Shown here: positions 1 to 32,000 of the stretch, piece after piece | How positions within the stretch are numbered: position 1 is the stretch's first letter | Layout: the number at the start of each line of letters is the position of its first letter | The notes under the pieces: generated by a model | Told to the model about the DNA's origin: nothing | The model's input: the letters and a program-made list of their open reading frames with translations, nothing else | Databases searched by the model: none | Made by a program: the position numbers and the translations under genes | Assembly: GCA_016186365.1 (NCBI GenBank) | Contig: JACPLT010000022.1 | Location: forward strand, 5,777-37,776 | DNA: 32,000 bases | Source of the DNA: Candidatus Pacearchaeota archaeon | Lineage (GTDB): Archaea; Nanobdellota; Nanobdellia; Pacearchaeales; GW2011-AR1 | Direction: 5' to 3'

Positions 1-360
1 GAGGAAAAAGCTTACCTTGGAATAGCGGTTTTCAAACAAGGAGAAAACAGCTTTCTTGGAAAAATTAGGAATAAATTAATTTTTTGGAAAGACCCAAATA
101 CATATTACAAAGAGAAATATTCTACAGATTTTATTTTGTTTATTTATAATTTGATATGGTGGATTGTGCTGATAAATATAAGCGTGGCATTGGGAAACAT
201 GCTTCCAGTTGGGATTGCCGACGGGGGAAGATATTTCTATCTTACTATGCTGAAGATAACCAGCTCAAAAAGAGCTGCAAAGATAGCATATAAAATATCA
301 ACTTATCTTATTTTAGCAATATTTGCATTCCTGACAATGAAATGGTTTCTAAGCTTGTAA
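1..360 (+). CDS. Peptidase M50 / site-2 protease family membrane protein, C-terminal part (5' end lies outside the window)
   Basis: Frame 1 is open from base 1 to TAA 358-360. It contains the M50 C-terminal motif N-x-L-P-x4-D-G-G (GNMLPVGIADGG) flanked by hydrophobic helices. Confidence 0.6.
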   Translation, partial: EEKAYLGIAVFKQGENSFLGKIRNKLIFWKDPNTYYKEKYSTDFILFIYNLIWWIVLINISVALGNMLPVGIADGGRYFYLTMLKITSSKRAAKIAYKISTYLILAIFAFLTMKWFLSL

Positions 361-426
361 AATTATTTTTAGAAAAGTATTTAAAGAAGAGAGGATATTA
401 TTTTTAAACAAAAAAGAGGTCAAAAA

Positions 427-495
427 ATGGTGAAAAAGAAAAAAACAAGTCACAAAAAGAGCAAAAGAAGCACTAAGAAAAAGAAGAGAAGATAA
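427..495 (+). CDS. 22-aa highly basic peptide (MVKKKKTSHKKSKRSTKKKKRR); possible small ribosomal-type protein, unassigned
   Basis: GAGGT at 416-420 lies 6 nt upstream of the ATG. A promoter-like GAAAAGTATTTAAAG sits at 372-386. About 100 nt of oligo-T tracts follow the stop. Confidence 0.35.
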   Translation: MVKKKKTSHKKSKRSTKKKKRR

Positions 496-597
496 TCTTT
501 CACATTTTTATTTTTTTATTTTTTTTATTTATTTTTTTGATTAAATTTTTATATTTATTTACCATTTTTTTCTTTTGTTTTTTTAGTTTTGTTTTTG
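496..597 (+). terminator. Extended oligo-T region (multiple T5-T9 runs), archaeal-type termination signals
   Basis: The sequence tttttatttttttattttttttatttatttttttg... lies directly after the stop at 493-495. Confidence 0.5.
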
Positions 598-758
598 TGT
601 TAAGTAATCTTTGTAACTTAACATCTCCGTGGGAAGCATATTATTGACAGAGAATTTGATTTTTCTCCCTCAATAATAGGGGAGAACAAATAAAATTCCT
701 GCTATACTATCAAATCAATACTAGGCATGGATGTTAAGTTTGATCATTTACTTAACAT
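598..758. repeat. Two copies of the palindrome TGTTAAGT-N10-ACTTAACA (598-623 and 732-757) flanking a third hairpin (663-686)
   Basis: The stems are perfect at 8-9 bp and both loops are 10 nt. The second copy overlaps the putative taw1 TATA (TTTACTTAA, first T at 747, 30 nt before ATG 777). Confidence 0.6.
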
Positions 759-776
759 TTTAAAAAAGTTTAAAAG

Positions 777-1769
777 ATGCCTGCTGTTTATTCTTTTATG
801 AACAAAAAAACTGCGGAAATATTAAAAAAGCAGCATTATTTTATAGCTGGAAAACATTCAGTTGTTCAAATTTGCAGATGGACTAAGAAATCTTTATTGA
901 ATGAGGGAGAATGCTATAAATCGGATTTTTATGGCATTAAAAGCTATGGCTGCTGTGAGATGTCTCCTGCAAGTGTTTTTTGTGATAATCATTGTTTACA
1001 TTGCTGGAGGGCTATTGAGAACAGCGAGGGCAATAGAATGTTCTTAAATGTTGATAAGCCCAAAACAATCATTGAAGAATGTATAAAAGGAAGAAAAAAA
1101 TTGCTTTCTGGATTTAAGGGAAACAAAAAAGTAAACATAAAAAAATGGGAAGAAGCACAAGAACCTTCGCATTTTGCCATCTCGCTTATTGGAGAGCCGA
1201 CTCTTTATCCTTGTATCACAGAAATGATTCAAGAATTAAAGAAAAGAAAAAAAATAACTTTTTTAGTTACCAATGGTTTGCATCCAGAAGTTTTAGAAAA
1301 AATGAATAAGAAGAAATGCCTGCCTACACAATTATATCTTTCTCTGAATACTCCAAATGAAGAGATGTATGATGAATGGCATAAATCAGATGTTAAAAAT
1401 GCCTGGAAAGTTTATAATAAAACTTTGAAGATATTTCCTAAACTGAAGACAAGAAAAGTAATTAGGATGACTCTAGTCAAGGGGCAAAATAGCAATATGA
1501 AAGATGATATGATAAATGACTATGCCGAGTTAATAAAAAAAGCAAACCCTGATTTTGTTGAAGTTAAGGGGTTTATGAGTATTGGTTTTTCAAGAAACAG
1601 AAAAGGAATGGGTTATGATGCTATGCCTAATCATGAAGAAGTGGAAGATTTTAGCAATAAACTGGCTAAGGCAGTTTGCTTGAAAATTCTTGATGAACAT
1701 AAATTTTCCAGAGTAATCCTTCTTGGAAAGTATAAGAATAAAATGAAAATTAAGAATGATGAGATTTAG
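777..1769 (+). CDS. taw1: tRNA 4-demethylwyosine synthase (radical SAM, TYW1/Taw1)
   Basis: It has the radical-SAM cluster motif C-x3-C-x2-C (FCDNHCLHCWR) preceded by YGIKSYGCCEMSP. Length and layout are typical of archaeal Taw1. Confidence 0.85.
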   Translation: MPAVYSFMNKKTAEILKKQHYFIAGKHSVVQICRWTKKSLLNEGECYKSDFYGIKSYGCCEMSPASVFCDNHCLHCWRAIENSEGNRMFLNVDKPKTIIEECIKGRKKLLSGFKGNKKVNIKKWEEAQEPSHFAISLIGEPTLYPCITEMIQELKKRKKITFLVTNGLHPEVLEKMNKKKCLPTQLYLSLNTPNEEMYDEWHKSDVKNAWKVYNKTLKIFPKLKTRKVIRMTLVKGQNSNMKDDMINDYAELIKKANPDFVEVKGFMSIGFSRNRKGMGYDAMPNHEEVEDFSNKLAKAVCLKILDEHKFSRVILLGKYKNKMKIKNDEI

Positions 1770-2490
1770 CTTCTGAAGCCAGGGAACAAAGCCAAGAAGC
1801 TAAATAAGAAGCTCTGCCCAAATTGTAAGGTTTAAACTCTCTGGCTACACATAAATTGGGAGCAAAATCTATCCTGCCCTCTGCGATAATTAAAGAGACG
1901 CAATTATTTTTCTGACGAATTTCAAATTCGGGTTTTAATTCCAGCATTTGTAAAATTCTTTGGAGAGGTTTTCTGTGTTGGGATTCATCAAAGTTTAAAG
2001 GAGTTTCATCTGAAAGAGGATAAACCAGCTCAAATTCAGATTCTGAAAAATGAACTTTATCTTCTGATTTTTTTGTCCATTTGGGAGCAGAAAAATCCTG
2101 AACTAGAAGCTCTAACGCTCTGGCAGCAACATTAAATGCCACCATTTTTCCAGTGATTCCGTCGATATTATGAGTTGAGATAAAATATCCTCCCAACATC
2201 ATCCCCCCAAGAGTGAACCATTCGCCTCCAGAAAAAATGTGAAATGTTAATCCCTTATACCCTATTTCGGATTTAGGATAGTATTTATCTTTCATTCCTA
2301 ATACTCGCATACTCTTTCTTGTTTCTTCAAGAAGAGGTTTTTCAATCGCTTCTCTTTTATTTTCAAGGAGTTTATCTAATTTTTCTATTTCTTCTGAATC
2401 TTGAGCAGGCCACATGTAACGAACTGCCTCATAAAAATCTGGCCAGAATAATCCAAAAGAATATTTTTTTGTTTCCATGGTCATAAGCAT
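1750..2490 (-). CDS. Hypothetical protein (246 aa), last gene of a four-gene operon
   Basis: Long ORF with normal coding composition. Its start overlaps the upstream gene by 10 nt, and its 3' end overlaps convergent taw1 by 20 nt. Confidence 0.6.
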   Translation of the reverse strand: MLMTMETKKYSFGLFWPDFYEAVRYMWPAQDSEEIEKLDKLLENKREAIEKPLLEETRKSMRVLGMKDKYYPKSEIGYKGLTFHIFSGGEWFTLGGMMLGGYFISTHNIDGITGKMVAFNVAARALELLVQDFSAPKWTKKSEDKVHFSESEFELVYPLSDETPLNFDESQHRKPLQRILQMLELKPEFEIRQKNNCVSLIIAEGRIDFAPNLCVAREFKPYNLGRASYLASWLCSLASEAKSHHS

Positions 2491-2837
2491 TCGAGTAATT
2501 TAATGTAGTCTAATATTATTGCCATAACTCCTGCAACTTGCTCACTTTTTGTTAGGTTATGGCCAATGTAAGAATTTTGGTTTGGAAATAAATCCAGCCC
2601 TGCTCTTTCTGGAGTTAAAGAGATGTGCATTAAACCATATTCTCCTACTGCCAACTCAACTCGCTCTTTCATTTCTTCTAATCTTCTGTCCGCAAAACCT
2701 ATTTTAGGGGCCAGTATCTGGTTAATCCTTTCTTTTGGAAATTTTCGAGCTGCTTCTTTCCATCCTGATGCTAATATAACAACAAGTTGAATGCCATATT
2801 CATTATCACTAAGCTGAATGTCTTCTAGAAATTTCAT
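2481..2837 (-). CDS. Hypothetical protein (118 aa)
   Basis: ORF within the operon. It shows weak motif similarity to the 246-aa neighbour (GL.HI...Y.G/S.HN[LI]). Confidence 0.55.
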   Translation of the reverse strand: MKFLEDIQLSDNEYGIQLVVILASGWKEAARKFPKERINQILAPKIGFADRRLEEMKERVELAVGEYGLMHISLTPERAGLDLFPNQNSYIGHNLTKSEQVAGVMAIILDYIKLLECL

Positions 2838-2859
2838 TTTTATTTTTTATTTTTATTAT

Positions 2860-3063
2860 TTATGTATGATTTTTTGCTAATTTATCAAATCGATTTCTCA
2901 TTTCTCCAAGTTCCTCGGGATTAACATCGCGATGGTCAAAGTAACACTCTCCATCTTCTATATGAAAAATTCTTAGATAATGCAGAATATCTCTATAATT
3001 GCTAGAGATTGCTCTCCCTAATTCTGTTATTCCACTACCTAGCCTATTTAATAAATTAGCCAT
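2860..3063 (-). CDS. Hypothetical small protein (67 aa from ATG 3063; the alternative start at 3078 gives 72 aa)
   Basis: ATG 3063 follows the upstream stop as TAAGATG, the same junction used at L1->P0 and L14->L24. Confidence 0.5.
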   Translation of the reverse strand: MANLLNRLGSGITELGRAISSNYRDILHYLRIFHIEDGECYFDHRDVNPEELGEMRNRFDKLAKNHT

Positions 3064-3064
3064 C

Positions 3065-3415
3065 TTACAAATAAACAATTCCTTCTTGAGTTAATACCAC
3101 TAAACGGATGCCCACTGGGAGTGAAAGCAGGGCAGAGATTAACGCCATGTGCTCCTTTCCTTCACCAGAAGCAATAGAAAGGGCAACTTCTGTTCCATTT
3201 ATTTTGCCTTTTAGCTTTTCTGCTATCTGCTTTTTCAGTTCTAAAATCTGCCTGTTTGTATCAATAGAAATAAATTCGTGATTTTTATCTGTTTCAAATT
3301 TCCCTGCGAATTCGCTTCCAATTAGAAATATGTTATCCCATTCTCCGCGGTTAATCAAGCCAGCTACCTGCCCCCAGCTCCCTTTTCCGGAGGATAATAA
3401 TGCTACTAGTTCCAT
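3065..3415 (-). CDS. Hypothetical protein (116 aa), small Rossmann-like alpha/beta protein; CARF-like glycine-rich motifs are a speculative reading
   Basis: It has beta1-Gly loop VALLSSGKGSWG and a later IASGEGKEHMA. TTATAAA lies 27 nt upstream of the ATG, consistent with a leaderless first gene. Confidence 0.55.
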   Translation of the reverse strand: MELVALLSSGKGSWGQVAGLINRGEWDNIFLIGSEFAGKFETDKNHEFISIDTNRQILELKKQIAEKLKGKINGTEVALSIASGEGKEHMALISALLSLPVGIRLVVLTQEGIVYL

Positions 3416-3564
3416 GAAAAATGTATGAAGGGGGAGTTTATAAGAATTTATATTGTAAAATGAAAATAAAAAGGTTTAAAAATGCCTGAAAATTGGAAGA
3501 TAAGTCATTCACTACATCGTTGAATGCAATTTTCTTGCATTAGACGCATTATGTAGGAGACATA

Positions 3565-3648
3565 TTCAAAAATGCACGAAACAAACAGCATTTTTGAAAT
3601 CCAGAAAATCAGGGATTTTCTGGCTTTTAAACTCTGAAGAGATTTAAA
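3565..3648 (+). repeat. Hairpin cassette copy in the L1 operon leader: module A (3565-3598), module B (3601-3623), CTTTT, weak C-like hairpin (3629-3645)
   Basis: A is TTCAAAAATGC / loop ACGAAACAAACA / GCATTTTTGAA. B is CCAGAAAAT / CAGGG / ATTTTCTGG. The same modules recur at 18492, 26515 and 27891. Confidence 0.85.
3572..3637 (+). other. Leader uORF (21 codons, MHETNSIFEIQKIRDFLAFKL) ending 12 nt before the rpl1 ATG
   Basis: The ATG lies inside the 5' arm of hairpin A. The same frame is open in all four A-B copies. Confidence 0.45.
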
Positions 3649-4296
3649 ATGGAAAATAAAACTATACTAGAAGCTTTAAAAAAGCTGAGAGCGAATGAGA
3701 AAAGAAAATTTCCACAGACAGTGGACTTAATTATTAATCTGAAGAATTTTGATATAAAAAGAGAGAGTGTCAATTTATTCTTAAATCTGCCGCATAAAAT
3801 AAAGGAAATAAAAGTGGCAGCATTTCTTGATAAAAAAAGCGGGATTATTGACAGCATTACAAAGCCGGAATTTGAAAGGTATAAAGATAAAAGAGTTATT
3901 AAAAAGCTGGTTAAAAATTATGACTTTTTTATGGCTTCTGCATCATTAATGCCTGCAATTGCATCAGCCTTTGGAAGATATCTTGGAAGCGCTGGAAAAA
4001 TGCCATCTCCACAGCTAGGTATAATAAAAGAGGAGTTAGACAGCGAGATTAAGAAAGTTGTTGAAAAAATGGAAAAAACAATAAAAGTAAAGAGTAAAGA
4101 GCCAAGCTTAAAGTTCGCAATAGGCAATGAAAATATGAGAGATGAAGATATAGCTGAAAATATTATTCTTGCGTATAATACTATACTTAATAGTTTATCA
4201 AAGAAAAAAGAGAATATCAAGTCAATTATGCTAAAATTTACTATGACAAAACCGATAAAATTAGAAGACCAAAAAAATGAAGAGGTGAAAAAGTAA
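3649..4296 (+). CDS. rpl1: 50S ribosomal protein L1 (uL1)
   Basis: uL1-like sequence (FPQTVDLIINLK...) in the conserved archaeal position upstream of P0 and P1. Confidence 0.9.
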   Translation: MENKTILEALKKLRANEKRKFPQTVDLIINLKNFDIKRESVNLFLNLPHKIKEIKVAAFLDKKSGIIDSITKPEFERYKDKRVIKKLVKNYDFFMASASLMPAIASAFGRYLGSAGKMPSPQLGIIKEELDSEIKKVVEKMEKTIKVKSKEPSLKFAIGNENMRDEDIAENIILAYNTILNSLSKKKENIKSIMLKFTMTKPIKLEDQKNEEVKK

Positions 4297-4297
4297 G

Positions 4298-5131
4298 ATG
4301 AAAGGGAAAACTGAAAAAAAACAGAATAGAAAGAAGGAAATTCCAAAGAAAAAACTGGACAGCGTGACAAATATCGCCAAATTAATAAAAGAAAGCAGTT
4401 CTGTTGTTCTTGTTTCAATTAAAAACCTCCCGACAAGCCAGTTTCAGCTTATAAAGAAAAAATTAAGGGGAAAAGCAGTAGTTATTGTAGCTAAAAAAAA
4501 TATAATAAAAAAAGCGATTGATGATTCAAAAAAAATTTCAATTCAGGATTTGAAGAAATATCTAAAAGAAGATTTGGCAATAATGTTTTCACAGGAAAAT
4601 CCTTTTGAGCTGTCATCTATTTTGTCCAGAAATAAATCTATGGCAAAGGCAAAGGCAGGGCAGGAAGCTTCAGAAGACATTACTATTGAACCTGGGCCAA
4701 CAGACCTTGTTCCTGGGCCGATAATATCCGAACTTTCAGGATTAGGGCTAAAATTCATAATTGAAGACGGAAAAATTAGCATAAAAGACAAGAAAGTAAT
4801 AGTAAAAGCCAAGGAAAAGATAAGCGAGGGGGCGGCTAGCATCATGTCTAAACTCGATATGAAGCCCGTAGCAATAGGATTAGAGCCATTAGTGGCATTT
4901 GATGCTAAAGAGAATAAGATATATGAGAATATAAAGATTGATTCAGACAAAACATTAGAAGAATTAAAACAGGCGAATGCAAAGGCATTAGCATTTGCAG
5001 TAAAAATTGCCTATCCCTGCAAGGAAACCATAAGATTTATCCTTGGAAAGGCATTGAGCCATTATCAGGCATTGGGCAAGCTTATTAAAACAGAGAATAT
5101 TCCACAAGAAAATACAACGGAGGCAAAATAA
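4298..5131 (+). CDS. rplP0: 50S ribosomal stalk protein P0 (uL10), short form lacking the acidic C-terminal tail
   Basis: It has a uL10 N-domain and a TAAGATG junction after rpl1. It ends ...IPQENTTEAK, without the GLSALFG-type tail seen in P1. Confidence 0.88.
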   Translation: MKGKTEKKQNRKKEIPKKKLDSVTNIAKLIKESSSVVLVSIKNLPTSQFQLIKKKLRGKAVVIVAKKNIIKKAIDDSKKISIQDLKKYLKEDLAIMFSQENPFELSSILSRNKSMAKAKAGQEASEDITIEPGPTDLVPGPIISELSGLGLKFIIEDGKISIKDKKVIVKAKEKISEGAASIMSKLDMKPVAIGLEPLVAFDAKENKIYENIKIDSDKTLEELKQANAKALAFAVKIAYPCKETIRFILGKALSHYQALGKLIKTENIPQENTTEAK

Positions 5132-5416
5132 ATGGAATATGTATATGGCGCCTTGCTATTGCATAAATTAGGACAGCCAGTAAGTGAAGAAAACTTGAAG
5201 AAAGTTATAACTGCTGCTGGAAGCAGTGTTGATGAAGCTAAAGTGAAAGTTTTAGCTGCAAGCTTGAAAGATATAGATATAGGGAAAGAGCTTGAATCTG
5301 CAACACTCGCAGTAGCTGCTGGACCAAGTGCAAGTGCAGGAACAGAGAAGAAAGAAGAAAAGAAAGAAGAAAAAGCTGCTGAAGCTGCTGAAGGATTAAG
5401 CGCACTCTTCGGATAA
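5132..5416 (+). CDS. rpl12: 50S ribosomal stalk protein P1 (aL12)
   Basis: Starts MEYVYGALLLH, has a KKEEKKEEK hinge and the canonical C-terminus GLSALFG. The junction with P0 is TAAATG. Confidence 0.9.
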   Translation: MEYVYGALLLHKLGQPVSEENLKKVITAAGSSVDEAKVKVLAASLKDIDIGKELESATLAVAAGPSASAGTEKKEEKKEEKAAEAAEGLSALFG

Positions 5417-5563
5417 ATTTTTATTATTGTTTTAATCTGAAGAGTTCGTTTACTTAGTTGTGACATTAAGGTTTGATTTTATAAATAACTTAATTTTTGG
5501 AGATTACTAAGGTTCAATAATAATTTATTGCTAAGTTTTTACAAATGTCTTTGCATTATTTGG

Positions 5564-5614
5564 CTATAGAAAATTCTGTTAATTGGATTATATTTTCTGA
5601 AGAATTTTCTATAG
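5564..5614. repeat. Perfect 14-bp inverted repeat CTATAGAAAATTCT (5564-5577) / AGAATTTTCTATAG (5601-5614) with a 23-nt loop
   Basis: Read directly from the 357-nt non-coding gap after rpl12. Confidence 0.7.
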
Positions 5615-5773
5615 AGTATATTTTGGATAATATCTATTTTATAACAATGAGGATTTTAGACAACACTTTGTGAAAGCTGGCTCAGAAGAAGATGATTAAA
5701 GTATTCACGAGAAATTTGAAGGAATTGCTCAAGCCCGTAAAATATTAGAGGAACTTGTTAAAAGGAAATAAAA

Positions 5774-6106
5774 TTAAGTGCAAACAGAGGATTCTTTTAT
5801 TTCTAAAGGAGTATTTTTATTAACTAAACTCCAATCGAGCTTAATCAAATTTTTGACAAATTGGTTATTTAAATTAAGCTTAAAATAATCAGATTTGCCA
5901 ATTTTTCGAGTTTTGCAAATAATCCCAGACTTGACAAAATAACTAAAAAAAAGTTTCAAAGAATTATAGCTTACATTGCTTTCTCTTGCTATTTCAGTCA
6001 TAGGATAATCAAAAAAATGATTGTCTATGAGAAAATCTATAACTCTAAGTTGAGGAGTGTCCCCAAATTGCATGAGGAATAAACTCTTGTTTTCTTTTAT
6101 TTTCAT
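5774..6106 (-). CDS. Winged-helix DNA-binding protein / small transcriptional regulator (110 aa from ATG 6106; the track starts at GTG 6121)
   Basis: HTH-like core DYPMTEIARESNVSYNSLKLFFSYFVKSGII followed by a wing. The TATA (GATTTAAATA) first T lies 30 nt upstream of ATG 6106, consistent with a leaderless start. Confidence 0.55.
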   Translation of the reverse strand: MKIKENKSLFLMQFGDTPQLRVIDFLIDNHFFDYPMTEIARESNVSYNSLKLFFSYFVKSGIICKTRKIGKSDYFKLNLNNQFVKNLIKLDWSLVNKNTPLEIKESSVCT

Positions 6107-6124
6107 AGTATAACCATACACTAT

Positions 6125-6142
6125 GGGCTATTTAAATCTTTC
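6125..6142 (-). promoter_or_regulatory. BRE/TATA-like promoter AAAGATTTAAATAG for the wHTH gene
   Basis: It matches the recurring GAAAGATTTATA-type motif in this window and has the same 29-30 nt TATA-to-ATG spacing. Confidence 0.5.
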
Positions 6143-6183
6143 TTTAAATGAAATTTATGTTTCAATAATAGAAACATTTAAAA

Positions 6184-6465
6184 ATGCTAGAATTTTATAT
6201 TAATATGGTTTCAGATTTAGAAAAAGCTCAGGTGATATTTAAGCTTGCCAGAAAAGATAACTGGAATAATTGTTATGATAGGGTAGAACATTTTAAGAGA
6301 TTCCAAAATTTACAAGAAATACTAAAAGAGCTTTCTAAAAAATGCTGGATTATCATCCACAACAAAGGGAAATTTACAGGAATATCGCTTAATACCCAAT
6401 ACAAAAAAGAGATTACTGAGTTTGTTGAAAAAGAGATGCCTCACATAAAAGGGATGATTGAGTAG
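6184..6465 (+). CDS. Hypothetical protein (93 aa), divergent from the wHTH gene
   Basis: ORF with AAATTTATG TATA-like element whose first T lies 30 nt upstream of the ATG. Confidence 0.5.
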   Translation: MLEFYINMVSDLEKAQVIFKLARKDNWNNCYDRVEHFKRFQNLQEILKELSKKCWIIIHNKGKFTGISLNTQYKKEITEFVEKEMPHIKGMIE

Positions 6466-6493
6466 TATCCTAATTTTTTTCTTGAAAAATCAA

Positions 6494-6505
6494 AAGATAT
6501 AAAAG
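6494..6505 (+). promoter_or_regulatory. TATA box (AGATATAAAAGC) placing a start site at about 6527
   Basis: The first T of TATAAAA is at 6498. Adding 29 nt gives 6527, which is the first base of the upstream copy of ATGCCGACGTGGGA. Confidence 0.5.
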
Positions 6506-6534
6506 CTTTATTTCTTTAGTTTATTTATGCCGAC

Positions 6535-6609
6535 GTGGGATACAGGAAATAAATTTCCTGTCTGTTCAACTCTTACGAGATTGAACACAATGGCAAACCA
6601 TTGTCCCAC
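6535..6609 (+). ncRNA. 75-nt cloverleaf-shaped structured element: either a tRNA leader or a non-canonical intron, not a canonical tRNA
   Basis: Closing stem GTGGGA 6535-6540 / TCCCAC 6604-6609. Arms are ACAGGAAAT/ATTTCCTGT (6542-6561), TGTTCAA/TTGAACA (6563-6587) and CAATGG/CCATTG (6588-6603), with 0-1 nt linkers. Confidence 0.45.
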
Positions 6610-6622
6610 AAATATGGCATAT

Positions 6623-6719
6623 GCCGACGTGGGACAATGGTACTCCGCTTGCCTTGAGCTTTATAAAAAAGTAAGCAAGTTTCCTTCGGGATATCCCAGT
6701 TCGATTCTGGGCGTCGGCG
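6623..6719 (+). tRNA. tRNA-Ser (anticodon UGA) with a 15-nt intron at the canonical 37/38 position (about 6659-6673); CCA is not encoded
   Basis: Acceptor is GCCGACG (6623-6629) / CGTCGGC (6712-6718). Anticodon stem is CTTGC/GCAAG with loop C-U-UGA-G-A. The long variable arm has a UUCG loop (6680-6694), the T arm is CCCAG-TTCGATT-CTGGG, and the discriminator is G. Confidence 0.75.
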
Positions 6720-6815
6720 TTCGATATTGACTGAGCGAAGCGAAGTCAATCTTCTCTATAAATTAAAATGTGAATGCTGACCCCAGAATGGGCGTCGGCG
6801 TTCGATATTGACTGA
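6709..6815 (+). repeat. 26-nt direct repeat GGGCGTCGGCGTTCGATATTGACTGA (6709-6734 and 6790-6815) duplicating the tRNA 3' end plus trailer
   Basis: The two copies are exact and 81 nt apart. Between them lie hairpin ATTGACT/AGTCAAT (6725-6749) and a promoter-like GAGCGAAGC...CTCTATAAAT. Confidence 0.8.
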
Positions 6816-6845
6816 ATGAGGGAGGCGCGAAAGATTTAAAAAAAT

Positions 6846-7124
6846 TCATCCAAAAAGCCAGAATTTAATTTTGGAAAAAAAGCCTTTTTTTTCTGAAGGA
6901 AGGGTTAGTGGCTGGGATTCTAAAGTTATTTTTGGTCTTTCTTCCAGAATTGGAATTTCTTTTGCAAGCTGTTCGTTAGCTAATTTCATAGCTCTTTCAA
7001 CTTCAGAACGAGGATAACCTTGAGAGACAAGCGCCCATTTTAAAGAATCAGCAGTATATCCTTTTTTGAGGTTTTTTTTAATATAATTAACTCTCTCCTG
7101 AATATAATCTGTTTCTCTCAACAT
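6846..7124 (-). CDS. Hypothetical small protein (92 aa), 17 nt downstream of the 631-aa surface protein gene
   Basis: ORF with coding-like composition, probably co-transcribed with the upstream gene. A T-run follows the stop on the - strand. Confidence 0.55.
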   Translation of the reverse strand: MLRETDYIQERVNYIKKNLKKGYTADSLKWALVSQGYPRSEVERAMKLANEQLAKEIPILEERPKITLESQPLTLPSEKKGFFSKIKFWLFG

Positions 7125-7141
7125 TTTTTAAAAATTAAATT

Positions 7142-9037
7142 TTAATAATATTTTTTGTAGATTAAATAAGCTGTGACAGCTAATACTACAATTACCAATA
7201 GAATTACTATAATCCAGGTGCTTAATGAAGAAGATTCCTGCTCAATCGTTTCTGTATCAGTACTTACTGGAGTTGAAGGGGTTTCTGGAGTAGTGGTTGA
7301 AGGGGTTTCTGAAGGGGCAGTAGTTGAAGGAACTGCAAGATGTATTGTTTTTATTGTGATGTCTGCCCTATTGTTTACTATTCCATTAAGCTTGACAGAT
7401 AAATCATAATAGCTGTCTGAATCAACATCAAATTTCTTTTCCTCTCCTGCATTAAATACTGCCTGTTGTGGTGTTGATGAAACATTGATTGTTACTGATG
7501 TTGCTGCAATGTCTACTACACCTACATAATGGTCTTCACTAGATATTTTTACTTTAATCCTTGAAGCCTCTCCTAATGCTTGAGTATATCCTGTTGCGAA
7601 TTGTGCATCTAAAGGAGAGTAGGTTGCTGTCCAGAATGAAGAAGCTGAACCGCCTCCGCCTGAAGCAGTAGTAGTGGATGTAACTGGAGTAATTCCAATA
7701 TCATAAGAGGTGCTGTTTGCAATAGCATTAACTGCATCTCTGCAGCTTATTTTCCAGCTATGCCCTCCTGCTGATAGAGAGCTAGCATTAATCGTATTTG
7801 TAGTGGTCAAATTAATGGCAGTAGCTGTAACAAAGACTGCGTTATCCCAGATTAGTGAGCAGTTTGAAACAGTAACATCGGTTACATTAAACATGAAATT
7901 AGCACTTACATCTGATGCTGCAGAAGGGGTAGGTGAAACAAGGGTAATAACTGGAGCGTTATTATCAATAGTGATTCTATAGGATACTGATCTATTAGTA
8001 TTATTCAAACTGTCATTTGAATAAACTGTGATATTGTAATCTCCATCAGGATAACGAGTAGCGTTAAAAAGCAGAGTTTGATTATAATAACCTGCAGCAG
8101 TTAAAAGTGTGGCATTAAAAAAGTCTGTTTGTACGCCTGATGAGGTATTAGTGATATTAAAGTAGACATTTGGGCTTACTGCGCTTAAAACATCAGTTAC
8201 ACTTACGTTTATTGTAAGATTTCCGCTATAATTGTTTCTATTAGCAGGAGTTACAAAAGAAACTGCGGGAGCAGTTGTATCTAAAATAGCTATTCTTGTA
8301 TTTGTTGAATTTTTAAGATTTCCTAAATTTTTTACACTAGCATTGTAAGAGTAGTTTCCACTTGGCAAGCCAGTCCAGTTAATAGAATAGTTTCCATCTG
8401 CAAGCGGAGCAGACAAAGTAAAAGTGGTAGTATTAACCTCTCCAGTAGTGTTATATAATCTAAAAGTGATATTTGTAGGATTAGCTTCTGTTATTGAAAC
8501 ATTAAAGTGAATTGCTGTTCTTTGGATAGGAGAGCTGCTGTTTGCAAGAGAGTTTGTGGAATTAGCAACCAGAGGGATAGTTGTATCATTTATAGTTACG
8601 GGAATATAAGATGAAAAATTCCCAGATTTATTTTGAACAGTTACAGTAATATTATATATTCCGGGAGTTGCTGTAGCATTTATCCAGAAATAAGCAAGAG
8701 AACTTCCATTAATAATAAATCCCCCTGTAGAAACGTTTATCCAGACTAAATCTTGAGTGGTATTAAAAAAAGAGGCAATTGAGCTATTTGTTCCATTTGA
8801 GTCTATAATGATTGTAAAATTAGATGGGAAGGTGATATTAACTCTAGTGATGTTTGCCCATTGTCCAGGGTCATCATTAGTTACAGTGATGTTATAATAT
8901 CTTCCTAAACTTTCATTAACATAAAAAGCAGAAGGAGAAGTTGAAAATGCACTGAAGACAAAATTTAAACTAATTACTGAGAATAAAATTACTGCAGATG
9001 CCAATATAAACTTGCTAGATAAATTATTTTTCACCAT
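7142..9037 (-). CDS. Secreted, C-terminally membrane-anchored surface protein with Ig-like repeats and very dense N-X-S/T sequons (S-layer/adhesin-like)
   Basis: It has an N-terminal signal-like MVKNNLSSKFILASAVILFSVISLNFVFSA and repeated D-T/N-T/N-A/I-P-x-V/I domain starts. A Thr/Pro linker, a TM helix and YKKYY follow at the C-terminus. It is a paralogue of 9113..12211. Confidence 0.8.
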   Translation of the reverse strand: MVKNNLSSKFILASAVILFSVISLNFVFSAFSTSPSAFYVNESLGRYYNITVTNDDPGQWANITRVNITFPSNFTIIIDSNGTNSSIASFFNTTQDLVWINVSTGGFIINGSSLAYFWINATATPGIYNITVTVQNKSGNFSSYIPVTINDTTIPLVANSTNSLANSSSPIQRTAIHFNVSITEANPTNITFRLYNTTGEVNTTTFTLSAPLADGNYSINWTGLPSGNYSYNASVKNLGNLKNSTNTRIAILDTTAPAVSFVTPANRNNYSGNLTINVSVTDVLSAVSPNVYFNITNTSSGVQTDFFNATLLTAAGYYNQTLLFNATRYPDGDYNITVYSNDSLNNTNRSVSYRITIDNNAPVITLVSPTPSAASDVSANFMFNVTDVTVSNCSLIWDNAVFVTATAINLTTTNTINASSLSAGGHSWKISCRDAVNAIANSTSYDIGITPVTSTTTASGGGGSASSFWTATYSPLDAQFATGYTQALGEASRIKVKISSEDHYVGVVDIAATSVTINVSSTPQQAVFNAGEEKKFDVDSDSYYDLSVKLNGIVNNRADITIKTIHLAVPSTTAPSETPSTTTPETPSTPVSTDTETIEQESSSLSTWIIVILLVIVVLAVTAYLIYKKYY

Positions 9038-9066
9038 CTTTTTATTTTATATTGAGATATTGTTAG

Positions 9067-9082
9067 TTTATAAATCTTTCGC
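9067..9082 (-). promoter_or_regulatory. BRE/TATA promoter GCGAAAGATTTATAAA for the 631-aa surface protein gene
   Basis: A near-identical motif and downstream leader occur at 12241-12256 upstream of the paralogue. Confidence 0.55.
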
Positions 9083-9112
9083 TTAATTTTTATAGGTCTC
9101 CTCGAGAAAAAT

Positions 9113-12100
9113 TCAATTATACTTTTTGTAGATTAAATAAGCTGCGACAACCAATACTACAATTATTACTAAAATCAATGTAATCCACATGCTTAATGAA
9201 GATTTCTGTTCAATTGTTTCTACACTATCACTTACTGGAGTTGAAGGCGTTTCTGGAGTTTCTGCGGGTGTTGCAGGAGATTGAGGCATCAGTTCATTTA
9301 TTGTTTTTATTGTTAAATTTGCTTTGCTCAAAGAAATTGAATTTAACTTAACTGAAATATCATAATAATTATTTGAATCAACATCAAATTTCTTTTCCTC
9401 TCCAATATTAAATACTGCCTGTTGTGGTGTTGATGAAATGTTTATTGTTGCACTTGTATTTGTTAATGAAACAACACCTACATAATGGTCTTCACTAGAT
9501 ACTTTTATTTTTACTCTTGAAGCTTTTGCCAAAGTTTGAGTGTATCCTGATACAAACTGGCTGTCTATAGGAACATAAGTTGTTGCCCAGAATGAAACTG
9601 CCGAACCGCCTCCGCCTGAAGCAGTGGTAGTTGATGAGCTTGAAGGAGCGCTTCCTGAGACTCCTGGAGAGACACCCGAGAAGTGAGGTATTCTCATGTA
9701 TACCATATTTGAAGTGGTATTAATATAGCAAGGGGTAACATTAAGATTTGAATCGGTTTTACTGCAATTTATTCCTGATGAAGAAAGATAGTTTCGGTAT
9801 AATGCTGTAGAGTTATAATCTATAAAATCGTCAGTTAAATTTACAGAAGTATCTCCTCTTGACCTATTCCAAACAGCATTCCAGTTCTCATCGTATAACA
9901 TCGGAGTTGAAAGAGACATATCTGCAGAATCATTAATAGCAGCATCGTCAAAAGGCATGGCAATAACTACATAGCTATAAGCATCTTTAGGAGCAAAACT
10001 TCCGAATTGCCATACTTGATTTGTAGATGAAGCTCCGCTTGATGCCCGGTCATTCATTATGCTTTCCATTGGAGGCTGTTTAGCTGAAAACATATCAAAA
10101 TTCATGAACATTAAAGTTACTCCGGTACTTGTAATTTTCATCTCCATGTTTATTTTTCCAGCAACTAATGCTGTTAAAGGATTGAAATTTTTAGCAGAGG
10201 TATTTGTTATTACACAACTGTCTGCAGGGATTAAAACATTGCAAGCTTCAGAGTTTCTCAAGAATCTCATATTTATTGCGAGACTGGAATTCAATTGAGT
10301 GGAATTAATCATTTCCATCTGTCCTGTGGAATTAATTTTTTTCATTCCAACTCCTCTTCCATCTGACATAGTAGTCATAGTTATGTTAGCCTCTGATTGT
10401 GAGAGATTTAGAGTAACCTCTCTTGGAGGAGCATCATTGGAATATACCATTATTTTTGCCCAGTTGCTGTTATTTAGTATAGACATATAAAATGAGCCAG
10501 AACTCATACTTTCTATTATATAAGTGAGAGTTCCTGTAACTGGGTGTTTTATTCTTACATTTGCATTCATATTAGTTGTTATTGCTCCTCCTGATGAATT
10601 TACAATATTAATCTTAATCTTGCTGGTATTTACTCCGCTGGATGAATTGTAGTTTCCTGCTAACCTGAAAAGAGTAAGGTTATAATTCCTGTTTCCAGTA
10701 ATTGTAATGTTTTGAAAAGCTGCTAAACTCCAAGCATTTGCAGAATATACGTCAGGAGCAGCAGTTTTATTTTTAGCATAAGCTTCTATAAGATAGTTTA
10801 GCCCTGATGCAGAGCCCATTGCAGAAATGTTATAGAAAGCAAAGGCACATCCCAAAGATGAAGCAGTATAATTAATGTTTACATCTAAATCAATATCTCC
10901 CATGTCTGCCCTGAATGGGGGAACGAATCCAGGCCAAGGAATCATTTTCAAAGAGAAGCTAGTGATGTTTAATGCAGAGTTATTGGTTCCTGCAGACATA
11001 TTTATGCATCCAAATAATCTGTAAGTGTTAGTTACAAAGCTTTGATTTACAACTAATATCTGTCCTTGAGATAAGACACCTAAAGTTGAATTTGAAACAG
11101 GTGGAGTAGGGCAGGTAGTATCATTCATTAAACTTCCATTGCATAAACTGTGGAAAGTAAATCCAAAATTGCCATTTCCAGGGGTTCTTACAAACATGAC
11201 TGTAAAATTTCTGTCTATTGGAACAGCAATGTCAACAGTAGAAACACTAGTCATAAAATTACTTTCTGTTGGAAATCCTGAAACCTGATCAGTAACTTGA
11301 TAGCCAAATTTTTGTGCAGAGCCTGCAATTCCTTCGGACCAATTGTTAGCATATAATCTTAAAGTTGCTGCAGGTTGCATATAAAAACTTGTTCCATTTA
11401 GTGAAGGGGGTCTCATAAATTCAAAAATAGGAAGATCTGCAGTGGCTGGATAAAACATCATTGCAGGAAAATAAGGAAGACTAGTTCCTATTTTTGTAAC
11501 ATTGCAGGTTGAATTTGAGGAGATACATCCAGCAGCAAGCCCATATCTAATCATTTTTAACTTATAAAGTGAAGCAGAGCCATTAATATTTGGAAAAGTA
11601 AACTGCCCATTGGAATCTGATAGAATACTTGATTCATAAGATTCTGTTGGAGGACCTCCTGCTCCTGCGGCAACACGATACATTGAAACATTAACATTAG
11701 TTTCTGTTCCACCTGTTTCATTTTTAGTGTAACCTGAAAATGCGAAATCTACCCTGAAGTTATAAGAAGTAATATTGTCTGCTCCTGCAATGTGTTTAGC
11801 AGTCAGTGTAAAATTAGTAAACATCACATTTCCTAAATTTGCAAGAGAGATATTAAACAAAAAGCTCTGAACAGTATTATTTGGAAAAAATGTAAGTTGT
11901 GAAGTGTTTGTCCAGATTAATATTTTTTGTGGACCGGCAGTAGTATTTGTAAATACAGAATCGCCTGCTGTTGTTCTATTTGTATTAGCATAAAAAGTAG
12001 TTTCAAATGGGAGGGTGATAGTTAGTTGGGTGATATTAACATTGTCTGTATTGTTTAAAGTGATATTAACTCTTGTGTTGGATGTTCTGTTAAGATAAGA

Positions 12101-12211
12101 GGGAGTTACGGATTCAATAGTAAAAGCAAAAACAAAATTCAAACTGATTAAAAATGCTATAATTATAGTTGTTGCAAATATAAACTTGCTAGATAAATTA
12201 TTTTTCACCAT
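9113..12211 (-). CDS. Large secreted, membrane-anchored, sequon-rich surface protein (1032 aa), paralogue of 7142..9037
   Basis: Its first 11 residues are identical to the paralogue (MVKNNLSSKFI). It shares a C-terminal module of about 190 aa (ASGGGGSA.SFW...EDHYVGVV...SSTPQQAVFN.GEEKKFDVDS...), a TP linker, a TM helix and YKKYN. Confidence 0.8.
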   Translation of the reverse strand: MVKNNLSSKFIFATTIIIAFLISLNFVFAFTIESVTPSYLNRTSNTRVNITLNNTDNVNITQLTITLPFETTFYANTNRTTAGDSVFTNTTAGPQKILIWTNTSQLTFFPNNTVQSFLFNISLANLGNVMFTNFTLTAKHIAGADNITSYNFRVDFAFSGYTKNETGGTETNVNVSMYRVAAGAGGPPTESYESSILSDSNGQFTFPNINGSASLYKLKMIRYGLAAGCISSNSTCNVTKIGTSLPYFPAMMFYPATADLPIFEFMRPPSLNGTSFYMQPAATLRLYANNWSEGIAGSAQKFGYQVTDQVSGFPTESNFMTSVSTVDIAVPIDRNFTVMFVRTPGNGNFGFTFHSLCNGSLMNDTTCPTPPVSNSTLGVLSQGQILVVNQSFVTNTYRLFGCINMSAGTNNSALNITSFSLKMIPWPGFVPPFRADMGDIDLDVNINYTASSLGCAFAFYNISAMGSASGLNYLIEAYAKNKTAAPDVYSANAWSLAAFQNITITGNRNYNLTLFRLAGNYNSSSGVNTSKIKINIVNSSGGAITTNMNANVRIKHPVTGTLTYIIESMSSGSFYMSILNNSNWAKIMVYSNDAPPREVTLNLSQSEANITMTTMSDGRGVGMKKINSTGQMEMINSTQLNSSLAINMRFLRNSEACNVLIPADSCVITNTSAKNFNPLTALVAGKINMEMKITSTGVTLMFMNFDMFSAKQPPMESIMNDRASSGASSTNQVWQFGSFAPKDAYSYVVIAMPFDDAAINDSADMSLSTPMLYDENWNAVWNRSRGDTSVNLTDDFIDYNSTALYRNYLSSSGINCSKTDSNLNVTPCYINTTSNMVYMRIPHFSGVSPGVSGSAPSSSSTTTASGGGGSAVSFWATTYVPIDSQFVSGYTQTLAKASRVKIKVSSEDHYVGVVSLTNTSATINISSTPQQAVFNIGEEKKFDVDSNNYYDISVKLNSISLSKANLTIKTINELMPQSPATPAETPETPSTPVSDSVETIEQKSSLSMWITLILVIIVVLVVAAYLIYKKYN

Positions 12212-12240
12212 CTTTTTATTTTAACTTAAAAGATTGTTAG

Positions 12241-12256
12241 TTTATAAACCTTTCGC
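12241..12256 (-). promoter_or_regulatory. BRE/TATA promoter GCGAAAGGTTTATAAA for the 1032-aa surface protein gene
   Basis: Duplicate of the 9067-9082 motif, and the following leader ...CTAACAAT... is also shared. Confidence 0.55.
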
Positions 12257-12327
12257 AGTTATTCTCGGCAGATTTATTTTATTGACTCGAGGAACTTCTC
12301 TACTCAAAGCTTCTTTCGGTAATAATA

Positions 12328-13056
12328 TTAGTCGATTGACTCAAGAAGCTTCTCGGCAGCAGCCAGTTCTGGAACTACGACGATTTTTGCGCCTGCTTTT
12401 TTCAGTTTGCTGACAAAAGCAGGCTTGTCTGCACGAGCATAAACCTCAATTTTTGAATTAATATCTTTTGCCATCATAGTGACAAGAAGATTTTTTTCTG
12501 TTTCTGGCATTGCAATAATAATTGCTTTTGCTTTTTTTATCCCGGCTTTATTAAGAATTTCCTCATCTGTTACATCGCCAATTATAAATGGGACTTTTGC
12601 TTTTTTTAATTTTAAAATTTTTGACTCATCTTTTTCAATTATAATATAATCTTCTTTTTTTCTAGAGAGATTAACGGCAAGCTCCTCTCCAACTCTTCCC
12701 CCGCCTGCAATAATATAATGATTGTTCATTTTTCTCAGTTTATTGAAGATATTCTGCATTTTTAAATATTCTGAAAAATTTCCCCCTATGAACATCTCAA
12801 AAATATTTGTTATTATCCATCCCATAGTCATTACGCCGAATATTGCTAAAAATATTTCAAGATATTTTCCCGGACCTGATTCAATTGTAAACATAAATGA
12901 GAGGGATTCTAGGGTATAAACGAAAGATTGTGAAAATGAAGAATGTTGAATAACAGAAAATCCTATTATTCCAACTAAGAGGATTATAAGGATTAGTGCA
13001 AAAAAAACTTTAATTTTTTTCGGTATCTCTTCTAAAATTTCGTATGGCTCTTTCAT
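12328..13056 (-). CDS. Membrane protein with C-terminal RCK/TrkA-N NAD-binding domain (putative ion channel)
   Basis: Two or three N-terminal TM helices are followed by the Rossmann motif IIAGGGRVGEELA. No clear TxGYG selectivity filter is present (TIESGPG instead). Confidence 0.7.
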   Translation of the reverse strand: MKEPYEILEEIPKKIKVFFALILIILLVGIIGFSVIQHSSFSQSFVYTLESLSFMFTIESGPGKYLEIFLAIFGVMTMGWIITNIFEMFIGGNFSEYLKMQNIFNKLRKMNNHYIIAGGGRVGEELAVNLSRKKEDYIIIEKDESKILKLKKAKVPFIIGDVTDEEILNKAGIKKAKAIIIAMPETEKNLLVTMMAKDINSKIEVYARADKPAFVSKLKKAGAKIVVVPELAAAEKLLESID

Positions 13057-14510
13057 TTTATAGGATTAAGCTGGTGATAGTGTTCAATCGCGCTTTTTAA
13101 TTTTAGTTTATTTTCAGAATAAATAGTAAGAAGTTTTTCTCCGGTTTTAACAGAATCATTCAGATGTTTATATAAATATATTCCTGCACTTCTGTCAATA
13201 GGACAGCCTGCTAATTTTGCAATTCGGTTAATCTCTTTTATATTAATATCTTTAATCTTCATGTTTTTTTCTGCTTTTATATCAAATTTGAATTTGGCTT
13301 TTTTTATTCTGTTAATATTTCCGTGCTGCGCTTTTACTATAGAAACAAATTTTTTGAATGCTGCTCCAGAATTAAGAATTTGGGCTGCAAGTTTAACCCC
13401 TTCCCCTTTTTTAGATTTTCCAGTCAGCTCGAATAGCTGTCCTGCTAACTCTAAAGAACGAGATTCAAGAAGGTGGCATTTATCCTCTCTTCTTAAAACT
13501 TTTAAAACATCTGCCATCTCCAAAGATGGACCAATTCCGTTTCCAAGAGGCTCATTAACCTCTTTCATAGAACAGCGAATTTTAATCTTAAAATGTTTTC
13601 CTATTATTTCAAATTTTTTCTTTAGCTCAAGTCCCTGCTTTCTTGTAACTTTGGCATATTTCCCATAGGGAATATCTATTAAAACATATTTGGAATTTGC
13701 AGCCAGCTTTTTTGAAATTATACTCGCAATAAGCTGGGATTCTGGGTCAAGATTAATTAATCTTTCGATTTGTATTATTTTATCATCTGCGGGCGCAAGG
13801 TTTAGTGCACCCCCCCAGACTAAGCAGGCGTGCTCTTTTGCAATAATCTTTTTCATTTCTTCTAAATTGAAATCAACTTTGCAGATAGTTTCCATTGCGT
13901 CTGCAGTTCCTGAAGGAGAGGTTATTGCCCTTGAAGAAGTTTTAGGAATTGTCAGCCCTCCGGCTGAGCAAATTGAAACTACAATCGGAGTGGTCCTGCC
14001 AGAAACTCCACCAATTGAATGTTTGTCTGCAATTTCTCCCCGCAGATTAATTCTTTTTCCTGTATCAACTATAGACTGCGTCAGACTTTCAATTTCTTTT
14101 ATTGACATTCCGCACTTATAGACTGCTGCGACAAAAAATGCTATTTCAGCCTCGGTAATTGCGTTTGAAACAATGTCTGATATAATTTCATGTATTTCTT
14201 CTTTAGATAAAGTTTTGCAGGAAAGTTTTTCATAAATCAAATCTAAGCTTTCGGGTTTTGCCGCTAAGTCCAGATTAATATAATCTTTTTCTTTAAGCGA
14301 GAGAGATTCTACAACTTCCATAGAGACAACAATTTCATCTTCTTTTACAAATCCAGTAGCAATATCTACTACTGCGATTATTTTTTTCCCTGAATGCTCT
14401 ATTGAAACTCTGTCATCCACATGAATATTGGAATTAGCTGCGGATTTTTTATTTAGAATTGCAACAGGTCTTCCTGCTGAAAATTTCATAAATTTAACTT
14501 TTAACTTCAT
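13053..14510 (-). CDS. deoA: AMP phosphorylase / thymidine phosphorylase family protein (archaeal DeoA type)
   Basis: It has the archaeal N-terminal extension (MKLKVKFMKFSAGRPVAILN) plus KHSIGGVSGRTTPIV and SSRAITSPSGTADAME motifs. An ATGA overlap joins it to the downstream gene. Confidence 0.82.
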   Translation of the reverse strand: MKLKVKFMKFSAGRPVAILNKKSAANSNIHVDDRVSIEHSGKKIIAVVDIATGFVKEDEIVVSMEVVESLSLKEKDYINLDLAAKPESLDLIYEKLSCKTLSKEEIHEIISDIVSNAITEAEIAFFVAAVYKCGMSIKEIESLTQSIVDTGKRINLRGEIADKHSIGGVSGRTTPIVVSICSAGGLTIPKTSSRAITSPSGTADAMETICKVDFNLEEMKKIIAKEHACLVWGGALNLAPADDKIIQIERLINLDPESQLIASIISKKLAANSKYVLIDIPYGKYAKVTRKQGLELKKKFEIIGKHFKIKIRCSMKEVNEPLGNGIGPSLEMADVLKVLRREDKCHLLESRSLELAGQLFELTGKSKKGEGVKLAAQILNSGAAFKKFVSIVKAQHGNINRIKKAKFKFDIKAEKNMKIKDINIKEINRIAKLAGCPIDRSAGIYLYKHLNDSVKTGEKLLTIYSENKLKLKSAIEHYHQLNPIK

Positions 14511-14546
14511 TTTTCACCTTTTTTATCTTTTTATTTTTTCAGCTTT

Positions 14547-15575
14547 TTATTCTGAAAACAAGCTGGGGAACTTTTTCTCCCTATACGCATTAAGCACTAA
14601 AAGCAGATATGAAAGAATTAACGGACCTAAGATGAATCCTAAAAGCCCGAATACTAAAAATCCCCCAATCATCCCGATTATTACAATTCCAGAAGAGATC
14701 TTAACTGACCTTGAAACAAGATAAACTCTCAAAACATTATCTATCCATGAAACAAACAGCCCCCCATATAATGCCAGCCCTATTCCTGCAAAGACATGTC
14801 CAGATATTATTAGATAAATTGATGCAGGAATCCAGATTAGCCATGCGCCGACCATAGGAATTATTGAAGCAATTATTGCAAAAAAGGTTAATAACAACGC
14901 TTGAGGAATCCCAAAGATAAATAATCCTATCCCCGTAAATATCCCCTGAATAACTCCTACGACAAAATATCCGAATATAACTGCGCGAGTTATACTTTTA
15001 AATTGAGAGGAAATATCCTCTTCTGTGGATTTTGAGAATGGAGAAAGACTTGCGACATATCTCTTGAATATTTCTGCATCTCTCATTCCAAAAAAGAAAA
15101 CGAATAAAACTACTGCGAGTTTTAATCCCAATCCGGGAAGGTCATAAAGAGTGTTGGATGCACTTGATAAAATTTTTGAAACAAGATTTGACAAAAATGA
15201 ATTGAGCGAAACCGCAACATTCTGAGTCATCCCTATTTGAGAGAGCGAAGGAATAATTCCTCTCAAGAATGCCAGAACATCTATTTCTTGGGTGTAAAGA
15301 TAAATATCAAAAACTTCTTTTATTATTGCAGGAAGCAGAAACCAAAGAGGAATAAATATCAGCAATAAAACTAAAAATATTACCAGCAAAGCAGAAATGC
15401 TCTTTTCTCTTACTACTGAAAGAATCCTCTTATAAACTGGGAGAAATACATACGCAAGAATCAGCCCTATTATTACTGCACTTGCAATTGGGCGAAGAAC
15501 TATAAAAGTGAGAATTAAAAGAACTCCAATTACTAAAAAAATAGATAACTTTTTAAATGTCTTTTCGTCTATCAT
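14547..15575 (-). CDS. AI-2E family transporter (PerM/UPF0118-type permease)
   Basis: Polytopic membrane protein with the family-typical IIPMVGAWLIWIP segment. The palindromic TATA TTTATAAA lies 29 nt upstream of the ATG. Confidence 0.72.
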   Translation of the reverse strand: MIDEKTFKKLSIFLVIGVLLILTFIVLRPIASAVIIGLILAYVFLPVYKRILSVVREKSISALLVIFLVLLLIFIPLWFLLPAIIKEVFDIYLYTQEIDVLAFLRGIIPSLSQIGMTQNVAVSLNSFLSNLVSKILSSASNTLYDLPGLGLKLAVVLFVFFFGMRDAEIFKRYVASLSPFSKSTEEDISSQFKSITRAVIFGYFVVGVIQGIFTGIGLFIFGIPQALLLTFFAIIASIIPMVGAWLIWIPASIYLIISGHVFAGIGLALYGGLFVSWIDNVLRVYLVSRSVKISSGIVIIGMIGGFLVFGLLGFILGPLILSYLLLVLNAYREKKFPSLFSE

Positions 15576-15596
15576 AATTTATTCAGGTAAAAAAGA

Positions 15597-15604
15597 TTTA
15601 TAAA
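15597..15604 (-). promoter_or_regulatory. Palindromic TATA box TTTATAAA for the permease gene (leaderless spacing)
   Basis: The distance from the first T (15604) to ATG 15575 is 29 nt, as at five other loci in the window. Confidence 0.45.
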
Positions 15605-15615
15605 GGTTTAGTAAG

Positions 15616-16281
15616 ATGGATTGTTTTATCAAAAAAATATTTGCAAAAAGAGCGGATGAAGGGGTGCACAGCCAGTTTGTACGATTTGGCAGAGGAGCAT
15701 ATTCTGGAAGAGCGGTGGCAGTTCTGCATAAAACTGGAAAAGCAAAATTGAAGGGAAGTTTTGAATATGCAAATGATTTTGCGAATATTGCTTCTGAACT
15801 TGGAAATTTAAAATTTTCTGGGATAATAATGAGCAGAGCAGATTTAGGGTTAGCTGGAAAGAATAAGAATGGAATTTTTATATATGAAGTTGAAAATATG
15901 GATAGTGATAAGATAAAAGAGATTAGTGAAAAAGCTTATTGTTTGCTGTTGGATGGAGAGGGAGATGGGATTTCATTAAAAGTGAAAAAAAAGCTCCCAA
16001 AACCTGGAAAATCAGGGGATTCAAAAATAGATGATGGATTCTGCATGTTAGAAACAGATTTAAAATATTTTGACAAGCTTAAAGAGGCTTTTTTTTGGGA
16101 TATTCCGGATTTTAAAAAAGCAAAAGTTTCTCATGAGTACAAAATCAATGATATGGTGATGCCTCAAGGAGAGAAAGATTTTGAGAAGATAAGAGTATTA
16201 ACTAAAAGAAAGGGGATTTTAGTCAGAAAGCTGGATATAGACGGAAGAGAAGAAGTTAAGGAAATTGAGTTTGAAGCATAA
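15616..16281 (+). CDS. Hypothetical protein (221 aa) immediately upstream of the ribosomal-protein operon
   Basis: Long ORF with normal composition and no motif I can assign. Confidence 0.6.
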   Translation: MDCFIKKIFAKRADEGVHSQFVRFGRGAYSGRAVAVLHKTGKAKLKGSFEYANDFANIASELGNLKFSGIIMSRADLGLAGKNKNGIFIYEVENMDSDKIKEISEKAYCLLLDGEGDGISLKVKKKLPKPGKSGDSKIDDGFCMLETDLKYFDKLKEAFFWDIPDFKKAKVSHEYKINDMVMPQGEKDFEKIRVLTKRKGILVRKLDIDGREEVKEIEFEA

Positions 16282-16289
16282 TCCGAGCG

Positions 16290-16308
16290 AAGCATAATCT
16301 TTATAAAC
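16290..16308 (+). promoter_or_regulatory. Candidate promoter of the ribosomal-protein operon (GAGCGAAGCATAATCTTTATAAAC)
   Basis: A TATA box at 16300-16307 predicts a start site near 16329 and a leader of about 55 nt, with AGGA before ATG 16385. Confidence 0.4.
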
Positions 16309-16384
16309 ACACTTTTTCTATCATTTTTTGAGTTACAATAGATGTGTGGAACATGAGAATAAACATCGTAAATAGGATTTCCAT

Positions 16385-17341
16385 ATGGGAAGAAAAAGCA
16401 AACATCGAGACGGATCATTACAATTTTGGCCTAGAAAAAGGTCAAGCAAGTTCTTACCTAGTGTTAACTGGGATGTTTTAAATGGGGAGAAAGGAATTAA
16501 GGGGTTTATTGCATATAAGGTGGGAATGACTTCCTGCCTTGTCAAAGATACTACTTCTAATTCTCTTACAAAAGATAAAAAAATTGTTCTTGCTGCCAGT
16601 GTTCTGGAAGTGCCTGCTATGAAAATATTTTCTATAAGATTTTATAAAAATGGGATTGTTTCAAAAGAGATAATTTCTGAAAATTTAGACAAGGAATTAA
16701 AGAGAGTGATTAGAATTCCGAAGAAAAAGAGTGAAAATATAGACAGCATTAAAGATTATGATGATATCAGGATTATTGCATATTCAAAAGTTGGAGAAAC
16801 TGGGATAAAGAAAACTCCGGACATGACTGAAATTGGATTGCAGGGAAGCCTGGATGAAAAATTAAAGTTTGTTAAGGAGCACATGAGTAAGGAAATTAAA
16901 TTTTCAGAAATATTCAAGCCTGGAATTCTTGTAGACATAAGAGGATTAACAACAGGAAAGGGATTAGAAAGCTCAATTAAAAGATTTGGATTGGGATTAA
17001 AAGGGCATAAAAGCGAGAAAGGGCAGAGAAGACCTGGAAGCTTGGGGCCGTGGCATCCTGCGCATGTAATATTCAGAGTTCCTATGGCAGGGCAGTTAGG
17101 GATGTTTACAAGAATACAATATAATTCAAAGATAGTTTGTATTGGAAAAATTGCTGAAAAGAATATTAATCCTGAAAATGGCTGGAATGCTTATGGAAAA
17201 ATAAAAACAGAATATATAATTGTTCCTGGAAGTGTTCACGGAACAGCTAAGAGGCAGTTATTGCTGACTAGTCCGTTAAGAGCTACTAAAACCCGAATAA
17301 AAAAACAATATGAATTTGTAAAATTAGGAGATTTGAGATGA
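16385..17341 (+). CDS. rpl3: 50S ribosomal protein L3 (uL3)
   Basis: uL3 sequence (FWPRKRS..., GHKSEKGQRRPGSLGPWHP), first gene of the S10-like cluster. Confidence 0.92.
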   Translation: MGRKSKHRDGSLQFWPRKRSSKFLPSVNWDVLNGEKGIKGFIAYKVGMTSCLVKDTTSNSLTKDKKIVLAASVLEVPAMKIFSIRFYKNGIVSKEIISENLDKELKRVIRIPKKKSENIDSIKDYDDIRIIAYSKVGETGIKKTPDMTEIGLQGSLDEKLKFVKEHMSKEIKFSEIFKPGILVDIRGLTTGKGLESSIKRFGLGLKGHKSEKGQRRPGSLGPWHPAHVIFRVPMAGQLGMFTRIQYNSKIVCIGKIAEKNINPENGWNAYGKIKTEYIIVPGSVHGTAKRQLLLTSPLRATKTRIKKQYEFVKLGDLR

Positions 17342-17436
17342 AACTTAAAATTTATACTAAATTAAACAGAAATTTTAAGATCTTGGAGATTTGTGAATCC
17401 CCAAGCTTTCAAATTCCTGATGGAGATTTGAAATGA
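17338..17436 (+). other. Relay ORF (32 codons, MKLKIYTKLNRNFKILEICESPSFQIPDGDLK) bridging rpl3 and rpl4
   Basis: Its ATG overlaps the rpl3 stop (ATGA at 17338-17341) and its TGA overlaps the rpl4 ATG (ATGA at 17433-17436). It spans hairpins at 17344-17379 and 17407-17433. Confidence 0.5.
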
Positions 17437-18215
17437 AAACAAAAGTAATAGATATTGAAGGAAAACAGGGAAAGGAAATTGAACTGCCAGAATGTTTTTC
17501 TGAAAGTATAAGAGAGGATATCGCACAAAAATATTTTGAAACAGAAAAAGTAATACAGCCTTATGCTCCTTACATATATGCAGGAAAACAGAAAAGTGCA
17601 AGCGGAATAGTAGCCCATGGAAGAAGACTATGGAAAACTGCTTATGGGCATGGAATATCAAGAGTTCCAAGAAAAATATTATGGAGAAGAGGAAAACAAT
17701 TTTATTGGGTTGGAGCTACAATTGCTTCTGCTAAAGGCGGAAGAAGGGCACACCCTCCAAGGATAGTTCATTTTTTGAATTATAAAAAAGTAAACAGAAA
17801 AGAAGCTGAAAAAGCTATGGCATCTGGAATTTCTGCAACAGCTTCGCAGGAATATGTTCAGAAAAGATACCCTGATATGAAAATTTCATTAAAATTTCCA
17901 ATAGTTGTTGAAAGCAAGATTATTGATGCGAAAGCGAAAAATTTTATAAGTTCTCTTAAAAAAATATTGGGGGAAAATTATGACTCTGCTATTCCAGTCA
18001 AAAGAAAGAATGCGGGGAGAGGAAAAATGAGGGGGAGAAAATACAGAAATTCTGCGGGTTTATTGATAGTTATCGGAAAGAACGAGAATATGAAGTTCAG
18101 CAGACTGGATATAAAGAAAACAAACGAGCTGAAGATTAGGGATTTATTTCCTTTGGGGAGGCTTGCAATTTATACTGAAAGTGCAATTAAAGATTTGGGA
18201 GAGATGAACAAATGA
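17433..18215 (+). CDS. rpl4: 50S ribosomal protein L4 (uL4)
   Basis: uL4 sequence (GGRRAHPP motif) in conserved gene order. Confidence 0.9.
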   Translation: MKTKVIDIEGKQGKEIELPECFSESIREDIAQKYFETEKVIQPYAPYIYAGKQKSASGIVAHGRRLWKTAYGHGISRVPRKILWRRGKQFYWVGATIASAKGGRRAHPPRIVHFLNYKKVNRKEAEKAMASGISATASQEYVQKRYPDMKISLKFPIVVESKIIDAKAKNFISSLKKILGENYDSAIPVKRKNAGRGKMRGRKYRNSAGLLIVIGKNENMKFSRLDIKKTNELKIRDLFPLGRLAIYTESAIKDLGEMNK

Positions 18216-18451
18216 TAAGCCCGATAACAACTGAAAAAGCAGTAAAATTAATTGAAATAGAGAATACTCTTCTTTTTAAAGTAGACAGCAGAATGGACAA
18301 AGAGGAGATAAAAAGCGAGATTGAAAAATTATTCAATGTGAAAGTTGAGGGAGTCAGAACATTAATGAAAGGAAATGAAAAAGTAGCTTATGTTAAATTA
18401 AACAAAAAGAATCCGGCTATTGATGTAGCAACTAAACTGGGGATGATATAA
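18212..18451 (+). CDS. rpl23: 50S ribosomal protein L23 (uL23)
   Basis: ATGA overlap with rpl4 and a uL23-like sequence (LLFKVDSRMDKEEIKSEIEKLFNVKVEGVRT). Confidence 0.9.
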   Translation: MISPITTEKAVKLIEIENTLLFKVDSRMDKEEIKSEIEKLFNVKVEGVRTLMKGNEKVAYVKLNKKNPAIDVATKLGMI

Positions 18452-18453
18452 AC

Positions 18454-18591
18454 ATGACTAAAGAATTAAATAACCAACAGGAGAAAAACAGTTTAAATAT
18501 GCACGAAACAAATGGCATATTTAAAATCCGGAAAATTAAGAATTTTCCGGCTCTTTCGTTCCGGGGGAACTCAAGATGGGAAAGAGAATAA
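18454..18591 (+). other. Relay ORF (45 codons) from 3 nt after the rpl23 stop, running through modules A-B-C and ending 16 nt inside rpl2 in another frame
   Basis: MTKELNNQQEKNSLNMHETNGIFKIRKIKNFPALSFRGNSRWERE. Through the modules it uses the same frame as the other copies. Confidence 0.45.
18492..18575 (+). repeat. Hairpin cassette copy: A (18492-18525), B (18528-18550), C (18558-18570)
   Basis: A is TTTAAATATGC/GCATATTTAAA with loop ACGAAACAAATG. B is CCGGAAAAT/ATTTTCCGG, showing a compensatory A>G with T>C change relative to the other copies. C is GTTCC-GGG-GGAAC. Confidence 0.85.
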
Positions 18592-19274
18592 TTCAACAGG
18601 CAAGGGGGCACGGAAGCTTAACTTATCAGGTTAGAAAAAGAGCATACATATATAGAATTGACTATCCAAAAGAAGAAGGCAAGGCAAAAGTGCTGGAATT
18701 GTTTAATTCTTGTGCACATTCATCTCCTCTCGCAAAGATACTATTCAACGGAAAAACATATTATATTCCTGCGTTCAGCGGAATGGTTGAGGGACAGGGA
18801 ATAAAGATTGGAGGAAAAGAAATTGAAAATGGAAATGTATTATTATTAAAAGATATTCCTGTCGGGACAAATATTTTTAATATAGAAATAAGACCGAAAA
18901 GCGGAGGAAAATTAGTGAGAGCGTCAGGATTGACTGCAATTGTTACAAAAAAAGCTTTGGGAAAGGTTTCGATAATGATGCCCAGCAAAAAAGAAATATC
19001 CTTGGATGAAAACTGCAGAGCATCAATAGGAATGAGTGCAGGCGAGGGAAGAAAAGAGAAGCCGATTATCAAAGCAGGAAAAAAATGGTATATGATGAAA
19101 GCAAGAAACAAATTATGGCCTAGAACTTCTGCTGTAAAGATGAATGCAATTGACCATCCGTTTGGAAGCGGCAGAGGAAAAAGAATTAAGCCAAAGATTG
19201 CCAAGAGAAATGCGCCTGCTGGAGCAAGAGTAGGATTAATAAGACCAAGAAGAACAGGGAGAAAGAAGAGATAA
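18576..19274 (+). CDS. rpl2: 50S ribosomal protein L2 (uL2)
   Basis: uL2 sequence (MNAIDHPFGSGRGKR, C-terminal RRTGRKKR). Confidence 0.92.
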   Translation: MGKRIIQQARGHGSLTYQVRKRAYIYRIDYPKEEGKAKVLELFNSCAHSSPLAKILFNGKTYYIPAFSGMVEGQGIKIGGKEIENGNVLLLKDIPVGTNIFNIEIRPKSGGKLVRASGLTAIVTKKALGKVSIMMPSKKEISLDENCRASIGMSAGEGRKEKPIIKAGKKWYMMKARNKLWPRTSAVKMNAIDHPFGSGRGKRIKPKIAKRNAPAGARVGLIRPRRTGRKKR

Positions 19275-19275
19275 A

Positions 19276-19320
19276 ATGAAACTTAAAAAATTAAATAAAA
19301 AAAATATTTTAAAAATCTGA
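19276..19320 (+). other. Relay ORF (14 codons, MKLKKLNKKNILKI) starting 1 nt after the rpl2 stop
   Basis: Its TGA (19318-19320) lies in the loop of hairpin AAATC-TGAG-GATTT, 12 nt before the rps19 ATG. Confidence 0.4.
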
Positions 19321-19340
19321 GGATTTATTAAAATGGCAGA
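19307..19340 (+). repeat. 34-nt block TTTTAAAAATCTGAGGATTTATTAAAATGGCAGA, identical to 26575-26608
   Basis: Exact match that includes the start codon and next five bases of both rps19 and rps5. Confidence 0.9.
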
Positions 19341-19749
19341 TTTAGGAAAAAAACCGGAATTTGAAAAGAAGCAGTTTTTTTATAGAGGGAAAACTCTTGA
19401 AGAATTAAAAAAACTTGATACAAGAGAGTTCGCTAAATATGTTCCTGCGAGAGAGAGAAGGACTATACTTAGAAATTTTGATGTTATTGAGGAATTCGTA
19501 AAAAGATGCAATAAAAAAATGGAAAAAGGAAAACAGATAAGAACACATTTAAGAGATATAATAATAGTTCCGCAGATGGTTGGAATGATAATTAATATTC
19601 ACAACGGAAAAGAGTTTACACAGGTAAAAATAGTAGAAGATATGTTAGCCCATAGATTAGGAGAGTTCGCGATAACAAGAAAAGAAATTAAACATGGAGC
19701 TCCTGGAATCGGCGCGACAAAGAGCTCTGCTTCAATGTCAGTTAAGTAA
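19333..19749 (+). CDS. rps19: 30S ribosomal protein S19 (uS19)
   Basis: uS19 motif MLAHRLGEFAITRKEIKHGAPGIGATKSS. Confidence 0.9.
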   Translation: MADLGKKPEFEKKQFFYRGKTLEELKKLDTREFAKYVPARERRTILRNFDVIEEFVKRCNKKMEKGKQIRTHLRDIIIVPQMVGMIINIHNGKEFTQVKIVEDMLAHRLGEFAITRKEIKHGAPGIGATKSSASMSVK

Positions 19750-19758
19750 GGAGAAAAA

Positions 19759-20424
19759 ATGGAACGAGAATATATTAAAAATAAGAATGAACAAAAAAAA
19801 GAAAATGTAGCTGGAAACAAAATAGAAAATCCAAAAGACTTGCCTAAACAGGAAGCTCAAAATGTTGAGAAAAAAGAAGAGGACACAAAAACTGAAATCA
19901 AGGAAGAAGTTAAAACTGAAGAGAAGAAAGGAAAGGAAAAGAAGAAGCAAGAGAGAAAAATAAGAGAGCAGGCAGTTGTTAATGGAAAAGACTTGGGAAT
20001 TTCAAAAAAACAATCAATGGACATATGCAGGTTCATAAAAGGAAAGAGAGTTGAGCAGGCAATTAAAGAGCTTGAAGAGGTGGTTAAGATGAAAAGAGCA
20101 CTGCCTATGAGAGGAGAAATTCCACACAGGCATGGAATGATGTCAGGAAGGTATCCTAAAACTGCATGCGGAGTTTTTATAATGCTGCTTAAAAGTTTGC
20201 AGTCAAATGCGAGCGAGGGGGGAATAATGACTCCTCAAATAATTATGGCAAAGGCGAATAAAGCGTCGAGACCATTCAGAAGATTTGGCTCAAGAAAGTT
20301 CAAAAGAACGCATGTTAGTTTAATTGCAAAGGAATATATAGTGAAAGACACAAATCTTTCCCTATCTAGCAGAGGACATACAGAGAAGTTATCAAAGTCC
20401 TCCGCTATAAGAGCAAAGAATTAA
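19759..20424 (+). CDS. rpl22: 50S ribosomal protein L22 (uL22) with a K/E-rich N-terminal extension of about 70 aa
   Basis: The core starts near GKDLGISKKQSMDICRFIKGKRVEQAI. GGAG lies 9 nt upstream of the ATG. Confidence 0.85.
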   Translation: MEREYIKNKNEQKKENVAGNKIENPKDLPKQEAQNVEKKEEDTKTEIKEEVKTEEKKGKEKKKQERKIREQAVVNGKDLGISKKQSMDICRFIKGKRVEQAIKELEEVVKMKRALPMRGEIPHRHGMMSGRYPKTACGVFIMLLKSLQSNASEGGIMTPQIIMAKANKASRPFRRFGSRKFKRTHVSLIAKEYIVKDTNLSLSSRGHTEKLSKSSAIRAKN

Positions 20425-20454
20425 AGAAAGAAGAAAACAAGGAGAAAAAGTAAA

Positions 20455-21126
20455 TTGGAAGAGAGAAAATTTATACAGCTTAAGAAAGAAGAATTCGGAG
20501 TAAAGGAATACATAAGACAGCAGATAGGAAAGGGAAAGCTTAGTTCGATCTCTATTGAATATACTCCTGTGGGAGAAAAAATAATATTGTCTACAAGCAA
20601 GCCCGGAATGCTTATTGGGAGAGGGGGAGAAAAGATTATGGAGCTGACTGAAATATTAAAGAAAAGATTCAAGCTTGAGAACCCCCATATAGAAATAAAG
20701 GAGATTGAAAAAGGTGAGCTTGATGCGCAGACAGTTGCAGATGAGATTGCAATGTTTTTAGAAAGAATGGGGAGCCTGAAATTCAAGGTAATAGCCTATC
20801 AGATGATTCAAAGAATTATCGCTGCAGGAGCAAAGGGAGTAGAGATAAGGCTGTCTGGAAAGCTTCCAAGCGAAAGAGCAAAAAGCTGGAGATTTGCAGT
20901 AGGGTATCTTAAGAAAACTGGGGATACTGCAAAGGTGGTCAATAAAGGAGAGGCGGTTGCTGAAACAATGATAGGAGTAATAGGGATAAAAGTCGGTTTG
21001 CTTCCACCGGACATAAAAGTTCATGATCAGATAGAAGTAAATCAGGAATTATTAAATCAGATAAAAAAGAATTTAGAAAGTTTAGAAGAGAAGAAAGAAG
21101 AGAACAAAAAAACAAAGAACAAATAA
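20455..21126 (+). CDS. rps3: 30S ribosomal protein S3 (uS3), TTG start
   Basis: KH-domain GMLIGRGGEKI. GGAG at 20441-20444 lies 10 nt before TTG 20455. The C-terminal tail is K/E-rich. Confidence 0.88.
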   Translation: MEERKFIQLKKEEFGVKEYIRQQIGKGKLSSISIEYTPVGEKIILSTSKPGMLIGRGGEKIMELTEILKKRFKLENPHIEIKEIEKGELDAQTVADEIAMFLERMGSLKFKVIAYQMIQRIIAAGAKGVEIRLSGKLPSERAKSWRFAVGYLKKTGDTAKVVNKGEAVAETMIGVIGIKVGLLPPDIKVHDQIEVNQELLNQIKKNLESLEEKKEENKKTKNK

Positions 21127-21127
21127 A

Positions 21128-21310
21128 ATGGCAATAATAAAAAACAAAGAAATTAAAAATTTGCAGAAGAAGGACATAGAGGAAAAATTAAAAGAATTAA
21201 GAATGGAGTTGGTGAAGAAGAATGTAACTGCAAATAAATCCGGGAAAATAAAAACAAAAGAAATTAAAAAGGCAATTGCCAGAATACTCACACTGTTAAA
21301 CAAAAAATGA
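21128..21310 (+). CDS. rpl29: 50S ribosomal protein L29 (uL29)
   Basis: 60-aa helical protein in the conserved position after rps3. Confidence 0.85.
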
Positions 21311-21606
21311 ACATATGTCCAAAATGCGGTTTACCAGAGCAAGCATGTGTCTGTGCGGACATCGCAAAAGAAGAACAGAAAATAAGAATAGGGACAGTGA
21401 AAAGAAAGTTCGGAAAGATAACAACTGTTGTCGAGGGATTTGACAGCGGAATTGACATAAAGGAAATAGCCAAAAAGTTAAAAAACGAACTTGCCTGCGG
21501 AGGAACAGTAAAAAACAACTCCATAGAACTGCAGGGAGATCACACCAAGAAGATAAGACCTGCTTTGGTAAAGTACGGGTTCAGAGATGAACAAATAACT
21601 GAGTAA
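21307..21606 (+). CDS. Translation initiation factor aSUI1 (aIF1)
   Basis: N-terminal Cys cluster [13 protein letters not shown] and the SUI1 motif [22 protein letters not shown] overlap with rpl29. Confidence 0.85.
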
Positions 21607-21613
21607 AACAAAA

Positions 21614-21979
21614 ATGAAACAAGAAAAAAATGAAACAATAGTGGAAAGCAACAAAAACAGCTGTAATGATAGCCAGTGCAATATTCATTCTGGGTTAAAA
21701 GTCAGAGGAAGAACATTTGACGGCTATGTTACTAAGAAGTTTAACAGAAGAGTTGTAATTGAATTTGAAAAAATAGTTTATATCAAGAAATATGAAAGAT
21801 ATACAAAGAGAAAAACAAAGCTTCATGCGAGAGTTCCATCTTGTGTTCAGGAAAAAGTTAAAGTTGGGGATTATGTCAAGGTAGGAGAGTGCAGACCATT
21901 AAGCAAGATTATTCATTTTGTATTTTTAGAAAAAATAAGAGATGCTGACAAGAAAAATAATGAAGGAGATTTGAAATGA
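21614..21979 (+). CDS. rps17: 30S ribosomal protein S17 (uS17)
   Basis: CNDSQCNIH...RGRTF N-terminus and VGDYVKVGECRPLSK. Confidence 0.85.
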   Translation: MKQEKNETIVESNKNSCNDSQCNIHSGLKVRGRTFDGYVTKKFNRRVVIEFEKIVYIKKYERYTKRKTKLHARVPSCVQEKVKVGDYVKVGECRPLSKIIHFVFLEKIRDADKKNNEGDLK

Positions 21980-22377
21980 AACCAGTATCCGCAAAAACAA
22001 CAAAAGCGTTGAATATAGGAAGCATGGTTAATGTTGCAGACAACTCTGGAGCAAGAATTGCAAGAATAACTGGAGTTAAGGGGGGAAAAGGAAAGAAAGG
22101 GAGACAAATGGGATGCAAGCTTGGAGACTGGGTAAAAGTTTCTATAAGAGCTGGAAATCCTGAAATGAGAGGGCAGTTAATGGACGCTGTGGTGATAAGA
22201 GTAAAAAAGCCATACAGAAGACTAACTGGAGAGAGAATTGCTTTCACAGACAATGCAGTAGTAATATTAAAAGATGAAAAGGGAAATCCAAAAGGAACGC
22301 AGATTAAGGGACCTGTTCCTAGAGAGATACAAGAAAGATGGAAGGAGGTTTCCAAATTATCCGGGATAATAATATAA
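21976..22377 (+). CDS. rpl14: 50S ribosomal protein L14 (uL14)
   Basis: VADNSGAR motif and ATGA overlap with rps17. Confidence 0.92.
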   Translation: MKPVSAKTTKALNIGSMVNVADNSGARIARITGVKGGKGKKGRQMGCKLGDWVKVSIRAGNPEMRGQLMDAVVIRVKKPYRRLTGERIAFTDNAVVILKDEKGNPKGTQIKGPVPREIQERWKEVSKLSGIII

Positions 22378-22378
22378 G

Positions 22379-22837
22379 ATGAAACAAAAATTTTCAACCG
22401 CTTGGATAGGAAGCAGACAGCCGAGGAAGCAGAGAAAATTCAGAGAGAATGCTCCGCTTCACATAAAGAGAGAGATGCTCGCGGCAAACTTAAGCAAAGA
22501 GTTAAGAAAGAAACTTGGGAGAAGAAGCATAATTGTAAGGAAAGGAGACATGGTCAAGATAATGAGGGGAGAGTTCAGAGGGAAGACTGGAAAAGTGAGT
22601 GTTGTGGAAACAAAGGATACAAGAGTGGCAATAGAAGGAATACAAAGGCAGAAGAAAGAGGGTTCAAAAGTGAATGTTTATTTTAATCCTTCAAATTTGC
22701 AGATTACAGAAGCAAATACAGAAGACAAGAAAAGAATAAAAATTGAAGAGAAGAAAGAGGAAGCGAAAACAGAAGGAAAGAAGAAAGAAGATAAAAAAGA
22801 AAAACAAGGAGAAAAAAATGCACCTAACAAGAAATGA
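22379..22837 (+). CDS. rpl24: 50S ribosomal protein L24 (uL24) with a K/E-rich C-terminal extension
   Basis: KOW motif VRKGDMVKIMRGEFRGKTGKV. The tail is EDKKRIKIEEKKEEAKTEGKKKEDKKEKQGEK. Confidence 0.88.
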   Translation: MKQKFSTAWIGSRQPRKQRKFRENAPLHIKREMLAANLSKELRKKLGRRSIIVRKGDMVKIMRGEFRGKTGKVSVVETKDTRVAIEGIQRQKKEGSKVNVYFNPSNLQITEANTEDKKRIKIEEKKEEAKTEGKKKEDKKEKQGEKNAPNKK

Positions 22838-23450
22838 AATACCTGTAAAATGGAGAGTCCAAAAGAAAGGGACAAAATATGTAGTTACAACAAGGTACTG
22901 CAAAGATAAATCTATTCCTGTTCTTGTTGCTCTTAGAGACATGCTTAAACTGGGGCAGGACAGGAGAGAAGTTGAAAAAATACTGGATATGAGCAAGATT
23001 AAAATTAATGGAAAAATAATAAAAGAATCAAGATACCCTGTAACAATTTTTGATATTCTTAATATTGGAGATAAAAACTATAGAATGATTATCCAGAATA
23101 AAAAGTTCAGTTTAGAAGAAGTTTCCGGAAAAGAGGCAAATGAAAAGATAGCAAAAGTTATTGGAAAAAAAGTTCTGAAGAAAAAAATAATCCAAATTAA
23201 TCTGGCAGATGGGAGAAATTATAAAACAAAAGAAAAAGCAAAAGTTGGAGATTCAGTAATTATAAATTTTAAAGAGAATAAAATTTCTGAAACTCTTCCT
23301 ATGAAAGATGGAATGAAAGCAATGTTCCTTAATGGAAGCAGGATAGGGAAAGTGGGGGAAATTGAAAAAATAAATGGGAAGGAAGCAATAATAATCCTGG
23401 ACAAAGAGAAAATAAATGCTAAACTAATCAATTTAATGGCGGTAAAATAA
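22818..23450 (+). CDS. rps4e: 30S ribosomal protein S4e (eS4); start moved to ATG 22818 (the track ORF begins at 22743 inside rpl24)
   Basis: MHLTRNEIPVKW is the typical eS4 N-terminus. GGAG lies 7 nt upstream. The gene overlaps the rpl24 end by 20 nt. Confidence 0.85.
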   Translation: MHLTRNEIPVKWRVQKKGTKYVVTTRYCKDKSIPVLVALRDMLKLGQDRREVEKILDMSKIKINGKIIKESRYPVTIFDILNIGDKNYRMIIQNKKFSLEEVSGKEANEKIAKVIGKKVLKKKIIQINLADGRNYKTKEKAKVGDSVIINFKENKISETLPMKDGMKAMFLNGSRIGKVGEIEKINGKEAIIILDKEKINAKLINLMAVK

Positions 23451-23451
23451 A

Positions 23452-23952
23452 ATGGCAAATGTAATGGAAGAGATAAGGATAGAAAAAGTTGTAATAAGTG
23501 TAAGCGGGACTGCGGAAAAGCTTGAAAAAGGAAGAAAATTGCTAGAAATATTGTCTGGAAAAAAACCTGCTAAAATGAAATCAACTAAAAGAATTCCCTC
23601 TCTAGGAGTCCGCCCGGGATTAGAAGTCGGAGCGCTAGTTACATTAAGAAGAAAACCTGCAATTGACCTTCTTAGAAGACTGCTTGCTGCTGTAGATGAT
23701 ACTCTTAAAAGAAGGCAGATTTCAGCAGGGACAGTTTCATTTGGGATAAAAGAGTATATTGAAATTCCAGGAATGCAGTATAACAGGGAGATTGGAATGG
23801 CAGGATTAGATGTGAGCATAAGCTTTTACAGATTGGGAAAGAGAGTTAAGATGAAAAAAATAAAGACTGGAAAGATACCTGCAAAAAACAAGATAAGCAA
23901 AGAAGAAGTTGAAGCATTTTTAGAAAATAAATTAGGAGTGAAATTAAGATGA
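23452..23952 (+). CDS. rpl5: 50S ribosomal protein L5 (uL5)
   Basis: IEKVVISVSG... and EYIEIPGMQYNREIGMAGLDVS. Confidence 0.9.
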   Translation: MANVMEEIRIEKVVISVSGTAEKLEKGRKLLEILSGKKPAKMKSTKRIPSLGVRPGLEVGALVTLRRKPAIDLLRRLLAAVDDTLKRRQISAGTVSFGIKEYIEIPGMQYNREIGMAGLDVSISFYRLGKRVKMKKIKTGKIPAKNKISKEEVEAFLENKLGVKLR

Positions 23953-24053
23953 AAAAACTTAAAAGTTTTTACCTATTAAATTTCAGGAGAAATTTAAGAT
24001 CCAGAAAATCTGATGATTTTCTGGCTTTTGATTTCCGGGGGAAATCAAAATGA
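23949..24053 (+). other. Relay ORF (34 codons, [34 protein letters not shown]) bridging rpl5 and rps14
   Basis: ATGA overlaps at both ends (23949-23952 and 24050-24053). Confidence 0.5.
23953..24049 (+). repeat. Hairpin cassette copy in permuted order: D (23953-23970), C' (23979-23994), B (24001-24024), C (24030-24046)
   Basis: D is AAAAACTT-AA-AAGTTTTT. C' is AATTTC-AGGA-GAAATT. B is CCAGAAAAT-CTGATG-ATTTTCTGG. C is GATTTCC-GGG-GGAAATC. Confidence 0.85.
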
Positions 24054-24280
24054 CTGCAAGCGACTGGAAGAAGATTACGAAACAGCTTAGAAATAAGAAA
24101 GCAAAACTAAGCAAATTCCTAAGACATAATAAACCGAAAGATAGAAAAACAGGAATAGCAAAATATAAATGTGAAAGATGCGGAAGGTTTGGGGCGCATA
24201 TTTCTTCATATAATCTAAATTTATGCAGACAATGCTTCAGAGAGATAGCTGAAGAAATTGGATTTAAAAAATACAGCTAG
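24050..24280 (+). CDS. rps14: 30S ribosomal protein S14 (uS14), zinc-binding type
   Basis: CERCGR...CRQCFRE (two CxxC pairs). Confidence 0.85.
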
Positions 24281-24288
24281 GAGAAAAA

Positions 24289-24666
24289 ATGAGCCAAGAC
24301 ACAATTTCAGATGGATTAAACCAGATAATGAACTGCAAAAGAGCAGGAAAAGATAATGTAGTCATAATTAGGTATTCAAAAGTTTTGATAAATGTACTGG
24401 AGATTGCGAAGAAACAAGGGTATTTAGATTATCAGCTTGATGAAAAAAATAAAGTATTAAGAGTGAAAATAAAAAGCCTGAATGAAGGCAGGGCAATAAA
24501 ACCAAGATTCTATGTTAAAGTTGAAGAAATTGAAAAATATGTAAGAAGATATCTTCCGTCAAGAGAGTTCGGGATAATCTTAATTTCAACAAGCAAGGGA
24601 TTAATTACACAGGCAGAAGCTTATGAAAAAAATATAGGGGGAAGCTTAGTAGCTTATTTTTACTGA
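24289..24666 (+). CDS. rps8: 30S ribosomal protein S8 (uS8)
   Basis: DTISDGLNQIMNCKRAGK N-terminus and GGSLVAYFY C-terminus. Confidence 0.9.
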   Translation: MSQDTISDGLNQIMNCKRAGKDNVVIIRYSKVLINVLEIAKKQGYLDYQLDEKNKVLRVKIKSLNEGRAIKPRFYVKVEEIEKYVRRYLPSREFGIILISTSKGLITQAEAYEKNIGGSLVAYFY

Positions 24667-25205
24667 TGGTGAGAAAACCGATAAAAGATGAAGTTGAAAT
24701 TCCAGAAGGAATGAACGCCGAGATAGTTGGAGATGTAATCAAGATAAGCAAAGATGGAAAGAGTGTTGAGAAAAAAATATGCTACGAAGCAAAGATAGAT
24801 GGAAAAAAGATAGTAATTGAATGCAAAAGCCCCAGTAAAAATGAAAAAAAGCTGATAAAAACTACAAAAGCACATATTAAGAATATGATCAGCGGATTAA
24901 ATGAAAAGTATGAGTATAAAATGCAAATTTGCGCGGTTCATTTTCCTATGACTGTAACAGCTGCAGGGAATGAAGTAATTATTAAAAATTTCCTTGGAGA
25001 AAAAAAAGAAAGAAGGGCACAGATAGTTCCGGATGTAGAAGTTAAAATAGAAAAGGAGTTTATCACAATTAAAAGTGCAAGCAAAGATAAGGCGGGGCAG
25101 ACTGCTGCAAATATTGAAAGAGCAACTAAAATAAAAAATAGAGACAGAAGAGTTTTTCAGGACGGGATATACATAACTGAAAAACAGAAGGGGGCTACAA
25201 GATGA
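24666..25205 (+). CDS. rpl6: 50S ribosomal protein L6 (uL6)
   Basis: TGATG junction with rps8, two-domain uL6 sequence, conserved order. Confidence 0.9.
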   Translation: MVRKPIKDEVEIPEGMNAEIVGDVIKISKDGKSVEKKICYEAKIDGKKIVIECKSPSKNEKKLIKTTKAHIKNMISGLNEKYEYKMQICAVHFPMTVTAAGNEVIIKNFLGEKKERRAQIVPDVEVKIEKEFITIKSASKDKAGQTAANIERATKIKNRDRRVFQDGIYITEKQKGATR

Positions 25206-25252
25206 AAAAACTGAAGTTTTTACCTCTTTCGTTCCGGGGGAACTCAAGATGA
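25202..25252 (+). other. Relay ORF (16 codons, MKKLKFLPLSFRGNSR) bridging rpl6 and rpl32e
   Basis: ATGA overlaps at both ends (25202-25205 and 25249-25252). Confidence 0.5.
25206..25248 (+). repeat. Minimal cassette: D (25206-25221, AAAAACT-GA-AGTTTTT) plus C (25231-25243, GTTCC-GGG-GGAAC)
   Basis: 25224-25251 is identical over 28 nt to 18551-18578 (the rpl2 leader). Confidence 0.85.
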
Positions 25253-25611
25253 AAAATATTAGATTTTTAAGAACAGGAACAAAAAGACACAAGAGATTGG
25301 GAAAGGCCAATAAAAATAAACAGATATGGAGAAGACCGAAAGGAAGGCACAATAAAATAAGGCAAAATGAAAAATCAAAACAAAGAAAAGTTCAAATTGG
25401 ATTCAGAAGCAAACCAGAAGAAAGAGGGAAGATAAAAGGCAAGCCGATGCTGCTAGTCCGGAATATTAAAGAAGCAGAAAATGTAAAGACAGGAGATTAT
25501 GTTATTATCGGAAAAATGGGAAAAAAGAAGAAAATAGAAATTGAAAAAGTCCTGGAAGATAAAAAAGCAGTCATACTTAACAAGAGGAAAGAAAATGAGC
25601 TTAAAAAATAA
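25249..25611 (+). CDS. rpl32e: 50S ribosomal protein L32e (eL32)
   Basis: WRRPKGRHNKIR motif. Confidence 0.85.
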   Translation: MKNIRFLRTGTKRHKRLGKANKNKQIWRRPKGRHNKIRQNEKSKQRKVQIGFRSKPEERGKIKGKPMLLVRNIKEAENVKTGDYVIIGKMGKKKKIEIEKVLEDKKAVILNKRKENELKK

Positions 25612-25981
25612 AAAAATGTTGATTTCAAGAGTACTGAATGTAGGAGTGGGAAGAATAAAACTTAATCCCAATGCTAAAACAGAGATAGAAGAAGCAATAA
25701 CTAGGCAGGACATCAGAGATTTAAAAGAACAGGGGATAATAAGGATTGAAGAAGTTAGTGGAAGAAAAATAGTGGAAAAGAGAAAGAAGAGAAGAGCAGG
25801 AAAAATAAAGAAGAGAGTTGAGGGAAAGGATAGTTATGTTGTGGTTACAAGAAAGTTGAGAGGGTATTTAAAAAATTTGAAGAGCAAGGGGCAGATAAGC
25901 AAGGAAAAATATTATGATTTAAGGAGAAAGACAAAAGCAAGGACTTTTAAGGGACTTTCGCACTTAAAGGAGTCAATATGA
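25595..25981 (+). CDS. rpl19e: 50S ribosomal protein L19e (eL19); start moved to ATG 25595
   Basis: MSLKNKKMLISRVLNVGVGRIKLNP is the typical eL19 N-terminus. The gene overlaps the rpl32e end by 17 nt. Confidence 0.85.
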   Translation: MSLKNKKMLISRVLNVGVGRIKLNPNAKTEIEEAITRQDIRDLKEQGIIRIEEVSGRKIVEKRKKRRAGKIKKRVEGKDSYVVVTRKLRGYLKNLKSKGQISKEKYYDLRRKTKARTFKGLSHLKESI

Positions 25982-26481
25982 TTAAAGTAAAAAAATTAAG
26001 AAGAAGAAAGGGAAAAACCGATTATAGAAGAAGGGTTGAGCTGCTGAAAAGCGGTAAACCGAGAATTGTATTTAGAAAAACAAATAAGTATATTATCGGG
26101 CAATTTGTCATGAGCAAAGAAGCTAAAGACATAGTAACTGAGGGGTTAACTTCAAAAAACCTGCTTAAATATGGCTGGCCAAAAGAAAATATAGGAAGCT
26201 TAAAATCATTAGGAGCCGCATATCTAACAGGATATTTGCTAGGAAAAAGAGTATTAGATAAAGAAGAGAAAGCGGAAGGTATACTAGATATTGGACTGAA
26301 TACCAGTGTAAAAAAATCCAAGATTTATGCTTTTTTGAAAGGGGTAAAAGAAGCAGGAGTAAAAATAGAGTGCGATGAAAAATTATTTCCTGATGAAAAA
26401 AGAATAATGGAAAGCGGGAAAATGAAAAAAGCAGATATTTTTAAAAAAATAAAGGGAGAGATAGATAAGAAACTGGCATAA
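25978..26481 (+). CDS. rpl18: 50S ribosomal protein L18 (uL18)
   Basis: RRRKGKTDYRRR motif and ATGA overlap with rpl19e. Confidence 0.88.
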   Translation: MIKVKKLRRRKGKTDYRRRVELLKSGKPRIVFRKTNKYIIGQFVMSKEAKDIVTEGLTSKNLLKYGWPKENIGSLKSLGAAYLTGYLLGKRVLDKEEKAEGILDIGLNTSVKKSKIYAFLKGVKEAGVKIECDEKLFPDEKRIMESGKMKKADIFKKIKGEIDKKLA

Positions 26482-26482
26482 A

Positions 26483-26599
26483 ATGATAAATAATGAATTA
26501 AATTTTGAGAGAAGTTCAGAAATGCACGAGGCAAATAGCATTTCTGAAATCCAGAAAATCGGGGATTTTCTGGCTTTTAAAAATCTGAGGATTTATTAA
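26483..26599 (+). other. Relay ORF (38 codons, MINNELNFERSSEMHEANSISEIQKIGDFLAFKNLRIY) spanning the rpl18-rps5 spacer
   Basis: It starts 1 nt after the rpl18 TAA and its own TAA ends 1 nt before the rps5 ATG (TAAAATG at both ends). Confidence 0.45.
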
Positions 26600-26600
26600 A
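26515..26600 (+). repeat. Hairpin cassette copy: A (26515-26548), B (26551-26573), SD-loop hairpin AAATC-TGAG-GATTT (26581-26594)
   Basis: A is TTCAGAAATGC/GCATTTCTGAA with loop ACGAGGCAAATA. B is CCAGAAAAT-CGGGG-ATTTTCTGG. Confidence 0.85.
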
Positions 26601-27305
26601 ATGGCAGAAGAACGCAGAGATAGAAGAAGAGACAACAGAAACCCAAGAGAATCAAGATATGGGAGAAAGAGAGAAGAGCCAGAGCCAAAGCCATGGGTGC
26701 CTAAGACAAAGATAGGAAAACTTGTGAAAGAGGGCAAAGAAAAAGATATAGACAAAGTTATAAAAGAGTATAAGATACTTGAGCCAGAAATTATAGATAA
26801 TTTGATAGAAGTTAAATCCGATTTATTAAGCATAGGACAATCAAAAGGAAAATTTGGCGGAGGAAAAAGAAGGGTATGGAGACAGACGCAGAGAAAAACT
26901 GCAGAAGGAAATGTTCCTACATTTGCCTGCTTGTCTGTTGTTGGCGACGAGAACGGGCATGTCGGCATGGGTTATGGAAAAGCCAAAGAGACACCTCCTG
27001 CCAGAGAAAAATCACTAAGAAATGCCAAACTAAATGTTTTTGCTGTGAAGAGAGGATGCGCAAGTTTTGACTGCTCATGCAACGAGTTCCATTCAATTCC
27101 TATGAAAGTTGAAGGAAAGTGCGGAAGCGTAAGAATCATTTTGATTCCTGCACCTCAAGGGACAGGATTAGTTATAGGGGACGAGTGCAAGAAAATTTTA
27201 AGACTGGCAGGAATAAAAGATATTTACAGCAAAAGATTCGGACAATCAAGAACTACAATAAATTATGCCAAGGCGTGCATTGATGCCTTGAAGAAGCTAA
27301 AATGA
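26601..27305 (+). CDS. rps5: 30S ribosomal protein S5 (uS5)
   Basis: Archaeal-type basic N-terminus, GKFGGGKRRVWRQTQRKT, and uS5 domains. Confidence 0.9.
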   Translation: MAEERRDRRRDNRNPRESRYGRKREEPEPKPWVPKTKIGKLVKEGKEKDIDKVIKEYKILEPEIIDNLIEVKSDLLSIGQSKGKFGGGKRRVWRQTQRKTAEGNVPTFACLSVVGDENGHVGMGYGKAKETPPAREKSLRNAKLNVFAVKRGCASFDCSCNEFHSIPMKVEGKCGSVRIILIPAPQGTGLVIGDECKKILRLAGIKDIYSKRFGQSRTTINYAKACIDALKKLK

Positions 27306-27724
27306 TTTGCATTATAAGAATACGCGGACAGATTGGAATAAGATATGACATAGATGAAACCTTATTTAGAATGGGAATTAGAAAGAAATATTCATGCATT
27401 GTTATAAAAGAGACTAAAGAAAATTTAGGAATGCTTGCTAAAATTGAAAATTTTGTAGCATACGGAAAGATAGACAAAGAAATACTGGCAGAACTTATTA
27501 AAAAAAGGGGAAAGGCAATAGGAAACAAGAAAATAGACGCAGAAAAAATAGCTTCAGAATTTGCAGAGGGAAAAATAGACAAAAGATTTTCAGAGCTGGG
27601 AATAAAAGATTTTTTTACACTGCATCCTGCAAGAGGCGGAATGGAGACAAAATTCCACTATCCAAAAGGAGTTTTAGGGAATAATAAAGAGGATATAGCT
27701 AAATTATTGAGGAGAATGTTATGA
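27302..27724 (+). CDS. rpl30: 50S ribosomal protein L30 (uL30)
   Basis: ICIIRIRGQIGIRYDIDETLFRMGIRKK and ATGA overlap with rps5. Confidence 0.85.
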   Translation: MICIIRIRGQIGIRYDIDETLFRMGIRKKYSCIVIKETKENLGMLAKIENFVAYGKIDKEILAELIKKRGKAIGNKKIDAEKIASEFAEGKIDKRFSELGIKDFFTLHPARGGMETKFHYPKGVLGNNKEDIAKLLRRML

Positions 27725-28029
27725 GGAAAAAAGGATTTATAGACAACTGCGCCGCAGCTTGCATTACATCTTTTTCGCAGTTCTCTATCTGTCTAACTGT
27801 ACTAAATTGTCATCTAACCAATGCAGTTATCCATAACAATAGGAGATTTGACAGCAAAAATTCATGCTTGGATAGTATGAATTTAGGCTGCTCAGAAATG
27901 CACGAAACAAATAGCATTTTTGAGACTTCAAGAACTTCAGTTCTTGATAGTTCTCAGAAATTAAAAATTTCTGAAATCCAGAAAATCGGGGATTTTCTGG
28001 CTTTTGATTTCCGGGGGAAATCAAAATGA
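27721..28029 (+). other. 102-codon relay ORF filling most of the rpl30-rpl15 spacer (not a conventional protein gene)
   Basis: Its ATG overlaps the rpl30 TGA (ATGA). Its last 44 codons (MHETNS...) run through hairpin modules A, A2, A3, B and C, and its TGA overlaps the next ATG. Confidence 0.45.
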
Positions 28030-28078
28030 AAAAAACAAATGAATTTTTTGCCTCATTAAATTTCAGGAGAAATTTAAG
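27891..28078 (+). repeat. Expanded hairpin cassette: A (27891-27924), A2 (27929-27946), A3 (27955-27973), B (27978-28000), C (28006-28022), C' (28059-28074)
   Basis: All stems are perfect except for one G-T (G-U) wobble in A. 27992-28029 equals 24016-24053 (38 nt), and 28055-28080 equals 23975-24000 (26 nt). Confidence 0.85.
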
Positions 28079-28082
28079 ATGA
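28026..28082 (+). other. Relay ORF (18 codons, MKKTNEFFASLNFRRNLR), the last link before rpl15
   Basis: ATGA overlaps at both ends (28026-28029 and 28079-28082). Confidence 0.45.
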
Positions 28083-28525
28083 AACTCAAAAAAAATAAAA
28101 AATCAGTAAGAATGAGAGGAACAAGGTTGCATGGCTGGGGAGCTAAAAAACATAAGGGAAAGGGGAATAGAGGAGGAAAGGGGTTTTCTGGAAGCGGAAA
28201 AAGAGCAGACCAGAAAAAAACTTATGTTTTGAAATATCATTTTCCTTATTTTGGAAAACAGGGATACACAAGCAGAAGCACAAAAAGAAACAAACTTCTG
28301 TTCATAAATGCAGGAAATATTGAAACAAGATATAAAGAGGGGGAAATTGATTTGAGCAAGTATAAGATACTGGGAGAGGGAGAGATTAAGAAGAAATATA
28401 TTATAAAAGCCAAAGGGGTTTCTAAATCTGCAAGAGAAAAAATAGAGAAAGCTGGCGGGAAAGTCATGGTTATTGGGGAAAAATTAAAAGAGACAAGAAA
28501 AATAGAAGAGAAAAAGAAAGTTTAA
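28079..28525 (+). CDS. rpl15: 50S ribosomal protein L15 (uL15)
   Basis: MRGTRLHGWGAKKHKGKGNRGGKGFSG. Confidence 0.88.
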   Translation: MKLKKNKKSVRMRGTRLHGWGAKKHKGKGNRGGKGFSGSGKRADQKKTYVLKYHFPYFGKQGYTSRSTKRNKLLFINAGNIETRYKEGEIDLSKYKILGEGEIKKKYIIKAKGVSKSAREKIEKAGGKVMVIGEKLKETRKIEEKKKV

Positions 28526-28550
28526 ATACTAAATTTTTTTATTAATTATC

Positions 28551-29933
28551 ATGAATTTAAACACAATTTTGCATAATTTGCCTGAAATTCAGGGACCAGT
28601 AGAAAAGAAGCTCGCTTTTAACACCAAGCTTAAATGGACTTTAATTGTTCTTGCAGCTTTTTTTATTCTTGCGAATATACCCTTATATGGAATTGCTCAA
28701 AACTCTCTTGATAGATTTGAATATCTTGCGATTATACTAGGAACAGATTTTGGAAGCATAATCTCCCTTGGAATTGGGCCGATTGTTATGGCATCTATCA
28801 TCTTGCAATTGTTAGTTGGAAGTAAGATACTTAATATTGATTTGAAAAGCCCGGATGGAAAGAAATATTTTCAGGGGCTGCAAAAGATAGCAGTATTCTT
28901 TTTTATAATATTTGAGGCATTAGTGTATGTTTTAATGCAGGGGCTGGCAGCAGTTCCAGGATACGCACCAATTGTTATATTCCAGTTATTTTTAGGGGGG
29001 CTAGTAATTGTATTTATGGATGAACTTGTAAGCAAGTGGGGATTTGGCTCTGGAGTTAGTTTATTTATCGCTGCAGGAGTTGGTTGGAGATTATTTACTG
29101 GAATGTTCCAGTTCATAAGCCCGGGAGGAAATTGCTTGCTAGATTTTGACGGGACACCTTGCGCAGGAAAGATATTAATTATTTTCCAGTCTATCATAAG
29201 CCAGAATCCTACTGAAGCACTAAAAGCTGTCGCGGTTTTAGCTGTGACTGCGGGAATATTTTTAGTTATAGTCTGGGCACAATCACTCAAAGTAGAAATT
29301 CCGCTGTCATTTGATAGATTGAGGGGTTATGGAATGAAGTGGCCATTATCTTTCTTTTACACTTCAAATATGCCTGTAATATTAGTTGCAGCTCTTGCTG
29401 CAAATATTCAGTTATTTGCAGGACTGATTGAGAGCTGGCTCGGACATCCTACATTTTTAGGAACTTTTTCACAAGGACAGCCTGTTGCAGGTTTTGCTTT
29501 TTGGATATCTTCGGTGAATATTTTAGATAATCTTATATCCGGCAGTTTTAGAAGTATATTTGCATTGCAAGCACTAACTCACATTATCTTTTATATCGGG
29601 CTTTCTGTTGTTTTTGCATTATTCTGGGTGAAGACATCTGGAATGGATGCTTCCAGCCAGGCAAGGAACATAATGTCTTCTGGATTGCAGATTCCGGGAT
29701 TTAGGAAAGACGAAAGAGTTTTAGAAGTAGTTTTGTCAAGATATATCTTGCCATTGACAGTGATGGGCGGAGCAGCAGTTGGATTGTTGGCTTCTGCTGC
29801 AGATTTGCTCGGAGCATTAACATCTGGGACAGCAATATTGCTTGCAACAATGATAATTTACCAGTTCTACCAGAATATCGCGCAACAGCATGCGATGGAT
29901 ATGCATCCTTCTCTGAAGAAGATGATGGCATAG
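28551..29933 (+). CDS. secY: Protein translocase subunit SecY
   Basis: Ten-TM SecY/Sec61alpha-like sequence in the conserved position after rpl15. Confidence 0.92.
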   Translation: MNLNTILHNLPEIQGPVEKKLAFNTKLKWTLIVLAAFFILANIPLYGIAQNSLDRFEYLAIILGTDFGSIISLGIGPIVMASIILQLLVGSKILNIDLKSPDGKKYFQGLQKIAVFFFIIFEALVYVLMQGLAAVPGYAPIVIFQLFLGGLVIVFMDELVSKWGFGSGVSLFIAAGVGWRLFTGMFQFISPGGNCLLDFDGTPCAGKILIIFQSIISQNPTEALKAVAVLAVTAGIFLVIVWAQSLKVEIPLSFDRLRGYGMKWPLSFFYTSNMPVILVAALAANIQLFAGLIESWLGHPTFLGTFSQGQPVAGFAFWISSVNILDNLISGSFRSIFALQALTHIIFYIGLSVVFALFWVKTSGMDASSQARNIMSSGLQIPGFRKDERVLEVVLSRYILPLTVMGGAAVGLLASAADLLGALTSGTAILLATMIIYQFYQNIAQQHAMDMHPSLKKMMA

Positions 29934-29974
29934 ACCTAGTTTATTAAAAATTTTATTATTTTGGTTAAATGAAG

Positions 29975-30682
29975 TTATTTTTTTCTAATATAAAAATATC
30001 CTAGAATTACTCCCACGATTAACAAAATTGAGCCCACAACATTAGAAGTAGAAACAGTTAAATTTCCAACTGCATTTCCAGTAACAATAGGGGACAAAAA
30101 AAATAACCCCATAGTTATAAAAATTAGCGAGGAAACTCCAGACTCTGCTATTTTTTCCAAAAGGCGCTTTTTAGGCGGATCTCTTTCAACTGACTTTCTT
30201 AGTCTTTCTTTATACTCTGGAGTGTTATGACCTGGCGGTGCTTCACTAGCAAGATCGTAGCATCGACTTGCCTCTTGAATAAGAGAATTATATGCATTTT
30301 CAGGGGTGTCATGATCAAGACCATAACCTCCGCTTAAAACTTTCATCTTCCCAGTGGCATCCAGGATTTCACCAGCTACTTTTTTTATGTGTTTCATATA
30401 GTCATGTCGCATTGGTTCGTTTCCAGCACTGACAAACTCCTGCTCTCCACCATTAGTAAGAAATGAATTAACCTCATAAGCCAATCTTTTCAATCGGTGT
30501 AATTCTTTAACTGCTAAATCAATATCAGGATTGCGATTAGAATCAGCAGGAGGTTTTACTCTTTTTGCTTCTTCTGAAATATCGAGAAATCTTTTATCAA
30601 GTTTATGTATATAATCTACTGTTGCCCATGCATCCTCATCATCCCGATTTTCTTTATGTCTGTCTCTTTTTTCTGATGCCAT
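29975..30682 (-). CDS. Hypothetical protein with a charged soluble N-domain and two C-terminal TM helices
   Basis: 235-aa ORF. TTTTTAAAC lies 29 nt upstream of the ATG, consistent with a leaderless transcript. Confidence 0.6.
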   Translation of the reverse strand: MASEKRDRHKENRDDEDAWATVDYIHKLDKRFLDISEEAKRVKPPADSNRNPDIDLAVKELHRLKRLAYEVNSFLTNGGEQEFVSAGNEPMRHDYMKHIKKVAGEILDATGKMKVLSGGYGLDHDTPENAYNSLIQEASRCYDLASEAPPGHNTPEYKERLRKSVERDPPKKRLLEKIAESGVSSLIFITMGLFFLSPIVTGNAVGNLTVSTSNVVGSILLIVGVILGYFYIRKK

Positions 30683-30752
30683 GCTTTATTTAAATTATTG
30701 CAGTTTAAAAATCTTTTGGCGTTAGTAAATCTTTAATCAAAATAAGGTGACC

Positions 30753-30784
30753 GCCGAAAGATTTATATAGTAAGATTAATCTTA
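30753..30784 (+). promoter_or_regulatory. Promoter CCGAAAGATTTATATAG followed by the perfect palindrome TAAGATTAATCTTA (30771-30784), a candidate antitoxin operator
   Basis: The first T of the TATA is at 30762, exactly 29 nt before ATG 30791. The palindrome sits between the TATA and the start. Confidence 0.55.
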
Positions 30785-30790
30785 CATTAT

Positions 30791-31060
30791 ATGGCAAATA
30801 TAAGTGTAACAAAAATGAGTTCAAAGGGGCAGATAGTAATTCCTCTAGATATGAGAGAAGGTATGAAAGAGGGAGACAAAATTGTCATAATTAAAAATGA
30901 TAACCAGCTTATTCTTAAAAAAGCAGACGATTTTGACAAGAACATAGAAGAAGATTTGGAATTTGCGAGAAGAACAGAAGAAGCTTGGAAACAAATTGAA
31001 AGAGGAGAAAAGGTTAGCATGGAATTTAAGGATTTTATTGAAGAAATGAAAAAATGGTGA
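30791..31060 (+). CDS. AbrB/SpoVT-family antitoxin
   Basis: SpoVT/AbrB looped-hinge motif SSKGQIVIPLDMREGMKEGDKIVI. It overlaps the downstream toxin gene by 7 nt. Confidence 0.75.
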   Translation: MANISVTKMSSKGQIVIPLDMREGMKEGDKIVIIKNDNQLILKKADDFDKNIEEDLEFARRTEEAWKQIERGEKVSMEFKDFIEEMKKW

Positions 31061-31302
31061 GGGTTGAGGCCAGCAAAAATTTTGAAGAGGTTTTCAAAAA
31101 GATAAAAGATGTTTCTACAAAAGAAAAAATAATAAAACAAATTGAAAAAATCAAGAATAATCCGGAAATCGGCAAACCAATGAGATTTAACAGAAAGGGG
31201 ACAAGAGAGGTTTATGTTTCTCCTTTTAGATTGTCTTATGAATATGTTATAAATGAAGAAATGTTGTTTTTATTAGACCTATATCACAAAGACGAACAAT
31301 AA
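31054..31302 (+). CDS. RelE/ParE-superfamily type II toxin
   Basis: 82 aa. The C-terminal half REVYVSPFRLSYEYVINEEMLFLLDLYHKDEQ is typical of RelE/StbE-like toxins. Confidence 0.68.
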   Translation: MVRVEASKNFEEVFKKIKDVSTKEKIIKQIEKIKNNPEIGKPMRFNRKGTREVYVSPFRLSYEYVINEEMLFLLDLYHKDEQ

Positions 31303-31357
31303 TCAATTTTTTAGTGGGGTTACCAATATTTAAAAAGCTGTGAAATGTTTAGTTATA

Positions 31358-31885
31358 ATGAAAGGGATGAAAATTATGTTCTTGGTGATGCTGTTATCTT
31401 TAGCAATAGCTTTCATGTGGAATTCAATTCCTATTATAAAAGAGGCAGTGCATTCTGTTCTTGATCCTACAGCAGGGAAATTGCTTGACTGGAGCAAACT
31501 TGGAGGAATGATTCTTGTAGTTTTGGTTATAACTGCGATAAGCACGATATTCCAGAAATACGGAACAGACCAGGAAGAGCTGAAAAAACTAAAACAAGAG
31601 CAGAAAATACTTCAGGAAGAAATGAAAAAATATAAAGAGCATCCTGAAAAACTTCTTGAACTGCAGAAAAAACAGTTTGAATTTATTCCTAAGACGATGG
31701 ATTTAACAATGAAGCCGTTAGTTTATACATTCATTCCTTTTGTCCTGTTTTTTAGATGGTTTAGTGATTATTTTTCAGCTTTTGCAGATTACAGATTTTT
31801 TGGATTTTTATCTTGGTTCTGGTTTTATCTAATTGCCAGCATTTTTTTGGGTTCTATTCTAAGAAAAGTTTTTAAACTTGCTTAG
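31358..31885 (+). CDS. DUF106 / EMC3-like membrane insertase (archaeal YidC/Oxa1 homologue); start moved to ATG 31358
   Basis: A TM helix is followed by a coiled coil (QEELKKLKQEQKILQEEMKKYK) and then more TM helices. The first T of the TTTAAAAA TATA, at 31329, is 29 nt before ATG 31358. Confidence 0.68.
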   Translation: MKGMKIMFLVMLLSLAIAFMWNSIPIIKEAVHSVLDPTAGKLLDWSKLGGMILVVLVITAISTIFQKYGTDQEELKKLKQEQKILQEEMKKYKEHPEKLLELQKKQFEFIPKTMDLTMKPLVYTFIPFVLFFRWFSDYFSAFADYRFFGFLSWFWFYLIASIFLGSILRKVFKLA

Positions 31886-31892
31886 TGAACCT

Positions 31893-31912
31893 CTCCGCAG
31901 CAAGCTGCGGAG
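31893..31912. repeat. GC-rich perfect hairpin CTCCGCAGC-AA-GCTGCGGAG between convergent gene ends
   Basis: A 9-bp stem, atypically GC-rich for this window, lying 5 nt from the tnpA-like stop. It is a candidate IS200/IS605 subterminal hairpin or a terminator. Confidence 0.6.
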
Positions 31913-31916
31913 CATC

Positions 31917-32000
31917 TTAGATAAACTCAAATAATTTTAACTGCTCTCCTTTTCTTCCCTGATTTTTTATGTATTCCCTGATGATGTCTGCATTAATCCC
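31917..32000 (-). mobile_element. tnpA: 3' end of an IS200/IS605-family (Y1) transposase gene; the rest lies outside the window
   Basis: The reverse strand reads GINADIIREYIKNQGRKGEQLKLFEFI*. This resembles the IS200 TnpA C-terminus as I recall it (..KIQDYIKHQ....GEQL..). Confidence 0.5.

Follow-up and report, generated by a model that had tools for sequence, protein, structure and literature searches.

A promoter-bearing stump upstream of an intact tRNA-Ser(UGA) gene in a Pacearchaeota genome, probably the remnant of a rearrangement and part of a structured 5' leader

The window analysed here is a stretch of 32,000 nucleotides from a Pacearchaeota genome, and all features described below lie on its forward (+) strand. 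It contains a tRNA-Ser(UGA) gene with a long variable arm and an intact body (6623-6719), identified by the Rfam tRNA model (43.8 bits, with an insert in the anticodon loop) and by comparison with about 80 retrieved orthologues. The gene starts inside the second copy of a direct repeat (6620-6634); with the L1-P0-P1 operon on one side and a conserved 92-aa gene on the other, it occupies a conserved syntenic tRNA-Ser(UGA) site in the clade. Default ARAGORN and whole-window Rfam scans did not detect it, while ARAGORN in intron mode did so with a misplaced intron and gave the type as Thr(UGU); at permissive thresholds, Rfam returned the tRNA alone between 6400 and 6900, with no ribozyme or known leader family. 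Because intron-less orthologues read CTTGAGA, the anticodon is UGA and the intron occupies 6659-6673 at position 37/38. This canonical 15-nt intron, already proposed in the initial annotation, was recovered by a bulge-helix-bulge (BHB) scan, with one mismatch in the central helix (H 3/4 pairs) and a 6-bp outer helix.

On the 3' side, a repeat search found a 27-nt sequence, composed of the final 12 nt of the tRNA and 15 nt of trailer (6708-6734), whose second copy (6789-6815) is located within a 3' stump (6776-6815; repeat search and folding), a minihelix-like hairpin of the form GCTGAC-CCCA-GAA-TGGG-C-GTCGGC-G. The trailer folds into a hairpin, ATTGACT / AGTCAAT, followed by a pyrimidine run (6726-6750), which possibly acts as a terminator or processing signal.

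On the 5' side, an exact 15-nt direct repeat, TATGCCGACGTGGGA, occurs at 6526-6540 and 6620-6634 with 79 nt between the copies. The duplicate described initially is thus exact at both sites, with a length of 15 rather than 14 nt and an insert of 79 rather than 80 nt. The 12-nt core, GCCGACGTGGGA, has exact matches only at these two sites in 32 kb, and shuffled controls gave 0.2 matches with two mismatches tolerated. The repeat region has the same sequence in two independent assemblies and is therefore no assembly artefact. The organism is present in the metagenomes SRR12113424 and SRR12113420. Nucleotides 6529-6540 (GCCGACGTGGGA) copy tRNA nt 1-12 and are referred to here as the stump, by homology with stumps in related loci (L012, L017/L060, L058, and L079). 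Stump nt 12 is followed by a 48-nt two-hairpin module, then by what is left of tRNA nt 13-18, and lastly by sequence antisense to nt 7-19. The remnant, CAATGG (6588-6593), also forms the 5' arm of hairpin H3, and L012 and L079 carry CAATGGTACTCC, corresponding to tRNA nt 13-24, at the equivalent site. A reading of CAATGG after hairpin H2 as mere AATGG start-codon context, as found in ribosomal-protein copies of the module, was rejected because L012 and L079 run on into TACTCC, which is tRNA nt 19-24. The antisense segment, ACCATTGTCCCAC (6597-6609), is a perfect 13-nt inverted repeat, supplies the 3' arm of H3 and of the closing stem, and has two possible pairing partners, the stump and the real tRNA (6629-6641). 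It is kept in L017/L060 and in L058, where two G-U wobbles retain the pairing, is degenerate in L012, and is absent in L079.

Taken alone (6527-6622), the leader is predicted to fold at -38.6 kcal/mol into a closed four-way junction, which agrees in part with the junction described initially. The closing stem (6535-6540/6604-6609) and the 6-bp arm H3 (6588-6593/6598-6603) are as first drawn, and the suggested outer ATGCC/GGCAT pairing is present as a stem of AUGCCG with UGGCAU (6527-6532/6615-6620) that closes the leader domain. Hairpin H2 (6563-6587), the second half of the module, has 10 bp with one bulged A and the loop TTAC instead of a perfect 7-bp arm; H1 (6542-6561, ACAGGAAAT / ATTTCCTGT), the first half, has the expected 9-nt arms with 2 nt between them but folds as 8 bp with a 4-nt loop.

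Both module hairpins are real and conserved. Changes on both sides affect five of the nine H1 pairs across five lineages, and H2 shows double changes in three of ten pairs plus one U-G wobble in L012. Over the H1-H2 alignment, 95.8% of cells are paired and 8 of 19 pairs have both-side changes, a result equalled in none of 500 shuffles. Model R1 detects five further copies of the module in the window, and L058 and L059 contain additional ones. One of the window's copies (3594-3652; 40.3 bits, E 1e-8) ends at the L1 start codon (3649) and is preceded by a third hairpin, H0. The other copies, supported by the model and by their folds, end at the L2 start codon (18576; module 18521-18579), the S14 start codon (24050; module 23994-24056), and the start codon at 26601 (module 26544-26604), or lie upstream of a mini-ORF and a gene at 28079 (27971-28029). 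Most thus end exactly at ribosomal-protein start codons, in arrays of two or three hairpins. The L1-leader copy is present in the window and L059 and missing from about 20 other orthologues, and a permissive Rfam scan of the L1 leader (3480-3680) found no ribozyme or known leader family. The 48-nt H1-H2 module, and this part of the insert only, therefore behaves as a dispersed hairpin repeat, with several copies and presence or absence at orthologous sites.

The initial annotation had considered a small mobile insertion with a 14-nt target duplication, and had proposed searching for other copies of the 80-nt element. If the whole 79-nt insert were a MITE-like element, the 15-nt repeat would be its target-site duplication; the exact repeat flanking the insert, the insertion-polymorphic hairpin family to which the 48-nt core belongs, and the patchy distribution among relatives fit this view. 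We nevertheless consider it improbable. The 29-nt core spanning H1 and the start of H2 (6542-6570) has no further near-identical copy, and the model recovers the two-hairpin core only, whereas the rest of the insert is tRNA-derived, consisting of nt 13-18 and the antisense of nt 7-19. Module copies have no consistent duplication at their ends, and no transposase link was found. Nor is the repeat length a fixed duplication, because the duplicated tRNA of relatives reaches nt 24-25, interrupted by the module; the tract varies by lineage, and a multicopy element with a fixed-length duplication was not found. What remains of the mobile reading is the dispersed 48-nt core; the repeat itself is not a target-site duplication.

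Comparison of about 80 syntenic Pacearchaeota loci identified the tRNA-Ser(UGA) gene as a rearrangement hot spot. The metagenome query required an uninterrupted 5' 20-mer, so that genes with only an interrupted 5' end are invisible to it; GCCGACGTGGGATACAG combined with the 3' half of the tRNA, or model R1, are queries independent of that 20-mer. About 25 of 88 loci carry copies of the 5' and 3' tRNA ends, in every case on the same strand; the copies bracket 54 nt to 2.7 kb, gene cassettes included. Repeats of tRNA ends around inserted DNA that is polymorphic among relatives are what is expected of tRNA-fragment footprints. Stumps carrying the same module at nt 12/13 (L012, L017/L060, L058, and L079) reach tRNA nt 24-25, and a second stump type breaks at nt 16/17 (L008/L011 and L035), a breakpoint shared by L083; L079 has two stumps in series. 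The stump element is found at about 10% of related loci, in lineages whose P0 proteins are about 50% identical. Its nt 1-12 are unexpectedly well conserved and perfect in all promoter-less alleles, while the upstream copy has changed in L012 (U8C) and L083 (G4C). Both changes are tRNA-incompatible, which places these stumps outside tRNA constraint. L017 and L060 share 99.9% identity, and their differences lie exactly outside the stump-to-tRNA unit.

Copies of the 3' end equivalent to the window's 3' stump lie 66-117 nt downstream in L004, L024, L029, L042, L048, L050, and L077. In many loci, 3'-end copies flank small cassettes, and the cassettes enclosed by repeats in related loci encode toxin-antitoxin-like pairs, an S51 peptidase, or a LAGLIDADG protein. 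A LAGLIDADG_3 ORF directly adjoins the tRNA in seven relatives, at a constant location (-566 to 0); neither a recombinase nor an endonuclease gene is present in the window. The L083 ORF lies downstream of an nt 16/17 stump and is flanked by a duplicated promoter with tRNA nt 1-16. L021 and L076 share a common upstream promoter with and without the endonuclease cassette, respectively, and L022 retains a remnant of an older intron-bearing copy upstream of its own promoter. Homing-endonuclease activity can be connected with the stump in the window only by analogy with these loci; comparison of the residual leaders with the LAGLIDADG cassette 3' end gave no significant similarity, with a marginal promoter-box match in L012. 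Scans of viral contigs with the interrupted 5', intact 5', and 3' ends returned no matches or chance ones in unrelated phage ORFs, and thus no evidence for a viral attachment site. A second tRNA stump close to the P1 gene, which would have enclosed the 1.1-kb insertion at 5417-6490, was not found. Further loci collected via homologues of the 92-aa neighbour belonged to distant relatives, carried other tRNAs, and were uninformative.

The promoters of these genes were modelled by a weight matrix built from 73 unique related tRNA-Ser loci, with the consensus TTTAWAAR at -31..-24 and TAW at -3..-1. The top score in the whole window (15.6) falls on the Box A / TATA element TATAAAAG (6498-6505) of a tRNA-type promoter, P1. 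The TATA box assigned initially to the upstream copy (first T at 6498) is thus the best in the window, with a predicted +1 at 6529, G1 of that copy, rather than at about 6527. The linker before the intact gene (6610-6622) contains no promoter: the score for +1 at 6623 is -13.0, which is background and lower than at every normal locus, confirming that the second copy has no TATA box of its own. An intact copy left promoter-less behind a stump is found in five independent lineages (the window, L058, L079, L008, and L035), whereas in L012, L017, and L060 the intact copy is immediately preceded by a second promoter in register with it (scores 9-11). Of the five type-1 lineages, at least four retain a strong promoter for the element itself; the L079 stump at -80 reaches just -1.4. 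The promoter geometry equals that of the leaderless tRNA genes of the RNase P-free Nanoarchaeum equitans, which is hard to square with a 94-nt leader.

A start at 6529 would also suit the intron in the acceptor/D-arm region proposed initially, in which the 94 nt between equivalent repeat points are spliced out and the upstream copy becomes the mature 5' end. The promoter in register with that copy and missing from the intact one, the N. equitans-like geometry, the perfect conservation of stump nt 1-12 in every promoter-less allele, and the whole-precursor minimum-energy fold, where the upstream copy is base-paired to the 3' strand of the acceptor stem, are compatible with such splicing. Against this, all tRNA-restoring junction pairs were scanned for BHB motifs in the window and six stump-bearing loci (L058, L079, L008, L035, L012, and L017), with the 37/38 intron as a control that was detected, and no junction, under strict or relaxed settings, combined at least 3/4 central pairs with flanking helices. 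Manual and scripted searches for removals of 94, 81, or 48 nt in the window, and of the corresponding segments in the six related loci, likewise returned only the canonical intron, and the systematic scan agrees with the earlier failure to see such a motif by eye. Since both splice sites would fall inside the repeat, the central 4-bp helix must be self-complementary; the strictly self-complementary option is ACGU, and CGUG gives 4/4 counting G-U, neither with flanking helices. The 3' junction would fall either in a perfect helix of 13 bp or in a normal acceptor stem. The independent promoters on intact copies in L012, L017, and L060, the stump changes U8C and G4C, and the serial stumps of L079 also speak against splicing. 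The combination of a BHB, a 5' exon under constraint, and a promoter-less 3' part expected of a non-canonical intron was not found, and a split or permuted gene does not fit either, the downstream tRNA being complete and the antisense helices perfect without bulges. We therefore regard this intron as very improbable. The 94 nt are probably a structured 5' leader, presumably removed by RNase P: the promoter model predicts a start at 6529 and none for 6623, and the cloverleaf is intact.

The folding predictions for the precursor are mixed. Its minimum-energy fold is a misfold (-79.2 kcal/mol), in which the stump replaces the gene's own 5' strand in the acceptor stem and the real D-arm is base-paired to the antisense segment, against about -70.7 kcal/mol summed for leader plus cloverleaf. 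In the five leaders whose intact copy has no promoter, the stump is predicted to pair within the leader more than in the two leaders followed by a second promoter, and shuffles reached the observed value in 7/200, 14/200, and 6/200 cases for three leaders and in 32-40/200 for two others, which suggests a modest stump-sequestration signal. The predicted misfold, the missing promoter of the intact copy, and the fragments on both sides of the gene could point to a dying locus, a rearranged and badly expressed gene whose work is done by another tRNA-Ser(UGA) copy elsewhere. We give this little credence. The tRNA body is intact at 43.8 bits, five independent lineages keep the promoter-less copy behind a stump, and the site is a conserved syntenic one; moreover, duplicate tRNA genes are uncommon in small genomes of this kind.

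The conservation of the element might also indicate that stump and hairpins constitute a separate RNA with a function of its own, driven by P1. It could, for instance, target the tRNA as an antisense or decoy, or serve as a regulator akin to the ribosomal-protein leader hairpins, and the tRNA would be made by read-through or from a cryptic promoter. The retained promoter would fit this, as would a structure conserved between lineages as divergent as their P0 proteins, with compensatory changes and G-U wobbles on one strand only (+). So would the perfect 13-nt antisense to the D-arm and the module shared with hairpin arrays before ribosomal-protein genes. The element occurs, however, at only about one in ten related loci, no terminator separates it from the tRNA, and its 3' part is variable and partly decayed (antisense degenerate in L012, absent in L079). 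No Rfam family matches, and inspection by eye of five homologues found no conserved C/D-box, H/ACA, or hammerhead motifs. We judge such an RNA rather unlikely.

The explanation that we prefer, to which we assign a probability of roughly 0.6, is that the upstream copy is the stump of an old tRNA-Ser(UGA) 5' end with its original promoter and that the working tRNA is made through trimming of a 94-nt leader. Cassettes such as a LAGLIDADG homing-endonuclease gene running into the tRNA start would insert at the 5' end and others at the 3' end, leaving direct repeats of the tRNA ends behind, and one such event may have duplicated the promoter and roughly tRNA nt 1-25. Because the window's lineage has no second promoter, transcription is expected to start at G6529, as the promoter register suggests, and to yield a pre-tRNA with a 94-nt leader. 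With modest support from predictions, this leader would fold on itself into the closed four-way junction, burying most of the stump's acceptor-strand copy and leaving the real tRNA free to fold. RNase P would then cut at 6622/6623, and the splicing endonuclease would remove the canonical intron 6659-6673. The structured leader removed by RNase P that was among the initial readings is consistent with the promoter register and the closed leader fold, the cleavage itself being inferred.

RNase P is the step on which this account depends. Pacearchaeota and Nanoarchaeum belong to one GTDB phylum, and to our knowledge N. equitans is the only RNase P-free organism; Randau et al. 2008, in 'Life without RNase P', reportedly described its leaderless tRNA genes. 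Rfam scans gave no match to RNase P RNA in the 32-kb window, and Rpp29 was not found at its usual site between SUI1 and S17, a weak hint only. RNase P RNP subunits are present in all archaeal genomes surveyed, with no HARP in DPANN (PMC6380272). Pacearchaeota may nevertheless make tRNA transcripts without leaders and possess hardly any RNase P or none at all, in which case the promoter-less alleles (the window, L058, L079, L008, and L035) would need an undescribed way of forming the 5' end, possibly cleavage directed by the closed leader junction that stump and antisense form, or excision without a BHB. The stump might alternatively be a selected immunity allele that destroys the promoter-tRNA junction recognised by the LAGLIDADG endonuclease while the tRNA is still expressed. 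We hold either novelty to be unlikely.

If the preferred explanation is true, an essential tRNA gene of single-copy type in a reduced DPANN genome has outlived the loss of direct promoter contact in several lineages. It would provide a concrete prediction on 5' processing, by RNase P or otherwise, in a clade with N. equitans-like tRNA promoters. In Pacearchaeota, the tRNA gene would also be a hot spot for recombination at both of its ends, where a homing-endonuclease gene is fused to the promoter of the tRNA; this bears on the old idea linking tRNA gene disruption to mobile-element targeting. In practical terms, stumps and long introns defeat standard tRNA finders.

The arrangement resembles known tRNA-gene fragment footprints. 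Partial copies of archaeal tRNA genes left by mobile-element integration or rearrangement are mentioned, with reference to She et al. (2001/2002) and Reiter et al. (1989), in a passage of Chan, Cozen and Lowe, 2011 (PMC3218864). As in those cases, repeats of tRNA ends lie beside an intact gene and the flanks vary between strains. Here, in contrast, only 79 nt separate the repeats, the window has no recombinase gene, and the 5' end is involved together with the promoter, so that the working gene is left promoter-less. The stump was, in addition, invaded by a hairpin repeat, an antisense segment follows it, and the architecture is conserved across divergent lineages.

The N. equitans leaderless tRNA genes, characterised by RNA-seq (PMC3491384), have Box A (TTTAAA) about 26 nt before the +1 purine, as do the 73 unique related loci and the stump analysed here, but the intact tRNA of the window lies 94 nt downstream of the predicted start, implying a long leader. 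Non-canonical BHB introns and split or permuted tRNA genes are known from Thermoproteales, Nanoarchaeum, Caldivirga, and Desulfurococcales (PMC3218864); similar to these are the interruption in the D-arm region, the promoter-bearing 5' piece, and the complementary sequence beside the pieces, whereas the window has no usable BHB, its downstream gene is complete, and the redundant 5' piece is decaying in some lineages. The H1-H2 module resembles REP/MITE-like hairpin repeats in being short, palindromic, multi-copy, intergenic, and present or absent at orthologous sites, yet most of its copies end exactly at ribosomal-protein start codons, in arrays, with no transposase link or target duplication found. 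Finally, the L083 arrangement is that expected of a LAGLIDADG homing-endonuclease gene whose insertion splits and then restores its target; the window differs in having no such gene and no detectable remnant of one in its leader.

The upstream copy of the 5' end of tRNA-Ser(UGA), beginning at 6529, is most likely a vestigial, promoter-bearing partial duplicate, which would have been invaded by a hairpin repeat and would now form the beginning of a structured leader of 94 nt (6529-6622). The mature tRNA would derive from the intact downstream copy, its 5' end being produced by cleavage, presumably with RNase P, and its intron at position 37/38 being removed by ordinary splicing.

The tRNA itself (6623-6719) scored 43.8 bits with the Rfam tRNA model and carries an insert in the anticodon loop. 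It went undetected in default ARAGORN and in both whole-window Rfam scans, and the intron mode of ARAGORN found the gene (6622-6720) with the intron wrongly put at 35/36 and the type given as Thr(UGU). From the long variable arm and the CTTGAGA found in intron-less orthologues, we assign the gene to tRNA-Ser(UGA), with a canonical 15-nt intron at 37/38 (6659-6673) identified by a bulge-helix-bulge (BHB) scan and by the intron-less orthologues; in such genomes, tRNA inventories drawn up automatically are likely to be incomplete or mis-typed. The AT-rich archaeal contig (G+C ~33% in the window) also carries an L1-P0-P1 operon (3649-5416) and a large ribosomal-protein/SecY cluster (16.4-30 kb), the closest named SecY relatives (72-78% identity) belonging to Candidatus Pacearchaeota and "Nanoarchaeota archaeon" MAGs. 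Between P1 and the tRNA promoter lie ~1.1 kb (5417-6490) with two orphan ORFs, one on the minus strand (5774-6121; possibly winged-helix-like by eye, with no Pfam hit) and one on the plus strand (6184-6465); this interval is only ~100 nt in some relatives (e.g., L070 and L074; L numbers denote related tRNA-Ser loci from other genomes or metagenomes), and no tRNA stump was found at its far end. On the other side, two adjacent large secreted-type proteins on the minus strand (7142-9037 and 9113-12211) have the appearance of a tandem paralogous surface-protein pair, having N- and C-terminal segments in common (37% and 64-69% identity) and, in one of them, a Big_3_3 Ig-like domain.

The exact repeat of the tRNA 5' end reported in the initial annotation was recovered, at a length of 15 rather than 14 nt (TATGCCGACGTGGGA at 6526-6540 and 6620-6634), which is far beyond chance, and two independent assemblies give the same sequence for the locus. 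Three further tRNA-related segments had been overlooked. CAATGG (6588-6593) corresponds to tRNA nt 13-18, and the 13 nt at 6597-6609 are perfectly antisense to tRNA nt 7-19, so the upstream copy reads tRNA nt 1-12, 48 nt comprising two hairpins (H1, 6542-6561; H2, 6563-6587), nt 13-18 and, after a CAAA loop, the antisense stretch. The third is a 27-nt duplicate of the tRNA 3' end with 15 nt of trailer (6708-6734 and 6789-6815), whose second copy starts 81 nt downstream of the first, contains the last 12 nt of the tRNA and follows a near-complementary pseudo-5' strand, GCTGAC-CCCA; part of it lies in a hairpin (6776-6800) resembling an acceptor/T-arm minihelix. Similar 3' stumps occur 66-117 nt downstream of the tRNA in at least seven related loci.

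The promoter is in register with the upstream copy, a quantitative confirmation of the original proposal. In a weight matrix built from 73 unique related tRNA-Ser loci aligned on tRNA G+1, TTTAWAAR occupies -31 to -24 and TAW -3 to -1, with strictly fixed spacing over the -36 to -1 region (box A at -31/-30, T-A-W just before G+1; 6493-6528 in the window), and three of the four other Pacearchaeota tRNA genes present in these loci show the same register. The top score over the 32-kb window was 15.6, with +1 at 6529, where the upstream copy begins, vs. -13.0 for the intact tRNA (+1 at 6623), which is lower than every normal locus. A second in-register promoter (score 9-11) directly precedes the intact tRNA in L012, L017 and L060; the matrix found none in the window, L058, L079, L008 or L035.

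A start at the upstream copy would also suit a D-arm or acceptor intron, as suggested in the initial annotation together with a BHB search. Scanning 6500-6830 for a 4-bp central helix, 3-nt bulges cut after the second base and flanking helices recovered the 37/38 intron and no motif, even with three of four central pairs, whose 94-nt excision restores the tRNA. Since both junctions would fall inside the repeat, the central helix must be self-complementary; among tetramers ACGU satisfies this strictly and CGUG pairs at 4/4 positions when G-U is allowed, and neither has flanking helices. No tRNA-restoring BHB was found in six related loci with an upstream copy, nor any BHB for the 48-nt two-hairpin insert alone. 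These results argue against the intron; the metagenome query is blind to genes having solely an interrupted 5' end, a bias against the intron reading.

The same architecture (promoter, tRNA nt 1-12, H1, H2, nt 13 onward) is found in L012, L017/L060, L058 and L079, with the tRNA-derived tract extending to nt 24-25 in L012, L079 and L017; the antisense stretch is present in L017/L060 and L058, degenerate in L012 and absent from L079. Compensatory change maintains both H1 and H2: pairing holds in 95.8% of all cells, with both sides changed in 8/19 pairs, a level reached by 0/500 shuffles. In L058, the closing pairing is kept through two G-U wobbles, which argues for RNA-level structure on this strand. 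The stump changes U8C (L012) and G4C (L083) would not be tolerable in a working tRNA. The longer, module-interrupted tRNA tract of the relatives (>15 nt) indicates that the 15-nt repeat is the leftover of a duplicated part of the gene rather than the target-site duplication that had been considered. The element is patchily distributed (P0 identity between the window and L017 is ~50%, and the closer relatives of each lack the element), and either clean loss via repeat recombination or horizontal spread would explain this.

The mobile-insertion proposal held in another respect, namely that the H1-H2 module recurs elsewhere. A covariance model of the module (R1) identified five further copies in the window, and others in L058 and L059. 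The window copies lie in arrays of two or three near-perfect hairpins; most are of the three-hairpin form (H0-H1-H2) and reach exactly to the ATG of a ribosomal-protein gene: 3594-3652 (array 3565-3652) at L1, 18521-18579 (18495-18579) at L2, 23994-24056 (23975-24056) at S14 and 26544-26604 (26515-26604) at the gene starting at 26601; the fifth is 27971-28029 (27955-28029). The H1 sequence is conserved among the arrays (CCAGAAAAT / ATTTTCTGG), Shine-Dalgarno-like purine-rich bases lie in the H2 loop or 3' arm, and no Rfam family matched the arrays. Most orthologous sites in relatives lack the arrays. The L1 leader array is missing at the orthologous site in ~20 relatives, in many of which (roughly half) a conserved CUACAU...AUGUAGGAGA stem runs straight to the L1 ATG, whereas in L059 and in the window the hairpin array places ~85 nt between the two. 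This stem, CUACAU...(hairpin)...AUGUAGGAGA (~3520-3562 in the window, and in the L1 leaders of about half of the relatives compared), may mimic the L1 site of the 23S and act in autoregulation of L1. Given the other copies of the module, the "75-nt cloverleaf" of the initial annotation is not a single element but a composite of two stems of tRNA-derived sequence plus antisense enclosing one dispersed-repeat copy.

Around 80 loci were collected in one GTDB genome scan and one JGI/ENA metagenome scan with tRNA-specific words as the query. In most, L1-P0-P1 and tRNA-Ser(UGA) are followed by a conserved gene of 92 aa on the other strand, and about one quarter carry extra tRNA-end copies, always on the tRNA strand: upstream 5' copies in L012, L017/L060, L058, L079 (two copies), L008/L011, L035 and L083, and downstream 3' copies in L004, L023, L024, L029, L031, L042, L045, L048, L050, L077, L080 and L008/L011. 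The DNA bracketed by 3' copies ranges from 54 nt to 2.7 kb and includes toxin-antitoxin-like pairs and other small genes. Small cassettes between tRNA-end copies (L008/L011, +83 to +726; L080, +163 to +812; L079, -863 to -219) include, besides a peptidase S51 gene and a DUF2283 pair, a YoeB/ParE-like toxin and its winged-helix partner. L017 and L060 are 99.9% identical over 7 kb and differ on both sides exactly outside the unit from the first base of the stump to the last base of the tRNA. In L022, positions -100 to -53, upstream of the promoter of an intron-less tRNA-Ser, are homologous to the L014 37/38 intron (alignment score 58, shuffle maximum 30) and are the remnant of an older intron-bearing gene copy. 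The tRNA-Ser(UGA) gene is a two-sided rearrangement hot spot, with stumps left by older versions.

A possible driver is a LAGLIDADG_3-domain ORF (39 bits, cut-off 22.5) found in seven loci (L083, L021, L025, L045, L069, L073 and L061) at a fixed position, -566 to 0 relative to the tRNA +1. The tRNA promoter, TTTAAATAA, falls within the 3' coding end of this ORF (C-terminal "YQL.LNK" codons), whose frame continues into the tRNA (MPTWDNGT...). In L083, the original promoter and a decayed stump, GCCCACGTGGGACAATAG, stand ahead of the cassette, the stump breaking at nt 16/17, as do the short stumps of L008/L011 and L035; the same upstream promoter occurs in L021, with the cassette, and in L076, without it. 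It is therefore plausible that 5' stumps arise through homing-endonuclease invasion, repair and later loss. Such an origin of the window stump would be by analogy; the window contains no endonuclease gene, and its leader shows no significant similarity to the cassette.

The four-way junction described initially was reproduced for the leader alone (94-96 nt; predicted -38.6 kcal/mol), in which 6535-6540/6604-6609 form the closing stem around hairpins H1, H2 and H3 (6588-6593/6598-6603) and 6527-6532/6615-6620 pair as an outer stem. The predicted lowest-energy fold of the whole precursor, which builds the acceptor stem with the upstream copy and pairs the real D-arm with the antisense, reached -79.2 kcal/mol vs. 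~-70.7 for leader plus cloverleaf; because the leader is transcribed first, co-transcriptional folding should favor the closed leader. In leaders lacking a second promoter, the prediction pairs stump nt 1-4 and 7-12 (nt 4-12 for short stumps) inside the leader; in those of L017 and L012 it leaves nt 1-6 free. When each leader was compared with 200 shuffles of the remaining leader sequence, the observed stump pairing was reached by 7 in the window, 14 in L079, 6 in L008, 32 in L035 and 40 in L058, with no enrichment in L017 or L012, a modest signal that is only suggestive of a leader hiding the stump.

The weak point of the leader reading is 5' processing. In many archaea, the gene encoding the RNase P protein Rpp29 is located at the L29/SUI1/S17 position; in the window (21128-21979), the gene order is L29, SUI1, S17 with a gap of 8 nt, and no Rpp29 gene was found at this usual operon position. 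RNP subunits have been reported throughout the Archaea surveyed (PMC6380272). Despite the 94-nt leader proposed here, the promoter geometry of the clade is that of leaderless tRNA genes: in Nanoarchaeum equitans, leaderless tRNA genes have box A 26 nt before the start (PMC3491384), the same geometry as in the 73 related tRNA-Ser loci.

Follow-up and report, generated by a model that had tools for sequence, protein, structure and literature searches.

Two recurring hairpins, A and B, stand in front of ribosomal protein genes in this archaeal contig and change their stem bases in pairs, and the question is whether they form a regulatory leader of these genes or something else. The window, i.e. 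the whole stretch analysed, covers 32,000 nt of a Pacearchaeota contig, and it was compared with ~190 kb from 12 related genomes. An initial annotation had taken the A-B element for a structure under selection, with the A loop as a candidate recognition site. The structure is supported by our analysis, and its nature is best explained differently: we consider A and B, with a probability of about 55%, to be module types of a lineage-specific, mobile and translation-compatible family of palindromes and not a ribosomal-protein-specific leader, with the coupling of translation through short relay ORFs as the putative mechanism.

Perfect hairpins of at least 8 bp are concentrated in the spacers, where 16 of 26 fall within 1,119 nt, representing 3.5% of the window (binomial P = 2e-17), and RNA fold z-scores range from -3.1 to -6.4. 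RNA folding of the spacers predicts hairpins that form independently, one after another, without mutually exclusive alternative pairings. Module A, an 11-bp stem with a 12-nt loop, was found on the plus strand exactly as claimed in the L1 operon leader (3565-3598; TTCAAAAATGC, the 12-nt loop, GCATTTTTGAA), the L2 leader (18492-18525; TTTAAATATGC/GCATATTTAAA), the S5 leader (26515-26548; TTCAGAAATGC/GCATTTCTGAA) and the L30/L15 spacer (27891-27924). The 20-nt A core ATGCACGAAACAAATAGCAT gave four matches with up to 3 mismatches, compared to 0.01 expected. For the covariation of A we used seven A-type copies, four from the window, two from L027 and one from L034, the latter being the sole match of a relay-peptide profile search among 5.8 billion proteins. 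The compensatory changes are real, as 97.4% of cells are paired and both partners differ in 6 of the 11 pairs, a level reached by none of 500 shuffles, while slid registers pair only in 24-46%. The 12-nt loop hardly varies among five copies from this or a sister genome, but its proposed role as a recognition site is not supported by the relatives, since the loops on homologous A stems of L027 are unrelated to it (GGAAATCGTTGA and one of 14 nt). Furthermore, A-position hairpins in relatives mostly have 4-5-nt loops, loop orientation flips (AGAAG/CTTCT, TCTCA/TGAGA), and many units have no A or have it replaced by other hairpins. Within the window, the S5 and L15 units have the same sequence all the way from the 3' arm of A to the CTTTT after B, and positions 19307-19340 in the L2/S19 spacer are 100% identical to 26575-26608; thus recent copying explains the conservation of the A loop within one genome.

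Module B follows on the plus strand in the L1 leader (3601-3623; 10-bp stem, loop AGG), the L2 leader (18528-18550; CCGGAAAATT/AATTTTCCGG), the S5 leader (26551-26573) and the L30/L15 spacer (27978-28000), as the annotation had reported, and the double compensatory change that it saw in the L2 copy was also confirmed. A fifth plus-strand copy, at 24001-24024, is not preceded by A, and the B stems of the window are in fact 10 bp long with 3-4-nt loops. The AT linker between A and B, described as fixed, is present in three of the four copies, but in the L30/L15 spacer 53 nt with two further hairpins (27928-27947 and 27954-27974) separate the modules, the second of these being an A-like stem followed by AAT and B. 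Similarly, the CTTTT noted after B is present, but rather than hanging free it forms the 5' arm of another hairpin, C, exemplified by TTTTGATTTCC-GGG-GGAAATCAAAA, which terminates at the ATG. The T-run after B comprises only T4-T5 and pairs within C, thus the reading of CTTTT as a terminator tail was rejected. The loop or 3' arm of C bears a GGAGG-like, Shine-Dalgarno-like purine run 8-10 nt before the ATG. Neither this run nor the AUG is sequestered in C, so that a requirement for unfolding is not evident. On the plus strand, C is located at 3625-3649 in the L1 leader, with the purine run GAAGAG at its tip and its 3' arm ending on the A of the L1 ATG (3649), and at 18552-18575 in the L2 leader (core GTTCC-GGG-GGAAC, flanks TCTT/AAGA), with the variant C2 at 26575-26600 in the S5 leader (core AAATC-TGAG-GATTT). 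A C2-type hairpin is also found in the L2/S19 spacer (19276-19332, plus strand) together with the mini-ORF MKLKKLNKKNILKI (19276-19320), and the repeats D3, D13 and D18 document module shuffling within the window.

The pairing extends to the relatives. Among 20 sense A+B-type units from 6 genomes, aligned by a covariance model (a MAFFT alignment of the B copies was out of structural register), 96.2% of positions are paired, whereas shuffles reach 76%, and both partners have changed in 18 of the 21 pairs; further copies thus keep the pairing and the stems are under structural constraint. The orthologous L5/S14 units of L029 and L031 add a compensatory T-A to C-G change in B. The G-U wobble in one A copy had been offered as proof that the structure is formed in RNA. 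This argument is not supported, as 12 A-C mismatches stand against 4 G-U pairs over the 20 sense units, the conserved A-C in the CTGGAGATT/AATCCCCAG hairpin is a G-U on the antisense strand, and both strands fold equally well, hence the assignment of a strand from wobble pairs was abandoned. The loop flips point to hairpin events at the DNA level.

Strong covariance-model matches are not scattered in the sequence searched. Every covariance-model match with E < 1e-3 is in sense orientation in a spacer between co-directional genes, minus-strand matches being the same loci read backwards, and all units read A-B-C in the sense direction. The same modules precede L1, L4, L2, S19, S14, L32e, S5 and L15, and one unit is located upstream of RNA polymerase A' (Rpb1 domain 1), which together with the shuffling of modules among junctions speaks against a leader dedicated to ribosomal proteins. 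A-type hairpins outside operon junctions were seen in L031 (6520-6545 and 6706-6725), in L035 (3356-3416) and in L027 (7178-7249), the last upstream of the promoter-like GGTTTAAAAACCCC. In line with the annotation, which could not assign the element to a known family, Rfam gave no match at gathering thresholds and none with E <= 1 across the whole window, including its ribosomal-protein leader and k-turn families; a search of 26470-28100 returned only chance hairpin matches far below threshold, and the tRNA search found no tRNAs. The 20-nt A core ATGCACGARRCAAAYRGCAT had 11 matches each in GTDB genomes and JGI metagenomes, all single chance matches in bacterial coding sequence, many of them translating as ..MHEANGIGLAA.., which we take to be peptide-deformylase-like. 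Viral contigs held nothing with the B or B'' pattern.

Several readings of single motifs were discarded. By eye, TTTTAAAAAT before S5 and S19 lies too close to the ATG for a TATA box or leaderless promoter, and other C variants do not have it. UGAUGA and CUGA strings in B loops and A arms were considered as C/D-box, k-turn or k-loop motifs; they are inconsistent among copies by eye and have no Rfam match. Integron attC sites do not seem to fit, the hairpins being much shorter, with no core-site pattern by eye and with a location in essential operons. There is no regular repeat-spacer array, thus CRISPR was rejected.

The hairpins lie in open reading frames that join the neighbouring genes. In every copy, the ATG located in the 5' arm of A shares its frame with an ORF that spans the spacer, as the annotation had noted, and this relay ORF is statistically strong: a single ORF spans 19 of 27 spacers, compared to 2.28 +/- 1.1 (maximum 7) in 1000 shuffles, and none of 12 hairpin-free control spacers in the window. 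The units are homologous copies, therefore 19 of 27 does not represent 19 independent events, and ORF compatibility could have been inherited with the unit instead of being selected at each site. Counted from the upstream stop, relay ORFs begin at -4 to +4 nt, and most of their own stops lie at -2 or +3 with respect to the downstream ATG, i.e. with the stop/start overlap or few-nt distance of a termination-reinitiation arrangement. The segment 18454-18591 is itself the L23/L2 relay ORF (45 aa), which starts 2 nt past the L23 stop and ends 15 nt into L2. On the same plus strand, ATGA overlaps with the L3 stop and L4 start delimit the L3/L4 relay ORF (17338-17436, 32 aa), which encloses a hairpin C (17407-17433) next to a B''-type hairpin (17382-17405; CTTGGAGATT/AATCCCCAAG with an A-C mismatch). 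ATGA overlaps are likewise found at both ends of the L5/S14 relay ORF (23949-24053, 34 aa; hairpins D 23953-23970, C4-type 23976-23997, B 24001-24024 and C1 24026-24050) and of the L6/L32e relay ORF (25202-25252, 16 aa; a D and a C1'-type hairpin). The L18/S5 relay ORF (26483-26599, 38 aa) extends from TAAAATG after the L18 stop to a TAA 2 nt before the S5 ATG. The L30/L15 spacer, one of the remaining eight, is bridged by two chained ORFs: the first (27721-28029, 102 aa) overlaps the L30 stop by ATGA and the next ATG by its TGA and contains A (27891-27924), the two additional hairpins, B (27978-28000) and C1 (28002-28026), while the second (28026-28082, 18 aa, MKKTNEFFASLNFRRNLR) contains a C4 hairpin (28056-28077) and its TGA overlaps the L15 ATG (28079). 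The N-terminal portion of the 102-aa ORF does not resemble the ORF that L025 has at this junction. In the L1 leader, a mini-ORF (MHETNSIFEIQKIRDFLAFKL, 3572-3637, plus strand) starts at the ATG inside A in the same frame as the relay ORFs, with AGGAG upstream at 3555-3559. The frame stays open with both the 9-bp and the 10-bp form of B, which shift the frame of its 3' arm, and despite a 51-nt insertion in the L15 spacer and hairpins nested inside a B'' loop.

Judged from the sequences, the modules behave as mobile copies, which the initial annotation overlooked. Near-identical units occupy non-orthologous junctions in different genomes, e.g. a 63-nt exact word is common to L5/S14 of L031 and L22/S3 of L035, thus the modules move. 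Between genomes, the units share 83-91% identity, compared to 72-80% for the genes that flank them (48-64% at third codon positions), and the same junction is filled or empty depending on the genome. Empty orthologous junctions read TAA-N-ATG; filled ones retain that ATG and end in a new AAAATG. Occupation of non-homologous sites and presence/absence differences are the mobility signs of a MITE. No transposase and no unambiguous target duplication were found in the relatives or the window, and no terminal inverted repeats surround the whole unit, as each module forms an inverted repeat by itself. Apart from ATG/AAAATG, which doubles as the functional start motif, the units have no flanking repeat. 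The order A-B-C, the linkers and the sense orientation are kept across genomes at ~70% L2 identity. In L031, a hairpin (14317-14339) inside the 3' end of the L24 ORF may represent a fusion. The same junctions in relatives hold a free-standing LAGLIDADG homing endonuclease (L029) and many unannotated ORFs, which indicates that they are invaded by selfish DNA.

Several known repeats share some of these features. REP/BIME sequences are short (20-40 nt) imperfect palindromes in mosaic arrays, extragenic within operons, thought to stabilise mRNA or act on DNA (PMC3733652, PMC12306157), and the 20-34-nt hairpins repeated in the spacers here are comparable short palindromes. However, REPs are defined by a conserved GTAG or CGTC tetranucleotide head and recognition by RAYT (PMC3733652), and no copy here has such a head, the stems starting with TTCA, CCAG, TCGG or CTTGG; a RAYT transposase was not seen in the sequence covered, which comprises partial genomes. 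In addition, REP copies may point either way, often as inverted pairs, and the present units all have one orientation relative to the genes. The host is an archaeon, an ORF runs across the whole array, and the last hairpin, at a start codon, bears a Shine-Dalgarno sequence. The Rickettsia palindromic elements (RPE) spread in a reduced genome and are open in frame (PMC10969869), resembling the units described here, which are translation-compatible in 19 of 27 spacers. Whereas RPEs of ~100-150 bp are fused in frame inside host proteins, our units at gene junctions are mini-ORFs of their own, linked to either neighbour through a stop/start overlap, and sequence homology to RPE families is unlikely given the archaeal host and the much shorter units. 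BOX elements of Streptococcus pneumoniae are modular (boxA-boxB-boxC) intergenic hairpins with variable module numbers, nested insertion and in some cases ORFs (PMC10969869). The units here are modular, hairpin-forming and intergenic as well, but BOX elements have a bacterial host and different sequences. BOX elements also face either direction and are not known to be linked with start codons or with translational coupling. Small selfish hairpin repeats invading intergenic regions of compact genomes are described from organelles, namely sponge mitochondria and Volvox (PMC2800124, PMC2670323), similar to the small repeats in the compact-genome spacers here; these are organellar and are not reported to be spanned by coupled ORFs. 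Coupling systems, such as overlapping gene pairs of Haloferax and E. coli, IF3-L35-L20 and MS2 coat-lysis, use ATGA or TAA-N-ATG with hairpins at the downstream ribosome-binding site and are lost at ~20 nt (PMC10666635, PMC12548453, PMC6728339). The same arrangements with hairpins are present here, but coupling would pass via a dedicated non-gene ORF made of hairpin modules, for which our literature search found no described precedent.

Of the other explanations, the one with some weight, although we hold it to be rather unlikely, views the units as purely selfish DNA-level palindromic repeats of the REP, MITE or organellar-hairpin kind. Stems would be kept for spread via a recombinase or transposase or via single-stranded DNA hairpins, with no RNA function, and the relay ORFs and the Shine-Dalgarno hairpin would be a mere survival filter. 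This is consistent with the near-identical units at non-orthologous junctions and their excess similarity over flanking genes, the presence/absence differences, the nested insertion, the loop flips, the A-C mismatches exceeding G-U and the foreign ORFs with the homing endonuclease at the same junctions. It accounts poorly for the fixed A-B-C order, linkers and orientation at ~70% L2 identity and for the integration of C with the start codon and purine run, and neither a transposase, whole-unit terminal inverted repeats, an unambiguous target duplication nor a GTAG or CGTC head was found; moreover, it overlaps with the preferred explanation and differs only in denying a benefit to the host. The annotation's own suggestion, a leader bound by a ribosomal protein, L7Ae or another RNA-binding protein that recognises the A loop and/or B and co-regulates many ribosomal proteins, appears improbable to us. 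Conserved structure, the location before L1, L2, S5 and L15 and the near-invariant loop in five copies would fit, and autoregulatory leaders (bacterial S10, spc, L10 and L1, and the L1 mRNA site of Methanococcus) are likewise structured RNAs immediately upstream of ribosomal protein genes. Known leaders of this kind are single-copy, operon-specific mimics of the rRNA binding site, whereas here interchangeable modules are found in front of 8 or more different genes, RNA polymerase A' among them, with no Rfam leader or k-turn match; the same modules recur at many junctions and are exchanged, loops vary in sequence and length and flip, many units have other hairpins or none in place of A, and loop conservation within one genome is accounted for by recent copying.

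Two further explanations are very improbable in our view. Transcription attenuators, in which B with its U-run would act as a terminator controlled by translation of the leader or relay peptide, and thereby enforce transcription-translation coupling or tune distal genes, would agree with the short ORFs overlapping hairpins as in leader-peptide attenuators and with three plus-strand B copies that fit a loose bacterial-type pattern of hairpin and T-run. However, the host is an archaeon, and archaeal termination relies on oligo-U tracts and FttA, while to our knowledge its dependence on hairpins is not established. Terminator-like sites are not enriched over shuffles (7 vs 6.3), the T4-T5 run is the paired 5' arm of C, alternative hairpins are not predicted, and it is difficult to see why transcription should end within an operon whose ribosomal proteins are needed in equimolar amounts. 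Equally hard to credit are functional micro-proteins encoded by the relay ORFs, with the hairpins incidental to coding. In favour of this reading, the frames are open throughout and suitably positioned, several of the changes that separate the orthologous L029 and L031 units are synonymous, and a peptide motif, IFEIQK..DF, recurs across genomes, but this motif is explained by the nucleotide conservation of the stems. Stem covariation results in non-conservative residue changes (Q/R, W/R/S, L/P), thus the pairing is conserved and not the peptide. Moreover, the 3' arm of B falls in different reading frames in different genomes owing to 9-bp and 10-bp forms, the peptides vary between 14 and 102 aa in length and have their modules exchanged, and the profile search reached one relative only.

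The mobile, translation-compatible palindrome family favoured here suggests the following mode of action. In a Pacearchaeota clade, units would occupy the stop/start junctions and one leader of highly expressed co-directional operons, namely the L3-to-L15 ribosomal protein cluster, the L1 operon and RNA polymerase. A full unit would consist of an AU-rich A with a variable tip, a 2-3-nt linker, B, and C with CTTTT as its 5' arm. The relay ORF would take the old junction start (TAA-N-ATG or ATGA) and end at the start codon of the following gene or overlapping it (TAAAATG or ATGA), so that the whole array appears built for translation straight through. The array would be transcribed inside the polycistronic mRNA. 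Ribosomes that have completed the upstream gene would restart on the relay ORF, open hairpins A, B and C on their way, and then terminate at the start codon of the following gene, where they would initiate once more. An insertion of 50-350 nt would thus leave termination-reinitiation coupling intact. When no ribosome passes, the hairpins could fold and protect the AU-rich spacer, and C could display its Shine-Dalgarno sequence for direct initiation. Spread would proceed by copy-and-paste between junctions, probably through recombination of similar translation-initiation regions, and the units may be largely selfish passengers that survive only in translation-compatible form.

More speculatively, and only as a tentative proposal, the units could represent an undescribed DPANN mobile element, a "translationally transparent" palindromic cassette that inserts exactly at the start codons of coupled essential operons, takes the old start for its relay ORF and supplies a new Shine-Dalgarno hairpin and stop/start overlap. 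Its spread may have occurred by recombination after cuts by free-standing homing endonucleases invading the same junctions. If true, the cassette would be a new class of selfish DNA and a natural proof that termination-reinitiation coupling is indispensable in archaeal ribosomal protein operons. Such coupling collapses in archaea and bacteria at an intergenic distance of ~20 nt (PMC10666635), and untranslated operon RNA in archaea is likely exposed to FttA-dependent polarity (PMC12548453). The 50-350-nt spacers in an essential operon, crossed by mini-ORFs that overlap precisely with the stop codon before and the start codon after them, thus provide a natural test case for coupling. That the units are more conserved than the surrounding ribosomal protein genes calls for a function or a very recent spread. 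Annotation would gain as well, since such stretches are now left blank or called "hypothetical proteins" of 53-102 aa. Moreover, the findings suggest that genome-reduced DPANN archaea tolerate or use moving hairpin modules within their most conserved operons.

The window, an AT-rich stretch (GC about 34%) of a Candidatus Pacearchaeota (DPANN) contig, carries on its plus strand the L1-L10-L12 operon (3649-5416) and the archaeal L3-L4-L23-L2-S19-L22-S3-...-L30-L15-SecY cluster (16385-29933), and the nearest relative of its L2, other than an identical NCBI Pacearchaeota entry, is only 72% identical. Hairpin A, an 11-bp stem with a 12-nt loop, is present in all four copies described by the initial annotation, and hairpin B follows directly or nearly directly in four copies, with a fifth B before S14. 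All A and B copies of the window lie on the plus strand inside spacers; the A core is matched 4 times where chance predicts 0.01, and the window's 26 perfect hairpins of 8 bp or more include 16 that sit in ribosomal-protein spacers, which total 1,119 nt (P = 2e-17). The direct succession of A and B is not universal, since the L30/L15 spacer has two extra hairpins between them, and the CTTTT reported after B turned out to belong, as 5' arm, to a third hairpin, C (e.g. TTTTGATTTCC-GGG-GGAAATCAAAA), the 3' arm of which runs up to the start codon. In C, the loop or 3' arm holds a purine run resembling GGAGG, placed 8-10 nt ahead of the ATG and presumably a Shine-Dalgarno sequence, given the archaeal anti-Shine-Dalgarno sequence; tight junctions of the same ribosomal-protein operon have GGAGA some 5 nt upstream of the ATG. 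C therefore resembles a ribosome-binding site presented on a hairpin. The best-supported description would be of two module types, A and B, and a terminal, Shine-Dalgarno-bearing module C.

Several other features of the window were recorded. S3 (20455) has an apparent TTG start (LEERKFIQLK) after a 30-nt spacer, and in all relatives an ATG start (MEEKKFVQLK) 1 nt past the L22 stop or past a hairpin unit. Two large paralogous minus-strand genes (7142-9037 and 9113-12211; 631 and 1032 aa) have 80-84% identical blocks in common and likewise duplicated upstream regions (repeats D5-D8); the 631-aa protein carries a Big_3_3 Ig-like domain, and both are probably surface proteins. A GC-rich non-coding stretch stands out at 6731-6845 (GAGCGAAGCGAAGTC...GACCCCAGAATGGGCGTCGGCG...GAGGGAGGCGCGAAAG), with a similar GAGCGAAGC start at 16282-16300, after a gene ending at 16281; neither matched Rfam or a tRNA.

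GTDB genomes and JGI metagenomes, scanned for exact patterns, gave chance matches in bacterial genes only, each match to the 20-nt A core (loci L003-L024) being a single one inside a bacterial coding sequence. Many of these read ..MHEANGIGLAA.., which we take to be a peptide-deformylase motif, and its likeness to the spacer-encoded peptide MHE[TA]N[SG]I was dismissed as coincidence. The same operon was retrieved from relatives of L2 (65-72% L2 identity), and about 190 kb of DNA from 12 related genomes was searched. Four relatives (L027, L029/L030, L031 and L033) and a fragment (L035) show the same spacer architecture in different sequences: an AU-rich hairpin in the A position (e.g. TTCAAAAAT-TTAC-ATTTTTGAA or TTCAGAAACA-AGAAG-TGTTTTTGAA), a 2-3-nt linker, a B-type hairpin (stems CCAGAAATC/GATTTCTGG, TCGGAAATC/GATTTCCGA, ACAGAAAATC/GATTTTCTGT and CTTGGAGATTT/AATCCCCAAG), CTTTT or TTTTT, a purine-looped C hairpin and finally AAAATG. 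In L027 two stems are true homologues of the window A stem (TCAGGAATGC...GCATTCCTGA and TCGGGAATGC...GCATTCCCGA), with loops of 12 and 14 nt unrelated to that of the window. A profile of spacer peptides detected a single Logan contig (L034), which stems from the study that also produced the window's Logan contigs; in it, RNA polymerase subunit A' is immediately preceded by another A of the window type, the fifth, whose stem (TTCAAAGATGC/GCATCTTTGAA) adds a further compensatory pair, together with B and C.

A covariance model of A+B, built from four copies, matched only these spacers in the window and the relatives rather than scattered sites, its minus-strand matches being the same loci read backwards. 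Among seven A-type copies 97.4% of cells are paired, a level reached by none of 500 shuffles, with both-sided change in 6 of 11 pairs; slid registers are 24-46% paired. The further copies keep the pairing: 20 sense units from six genomes, aligned by fitting to the covariance model, have 96.2% of cells paired (76% when shuffled) and double-sided changes in 18 of 21 pairs (11.5 in shuffles), counts which, like those for the relay ORFs below, come from related copies and are not independent events. Between the orthologous L5/S14 units of L029 and L031, one T-A pair of B is cleanly replaced by C-G. Covariation thus upholds the claim of a structure under constraint.

A small number of A-type hairpins occur outside operon junctions (L031 6520-6545 and 6706-6725; L027 7178-7249; L035 3356-3416), so the family is not strictly confined to gene starts. 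A long non-coding region of L031 (6490-6730) holds TCAGAAGCA-AGAAA-TGTTTCTGA and TCAAGAAC-ATCA-GTTCTTGA, each preceded by TTCTATGAAYTYTGA, the second stem being the extra hairpin of the window L15 spacer (27928-27947); these are possibly small RNAs or stray modules. A further module pair, TCAAAATC-GNAA-GATTTTGA followed by CAGTGC and TCARGAA...TTCYTGA, lies where an 88-aa ORF begins downstream of a Fic gene (L027 6824-6878) and in an L2/S19 spacer (L036 10730-10790), which shows that more module types exist outside ribosomal-protein junctions. The L4/L23 spacer of L037 (9232-9377) has a 27-nt tandem duplication (ATTAAATTTAAAATATAAAAAATGATA, two copies) and then two unrelated hairpins. Two conserved non-coding motifs, differing from each other, precede L3 in relatives and are possible operon leaders: TTCTGTCAGCTGGTTACTGRCAAAA (L025 7560-7600, L033 2390-2420, L036 7850-7880, L037 7146-7175) and GTTTTAACTAT...AATTATGG.GATATAAACTGAAACTYAAC (L027 7299-7388, L031 7640-7731, L035 7025-7165), the latter downstream of a promoter-like GGTTTAAAAACCCC and with a 46-nt exact word common to L027 and L035.

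One short ORF of 14-56 aa, the relay ORF, spans 19 of the 27 hairpin-bearing spacers in six genomes (again related copies), compared with 2.28 +/- 1.1 (maximum 7) in 1000 shuffles of the spacer interiors, and none of the 12 co-directional hairpin-free spacers of the window has such an ORF. It starts at most 4 nt from the upstream stop codon (ATGA, TAAATG, TAAAATG) and stops -8 to +15 nt from the downstream start, mostly as TAAAATG or ATGA, so that it would link the one to the other. Two chained ORFs (102 and 18 aa) bridge the L30/L15 spacer, each of the three joints being an ATGA-type overlap. ORFs that do not adjoin a stop codon have AGGAG ahead of their ATG (L1 leader, L031 L5/S14 spacer, and the ATG internal to A in the L2 leader). 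The frame stays open despite 9- or 10-bp B stems that shift the 3' arm (EIQKIGDFLAF vs EIQKSDNFWLLNFQR), a 51-nt insertion in the L15 spacer and two extra hairpins nested in the loop of a B variant (B'') in L027.

The units are 83-91% identical between genomes, compared with 72-80% (nucleotide) for the flanking ribosomal-protein genes and 48-64% at third codon positions, and near-identical units occupy different junctions in different genomes: the L029 L22/S3 and L027 S19/L22 units match at 91%, exact words of 63 nt and 48 nt are common to L031 L5/S14 and L035 L22/S3 and to L027 S3/L29 and L029 L14/L24, and window L3/L4 and L029 L23/L2 are nearly identical in the aligned B''-C part and 79% identical as whole units. 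Modules are recombined within the window, where the region upstream of L15 recurs before S14 with ATG changed to ATC (repeat D18) and the S19 and S5 leaders have 34 identical nucleotides in common (D13). Empty orthologous junctions read TAA-N-ATG; filled ones retain the old ATG as start of the inserted ORF and end in a new AAAATG. In relatives these junctions are occupied by unannotated ORFs of 54-130 aa, MazG and NUDIX genes (L025) and, in a related Nanoarchaeota/Pacearchaeota MAG, a free-standing LAGLIDADG homing endonuclease with HTH domains (L029 3148-4089, also in L030; PF14528, E = 2.2e-14) between L2, with a 54-aa ORF, and S19. Foreign or selfish DNA evidently uses such junctions as points of entry. 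This gene and S19 (4082-4468) of L029 are absent from the gene-caller output. The extra ORFs of the relatives, 54-137 aa long (L025 8641-8946, 13556-13843, 16941-17309, 19442-20591; L027 8330-8683, 9715-9996, 10699-11088, 14099-14308, 14743-15274, 16820-17032; L032 854-1126; L033 3653-3874, 4666-4962, 5203-5535; L035 8124-8306, 9110-9472; L037 8153-8467, 9622-9999, 10695-11006, 13902-14201) sit between ribosomal-protein genes at the junctions that carry hairpin spacers in the window and relatives, L3/L4, L23/L2, L2/S19, L14/L24, L5/S14 and L30/L15 and occur also at L4/L23, S17/L14 and L32e/L19e; all ten scanned lacked a Pfam family.

Mobile palindromes of this kind could be purely selfish and act at the DNA level. 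The G-U wobble does not prove RNA: the sense strand has 4 G-U and 12 A-C cells, the latter including the conserved A-C of the CTGGAGATT/AATCCCCAG hairpin, which would be G-U on the other strand, and folding is equally good on both strands. Loops occur in both orientations (AGAAG/CTTCT, TCTCA/TGAGA), as is typical of DNA-level hairpin events. We regard the purely selfish reading as rather unlikely. The same loops argue against the oriented recognition site proposed for A, and a regulatory leader that binds a factor seems improbable. Ribosomal-protein autoregulation was rejected because the same modules precede at least eight different genes as well as RNA polymerase A' and lack an Rfam match, which bears out the annotation's failure to place the A-B element in a known family. 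Predicted RNA folds are rows of independent hairpins (z-scores -3.1 to -6.4), and we give attenuation very little credence. Equally little speaks to us for functional micro-proteins encoded by the relay ORFs: paired stem substitutions cause radical residue changes (Q/R, L/P, W/R/S), indicating that pairing and openness, not peptide sequence, are what is kept.

Among known systems, REP/BIME and pneumococcal BOX are likewise mosaic hairpin repeats within operons and work somewhat alike, and the Rickettsia palindromic elements, translatable too, are the closest likeness (PMC10969869). The Pacearchaeota units lack the GTAG or CGTC head of REP (PMC3733652), keep a single orientation, integrate the start codon and encode separate coupled mini-ORFs, in contrast to the in-frame fusions of the Rickettsia elements, and are therefore not members of these families. 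Full-text searches of the literature turned up no account of spacers of this type, whether in DPANN or in other archaea.

Reporter assays in Haloferax and E. coli have shown termination-reinitiation coupling to depend on an overlap or a very small gap between genes, with almost none left at about 20 nt (PMC10666635), and FttA-dependent polarity is likely for untranslated operon RNA in archaea (PMC12548453). A relay ORF would let a spacer of 50-350 nt exist without breaking the coupling or polarity rule. We favour, with a probability of roughly 0.55 and on comparative sequence evidence, a lineage-specific family of mobile, modular, translation-compatible palindromic units with an RNA-level role in coupling and protection; the units would serve, or at the least persist, as translated spacers between the cistrons of gene-expression operons.

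Follow-up and report, generated by a model that had tools for sequence, protein, structure and literature searches.

A probable family of mosaic hairpin cassettes, bridged by short relay reading frames, in the ribosomal-protein operons of a Pacearchaeota archaeon

The region between rpl5 and rps14 in a Candidatus Pacearchaeota archaeon raises a double question: where does a spacer come from, parts of which recur letter by letter in front of another gene of the same cluster, and how might translation get across it? The window analysed here, i.e., the whole stretch of 32,000 nucleotides (GCA_016186365.1 JACPLT010000022.1:5777-37776; all features below lie on the given strand), is an AT-rich archaeal segment with a G+C content of about 33%, covering 32 kb of the genome. 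According to Pfam, it harbors the L1-L10-L12 operon (3649-5416) and an S10/spc-type ribosomal-protein cluster extending from L3 to L15 plus SecY (16385-29933); the identities of L5, S14, L30, and L15 were borne out in the same way. In a protein search, the nearest relatives of the S5 protein were only 79% identical, with none between 79% and 100% in the databases searched, and the rpl15 product has no database record. A tRNA scan of the window returned none, and neither transposase domains nor other copying machinery were detected in the ORFs scanned within these 32 kb.

The stop codon of rpl5 (23950-23952) and the start codon of rps14 (24050) are separated by 97 nt. The RNA of this spacer is predicted to form four perfect stem-loops in a row (-32.3 kcal/mol, z = -4.13), and none of 200 shuffled sequences was as stable. 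The first one, module D (23953-23970), is a 7-bp A/U stem-loop of the minimum-free-energy structure, located right after the start codon of a short ORF described below; a related D is found at position 25206 and a variant, D', at 28030. Module C' (23976-23997) has a 9-bp stem, an AGGA loop, and the Shine-Dalgarno motif AGGAG. Module B, or HP2 (24001-24024), has the structure CCAGAAAATC-TGAT-GATTTTCTGG, that is, a perfect 10-bp stem, and is followed by CTTTT. Module C, or HP3 (24026-24050), consists of an 11-bp stem with a GGG loop and places a G-rich, Shine-Dalgarno-like run 8 nt 5' of the rps14 ATG.

A previous sequence-only reading of this DNA had proposed that the spacer reuses the modules of the rpl15 spacer in a different order, and this was confirmed in every detail. 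The block 24016-24053, embedding module C, is identical to 27992-28029 over 38 nt (39 nt if one more base on the left is counted, i.e., 24015-24053 and 27991-28029), and the block 23975-24000, embedding module C', is identical to 28055-28080 over 26 nt; by a rough estimate, the number of exact 38-mer repeats expected by chance in 32 kb of such composition is far below 1e-10. The modules run D-C'-B-C before rps14 and A-A2-A3-B-C-ATGA-D'-C' before rpl15. The 34-codon relay ORF (23949-24053) indicated by the same reading was also recovered: its ATG overlaps the rpl5 stop and its TGA the rps14 start, in both cases as ATGA, and it contains no in-frame stop, the other two frames having three and four. 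In this spacer, the ...AAGAT of C' is followed by CC, hence the ORF reads on; the spacer can be written as [D-C'][B-C], in which the middle ATGA would have been changed to ATCC and two ORFs would have been fused.

On the rpl15 side, the arrangement is longer. An orphan relay ORF of 102 codons (ORF102, 27721-28029) leads from rpl30 to the mini-ORF that follows and has ATGA at either end. Its codons 60-102 cover modules A (27891-27924), A2 (27925-27951), A3 (27954-27974), B (27978-28000), and C (28002-28026), five hairpins with a z-score of -6.95. They are followed by D'-C' in an 18-codon relay ORF (28026-28082), which also bears ATGA at both ends and finishes on the rpl15 start at 28079. The 171-nt segment 27725-27895 is unstructured and open in the relay frame only. 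No homologue of ORF102 was found among 5.8 billion proteins, the search returning only ORF102 itself.

Strings of the same kind occur at other sites, for a set of seven long spacers of the ribosomal-protein operon plus the leader of the L1-L10-L12 operon. The leader cassette A-B-C5 (3563-3651, z = -4.5, E = 4e-6 with the covariance model R1 described below) carries the Shine-Dalgarno TAGGAGA and holds its own 21-codon upstream ORF at 3572-3637. In the L3-L4 spacer (17338-17436, E = 1.7e-4), a 32-codon relay ORF with ATGA at both ends contains three hairpins of different sequence, and the spacer is bounded by the direct repeat GGAGATTTGA(G/A)ATGAAA. Between L23 and L2 (18454-18591), A-B'-C4 is embedded in a 45-codon ORF that starts 2 nt past the L23 stop and ends 15 nt within rpl2. 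The L2-S19 spacer (19276-19340) contains a 14-codon ORF (19276-19320) and the ribosome-binding-site (RBS) hairpin C3; the block 19307-19340 is identical to 26575-26608. The latter belongs to the L18-S5 spacer (26483-26603, z = -4.3, E = 1.5e-4), where A-B-C3 lies in a 38-codon ORF whose two ends are both of the form TAA-A-ATG. Finally, the L6-L32e spacer (25202-25252) consists of D-C4 in a 16-codon relay ORF with ATGA at both ends and has CAAGATGAAAAA on either side; its C4 and the one preceding rpl2 share 28 identical nt.

Overall, the window contains four copies of A and five of B, two identical copies each of C, C', C3, and C4, and a single C5, before rpl1. The copies of C stand before rps14 and before the rpl15 mini-ORF, those of C' inside the rps14 spacer and before rpl15, those of C3 before rps19 and rps5 (34 nt identical), and those of C4 before rpl2 and rpl32e (28 nt identical). 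The RBS hairpins are thus paired with different partner modules at different sites, forming a mosaic. In all of them, a run similar to a Shine-Dalgarno motif (AGGAG, GAGGA, GGGGG, or GGAG) lies within the loop or beside it, 7-9 nt 5' of an ATG. The 12-nt loop of module A, ACGAAACAAAYR, is conserved in its four copies. All the module copies of the window lie on the sense strand, within ribosomal-protein operons. The letters before module B are always ..AAT or ..GAT, a hint of recombination at such short common joints; the identical blocks are probably the outcome of recent copying or recombination between junctions at shared ...AA(G/A)AT(GA) joints.

Repeats of 26-39 nt can mislead short-read assemblers, and a collapsed or chimeric repeat would make the identities an artefact, as the sequence-only reading itself had warned. 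This was checked at the level of contigs. Logan contigs from the runs SRR12113424, SRR12113430, and SRR12113431 match the window with zero to two mismatches where checked, covering 19311-24018, 21959-24018, 24024-26545, 26579-28005, and 27091-28029. Those at 24024-26545 and 27091-28029 are identical to the window, and the two ending at 24018 show two mismatches, located elsewhere than in the repeats; the contig assigned to 26579, 22 nt 5' of the S5 gene, is 1427 nt long and would reach about 28005, its position being derived from collinearity rather than from identity. Each contig end falls inside a repeated module, which can be explained if the real repeats exceed the word length assumed for the assembler. 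Moreover, the joins across the 38-mer agree with the universal gene order L5-S14 and L30-L15. Since three independent assemblies reproduce the sequence, giving both flanks of every repeat exactly, and break at the repeats, these are not a product of assembly, and an artefact is hardly credible.

The comparison with relatives clarifies the status of these spacers. The closest available genome (L002), whose S5 is 79% identical, is devoid of cassettes. In this genome, the distance is 1 nt between L23 and L2, 2 nt between L2 and S19, 2 nt between L5 and S14, 1 nt between L18 and S5, and 3 nt between L30 and L15, and L6 and L32e overlap by ATGA; in general, the genes of relatives are spaced by 0-3 nt at these junctions or overlap by ATGA. 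The C- and N-termini of the flanking proteins are kept between the window and a dozen relatives. The tight junctions in the relatives, together with the conserved protein ends, therefore identify the spacers as lineage-specific insertions. In relatives, the downstream gene has its Shine-Dalgarno sequence within the final codons of the gene preceding it; the corresponding old site of the window now stands 5' of the relay ORF. Direct repeats flank the insertions, of 4 nt (ATGA), 7 nt (TAAAATG, at two junctions), 12/12 (L6-L32e), 17/18 (L3-L4), and 24/25 nt (in the related genome L043), though they are confounded by the general similarity of RBSs. The idea that the RBS hairpin is in general a duplicate of the native RBS of the upstream gene was discarded, only L3-L4 clearly exceeding the non-cognate background.

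Reading frames of the relay type recur well beyond the rps14 spacer: every one of the seven spacers of at least 43 nt in the operon of the window is tiled by them. Their starts lie within 3 nt, on either side, of the last base of the stop codon upstream, and their ends fall in a range from 13 nt 5' to 15 nt 3' of the first base of the start codon downstream. ATGA is found at both ends of five ORFs, distributed over four spacers (17338-17436, 23949-24053, 25202-25252, 27721-28029, and 28026-28082); for the others, the distance between stop and start is 1-2 nt in two cases and up to 16 nt in the rest. By shuffling each spacer, 1.08 bridged spacers were expected against the seven observed (0.74 against five under strict criteria), with the proviso that the members of this ensemble share modules and are not independent. 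The relay frames contain no stops at all, and the other two frames contain 29 and 34. For the rps14 spacer alone, with the ATGA ends fixed, the frame was open in 10% of the shuffles; the evidence is thus strong for the ensemble and weak for this one spacer.

The same trend was observed in 80 Pacearchaeota loci, where 56 of the 176 gaps of 30-130 nt were bridged against 7.4 expected, and 30 of the 80 gaps of 61-130 nt against 2.0. Bridged gaps were present in 35 of 69 genomes and accounted for about one third of the gaps in the relatives. Gaps also surpass coding controls in predicted structure, with z < -2 in 31% of them against 12% of the controls. The open frame is not a constant feature, as shown by the cassette in the leader before rpl3 in the genome L018, lacking an ATG, and by the L14-L24 copy of L033, lacking a relay start; as leader copies can do without a relay ORF, the hairpins appear to be the core of the cassette and the open frame an adaptation to the context. 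As for the encoded peptides, differences between copies are non-synonymous yet stem-preserving (as an example, IQKIGDFLA is changed to IRKIKNFPA with paired base changes). This, together with the lack of an ORF102 homologue in the protein search, makes it unlikely that the peptides themselves matter.

Exact or near-exact copies of the modules were absent from the 80 related genomes, so that the family is visible only through a covariance model and not through exact searches. Four genomes (L033, L019, L018, and L043) contain similarly built cassettes at different junctions; L033 harbors four copies, and an RBS hairpin of its own, ACAGGAGGTGYAGCTTCAGATGA, recurs at several of its junctions. The model R1 was built from L033, L019, and L018 only, with the window sequences excluded, and matched the window at 3563 (E = 4e-6), 26513, 17342, and 18490, with E-values between 4e-6 and 7e-4; weaker matches fell at 27951 and in the rps14 spacer (23956-24025, E = 0.022). 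By these matches, the window belongs to an HP1-HP2 family composed of two adjacent stem-loops, TTCAAAAA...TTTTTGAA followed by C[CT]NGANAAT...ATTNTCNG, where HP1 corresponds to module A. Most of the 80 related genomes gave no match with R1. A match was instead found in a metagenome contig (L082), 5' of a non-ribosomal helix-turn-helix gene; the same related archaeal contig was retrieved by a metagenome scan for module B, the four other hits of which (L083-L086) were unrelated GC-rich bacterial terminators. Viral contigs scanned for HP1 gave weak model matches only, with no evidence of a viral origin, and Rfam 15 gave no match at the gathering score over the window and only chance-level ones (E >= 2.3) over 17300-28100.

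In an alignment of 18 copies, which was itself fitted to the model, 95.8% of the cells are paired and 18 of the 26 stem pairs show compensatory changes. This level of covariation was reached by none of 500 shuffles, and slid controls fell to 30-66% of paired cells. A plain MAFFT alignment analyzed with RNAalifold recovered HP2 alone, HP1 being off by a register shift of one column. It is known that replication template switching can generate perfect stems with double changes in one step (PMC8794818), and covariation is for this reason not a proof of selection on the RNA. Among the cells that are not Watson-Crick pairs, G.U is found 12 times and A.C three times, an excess that weakly suggests that the sense RNA folds. 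The orthologous S17-L14 cassette of L019 and L033, with compensatory changes in its stems, is 83% identical in the two genomes, the flanking genes being 73-79% identical at the nucleotide level; such sequences are therefore not drifting freely. The perfect stem-loops with their covariation, the occurrence of the family in further Pacearchaeota genomes, and the Shine-Dalgarno motif in the last hairpin of each string had all gone unmentioned in the sequence-only reading, whose proposal of recent copying, gene conversion, or mobility of the modules is supported by the insertion status, the mosaic, the assembly evidence, and the relay ORFs.

In the interpretation that we favor, the rpl5-rps14 spacer is probably one copy of a lineage-specific family of mosaic, sense-strand hairpin cassettes, resembling REP, BIME, and BOX elements and located in ribosomal-protein operons and leaders, where a relay ORF and a Shine-Dalgarno hairpin would keep the coupling between the genes. 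In Haloferax volcanii and Escherichia coli, an intergenic distance of about 20 nt almost abolishes the coupling of termination and reinitiation (PMC10666635); an untranslated insert of 43-354 nt (97 nt in the case of rps14) would therefore uncouple the genes. Each cassette consists of a series of independent perfect stem-loops, with A as HP1, B as HP2, and, at the end, C or C' as an HP3 bearing the Shine-Dalgarno motif, and would have been copied into formerly tight stop/start junctions and into operon leaders. The relay ORF would start on the upstream stop (by ATGA or TAA-N-ATG), using the old RBS in the 3' end of the upstream gene, and stop on the downstream start. A ribosome ending the translation of rpl5 would then reinitiate on the relay ORF, melt D, C', B, and C while translating them, terminate at the second ATGA with the newly unwound Shine-Dalgarno behind it, and reinitiate on rps14, so that the 97-nt insertion might leave the coupling intact. 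Units beginning and ending on ATGA would be stackable in any order, which can explain D-C'-B-C here and ...B-C followed by D'-C' before rpl15. The preservation of coupling by the relay ORF and the Shine-Dalgarno hairpin might also be the reason why the cassettes persist in coupled operons. The translation of the relay ORFs, the coupling, and the copying mechanism are all deduced from sequence; taken as an ensemble, the cassette family is real and statistically solid, and the mechanism plausible.

A more specific reading, which we put forward tentatively, is that these elements are stackable translation-relay cassettes, that is, repeats that have become adapted to translationally coupled operons. 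Such a cassette would insert at or beside a stop/start overlap, take over the old start codon, keep its frame open, and end with a self-masking Shine-Dalgarno hairpin and an ATGA passing the ribosome on to the displaced gene. If this were true, DPANN archaea would tolerate or exploit dozens of relay elements in their most essential operons, and the gathering of tightly coupled cargo genes at the ribosomal-protein junctions of Pacearchaeota might find an explanation.

Other explanations account for part of the data. The cassettes might simply be a selfish or neutral DNA repeat (REP- or MITE-like, or spread by template switching or microhomology-mediated copying), with hairpins acting at the DNA level and ORFs and Shine-Dalgarno motifs that are incidental or inherited from duplicated junctions. 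Their occupancy indeed varies among genomes, being nil in the closest relative, identical copies coexist within the genome, direct repeats of differing length border the insertions, and template switching can make perfect stems (PMC8794818). Nevertheless, such a repeat would account neither for the sense orientation of all the significant copies nor for the prevalence of G.U over A.C (12 and 3), nor would it leave relay ORFs 8-15 times commoner than predicted by composition, an orthologous cassette whose conservation equals or exceeds that of the essential genes beside it, and a Shine-Dalgarno motif constantly 7-9 nt before each ATG; we consider it unlikely. A similarly low probability is assigned to a host cis-regulatory RNA, in which HP1-HP2 would be a binding or processing site stabilizing segments of the long ribosomal-protein mRNAs, in the manner of bacterial REP hairpins, or co-regulating several ribosomal-protein operons via one trans factor, the relay ORF being secondary. 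The sense orientation, the covariation, the conservation of the orthologous copy and of the 12-nt loop of the four A modules, and the presence of cassettes in leaders as well (L1 in the window, L3 in L018) are in agreement with it. The distribution of the cassettes speaks against it, given that the closest relative lacks them, most of the 80 genomes have no match with the model, and the occupied junctions differ among genomes; in addition, no Rfam match was found, and the binding protein is hypothetical.

Two narrower explanations concern single features of the cassettes. Module B might act as an intrinsic terminator or attenuator setting the transcription of the distal genes, since the copies at 18528, 24001, and 27978 fit the consensus of a hairpin plus a T-run and the same letters serve as terminators in the unrelated bacteria mentioned above. 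This appears very unlikely: archaeal termination relies on oligo-T tracts rather than on hairpins, the operon shows no excess of sites of this kind (9 against 6.9 +/- 2.7), the tail of B has only four T residues (CTCTTTC in one copy) and HP2 of L033 and L019 lacks a T-run altogether, and the sites lie inside operons encoding essential, equimolar proteins. That the mini-ORFs encode functional small proteins might be suggested by their open frames, provided with start codons and upstream Shine-Dalgarno motifs, and by the recurrence of the peptide motif ..IQKIGDFLAF..; this is highly improbable, however, in view of the non-synonymous differences that keep the stems, of the solitary ORF102, and of the poor conservation of the orthologous peptides of L019 and L033 despite 83% identical DNA.

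Some further candidates were considered and rejected. An operator for a dimeric DNA-binding protein is at odds with arms that covary inside a single genome and with the excess of G.U over A.C; the same element stands before eight different genes, at odds with an autoregulatory binding site of a ribosomal protein; and the only trace of a C/D-box or K-turn RNA is a chance UGAUGA in one B loop. A leaderless promoter was rejected as well.

The preferred reading, a mosaic family of hairpin cassettes bridged by relay ORFs, has several implications. Intergenic hairpin repeats such as REP, BIME, and BOX are known mainly from bacteria; the repeats described here belong to an archaeon and occupy ribosomal-protein operons, which rank with a cell's most constrained ones. 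The sequence suggests a route of tolerance, by which an insertion might become a mini-cistron coupled at both ends and closed by an RBS hairpin. The locus may represent a natural test bed for the near-zero-distance rule of termination-reinitiation, offer a template from which synthetic relay spacers can be designed, and record recent genome dynamics in organisms that have been seen only through metagenomes. On the practical side, the repeats split short-read assemblies within the block of ribosomal-protein markers used for phylogenomics and binning. Literature searches retrieved no hairpin repeats organized as coupled relay cistrons, and none for DPANN archaea.

Several known systems share part of this organization. 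The REP and BIME elements of enterobacteria and pseudomonads are, like the present cassettes, short palindromic stem-loops that lie between the cistrons of operons and combine with other motifs into variable mosaics, and their hairpins in the mRNA can affect the stability and the translation of neighboring cistrons (PMC2817692). Palindromes of this type, with perfect stems of 7-11 bp, are found here at seven junctions and in one leader. In BIMEs, regularly spaced units alternate in orientation within the mosaic (PMC2817692), whereas here the A, C, and D modules and the strong model matches all have the sense orientation, and consecutive hairpins belong to different modules. The host is archaeal, the sequences are unrelated, and each string is an ORF coupled at both ends, so that in terms of translation it is not extragenic. 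REP elements go with a cognate RAYT (IS200/IS605-like Y1) transposase and with more than 100 copies per genome; no such transposase was found among the ORFs scanned in the 32 kb of the window. Unlike MITEs, the cassettes have no terminal inverted repeats, their minimum-free-energy structures being local strings of hairpins without end-to-end pairing. A target-site duplication of fixed length is a further mark of MITEs; the direct repeats around the present insertions range from 4 to 24/25 nt, against a background of generally similar RBSs.

A further resemblance in architecture is offered by the pneumococcal BOX elements (boxA-boxB(n)-boxC) and the allied short repeats RUP and SPRITE, which are also assembled from a small set of modules whose number and order vary, have a strong predicted secondary structure, and stand beside genes or within transcripts (PMC3049150). 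The corresponding modularity is evident in the strings A-B-C5, A-B'-C4, A-B-C3, A-A2-A3-B-C, D-C'-B-C, D-C4, and D'-C'. The host belongs to a different domain of life, so that homology to the boxA, boxB, and boxC sequences is not to be expected. To our knowledge, BOX elements are neither arranged as relay ORFs nor supply the RBS of the next gene. The Rickettsia palindromic elements (RPEs) are palindromic repeats that survive in coding sequences by being open and translated and that join the host protein. RPEs and other repeats inserted in frame within genes have been reviewed (PMC2229807, PMC10969869); the likeness lies in a palindromic repeat kept in an open reading frame, and the difference in the fact that here the host proteins keep their termini and the repeat stands between two genes as a mini-cistron of its own. 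Finally, the layout of the ends, with stop and start codons overlapping by 4 nt or nearly contiguous in operons encoding a single complex, is the same as that of ATGA/TGATG coupling (Huber et al. 2019, PMC6728339; 2023, PMC10666635). In the known cases, two real genes are coupled directly, whereas here a series of dummy ORFs, built of repeat hairpins, would convey the coupling across an insertion, with a predicted dependence of rps14 on the translation of the gene upstream.

The hairpin cassettes located between ribosomal-protein genes, whose core is formed by HP1 (module A) and HP2 (module B), fragment the ribosomal-protein marker block in short-read assemblies: the independent Logan contigs of the window organism terminate at module positions, i.e., 19311, 24018/24024, 26545/26579, and 28005/28029.

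A change in gene order was also noted in L043, which has the HP1-HP2 cassette family in common with the related Pacearchaeota loci L018, L019, and L033. In L043, the rps3-rpl29-SUI1 block has moved to a position between rps5 and rpl30; since the other three loci harbor the same large L22-S3 and S5-L30 gaps (the latter spanning 1.3-1.8 kb in all four), the data suggest that this relocation is common to the whole set.

Many unrelated cargo ORFs are present at the Pacearchaeota rpl30-rpl15 junction, as observed in the loci L007, L066, L068, L069, L032, L050, L011, L046, L020, L067, L005, and L029. In most cases, both ends of these ORFs lie within about 3 nt of the flanking genes, and their products, read by eye, include a Zn-ribbon protein some 63 aa long as well as proteins resembling MazG, NUDIX, and metallo-beta-lactamase family members. 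A 126-aa ORF with an ATGA overlap at each end occupies the rps17-rpl14 junction of L002 (5075-5455), the closest available relative, which is otherwise devoid of cassettes.

Within the 102-codon relay ORF of the window, which runs from the upstream stop to the downstream start (27721-28029), the 171-nt segment 27725-27895 has twice the C content of the neighboring sequence; the relay frame is the sole open one, the five others being closed. For this segment, no secondary structure was predicted and no homolog was found. Elsewhere in the window, two adjoining large minus-strand ORFs (7142-9037, with an Ig-like Big_3_3 domain, and 9113-12211) have common segments of 62-166 nt with 80-84% identity, and they probably encode paralogous surface proteins.

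L082, a metagenome contig of a related archaeon, contains a complete HP1-B cassette between an HTH gene and a RelE-like toxin gene (the latter called by eye). Its minus strand also harbors an array (1500-1830) in which an intron-bearing tRNA and then tRNA-Cys, again called by eye, are followed by a B-like hairpin (CCAGAAAATAATATATTTTCTGG) and by another stretch that looks like the 3' end of a tRNA.

The module B stem is identical, letter by letter, to the intrinsic-terminator stems of L083-L086, four unrelated GC-rich bacterial contigs; this identity is a coincidence, and such a chance match can be a trap for pattern searches.

Follow-up and report, generated by a model that had tools for sequence, protein, structure and literature searches.

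The ribosomal-protein cluster examined here, of the Pacearchaeota type (DPANN), raises the question of how spacers of 40 to 350 nt are tolerated inside the most stoichiometry-sensitive operons of these genomes, despite a coupling limit of about 20 nt elsewhere. The window (the whole 32,000-nt stretch of DNA analysed) carries this cluster, in which the identities of L4, S14, L32e, L15, L1, L10, L12 and SUI1 were confirmed by Pfam; the closest relative found for S5 is 79% identical. A short-read assembly is broken at the repeats described below, the region 26579-28005 is reproduced exactly by an independent assembly, and the sequence is present in the sequencing run SRR12113424. An earlier note on this DNA had drawn attention to hairpins that carry a Shine-Dalgarno (SD)-like purine run immediately before start codons. 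Every hairpin that it listed was found where it had been placed. The number of genes needed correction: the note spoke of five, its own list holds seven, and an eighth case (3625-3649) precedes rpl1. The hairpins, relay ORFs and cassettes of the window given below lie on the + strand.

The individual hairpins share a plan but differ in extent. Before rps14, the core GATTTCC-GGG-GGAAATC (24030-24046) lies within a full stem of 11 bp closed by a GGG triloop (24026-24050; ΔG = −10.7 kcal/mol, z = −2.9). Before rpl4, the hairpin TTTCAAAT...ATTTGAAA (17407-17433) has a 3' arm that ends on the A of the ATG, and its UCC pairs with the GGA of GGAG (ΔG = −8.8 kcal/mol, z = −2.2). The rpl2 hairpin, GTTCC-GGG-GGAAC (18558-18570), is a copy of that before rpl32e (25231-25243). 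The rpl15 core, AATTTC-AGGA-GAAATT (28059-28074), is part of a 9-bp stem (28056-28077), and rps19 and rps5 share AAATC-TGAG-GATTT (cores at 19313-19326 and 26581-26594) within a 34-nt stretch that is 100% identical between the two sites (19307-19340 and 26575-26608). At rps19 the stem extends through the AUG (19305-19335). The stems of S14, L15 and S19 are longer than the 5 to 8 bp given earlier. A third duplicate pair is formed by the S14 hairpin and an internal copy at 28006-28022, so that with the L2/L32e and S19/S5 pairs the window holds about five independent hairpin types. The rpl1 leader (3550..3651) is built along similar lines: a hairpin with the SD in its loop, TATGT-AGGAG-ACATA (3550-3564), is followed by the hairpins H1 (3565-3598) and H2 (3601-3623) and by a last hairpin (3625-3649) that ends on the rpl1 AUG, and an upstream ORF (3572-3637) has its stop within the loop of this last hairpin. 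At all eight genes the predicted hairpin ends 0 to 6 nt before the AUG or on it, and the distance from purine run to ATG is 7 to 10 nt, as had been proposed.

Rather than standing on their own, these hairpins form the 3' end of cassettes that are repeated, portable, composed of several hairpins and putatively translated. Between rpl3 and rpl4, a 32-codon relay ORF (17338..17436) shares ATGA with the rpl3 stop at one end and with the rpl4 start at the other, and contains further hairpins at 17344-17379 and 17382-17405. The relay ORF from rpl23 to rpl2 (18454..18591; 45 codons) starts 2 nt past the rpl23 stop, runs through H1 (18492-18525) and H2 (18528-18550) and ends 13 nt inside rpl2, and that following rpl2 (19276..19320; 14 codons) has its UGA stop in the loop of the rps19 hairpin, where it overlaps GAGG. 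From rpl5 to rps14 the relay ORF (23949..24053; 34 codons), with ATGA at both ends, is a fusion of module X (hairpins 23953-23970 and 23976-23997) with module Y, the latter consisting of H2 (24001-24024) and the SD hairpin; the fold of the whole spacer has z = −5.9. An X-type cassette between rpl6 and rpl32e (25202..25252), with a relay ORF of 16 codons and ATGA at both ends, contains a first hairpin (25206-25221) and then the SD hairpin. Between rpl18 and rps5, a relay ORF of 38 codons (26483..26599) spans H1 (26515-26548) and H2 (26551-26573). The most elaborate arrangement follows rpl30: an ORF of 102 codons (27721..28029), bounded by ATGA on either side and without a Pfam match, crosses seven hairpins, including H1 (27891-27924), those at 27925-27951 and 27954-27974, H2 (27978-28000) and an SD hairpin of the rps14 type (28002-28026) placed before the next relay ORF. 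The latter belongs to an X-type cassette that ends on the rpl15 start (28026..28082; 18 codons, ATGA at both ends), and the fold of this combined spacer has z = −6.6.

Several regularities emerge across these junctions. ATGA is found at five of the eight relay starts and at five of the eight relay ends; the remaining starts lie 1 to 2 nt past the upstream stop, and the remaining ends fall between −15 and +13 around the next start. The earlier statement that the relay stop lies inside or just past the hairpin was borne out, with stops at +1 from the ATG for L4, S14, L32e and L15, at +13 for L2, at −15 for S19 and at −4 for S5. Every long spacer in the window is bridged by an open frame, for which the joint chance is about 10^-6.7. 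The same H1-H2 module precedes rpl1, rpl2, rps5 and rpl15, whereas the rps14 spacer has H2 without H1. Copies that are 100% identical occupy different junctions, modules X and Y also occur in swapped order, and tandem copies occur as well. A two-hairpin module of the same family also lies outside the ribosomal-protein genes (6540..6593): 47 nt have been inserted into a partially duplicated 5' end of a tRNA gene (6622-6720).

Taken one at a time, the window hairpins are weak (ΔG = −3 to −10.7 kcal/mol at 37°C, compared with −7.8 to −16.9 kcal/mol at 10°C), and the eight z scores range widely (−2.9, −2.2, −1.8, −1.5, −1.0, −0.5, −0.3, and −0.2); the rps5 hairpin is missing from the minimum-energy fold of the full L18-S5 spacer. 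As a set, however, the hairpins are nonrandom. Whole-spacer folds reach z = −3.1 to −6.6, the exceptions being the two shortest (−1.6 and 0.0), and within the window the motif is found in 7 of 8 long junctions compared with 1 of 15 short ones. Short junctions were said to use a plain, unstructured GGAG instead. This proved correct in substance, and positions 20441 and 24280 fit, but the motif assigned to 19744 is actually at 19750, about 6 nt away. In six such junctions that were folded, the predicted energy is 0 kcal/mol in four and −2.6 and −3.6 kcal/mol in the other two, and none exceeds the shuffle expectation. The contrast between junction classes extends to the clade, by which we mean the window plus 80 related loci. 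There, an SD hairpin is present in 77 of 425 long junctions, compared with an expectation of 14.3 (shuffle maximum, 20); the members of this count are not fully independent because many copies are homologous. Short junctions (31 of 1,133 against 27.8 expected) and nonribosomal genes of the same loci (9 of 266 against 7.6 expected) stay close to expectation. The 3' ends of the hairpins cluster 0 to 4 nt from the ATG (42 against 13.5 expected). The shuffle, short-junction and nonribosomal-gene controls together rule out chance hairpins in A/T-rich DNA.

We then considered whether the purine run in these hairpins is an SD, and whether it is buried or displayed. Upstream of starts, GGAGG (9.6-fold), GGAGGT (11-fold) and GAGGTG (5.8-fold) are enriched, GGGGGT is enriched about 3-fold and GGGGGA is not enriched. 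A canonical anti-SD in these genomes is implied indirectly by this enrichment of GGAGG-type motifs; neither the window nor the related loci contain a 16S gene. In homologous cassettes GGGGG takes the place of GGAGG, and SD spacing in the clade is 8 to 12 nt, the same as that of the ordinary SDs of these genomes. The earlier note had part of each purine run buried in the stem. This holds in the window, with loops of 3 to 4 nt and part of the SD paired to UCC or CC, but it does not carry over to the clade, in which 60 of 77 hairpins keep the whole 4-nt SD core inside the loop, the loops being mostly 9 to 14 nt long (53 are of 7 to 14 nt). To judge from these sequences, the SD core of the clade hairpins looks more displayed than buried. 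The hairpins of the relatives have a median stability of −1.2 kcal/mol at 37°C and −5.6 kcal/mol at 10°C.

The relatives also show that pairing itself has been conserved: dozens of them have the same design built from other stems, with compensatory changes. Their family A cassettes are 50 to 56 nt long and comprise a mini-ORF and two hairpins, with the SD in the second loop and the end on the next ATG, nearly always as ATGA or ATGG on the next gene. When members were picked by the 5' half alone, five of the six pairs of the SD helix showed changes on both sides (pair 34-56: GC in 11, AU in 10), and 85% of cells were paired in register compared with at most 51% when the arms were slid; none of 500 shuffles reached the observed value. 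The SD-less hairpins H1 and H2 covary just as strongly. Counts of G.U and A.C (9 versus 21) do not indicate RNA-specific pairing and are uninformative as to whether selection acts at the RNA or the DNA level. Conservation of the encoded peptide was rejected as the driver, since compensatory stem changes are nonsynonymous (CAG/CTG to CGG/CCG replaces Gln with Arg and Leu with Pro). A C/D-box sRNA was likewise rejected: CUGAUGA occurs in one H2 loop only, and D boxes are lacking. Among the SD hairpins of the clade there are 54 distinct 5' arms, and in 74 of the 77 clade hairpins an ORF stop falls between −20 and +15 nt of the start, with 48 overlapping it.

A covariance model of the cassette (R1) retrieved about 42 copies (E below about 0.01), all on the gene strand, of which 38 end on an identified ribosomal-protein start, at varying junctions; none lay outside the clusters, in the 27% of the searched DNA that flanks them. 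One match to a second model (R2) falls in the tRNA leader duplicate of the window. Structure-aware searches found modules X and Y again at other junctions of two relatives (L031 and L028), and in L028 a family member lies within a coding N-terminal extension of L22; together with the tRNA leader copy, this indicates that the modules spread beyond junctions. Junction occupancy varies between genomes. For 16 testable copies, the nearest copy was at another junction of the same genome in six cases and at another junction of another genome in five. Within the mismatch thresholds applied, none of the 80 related loci contained the primary sequence of H1, H2, H3a or H3b of the window. A metagenome scan with the H1 pattern ATGCACGARRCAAAYRGCAT gave 11 matches, all attributable to chance, mostly in GC-rich DNA and none with the element. 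No Rfam family matched the window at gathering score, and none matched 16200-28600 even at E ≤ 1. A complementary (kissing) partner of the H1 loop was not found within the window.

We propose that the cassettes are a natural relay for translational coupling that would combine termination-reinitiation with unfolding of a ribosome binding site, a reading to which we give a rough probability of 0.55. It builds on what can be read directly from the DNA: the sequences themselves, the predicted structures and their covariation, the open frames, the overlaps, the SD spacing, and the bias in orientation and position. The start codon of a cassette overlaps or abuts the upstream stop, and its open mini-ORF, usually of 14 to 45 codons, passes through one or more hairpins. 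The putative SD (GGAGG, AGGAG, GAGG or GGGGG) is part of the last hairpin, either of its loop or of its 3' arm, 7 to 12 nt from the next start, and the stop codon of the mini-ORF overlaps that start or lies a few nucleotides away. In the model, a ribosome ending the upstream gene would reinitiate on the relay ORF, translation of the relay would unwind the hairpins, and the ribosome would terminate on top of the next AUG, where the freed, single-stranded SD could retain it for reinitiation at the next gene. Without a passing ribosome, the last hairpin would refold over the SD-to-AUG spacer, and in the window also over part of the SD, and so limit the entry of free small subunits. Such a mechanism would re-establish the coupling that the spacer would otherwise interrupt, and ribosomes would keep that spacer covered. 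The melting of the hairpin by a terminating ribosome, as earlier suggested, would match the published RNA-unfolding and termination-reinitiation models (PMC12548453, PMC6728339, PMC10666635). We infer translation of the relay ORFs, reinitiation, and gating of initiation by the hairpins from this arrangement, and the same holds for the strict coupling and stoichiometry of the earlier reading. Several observations sit poorly with the model: single stems are weak at 37°C, the SD core in the clade is mostly unpaired in a large loop, which speaks against simple burial, H1 and H2 covary strongly with no obvious role in initiation, the modules spread beyond junctions, and the G.U and A.C counts do not show RNA-specific pairing.

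The main alternative gives the same features a different origin. The cassettes may be selfish or neutral hairpin repeats, comparable to miniature mobile elements or to the REP, BOX and Correia families, that spread into ATGA overlaps by duplication, recombination or transposition and were tolerated if coupling was kept, a scenario that we consider unlikely though worth weighing. Only insertions with an open frame, an SD and overlaps would then have survived in essential operons, and the hairpins would reflect the spreading mechanism or the history of the repeat, not translation control. Variable occupancy, identical copies at different junctions, swapped X/Y order and tandem copies all fit such spread, as do the nearest-copy relations (6 of 16 within the genome, 5 of 16 in another), the breaking of short-read assembly by the repeats, and the copies in the tRNA leader duplicate and the L22 extension; the ATGA found on either side may stem from target duplication or may be a functional need. 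Against this scenario count the 42 significant copies, every one of them in sense and none within the flanking 27% of the DNA, and the last hairpin, whose place is tied to the start codon, the SD being at a working distance. Compensatory changes have kept the SD helix over long divergence, and no transposase domain was found among the window ORFs. A mobile origin and a functional effect are compatible, and the cassettes could be both.

Other explanations accept a function but place it elsewhere. The stem might expose the SD in a loop near the AUG and thereby offer free small subunits a landing or standby site, from which internal cistrons would be started independently of the upstream gene; the relay ORF would then mainly keep the spacer translated, avoiding polarity and decay. 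The clade hairpins, with weak, A-U-rich stems, 60 of 77 SD cores entirely in the loop and 53 loops of 7 to 14 nt, would suit this function, and the finding that untranslated RNA triggers archaeal polarity via FttA (reviewed in PMC12548453) counts in its favor. We nevertheless regard it as quite improbable: in window loops of 3 to 4 nt with one to three SD bases paired, too few unpaired bases remain for an anti-SD to pair before the stem has melted; the spacer between SD and AUG, by necessity single-stranded in an initiation complex, is covered by the 3' arm; and stop-start overlaps are far commoner than display needs. Regulation through a shared operator is less probable again. An RNA-binding protein, such as an excess ribosomal protein, could bind H1, H2 or the SD hairpin and repress the genes jointly, or H2 followed by CUUUU could act as a translation-sensitive transcription attenuator. 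The recurrence of the H1-H2 module before rpl1, rpl2, rps5 and rpl15 would be explained in this way, as would an H1 loop (ACGAAACAAAUAG) that is better conserved within the genome than its covarying stem, and three H2 copies fit the hairpin-plus-T-run pattern of an attenuator. Yet the H1 loop is not conserved in L031 and has no complementary partner in the window, the search for Rfam families came up empty, terminator-like sites occur about as often in shuffled sequence (6 versus 5.8) and the T runs are only 4 nt long. Internal promoters are the least credible of the alternatives, and we consider them very improbable. The A/T-rich hairpin arms would be archaeal TATA boxes giving rise to separate short-leader transcripts; boxes such as TTTAAAAA do lie upstream of several starts, and SecY in relatives has a conserved CTTTAAAAAC about 26 to 33 nt before its ATG. 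The A/T box of the cassettes appears, as judged by eye, to be centred about 5 nt nearer the ATG than the SecY box, leaderless transcripts need no SD, open relay frames or stop-start overlaps, and the compensatory changes keep pairing, not a TATA sequence. A promoter and terminator scan gave no excess over shuffles, its promoter model being that of bacterial sigma-70 and the host archaeal.

If the relay reading is true, the cassettes show by what means a minimal translation system of an archaeon preserves the coupling of its ribosomal proteins when insertions intervene, constitute a natural analogue of engineered bicistronic designs, and offer small testable parts (about 50 to 56 nt each) for the control of archaeal expression. 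More tentatively, and with considerable doubt, we suggest that in DPANN of the Pacearchaeota and Woesearchaeota types such portable translated mini-cassettes, each a mini-ORF with covarying hairpins, an SD in the last loop and ATGA borders, colonise the stop-start overlaps of ribosomal-protein operons, pass from junction to junction, perhaps also from genome to genome, and are kept for transmitting or tuning ribosome flow. Portable relays of this kind would be an operon-embedded class of element that has not been described previously. Should the cassettes instead be selfish, they would represent a repeat family that survives in essential operons by mimicking coupling signals. On either reading, annotation pipelines will miscall such spacers as hypothetical small proteins or intergenic DNA.

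Several known systems share part of this organization. REP/BIME elements, pneumococcal BOX and the Correia repeats of Neisseria are short, multicopy, modular hairpin repeats that are cotranscribed in operons, occur as near-identical copies and break assemblies. The cassettes resemble them in being multicopy, modular, hairpin-forming and near-identical within a genome. They differ in that, in the DNA examined, they are strictly sense, apparently translated, bounded by starts and stops, and terminated by an SD at working distance; moreover, they are almost confined to ribosomal-protein clusters, and no transposase is seen in the window. RNA thermometers that occlude the SD, such as fourU and ROSE, consist of short, weak, A-U-rich stems over the SD and AUG region whose stability depends strongly on temperature. 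The window stems are likewise short, weak, A-U-rich and much more stable at 10°C than at 37°C; unlike thermometers, they are tied to an ORF that reads through them and to many genes of one operon, and temperature control is not indicated.

The closest parallels lie among systems of translational coupling. Coupling through the unfolding of an occluded binding site by ribosomes is well established as a model, with rpmI-rplT of E. coli, coat-lysis of MS2 and gene VII-IX of f1 as examples (reviewed in PMC12548453). Here, too, the downstream binding site lies in a local predicted hairpin that the upstream frame enters or crosses, so that a translating or terminating ribosome would have to open it. 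In contrast to those examples, the upstream frame is a dedicated mini-ORF that would in turn be coupled to a real gene, the cassette is repeated, portable and present at many junctions, and the SD core of most relatives is found in the loop, not base-paired. Termination-reinitiation is known at overlapping ATGA or TAATG codons (Huber et al. 2019, PMC6728339; 2023, PMC10666635), and a gap of about 20 nt abolishes it in Haloferax and E. coli (PMC10666635); given this sensitivity to distance, a long spacer would need a bridging ORF. The cassette borders share the ATGA or TAATG overlaps, with the SD inside the upstream frame, but place two overlaps in series with a structured mini-ORF between them, and neither study (PMC6728339, PMC10666635) describes such a relay. 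The synthetic bicistronic design uses a leader cistron of about 16 to 19 codons, with the helicase activity of the ribosome clearing local structure (PMC5995908; bioRxiv 10.1101/2023.02.09.527918). As in that design, the SD of the next gene lies within a short leader ORF, and the end of this ORF overlaps the downstream start. Unlike it, the cassettes are natural, archaeal and operon-internal and carry conserved hairpins, and their leaders, except that of rpl1, would be fed by reinitiation and not from a promoter-proximal SD.

The window is A/T-rich (34% G+C by the ARAGORN count) and carries an archaeal ribosomal-protein cluster on the + strand (16385-29933), in the order L3, L4, L23, L2, S19, L22, S3, L29, SUI1, S17, L14, L24, S4e, L5, S14, S8, L6, L32e, L19e, L18, S5, L30, L15, SecY, as well as an L1-L10-L12 operon (3649-5416). 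The nearest other relative of the S5 protein is only 79% identical, and the best match of L5 among 185,579 species representatives reaches 63%. An independent Logan assembly contig, both ends of which lie inside repeat copies, matches window positions 26579-28005 with 0 mismatches, and we therefore regard the spacers as real rather than an assembly artefact. For comparison, we used 80 related loci, taken as 20-kb neighbourhoods from MAGs labelled Pacearchaeota, Woesearchaeota or Nanoarchaeota; their gene starts were set by homology and some may be misplaced, and many of their apparent L18-S5, S4e-L5 and S19-L22 spacers are probably N-terminal extensions. All structures are predictions. Elsewhere in the window, two large adjacent paralogous ORFs on the - strand (7142-9037 and 9113-12211; 630 and 1031 aa) share blocks with 80-84% DNA identity, and one has a bacterial Ig-like domain; both probably encode surface proteins. 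A MazE-like antitoxin and ParE-like toxin pair with a 7-nt overlap lies at 30791-31302 (+).

An earlier note had described hairpins with Shine-Dalgarno (SD)-like purines just 5' of start codons. Every one of these SD hairpins was recovered in place, with its purine run 7-10 nt from the start codon as described. The note spoke of five genes, although its list names seven, and an eighth case precedes rpl1 (3625-3649). Several stems are longer than it reported, reaching 9-11 bp and running up to or through the AUG. Folding against shuffles bore out its view that short junctions carry a plain, essentially unstructured GGAG: of those before L22, S3, S8, S4e, L14 and L18, four folded at 0 kcal/mol, L22 at -2.6 and L18 at -3.6, none exceeding the shuffle expectation. 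The independent types number about five, because three pairs are duplicates: the L2 and L32e hairpins, the S19 and S5 hairpins, and the S14 hairpin with an internal one at 28006. Singly, the hairpins are hardly above chance (dG, -3.0 to -10.7 kcal/mol; z, -0.2 to -2.9), and the rps5 hairpin is missing from the minimum-energy fold of the full L18-S5 spacer; collectively, they are above chance.

To count as the motif, a hairpin had to have a perfect Watson-Crick stem (5 bp or longer) closing a 3-14-nt loop, finish 0-8 nt short of the start, and hold its SD core either in that loop or where the 3' arm begins. The motif occurred at 7/8 long and 1/15 short junctions of the window. Across the window and the 80 related loci, 77 of 425 long junctions carried it (dinucleotide shuffles: mean 14.3, maximum 20), compared with 31 of 1133 short junctions (27.8 expected) and 9 of 266 non-ribosomal ORFs of the same loci (7.6 expected), counts that are not fully independent since cassette copies are homologous. 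Among the 77 hairpins, the 5' arm takes 54 different sequences. Hairpins with stems of 6 bp or more tend to have their 3' ends 0-4 nt from the ATG (42 versus 13.5 expected); the 5-14 nt range shows no such surplus, and farther upstream the surplus is broad and twofold. Chance is excluded by the shuffle, short-junction and non-ribosomal-ORF controls.

The long spacers of the window are strings of hairpins made of repeated modules. Hairpin H1 (TCAGAAATGC-ACGAAACAAATA-GCATTTCTGA) is present in four copies and hairpin H2 (CCAGAAAATC-GGG-GATTTTCTGG) in five, and after the latter come the linker CTTTT and the SD hairpin, in that order. H2 and the SD hairpin form module Y; module X, with two hairpins of its own, has three copies. 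The L5-S14 spacer has them in the order X-Y, the L30-L15 spacer in the order Y-X. Whole-spacer folds gave z scores of -3.1 to -6.6 against shuffles, save in the two shortest spacers. In an alignment of the five window H2 copies with two from related locus L031 and one from L028, 98.7% of cells were paired, 7 of 10 pairs had changed on both sides, and one-sided changes numbered 0. In the through-reading frame, these changes in the stem alter the amino acid (Gln to Arg, Leu to Pro); it is the pairing, not the peptide, that is conserved. Within the genome, the H1 loop ACGAAACAAAUAG (3576-3588, 18503-18515, 26526-26538 and 27902-27914) is conserved better than its covarying stem; L031 has a 33-nt loop in its place, and a search of the window for a complementary partner found none.

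Every long spacer of the cluster is also crossed by an open frame, or relay ORF. These frames begin on the upstream stop or 1-2 nt beyond it, with an ATGA overlap at five of eight starts, and they end in five ATGA overlaps on the next start, the rest at -15, -4 and +13 nt. All eight frames would extend so far by chance with a joint probability of about 10^-6.7. Two stops, that of the S19 relay and that of the rpl1 uORF, fall in a hairpin loop, overlapping the SD (UGAGG and CUGAAG).

Many of the 80 loci have a conserved cassette of about 50-56 nt (family A), ATGAAAGCAAATCAAAGATTTTCATTCATCCAAAA...GGAGGT.ATTTTGAATGA, encoding a mini-ORF of 17-19 codons (MKANQRFSFIQK..GGYFE*) with an ATGA overlap at each end. 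Its first hairpin takes in the mini-ORF AUG; its second holds GGAGGT in the loop and ends 1-4 nt upstream of the next AUG. In an alignment set picked by match to the 5' 29 nt only, the SD helix showed double changes in five of six pairs (pair 34-56: GC 11, AU 10, GU 1, UA 1) and 85% of cells paired, versus at most 51% in slid controls; 0 of 500 shuffles reached the observed value. A covariance model found about 42 copies at E below about 0.01, all on the gene strand, 38 of which end exactly at an identified ribosomal-protein start, and 0 in the 27% of examined DNA outside clusters. The occupied junction varies: S17-L14 is commonest, followed by L5-S14 and L22-S3, and further copies occupy L24-S4e, S5-L30, L19e-L18, S8-L6, L4-L23 and S4e-L5; some copies are in tandem. 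Other sub-families (TAAAATGAAAAATAAATTTTTC...CAAAAT-TAGGAG-ATTTTG-CATAATG and others) follow the same plan. X and Y are diverged members of the cassette family: Y gets a weak match (E 0.49) from R1, the covariance model of family A; X-type copies are retrieved by R2, a model made from copies of the Y type; and clear X/Y homologues occur at other junctions in L031 and L028. The nearest neighbours of 16 testable copies were mixed (six at another junction of the same genome, five at the same junction of another genome, five at another junction of another genome), so the cassettes have been inherited, duplicated and relocated.

In alignment A1, family A opens with 11 nt, ATGAAAGCAAT, that are identical to the beginning of L14, the gene most often found next to it; the version at the S3 junction begins like S3 instead (ATGGAAGAAA). 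Some predicted folds also pair the CAT of the first hairpin with the downstream AUG, a hint of alternative structures. At L028 552-606, a two-hairpin family module lies in frame in the Lys/Glu-rich N-terminal extension of L22, so hairpin modules can end up within coding sequence. ORFs of 40 aa or more, 204 in all, are also inserted in relatives' clusters (e.g., L051, L038, L042 and L028), and the junction they occupy varies. Almost every one is coupled to the gene on each side through a 4-nt overlap or a 1-nt gap, and 182 resemble none of the others. The few that form families are a DEDD-exonuclease-like protein (about 210 aa; L4-L23, 10 loci), a 155-aa protein (L19e-L18, four loci) and a MazG-like protein (L30-L15, four loci). 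In the window, 27721-27890, the 5' part of a 102-codon ORF after rpl30, lies outside the recognised modules, is highly structured with an open frame, and has no Pfam match; it may be a small gene like these inserts or a further relay.

A tRNA gene at 6622-6720 (+), whose variable arm is long and whose anticodon loop contains a 15-nt intron, was found by ARAGORN only with introns enabled, and missed by default ARAGORN and Rfam. ARAGORN called it Thr(tgt); with the intron at the canonical 37/38 position it could be Ser(UGA). Just upstream (6529-6609), its first ~19 nt are partially duplicated, and a two-hairpin cassette-family module of 47 nt is inserted into this duplicate and splits it; 3' of the split duplicate, CCATTGTCCCAC is the complement of tRNA nt 8-19. 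Given these features, ORF 6527-6730 is spurious.

Neither the window nor the 80 loci contain a 16S gene. The motifs enriched before starts (GGAGG, 9.6-fold; GAGGT, 6.8-fold; AGGAG, 6.7-fold; GGAGGT, 47 versus 4.3 expected; GAGGTG, 11 versus 1.9 expected) fit the usual archaeal 16S 3' end, ...CACCUCC. Several relatives have GGGGG where the cassette otherwise has GGAGG, though the enrichment of GGGGG is modest (GGGGGT, about threefold; GGGGGA, none). SD-to-AUG spacing in hairpins (8-12 nt) equals that of unstructured SDs. The claim that hairpins sequester the SD is plausible in the window, where SDs are partly paired (UCC:GGA at rpl4; CC:GG at rps14, rpl2 and rpl32e) and loops span 3-4 nt, but across the clade the SD core lies wholly in the loop in 60 of 77 hairpins, most of these loops spanning 9-14 nt. 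Clade stems are marginal at 37 C (median -1.2 kcal/mol) and solid at 10 C (-5.6). Display of the SD for independent initiation, which suits the clade better than the window, is improbable.

A selfish hairpin repeat filtered by selection would account for variable occupancy, identical copies, shuffled modules, the member inserted in the duplicated tRNA 5' end (6540-6593) and the one within the L22 extension of L028. We nevertheless consider it unlikely given the strict bias of orientation and position and the absence of a transposase from the window; such an origin can coexist with a relay function. The conserved H1 loop and a short T run after H2 might suggest an operator or attenuator, yet L031 does not keep that loop, terminators show no excess and Rfam gave no match, making this reading very improbable. 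Internal promoters are hardly credible, since the A/T box, as read by eye, appears to be wrongly placed and such promoters would have no use for the SD, ORF or overlap features. The SecY ATG, which has no SD, is preceded at about 26-33 nt by a conserved box; this box (CTTTAAAAAC in relatives' L15-SecY spacers, GTTTAAATAC in the window, 28526-28550) looks like the TATA box of a leaderless or near-leaderless transcript.

We propose, with a probability of roughly 55%, that the cassettes act as a ribosome relay for translational coupling. A ribosome terminating on the upstream gene would restart on the mini-ORF, melt the spacer hairpins and terminate at the next AUG, where the freed SD would aid restart; without a ribosome, the last stem would cover the SD-to-AUG spacer. 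Such a relay would unite RNA unfolding with reinitiation, the two models of coupling in the literature (PMC12548453). Because a gap of about 20 nt abolishes reinitiation in Haloferax and E. coli (PMC10666635), it would answer the distance problem; how much SD motifs contribute to reinitiation varies (PMC6728339). Translation of the spacer would further protect it from the polarity associated with untranslated RNA (PMC12548453). Binding sites occluded by hairpins are already known, as are overlaps of stop and start codons. Nowhere in the full texts searched, to which this absence is limited, were structured relay mini-ORF cassettes described for the ribosomal-protein operons of DPANN archaea. 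Synthetic bicistronic leaders (PMC5995908; bioRxiv 10.1101/2023.02.09.527918) have the same design as the cassettes described here.

Follow-up and report, generated by a model that had tools for sequence, protein, structure and literature searches.

In the 32,000 nt stretch of DNA analysed here (the window), the ribosomal protein genes rpl6 and rpl32e are held apart by a 47 nt unit that is flanked by a perfect 12 nt direct repeat, and the arrangement raises the question of whether the repeat is the footprint of a mobile element or the product of something else. The original prediction described two copies of CAAGATGAAAAA enclosing two hairpins (D and C) and a 16-codon open reading frame (the relay ORF) that shares an ATGA with the rpl6 stop codon and another with the rpl32e start codon, and it reported a block of 28 nt identical to the rpl2 leader at 18551-18578. 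All of these features are present (Table 1). The two copies of CAAGATGAAAAA are the only exact ones within the window, and an identity like that of the 28 nt block is not seen once in 100 shuffles. The tail of rpl6 (..EKQKGATR*) encodes both a G-run SD and the 7 nt spacer before the next start; relatives have GGAG or GGGAG at the place of this GGGGG, and their L6 tails read K-x-K-G-(A/R)-basic*, followed by ATGA.

Table 1. Features of the rpl6-rpl32e unit and related modules elsewhere in the window
Feature	Position	Strand	Remarks
32-codon relay ORF, L3-L4 junction	17338-17436	+	ATGA at both ends
B+C1 module, rpl2 leader	18526-18579	+	Counterpart to the unit's C1 half; R1 match, 40.2 bits
34-codon relay ORF, L5-S14 junction	23949-24053	+	Cassettes D-C3 and B-C2; ATGA at both ends
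rpl6 (L6) CDS	24666-25205	+	Pfam PF00347 Ribosomal_L6, E=4.8e-21; stop TGA 25203-25205
SD-like GGGGG in rpl6 3′ end	25190-25194	+	7 nt 5′ of ATG 25202; from sequence
Left copy of CAAGATGAAAAA	25198-25209	+	Spans last sense codon of rpl6, its stop (which overlaps the relay ATG) and the initial A-run of hairpin D
Relay ORF, 16 codons, MKKLKFLPLSFRGNSR* (D+C cassette)	25202-25252	+	ATG 25202-25204 overlaps rpl6 TGA, and TGA 25250-25252 overlaps rpl32e ATG 25249 (ATGA overlap at 5′ and 3′ ends)
Hairpin D, AAAAACT GA AGTTTTT	25206-25221	+	Helix 1 of the cassette family
Linker ACCTCTTTC	25222-25230	+	Anti-SD-like; [A/G]CCTCTT kept across the cassette family (alignments A1/A2)
28 nt block identical to rpl2 leader	25224-25251	+	One of four SD-hairpin types in the window
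Hairpin C1, GTTCC GGG GGAAC	25231-25243	+	G-run SD GGGGG 25236-25240, inside the relay ORF, presented or partly sequestered; 8 nt 5′ of rpl32e ATG
Right copy of CAAGATGAAAAA	25245-25256	+	Spans cassette end, relay stop and rpl32e start (MKN..)
rpl32e (L32e) CDS	25249-25611	+	Pfam PF01655 Ribosomal_L32e, E=2.7e-11
38-codon ORF, L18-S5 junction	26483-26599	+	Modules A, B and C4; starts 2 nt past the upstream stop, ends 2 nt short of the downstream ATG
18-codon relay ORF, orf102-L15 junction	28026-28082	+	D-C3 cassette; ATGA at both ends

The 47-base unit does not stand alone as a single insertion with a target-site duplication, but belongs to a family of repeated mini-gene cassettes that form hairpins and are present in a small group of DPANN archaea. 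We propose that it is probably a lineage-specific intercistronic cassette (about 47–57 nt) that is translated, as its relay ORF is predicted from sequence to be, and that hands the ribosome on between successive genes.

The cassette family has several distinctive features (relatives' loci are given three-digit L numbers). First, its layout runs from ATGAAAAAA through an A/T hairpin, a CCTCTT linker and a hairpin containing the SD to AAGATGA, and it occurs at differing gene junctions in differing genomes, always on the coding strand. Second, a covariance model (R1) was built from 12 cassettes; searched against 0.83 Mb (the window with metagenome and assembly loci), it has 34 matches, every one of them on the coding strand and in the nearest clade. 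Those placed on gene maps lie at gene junctions, and the unit at 25202-25252 scores 58.7 bits (E=1.7e-8). A scan of genome contigs with L6, in which the best relative has 51% identity and is without modules, supplied the negative-control loci for R1, and the 80 archaeal loci that are more distant, 1.09 Mb in all, yielded one weak match. Third, copies are numerous: the window contains three D+C and five B+C-type cassettes in 32 kb, with each of the four SD-hairpin types present exactly twice at perfect identity over 26–39 nt, and the L168 locus has at least five in 16.5 kb. Only composites of unlike modules (D-C3-B-C2, A-x-x-B-C2-D-C3) are seen, with no identical units in tandem. Gene callers annotate some relay ORFs of relatives, for example at 4844-4963 in L161 and 7289-7387 in L164. 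The N-terminal half of orf102, upstream of one relay ORF in the window, has no homologues among the relatives' loci examined.

Finally, both hairpins of the cassette covary. Because the alignment follows the model, the counts lean towards structure; with that caution, pairing is found in 94.8% of cells (81.9% in shuffles), both sides have changed in 10 of 17 base pairs, and the covariation score is 0.364, which none of 500 shuffles reaches, against 0.142, with slid controls at 0.04–0.09. Helix 1, which corresponds to hairpin D, has 98% of its cells paired and changes on both sides in five of seven pairs, and the C1 module is also found in L086, with the covarying stem CGCAC..GTGCG. In the MFE structure of 25186-25262 the linker pairs with GAAGGGGG at 25187-25194. 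The stability of this fold does not exceed that of shuffled sequence (z=-0.23, not significant alone), and we therefore take covariation as the structural evidence.

The covarying hairpins, together with the loops and stems of modules A and B that are conserved across genomes, could also be those of an untranslated structured RNA that acts, for example, in processing or stability, as a binding site for a protein or as a leader for r-protein feedback, with the ORF incidental. The open frame of the window's unit does not by itself argue otherwise: it is expected in 69% of interior shuffles, and the evidence for an ORF is thus collective rather than local. Collectively, however, 25 of 54 junctions with gaps of 15–160 nt, drawn from the window and from 10 relatives, have an ORF that spans the gap from upstream stop to downstream start, 3.5 times the 7.1 expected from interior shuffles (Poisson-binomial P=1.6e-14, for copies that are partly homologous and not fully independent). 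Long junctions with no bridging ORF occur in the same genomes, for example L23-L2 in the window and several SecY/EMC3 junctions. Nor are the frame classes random. The spacing of 16 of 22 relay units is 2 mod 3, which lays TGA over the downstream ATGA, and five more are at 1 mod 3; among simple D+C cassettes measured from ATG to ATG, the classes 2, 1 and 0 mod 3 hold nine, three and none of the 12. One case at 1 mod 3, the L5-S14 junction of L168, was inspected by eye and has a TAA stop 1 nt ahead of the ATG. Likewise, comparison of L164 with L168 at the orthologous L2-S19 insert shows compensatory stem changes and a 3 nt indel, so that the peptide is altered while frame and hairpins are kept, and even inserts unrelated to the cassette (116 nt in L161 and 20 nt in L081) are bridged with ATGA at both ends. 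Against Rfam, no module has a match at the gathering score anywhere in the window; at E≤1, 17200-28600 likewise has none, and 3400-7200 has a single miRNA match that is put down to chance (E=0.24, opposite strand). An RNA that is not translated is thus an unlikely account of the unit; an RNA-level role of the hairpins may nonetheless exist in addition, and is compatible with a translated relay.

A different origin is envisaged if 47 nt comprising the junction and the first rpl32e codons were doubled in place and the 3′ part was then overwritten by C1 through gene conversion from the rpl2 leader. A duplication of 47 nt is 2 mod 3 and would therefore create the relay ORF automatically; moreover, 25198-25222 and 25245-25269 are identical at 20 of 25 positions, the MKKLKFL of the relay peptide resembles the MKNIRFL of L32e, and the 28 nt identity with the rpl2 leader suggests recent conversion. 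We nevertheless judge such a local tandem duplication to be quite improbable, as the D half of the unit fits the family consensus and is nearer to the L5-S14 cassette of L164 (25 of 27 positions) than to rpl32e, and a Lys codon (AAA) followed by codons for Phe-Leu (TTTTTA) is sufficient for the resemblance between the peptides. The cassette at the L6-L32e junction of L162 is similarly nearest (26 of 27) to the L2-S19 cassettes of L168 and L164; the closest cassette relatives thus occupy non-orthologous junctions.

What the junction looked like before the unit arrived can be approached through relatives, with the qualification that the window's L6 is found on one contig only and that its nearest relatives are at no more than 65% identity. 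The suggestion that a single ancestral ATGA junction received the insert proves plausible. Direct rpl6/rpl32e ATGA overlaps are present in nine relatives (L163, L082, L164, L165, L166, L168, L170, L085 and L088) with L6 identities of 55–64%, and these empty junctions resemble CAAGATGAAAAA (for example AAGATGACAAAA and AAAATGAAAATC). Removal of the insert and one repeat copy from the window leaves a normal junction of GGGGG, 7 nt and ATGA. The further proposal that working stop/start overlaps were rebuilt on both sides is strongly supported: every insert that the clade has at this junction (window, L162, L167, L081, L083/L084/L169 and L161) contains an ORF that joins the two genes through ATGA at either end, and the ATG-to-ATG distances (47, 50, 50, 20, 26 and 116) are all 2 mod 3. 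Filled and empty junctions are intermixed on the L6 tree, a comparison between lineages only, at about 60% identity.

The empty sites, the perfect flanking repeat and the presence of flanking runs of 12 nt or more in 4 of 22 relay units are all consistent with classical transposition, in which a MITE-like element entered the ATGA junction and generated a 12 nt target-site duplication. The repeat is beyond chance on a naive null (CAAGATGAAAAA has seven matches with up to one mismatch in the window, and 1.57 are expected), yet it is not unusual against the start contexts of the clade. The relevant null compares the start context of a relay ORF with that of another gene in the same clade, and such non-self pairs have a contiguous match of at least 12 nt in 5% of cases within a genome and 3.5% between genomes. 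The two flanks of a cassette are weakly more alike than non-self pairs, both in identity (permutation p of 0.04 within genomes and 0.01 globally) and in run length (0.18 and 0.006), and the similarity in identity leaves room for a duplication step at insertion. Flanking repeats are present at other junctions too, namely 16 of 17 positions at L3-L4 in the window (GGAGATTTGA[G/A]ATGAAA, 17327-17343 and 17422-17438), 15 at L19e-L18 of L163 and 16 at L14-L24 of L169; the length is not fixed, however, and varies from 3 to 16 nt across cassettes.

Several observations argue against a target-site duplication. First, the L162 cassette at the same L6-L32e junction has the same architecture, and its flanks have only AAGATGA in common. 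Second, the half-repeats ATGAAAAAA (left) and CAAGATG (right) are intrinsic ends of the cassette family, largely found on other copies whatever the target, and the remainder is owed to the end of L6 (..R*) and the first residues of L32e (MK..). Third, terminal inverted repeats are absent: the unit's ends read ATGAAAAAA.. and ..CAAGATGA, there is no complementarity between its termini ATGAAAAAACT.. and ..GAACTCAAGATGA, and the only hairpins are internal. Fourth, Pfam scans of 19 other ORFs in the window reveal no transposase, and a scan of viral contigs for the B-hairpin pattern and for the cassette consensus had no matches. Classical transposition is therefore a very unlikely origin. The 12 nt repeat is largely a by-product of cassette design and a shared translation-start consensus rather than a transposon footprint, and is explained by the unit having at either end a translation-start site of one consensus (an SD, 7–9 nt ending in AAG, ATGA and then AAA..). 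The cassette accounts for ATGAAAAAA in the left copy and for CAAGATG in the right one, CAAGATGA is from the L6 tail, and ATGAAAAAT is from the L32e gene. The explanation that the original prediction had named as fatal to its own account, conserved protein termini, thus holds for most of the repeat once start context is included, and leaves the weak excess of self-flank similarity. That the unit is instead a genuine gene for a 16-residue protein, as the annotation of such ORFs in L161 and L164 might imply, is scarcely credible, and a conserved small protein was rejected, since the peptides change wherever the stems covary (L164 versus L168), range from 6 to 39 codons at one and the same junction, and have a sequence set by the hairpins and the SD.

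A cassette of this family has its own start, ATG AAA AAA, exactly where the downstream gene would formerly have begun, and this start overlaps or abuts the upstream stop; the A/T hairpin (D), the conserved CCUCUU linker and the second hairpin follow in that order, with the SD of the downstream gene in or near the loop of the latter and pairing that reaches the A of the downstream AUG. The cassette stop in turn overlaps or abuts that AUG (..AAGAUGA). If the unit is a relay cassette, a ribosome completing rpl6 would terminate at the UGA at 25203-05, reinitiate on the overlapping AUG, read the 16 relay codons while melting both hairpins, terminate at the UGA at 25250-52 and reinitiate on the overlapping AUG of rpl32e. 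The 1:1 coupling of the former ATGA junction would in this way be preserved despite 43 inserted bases, and without upstream translation the hairpins would mask both SD and start codon.

The copies appear to have spread among junctions by copying or gene conversion at microhomologies, and not by a transposase that makes duplications of fixed length. We tentatively suggest that the cassettes could be self-propagating intercistronic elements of DPANN archaea, an archaeal counterpart of mycobacterial interspersed repetitive units (MIRUs), that insert at ATGA junctions without polar effects and that the host may have co-opted for strict ribosome hand-over. If so, a start codon of their own, an SD hairpin and the stop/start overlap would allow insertion into essential, stoichiometry-sensitive operons, and, in the case of co-option, chains such as L30, orf102, relay and L15 would be translated end to end by relayed ribosomes.

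The genomes concerned are very small, and the operons that contain these structured inserts of 43–120 nt are those most sensitive to stoichiometry. Should the relay interpretation be correct, the inserts are a natural answer to the collapse of coupling beyond about 20 nt (PMC10666635), at once an archaeal analogue of MIRUs and a natural bicistronic design. Their junctions with and without an insert, their hairpin types and their frame classes would then form a set of sequence variants for probing the limits of chained reinitiation. There is also a consequence for annotation, in that gene callers list some relay mini-ORFs as hypothetical proteins and orf102-like chimeras as genes.

A limited literature search found no description of such cassettes in archaea, including DPANN, Nanoarchaeota and Woesearchaeota; their nearest analogues are the MIRUs of mycobacteria and synthetic bicistronic designs. 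The recognised solutions to coupling over a distance include short ORFs that deliver ribosomes downstream, MIRUs and bicistronic designs (PMC12548453). MIRUs are described there, after Supply et al. 1997, as short dispersed repeats, oriented with the genes, that lie between co-directional genes of operons, have minimal effect on expression when inserted, and are present or absent at orthologous junctions (PMC12548453). The cassettes are likewise short, multi-copy, gene-oriented and located between co-directional genes, with an ORF whose start overlaps the upstream stop and whose stop overlaps the downstream start, and they too are present or absent at orthologous sites (between lineages at about 60% identity). 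They differ in their archaeal (DPANN/Nanoarchaeota-like) host and AT-rich sequence, in consisting of two covarying hairpins of which one contains an SD, in their concentration in ribosomal-protein operons, and in lacking identical tandem arrays (VNTR behaviour). We would regard the relation as one of analogy and not of membership, and homology would not be expected given a GC content of 34%.

REP/BIME and other intercistronic palindromic repeats are hairpin-forming repeats tolerated in operons, and Rickettsia palindromic elements are translated in frame. The cassettes are similarly repeated hairpin units within operons; REP elements, in contrast, are linked to RAYT transposases and are not arranged as ORFs with stop/start overlaps, as the cassettes are. 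Bicistronic designs (BCDs), reportedly those of Schoner in 1986 and Mutalik in 2013, resemble the cassette in having a leader cistron of roughly 16 codons within which lies the SD for the second cistron and whose stop overlaps the next start, so that the ribosome translating it opens up the start region and passes on to the gene. Synthetic two-cistron or BCD cassettes of this type are cited in PMC12548453 (ref 78). The cassette differs from them in being natural, repeated and operon-internal, and its own start is coupled to the preceding gene, which would make it a relay and not a leader.

Termination-reinitiation at ATGA/TGATG overlaps has been described in archaea (Huber et al. 2019, PMC6728339; 2023, PMC10666635), and an intergenic distance of about 20 nt nearly abolishes this coupling in both Haloferax volcanii and E. 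coli (PMC10666635). Both junctions of the unit have the same overlap motif and, presumably, the same mechanism. The difference is that the cassette would chain two such overlaps through a dispensable mini-ORF, and would thereby span a spacer that otherwise abolishes coupling.

The 47-nt hairpin cassette between rpl6 and rpl32e, flanked by a 12-nt direct repeat, lies in an archaeal ribosomal-protein cluster on the forward strand of the window (34% GC). The gene order is L3, L4, L23, L2, S19, L22, S3, L29, SUI1, S17, L14, L24, S4e, L5, S14, S8, L6, L32e, L19e, L18, S5, L30, orf102, L15, SecY, with L5 through L30, plus L1, L10 and L12, confirmed by Pfam and the remaining names assigned from conserved order and from gene annotation in relatives. 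The closest public relatives are uncultured Nanoarchaeota-, Pacearchaeota- or Woesearchaeota-type (DPANN) contigs, all with L6 identity to the window of 65% or less; their loci are denoted here L081–L088 and L161–L170. Relatives carry additional genes within the ribosomal-protein operon, mostly with 4-nt overlaps with their neighbors, including an RNase T-like exonuclease gene between L4 and L23 (L163, 760-1407; L164, 782-1369) and, near L14, ORFs of 59-153 aa that lack annotation, between S17, L14 and L24 (L161, L162, L163, L166 and L170). Elsewhere in the window, two large neighboring genes with several segments 80-84% identical, the first with a Big_3-type Ig-like domain, probably encode paralogous surface proteins.

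Features of the window, with positions, strand and lengths
Feature	Position	Strand	Detail
Repeat CAAGATGAAAAA	25198-25209; 25245-25256		two copies
rpl6 stop TGA	25203-25205		overlapped by ATG 25202-25204
Relay ORF stop TGA	25250-25252		overlaps rpl32e ATG at 25249
Hairpin D	25206-25221
CCUCUU linker	25223-25230
Hairpin C	25231-25243
GAAGGGGG	25187-25194		pairs with linker in local MFE fold
SD-hairpin pair	18551-18578 (rpl2 leader); 25224-25251		28 nt identical
SD-hairpin pair	24015-24053; 27991-28029		39 nt identical
SD-hairpin pair	23975-24000; 28055-28080		26 nt identical
SD-hairpin pair	19307-19340; 26575-26608		34 nt identical
Hairpin A	3566-3597; 18493-18524; 26516-26547; 27892-27923	+
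orf102	27721-28029	+	102 codons
L3>L4 insert flanks	17327-17343; 17422-17438	+	16/17 identical
L1-L10-L12 operon	3649-5416
Candidate RNA region	6480-6860		model match 6540-6590
Large gene 1	7142-9037	-	631 aa
Large gene 2	9113-12211	-	1032 aa

The anatomy of the unit is as originally predicted: two copies of the repeat, an ATG overlapping the rpl6 stop, a 16-codon relay ORF (MKKLKFLPLSFRGNSR) whose stop overlaps the rpl32e start, the A/T hairpin D, the Shine-Dalgarno (SD)-carrying hairpin C, and identity to the rpl2 leader. We propose that a ribosome terminating at the rpl6 UGA would reinitiate at the overlapping AUG, read 16 codons and so unfold hairpins D and C, then terminate where a UGA overlaps the AUG of rpl32e and reinitiate there. 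A spacer of ~20 nt nearly abolishes termination-reinitiation coupling in H. volcanii and E. coli (PMC10666635), and the 43-nt spacer is therefore expected to break coupling unless translated. In an untranslated unit the SD and start would be masked by the hairpins, perhaps helped by the anti-SD-like CCUCUU linker; the stability of the local fold does not reach significance (z=-0.23), so the case for masking comes solely from covariation across the family. The conserved linker, (A/G)CCTCTT, complements the purine-rich SD located within the preceding gene's 3′ end, and could be an anti-SD mimic, as seen solely in this statistically non-significant fold.

The original prediction also suggested that a single ancestral ATGA junction was duplicated when the unit arrived, perhaps as a target-site duplication. 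The junction is tight in most DPANN relatives (ATGA, TAATG or TAAAATG), and nine loci of the nearest clade (55-65% L6 identity; L163, L082, L164, L165, L166, L168, L170, L085 and L088) have a direct rpl6/rpl32e ATGA overlap. These junctions resemble the window's repeat (e.g. GGAGCAAGAAGATGACAAAA and GGGGAGGAAAAAATGAAAATC), and removing one repeat copy and the 35 bases between copies from the window leaves a site of the same kind; the anticipated empty sites therefore exist. Inserts at this junction (L6>L32e, upstream gene first) are present in L162 (50 nt, ATG to ATG) and L167 (50 nt), both with the window's D plus SD-hairpin architecture, in L083, L084 and L169 (26 nt, SD hairpin only), in L081 (20 nt) and in L161 (116 nt, an unrelated 39-codon ORF); all are ORF-bridged, with ATGA at both ends and an ATG-ATG distance of 2 mod 3. 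The empty sites and bridged inserts support an ancestral ATGA junction in which a putative inserted unit restored the overlaps on both sides.

For the 12-nt repeat, we compared start contexts (-14 to +12) in 22 units, pairing each relay ORF with its downstream gene. Self pairs have a mean contiguous run of 7.2 nt, with runs of at least 12 nt in 4/22 (18%), compared with 6.2 nt and 5% for non-self pairs within a genome and 5.9 nt and 3.5% for those between genomes; permutation p-values are 0.04 within genomes and 0.01 globally for identity, and 0.18 and 0.006 for run length. By this comparison, the repeat is mostly the clade's translation-start consensus (an SD, 7-9 nt ending AAG or AAA, ATGA, then AAA), which is also encoded in the 3′ ends of real genes, with frequent endings ..GDLR* or ..KGARR*. 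Insertion may have involved a small duplication or a microhomology step, and a perfect 12-nt repeat would also favor precise loss of the unit by slippage. A classical target-site duplication is unsupported, since the repeat is built from cassette ends (the left-copy AAAAA is part of hairpin D, and the right-copy CAAGATG part of the C1 module common to the rpl2 leader) and start consensus, the flanks of the L162 L6>L32e cassette share AAGATGA alone, and the unit has no terminal inverted repeats.

Bridging ORFs exceed chance. In the window and 10 relatives having gene calls, we tested 54 junctions whose gaps measure 15-160 nt, scoring as bridged those with an ATG-initiated ORF starting -5 to +9 of the upstream stop and ending -9 to +5 of the downstream start, against interior shuffles preserving length and both junction contexts. 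Bridging is seen in 25, where 7.1 are expected (P=1.6e-14, with independence overstated as copies are partly homologous); taken by itself, the L6>L32e unit has a shuffle probability of 0.69. None of 12 simple D+C cassettes is spaced so as to fuse the mini-ORF with the downstream gene, and the cassette ending TTTAAGATGA has stops around the ATG in both other frames. Between the orthologous L164 and L168 inserts at L2>S19, compensatory stem changes and an indel of 3 nt alter the peptide and leave the hairpins and frame intact. Together these indicate that the cassettes are under joint constraint, for RNA hairpins and for an open frame of correct phase. A 95-nt L3>L4 insert, flanked by GGAGATTTGA[G/A]ATGAAA, is bridged by a 32-codon ORF and does not match the D+C model.

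The D+C unit, with consensus ATGAAAAAA-n-TAAAAATTTTTT-GCCTCTT-AAACTC-nGAGGAn-ATTTAAGATGA, also occurs in the window at L5>S14 and orf102>L15, and in relatives at L32e>L19e (L162); L19e>L18 and S8>L6 (L163); S4e>L5, L5>S14, S5>L30, L2>S19 and SecY>EMC3 (L168); L14>L24 (L169); and L5>S14 and L2>S19 (L164). A covariance model built from 12 cassette copies has 34 matches across 0.83 Mb, none of them on the non-coding strand or outside the window and the loci of the nearest clade, and one weak match in 80 more distant archaeal loci (1.09 Mb); no Rfam family matches the cassette. Both helices covary (in an alignment fitted to the model), and helix 2 closes on the A of the downstream AUG, leaving the SD in or beside the loop. 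Longer A-B-C leaders precede L1, L2, S5 and L15, the one before L15 lying inside the 3′ end of orf102; their B hairpins match the model as D analogues without the ATG. Hairpin A, TCAAAAATGC-N12-GCATTTTTGA with conserved loop ACGAAACAAA, has compensatory stem changes between copies and contains ATG CAC GAA.., opening one shared frame (MHETNSIF..) in all four; L169 has a variant with a ~32-nt loop at S5>L30 and L30>L15. The orphan orf102 has an ATGA overlap at each end, and its final 43 codons run through hairpin A, two extra hairpins, B and C2, while its first 59 have no Pfam match and no homologue among fetched loci; in relatives its slot is occupied by a NUDIX gene (in L162) or by a gene of metallo-beta-lactamase fold (in L163), or is empty. 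The region at 6480-6860 may be a non-coding RNA: it has no protein-family match and no Rfam match at E<=1, its sole sizeable ORF is unlike a typical protein, and a B/C-like hairpin pair occurs there along with a repeated GCCGACGTGGGA motif.

Several features point to repeated copying or gene conversion of cassettes between junctions, rather than one ancient vertically inherited insertion. First, D+C carriers at L6>L32e (window, L162 and L167) are interspersed with empty-site lineages in an L6 tree, a weakly resolved single-protein tree. Second, the closest D halves lie at non-orthologous junctions: the best match of the window unit (25/27) is the L164 L5>S14 cassette, and the L162 L6>L32e cassette matches best (26/27) those at L2>S19 in L168 and L164. 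Third, four SD-hairpin types in the window each have exactly two copies, perfectly identical with differing flanks, which suggests recent copying or gene conversion among start regions. Finally, the D-C3 and B-C2 cassettes at L5>S14 are in reversed order at orf102>L15. One SD-hairpin pair extends 8 nt into the coding sequences of S19 and S5 (ATGGCAGA).

These are a clade-specific, apparently copy-prone family of putatively translated relay cassettes in ribosomal-protein operons, of which we found no description in the searchable DPANN archaea literature. The nearest described system is the MIRUs, mobile mycobacterial repeats that insert at start codons and thereby couple an internal ORF, at -4 nt, to the gene (PMC12548453). 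The coupling logic is common to both, and bicistronic design is its synthetic counterpart, but the cassettes differ from MIRUs in host domain, in sequence, in the absence of tandem arrays and in their two-hairpin build with an embedded SD.

Follow-up and report, generated by a model that had tools for sequence, protein, structure and literature searches.

Palindromic repeats with a stop-free frame occupy stop/start junctions in a ribosomal-protein operon of a Pacearchaeota archaeon

REP/BIME, ERIC and pneumococcal BOX elements are small palindromic or modular (boxA-B-C) repeats located in transcribed intercistronic regions; some of them stabilize the upstream mRNA, and they occur in both orientations genome-wide. 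To our knowledge, systematic tiling of these repeats by ORFs tied to the flanking stop and start codons has not been reported. Rickettsia palindromic elements (RPEs) are mobile repeats of ~100-150 nt which keep an open frame and are tolerated inside translated sequence. REP and other small repeats have been reviewed (PMC3184786, which also lists the RPEs of Ogata et al. 2000), and mycobacterial interspersed repetitive units (MIRUs; Supply et al. 1997, as described in PMC12548453 and PMC3184786) have been proposed to insert at start codons and to carry an internal ORF coupled at -4 nt. Overlapping gene pairs can be coupled by termination-reinitiation (Huber et al. 2019, PMC6728339; 2023, PMC10666635), and gaps of ~20 nt almost abolish this coupling in H. 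volcanii and E. coli (PMC10666635). Short upstream ORFs 'delivering' ribosomes to a coupled downstream gene have also been reviewed (PMC12548453).

We analyzed a stretch of 32,000 nt (hereinafter, the window) from Candidatus Pacearchaeota, a DPANN archaeon, in which the genes for ribosomal proteins uL30 and uL15 are separated by a spacer of 354 nt. The elements filling this spacer are best read as an archaeal, hairpin-built analogue of the mycobacterial MIRUs. As in MIRUs, short intergenic repeats with internal inverted repeats lie within an operon, co-oriented with the flanking genes (here, the copies of modules A, B and C described below), small ORFs share bases (-4 nt) with the stop codon before them and the start codon after them, and filled sites can be compared with empty ones, the difference involving a 4-nt direct repeat (the window versus the related loci L001 and L091); for MIRUs, start-codon insertion with minimal effect on expression has been proposed. 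However, the host here is a DPANN archaeon, and the tandem 46-101-bp units of MIRUs are replaced by several different, near-perfect hairpin modules whose order varies. Moreover, the last module carries a Shine-Dalgarno (SD) sequence at its tip, the copies are concentrated in ribosomal-protein operons and leaders, and up to two ORFs are chained per spacer. Thus, the junction elements work like MIRUs but lie outside the MIRU family, from which they are set apart by organization rather than by sequence comparison.

The other systems are similar in more limited respects. Like RPEs, the elements studied here are palindromic, apparently mobile repeats with an open frame, but RPEs insert in protein genes and join the protein, whereas these form separate ORFs between cistrons. 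With REP/BIME, ERIC and BOX they share the small palindromic or modular build and the position between cistrons, and differ in the tiling by ORFs. Coupled overlapping gene pairs display the same ATGA junctions, with SD in the 3' end of the upstream gene and a requirement for overlap or a very short distance; there, however, two real genes are joined, whereas here one or two dummy ORFs would bridge non-coding filler, leaving an overlap at each junction. Finally, as with ribosome-delivering upstream ORFs, the role of the ORFs would be delivery rather than the peptide, and a repressive structure near the ribosome-binding site would be neutralized, but the ORFs described here would be fed by the upstream cistron and are embedded in putatively mobile repeats.

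An initial reading of the window from sequence alone had described an unbroken chain of ATGA overlaps between the two ribosomal-protein genes, and this chain was confirmed (all coordinates refer to the + strand). The uL30 gene (27302..27724, Pfam-confirmed) ends with TGA 27722-27724, overlapping ATG 27721 of a first relay ORF of 102 aa (ORF102; 27721..28029), the TGA of which (28027-28029) overlaps ATG 28026 of a second relay ORF (28026..28082; 17 aa, 18 codons with the stop), the TGA of the latter (28080-28082) overlapping ATG 28079 of the uL15 gene (28079..28525, Pfam-confirmed). Each of the three ATGs lies 6-9 nt downstream of an SD or SD-like sequence, namely, GAGGAG in the last codons of uL30 (27709-27714, 6 nt before ATG 27721), GGGGG (28013-28017) and AGGAG (28065-28069). 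The three junctions of the spacer accordingly show the geometry of termination-reinitiation, with a stop/start overlap (-4 or -1) and an upstream SD. The 3' end of uL30 (GAGAGGATGTTATGA/TAA) is kept in 68 relatives, in which the next cistron begins there. The sequence is not an assembly artefact: over 26579-28029, the window is matched with 100% identity by two Logan contigs, each from a different SRA run (SRR12113424 and SRR12113430), and both contigs end exactly at repeat module B.

Out-of-frame stops are as frequent as originally noted, the two alternative frames having 8 and 10 per 102 codons (~1 per 10-13 codons). The claim that the 102-codon open frame looks selected is supported by the relay frames across the operon (see below), but for this ORF alone the statistics are weaker than had been implied: 79 of 5000 dinucleotide-shuffled sequences contained a stop-free stretch of 100 codons or more (p ~0.016). 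Full tiling of the L30-L15 spacer by chained ORFs occurred in 39 of 20000 shuffles (p ~0.002).

The spacer is strongly folded (z = -7.1 overall, equaled by 0 of 100 shuffles; z = -2.7 for the 5' 166 nt alone), and its 5' part is, as had been observed, GC-richer than the hairpin part (0.37 vs 0.31). The latter is a modular cassette, A, A2, A3, B, C, N' and C' (27891-28077), preceded by a unique hairpin, X3 (27852..27890; -16.8 kcal/mol), of which no other copy was found. Of the six hairpins reported as perfect by the sequence-only reading, all coincide with ours within 1-3 nt, but module A contains one G.U pair and so is not strictly perfect; A, B, C and C' recur in the operon and A2 and A3 do not, as had been stated, but A3 resembles a shortened A. 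Module A (27891..27924) is an 11-bp hairpin with a conserved 12-nt loop, ACGAAACAAATA, and is present in four copies in the window (3566, 18493, 26516 and 27892) which display compensatory changes. Hairpins A2 (27928-27947) and the A-like A3 (27954-27974) lie inside an in-frame insert between A and B (27924..27974) that is 51 nt, exactly 17 codons, long and flanked by TTTTTGA and TTTCTGA. Module B (27978..28000) is a 10-bp hairpin followed by a U-rich tail; three copies of B scored as terminator-like (a G+C-containing stem, then a T run), with T runs of only 4 nt.

Module C (28002..28026), of which an identical copy is located 5' of S14, is a hairpin with the SD-like GGGGG at its tip and a 3' arm that ends at ATG 28026. 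No fold was predicted for the N' segment (28029-28050). Module C' (28056..28077), with a homologue, TTAAATTTCAGAGAAATT, in the related loci L042 and L018, is a weak hairpin (-4.8 kcal/mol) located such that its SD is 9 nt before the L15 ATG. The C' loop consists of AGGA, the first four bases of that SD, and the L15 AUG lies outside the stem; thus, it is at L15 that the proposed need for relay translation to open the start-proximal hairpin is least convincing.

The 5' 170 nt of the spacer, for which a small RNA had been proposed, consist mostly (27731-27845) of one copy of an interspersed double-hairpin repeat, X, found in other Pacearchaeota contigs on both strands. This copy (27731..27845, ~112 nt; 114.5 bits, E 4e-19) comprises hairpin 1 (27739-27788) and hairpin 2 (27794-27830). 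X was first seen as HMMER matches to parts of unrelated ORFs; DNA copies were identified in L098 (six), L099, L006 and L047, and covariance model R2 detected 10 sites in 5 sources, two on the - strand. The ORF102 frame contains no stop in any of the 10 copies, including intergenic ones, vs 1-6 stops in each of the other frames. Only L098 copy 1 and the L099 copy lie inside called ORFs, and the contig with the L006 copy, which may belong to an L15-SecY spacer, ends at that point. When the X peptide was used for a profile search, no copies were retrieved beyond two of those already known. In L098, the six copies are spread over 10.6 kb, and no transposase gene was called in this locus. In its dispersed copies, in their two orientations and in the lack of transposase coding capacity, X resembles a MITE; judged by eye, its ends, TATAGAGAACTGCG / CGCAGTTATCCATA, are candidate terminal inverted repeats that agree at 12 of 14 positions, and TA is found on either flank. 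That the 5' 170 nt, or X generally, represent a small RNA gene or a ribozyme-like RNA excised from the operon transcript is very improbable. The double hairpin is conserved and supported by covariation, the 5' part folds better than shuffled sequence, and the two hairpins switch their core sequence in concert (AACTGCG or AATTCTG), which would allow alternative pairings, all of which would suit such an RNA. However, Rfam contains no match, hairpin 1 of the window copy is interrupted by a C.C mismatch, and because the six L098 copies occur on both strands and often abut gene starts, X fits a MITE better.

The frame that runs across these repeats does not resemble a protein, in agreement with the sequence-only reading. 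A Pfam search with ORF102 yielded no match, and in a word-indexed search of 5.8e9 proteins its sole full-length match was itself. The 5' part does encode a Cys-rich peptide (5 Cys in 56 aa), with a codon score of -0.09 vs 0.17-0.46 for genes. ORF102 thus lacks the homologues, the domain and the codon usage of a small protein-coding gene. A resemblance of its MRKK start to a relic of the L15 N-terminus was considered and dropped, with only 4 residues in support. In this clade, the L30-L15 junction appears to be a hot spot at which small accessory genes are inserted: in 37 of 68 relatives it spans 187-1388 nt and contains protein-like ORFs (MazG-like, zinc-ribbon, NUDIX-like and metallo-beta-lactamase-like, as judged by eye) that are coupled to the stop of L30. 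By analogy, and given an open frame preceded by SD, ORF102 might be a real lineage-specific small Cys-rich protein. We consider this extremely unlikely: apart from the failed homologue and domain searches, the only similarities of ORF102 are to translated repeat copies, its codon score and purine content are non-coding-like, and its C-terminal half consists of hairpin modules translated in whatever frame.

Relay frames recur across the operon. In all seven spacers longer than 40 nt, an ORF starts within -3 to +3 nt of the point where the upstream stop codon ends, and four of these spacers are ATGA-linked at both ends: L30-L15, L3-L4 (17338..17436; 32 aa, spanning three hairpins), L5-S14 (23949..24053; 34 aa, spanning N-C'-B-C) and L6-L32e (25202..25252; 16 aa, with the direct repeat CAAGATGAAAAA on its flanks). 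In the L23-L2 spacer (A-B-C; 18452..18591), the ORF (18454-18591) starts 2 nt past the stop and overruns the L2 ATG by 13 nt, and in the L18-S5 spacer (A-B-C3; 26482..26600) a 38-aa ORF leaves 1 nt untranslated per end. The L2-S19 spacer (19275..19332; module C3) is the exception, with one relay-frame TGA that ends its 14-aa ORF 12 nt before the S19 ATG; in the other six spacers, the relay frame is free of stop triplets, vs 56 in their other two frames. Because the module copies are paralogues, the seven spacers are not independent trials.

The cassette modules are sense-only (+ strand) in the window, where they occupy six other ribosomal-gene junctions and, as A-B-C, the 5' leader of the L1-L10-L12 operon (3562..3648). 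Homologous copies are present in at least 4 other genomes. A search with covariance model R1 produced 17 matches in 6 genomes, all of them on the sense strand, and for 15 of these E was below 1e-4. In the window, the cells of the module stems are 100% paired and 5 pairs have changed at both positions (equaled by 0 of 500 shuffles); the comparison between genomes gave 95.5% paired cells and 17 double changes. Some module copies are 95-100% identical, vs 56-79% identity for the ribosomal proteins of the nearest relatives. A blastn-short search with the modules against 80 GTDB relatives gave chance-like matches; the covariance model later showed homologues to be present in a few relatives. Searches of Rfam (gathering and permissive thresholds) and for tRNA/tmRNA returned no match to a curated RNA family, and orthologous conservation is likewise lacking, the nearest relatives being without such spacers. 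Modules A-B were also inspected by eye as C/D-box, H/ACA or K-turn RNAs and rejected, the boxes being absent; no trans partner complementary to the A loop was found on the + strand above chance. The 5' leaders of L1 (window) and L3 (related locus L017) have no upstream cistron, and because A-B(-C) copies sit there, a relay cannot be the only context of the cassette. Furthermore, a B-like hairpin is located 3' of a gene at a convergent junction in L098, hinting at a role at transcript ends.

To place these spacers in a wider context, we examined 95 related loci, in which bridging ORFs were 3- to 300-fold commoner than in shuffled spacers: 38 of 119 spacers of 25-60 nt were bridged (12.9 expected), 29 of 90 of 61-150 nt (3.4 expected) and 97 of 144 of 151-400 nt (0.3 expected), start codons being assigned automatically, such that some counted spacers may be N-terminal extensions or real small genes. 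Comparison with relatives, the check that had been suggested for the relay, spoke for it: in the homologous cassettes of L032, L042 and L018, the ORFs again span from the upstream stop to the next ATG, with ATGA at both ORF ends, and L042 has a two-ORF chain in one spacer. In L032, a 1-nt indel has placed the 5' arm of B in another frame than in the window, and the bridging ORF is still kept. Unrelated junction repeats in L004, L003 and L010 display the same ATGA or near-ATGA bridging; the repeated spacers of L062 and L071 are mostly without bridging ORFs.

In the closest relatives the sites are empty, being reduced to ATGA or 1-4 nt. L001 and L091 have a bare ATGA at L3-L4 and L6-L32e, where the window has ATGA...ATGA; at the other five filled junctions, their distances range from -4 to +9 nt, most of them between -4 and +4. 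In most compact relatives, the L30 stop and the L15 start overlap by 4 nt or are 0-4 nt apart. Since the operons of the nearest L30 relatives (67-69% identity) are compact, the public data searched contain no orthologous copy of the L30-L15 spacer; a JGI metagenome scan with L30 found no relative above 57%, and an exact look-up with L15 returned no record.

Based on these observations, we believe that the L30-L15 spacer probably consists of translation-transparent palindromic elements placed at coupled stop/start junctions, which would preserve termination-reinitiation; translation itself is predicted from the arrangement of the frames. Two kinds of elements would be involved, X and a junction cassette (A, B, C, N, C') whose final hairpin, with its SD, abuts the ATG, each kind keeping one stop-free frame and being, in this sense, translation-transparent. 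A ribosome finishing L30 would restart at the overlapping ATG, using the SD in the last codons of L30, read 102 codons across eight hairpins (X hairpins 1 and 2, X3, A, A2, A3, B and C), stop and restart at the second ATGA, and translate 17 codons before terminating on the ATGA of L15. The hairpins would be unwound by the ribosome and the peptides would be by-products; selection would act on uninterrupted translation, in the sense of cistrons coupled by termination-reinitiation.

The consensus sequences of the elements by themselves account for part of the openness, and the entire arrangement might, in principle, be a neutral by-product of gene-start duplication and of selfish palindromes with a chance stop-free consensus, the ATGA ends being the duplicated target and the ORFs neither purposefully translated nor selected. 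In keeping with such a scenario, the relay ORFs begin like genes (MKLK..., as in L15; repeat family D11); direct repeats of the junction flank the inserts, X is open in intergenic copies too, and the p value of ~0.016 for the ORF alone is compatible with it. Nevertheless, this scenario appears improbable: duplication of ATGA sets no phase, yet 5 of 5 ATGA-to-ATGA intervals are in phase and stop-free, the bridging excess over shuffles is clade-wide and extends to unrelated element families, and the frame is kept despite the indel that shifts the B arm.

The hairpins could alternatively be cis-elements of ribosomal-protein mRNAs that serve the host, either as processing or stability hairpins or as translation-sensitive attenuators, in which a ribosome on the relay ORF would block the formation of B and transcription would continue; in that case, the purpose of the ORFs would be to control transcription or stability and not to deliver ribosomes. 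The sense-only copies adjoining ribosomal-protein starts, including the L1 and L3 5' leaders, the conserved loop sequence of A, the terminator-like score of B, the B-like hairpin at the convergent gene end in L098 and the occupancy of the L23-L2 junction in both the window and L018 all point in this direction. However, the closest relatives have no such elements, which are therefore dispensable, and their positions vary between genomes; they match no Rfam family, and X occurs on both strands and beyond ribosomal operons. In addition, the U tracts consist of merely 4 T, which is short for archaeal termination. We therefore regard host-serving cis-elements as rather unlikely.

As for the translation-transparent elements, the spacers would, if the relay operates, be natural experiments in which gaps of up to 354 nt are apparently filled with dummy ORFs and coupling is retained, and the MIRU idea would reach beyond mycobacteria to archaea. 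A search signature would then be available in the form of palindromic repeats that are phased, free of stops and bounded by ATGA, and annotation would call for caution, given that 'hypothetical proteins' within DPANN ribosomal operons can be translated filler. Tentatively, we envisage a broader possibility, namely, that Pacearchaeota harbor clade-wide translation-transparent palindromic mobile elements homing to the stop/start overlaps of highly expressed operons and carrying a portable start module (an SD-tip hairpin plus ATG) and an in-phase relay ORF. Because such elements would bring both the start module and the relay ORF, junctions could grow to hundreds of structured bases with coupling intact. 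If so, they would represent a natural archaeal demonstration of strong selection on coupling itself and might also act as a tunable brake that sets the stoichiometry of SecY and the ribosomal proteins encoded downstream.

The window is AT-rich (GC ~34%) and carries, on the + strand, an archaeal ribosomal-protein cluster extending from L3 (16385) to SecY (29933), as well as an L1-L10-L12 operon (3649-5416). Searches with S5 and L30 placed it in Candidatus Pacearchaeota (DPANN). The exact L30 is found in NCBI as a Pacearchaeota protein (P0002) on a 37.8-kb contig; the best L30 match anywhere is 67-69% identical, and the best species-level relative is locus L001 (S5, 79%; L30, 56% identity). Positions 26579-28029 were matched with 100% identity by two Logan contigs from different SRA runs, both of which break at repeat module B. 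Because independent assemblies contain the same sequence, the L30-L15 spacer is real. Elsewhere in the window, the - strand encodes two large paralogues, one of 631 aa (7142-9037) and one of 1032 aa (9113-12211), with DNA segments 80-84% identical at both ends (families D5-D8), which look like surface proteins, judging from an N-terminal signal-like segment and NxT/S-rich sequence.

All coordinates claimed in the sequence-only reading for a chain of ORFs across the L30-L15 spacer held on re-examination. The L30 TGA (27722-27724) overlaps the ATG (27721) of a 102-codon ORF (ORF102), the TGA of which (28027-28029) overlaps the ATG (28026) of a 17-aa ORF ending with a TGA (28080-28082) that overlaps the L15 ATG (28079). 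Each of the three ATGs is preceded, 6-9 nt upstream, by a purine-rich Shine-Dalgarno (SD)-like run, namely, GAGGAG (27709-27714, inside L30), GGGGG (28013-28017) and AGGAG (28065-28069). The 376-nt stretch folds with -110.7 kcal/mol compared with -73.5 for shuffles (z = -7.1); single hairpins lie between -4.8 (C') and -16.8 kcal/mol (X3, a unique hairpin at 27852-27890), and segment N' has no fold. The two frames not used by ORF102 contain 8 and 10 stops. Open runs of at least 100 codons appeared in 79 of 5000 dinucleotide shuffles, and the long ORF by itself is moderately surprising at most; chained ORFs tiled the whole spacer in 39 of 20,000 shuffles. ORF102 has neither a Pfam match nor a full-length homologue, including in a full HMMER scan of 1.84e9 representatives, in which residues 5-46 matched parts of four unrelated ORFs at 50-65% identity. 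Its codon score in the 5' part (-0.09 vs 0.17-0.46 in window genes) and its purine content (0.50 vs 0.65 for genes) are both low. ORF102 does not look like a genuine protein gene.

The 5' part of the spacer is not unique sequence but largely one copy of a repeat, element X (27731-27845), an ~112-nt double hairpin without a match in Rfam. Six copies are present within 10.6 kb of contig L098 (1215-1326, 3430-3541, 3729-3840, 3859-3970, 6790-6901 on the - strand, and 8417-8528), and one each in L099 and the Pacearchaeota loci L006 and L047. Both stems are backed by covariation, and the frame used by ORF102 is free of stops in 10 of 10 copies, compared with 1-6 stops in each of the other frames. 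Both X hairpins have the same core (AACTGCG/CGCAGTT; in diverged copies, AATTCTG/CAGAATT); as the core is altered in concert in both hairpins, alternative pairings are allowed. The ends of X resemble 14-nt inverted repeats with TA flanks. One L098 copy stops directly at the start codon of a cation ATPase gene. Also in L098, a gene that by eye is HAD-phosphatase-like (3369-3801; start MKKAIFLDRDGTLI...) and seemingly interrupted or truncated has one X copy read in frame and a second ~300 nt downstream.

The 3' half of the spacer consists of modules that recur within the window, on the + strand in every case: module A at 3566, 18493, 26516 and 27892, and module B at ~3600, 18528, 24001, 26551 and 27978. 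Start-proximal hairpins of five sequence variants precede L1, L4, L2, S19, S14, L32e, S5 and L15, and N segments lie 3' of the L5 and L6 stops. Some module copies are identical over 28-39 nt; the pairing of the A and B stems is kept in every copy, with five pairs altered on both sides (0/500 shuffles). Between A and B, the L30-L15 spacer holds an extra insert of 51 nt, exactly 17 codons (27924-27974), made of A2 and the A-like A3. The C3 copies before S19 (19307-19340) and S5 (26575-26608) match at 100% over 34 nt, the first 8 coding bases (ATGGCAGA) included, suggesting that gene conversion has crossed the start codons. A possible upstream ORF lies in the L1 leader (3574-3636), in the frame that the other A-B copies likewise keep open; it begins at an ATG within module A and ends at a TGA in the C loop, ~13 nt 5' of the L1 ATG.

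The relay pattern extends across the operon and the clade. In the L3-SecY cluster of the window, all spacers longer than 40 nt hold an ORF whose start lies within -3 to +3 nt of the upstream stop codon's end. ATGA links occur at both ends in L3-L4, L5-S14, L6-L32e and L30-L15; the L18-S5 ORF leaves 1 nt at each end, the L23-L2 ORF starts 2 nt past the stop and runs on 13 nt beyond the L2 ATG, and the L2-S19 ORF ends 12 nt short of the S19 ATG. The relay frame is stop-free in 6 of the 7 spacer ORFs, the other two frames of which contain 56 stop triplets; the exception is L2-S19, where an in-frame TGA ends the ORF early. Across 95 related loci, we surveyed 1372 junctions between consecutive ribosomal genes; a spacer counted as bridged when an ORF that opened with an ATG at its upstream junction had its end between -12 and +4 nt relative to the following ATG. 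Expected counts came from shuffled, length-jittered spacers. Bridging was found in 38 of 119 spacers of 25-60 nt (12.9 expected), 29 of 90 of 61-150 nt (3.4 expected) and 97 of 144 of 151-400 nt (0.3 expected), the last class not being clean evidence for dummy ORFs because it clearly includes real small genes. Other genomes carry their own repeated junction elements, mostly bridged alike: a 113-nt element at two junctions of L004 (ATGA to TAAATG, 38 aa), a 63-nt element at two junctions of L003, two related spacers in L010, four in L032 (downstream ATGA in 4/4, ATGA at both ends in 2/4) and three in L042, one with an ATGA-joined chain of 11 and 71 aa. However, repeats in L062 (2528-2612, 7449-7549 and 11008-11046) and in several L071 spacers mostly lack bridging ORFs, and these counter-examples speak against a universal relay rule.

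Elements in L032, L042 and L018 share the layout of the window cassette: an A-like stem (TTCAAAAAC...GTTTTTGAA), a linker, a B hairpin and an SD-bearing hairpin adjoining the ATG. When aligned with the B region of the window, they yielded 95.5% paired cells and 17 double changes. A covariance model built from these copies matched further sites in L018 (S17-L14 and L23-L2, the latter also filled in the window), a fourth L042 copy and the L3 5' leader in L017, and weakly L058 and the L3-L4 spacer of the window; all of these lie on the sense strand. Compared with L032, the window has an A-B linker one base shorter and so reads the B 5' arm in another frame; the phase is regained through a difference in the loop. 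In both, the ORF remains open and ends on ATGA. This is the comparison with related genomes that the sequence-only reading had proposed, and its outcome favours selection for an open, phased frame over selection for a peptide. A B-like hairpin (ACAGAAAAATC...GATTTTTCTGT) also lies at L098:10375-10424, 3' of the last gene in a co-directional cluster and facing a convergent gene; B is thus not strictly limited to ribosomal operons, and this position would fit a transcript-end role for B-type hairpins.

Empty sites were found in relatives: in L001 and L091, each of the seven junctions expanded in the window has a spacing of -4, -1 or 1-9 nt. For L3-L4 and L6-L32e, the filled site reads ATGA...ATGA where the empty one has just a bare ATGA; a 12-nt direct repeat flanks the L6-L32e insert. 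The short L30-L15 spacer of L007 ends in a duplicated L30 3' end, read in frame (...QRML*); L021 has a similar duplicate, but the relay ORF there (9 aa) comes to a stop 46 nt short of the L15 ATG. Of 68 Pacearchaeota relatives (loci L004-L077), 37 have an L30-L15 junction of 187-1388 nt with diverse protein-like small ORFs (e.g., L010:11002-11354, L008:2178-2381, L004:11134-11709 and L028:11125-11706), by eye MazG-like, WECECG zinc-ribbon, NUDIX-like and metallo-beta-lactamase-like, all beginning on or a few nt from the L30 stop; this junction seems to be a hot spot at which accessory genes insert. The L4-L23 junction of L001 and L091 carries a 574-631-nt insertion, which in L091 encodes an RNase T-like exonuclease within the ribosomal operon. 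In several loci, including L017 and L042, L30 sits 1.3-1.8 kb after S5; in these two, the S3-L29-SUI1 block maps between S5 and L30 rather than after L22, and near-identical repeats flanking it in L042 (98.6% over 143 nt) suggest repeat-mediated rearrangement.

Relatives conserve the 3' end of L30 together with its SD and ATG, and the next item, whatever its kind, starts there. Given that termination-reinitiation requires, by experiment, an overlap or a very short gap (PMC10666635), we propose, from sequence, that any insertion 3' of this ATG gets translated. An early stop, or an out-of-phase run over the next start, would leave L15 uncoupled or occluded; survival would be limited to insertions whose stop-free frame is in phase and ends on the following ATG. 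In the terminal hairpins, the SD-like run sits at the tip and is partly paired; a terminating ribosome would melt such a hairpin and also use its SD, a scheme compatible with both the RNA-unfolding and reinitiation models reviewed in PMC12548453. The ORF chain and spacer structure stand as observed; the relay interpretation has partial support.

The mycobacterial MIRUs are the closest known system. These mobile repeats are described as inserting at start codons and carrying an internal ORF with -4 nt coupling; both filled and empty sites, and a direct repeat of 4 nt, are also described (PMC12548453, PMC3184786). The Pacearchaeota junction elements behave alike; unlike MIRUs, however, they are archaeal, unrelated in sequence, made of hairpin modules with an SD-bearing start module, and clustered in ribosomal operons. 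We found no earlier description of these elements in the literature searched. The kind of system is known from bacteria, and the archaeal variant is new, structurally distinct and documented across several genomes.
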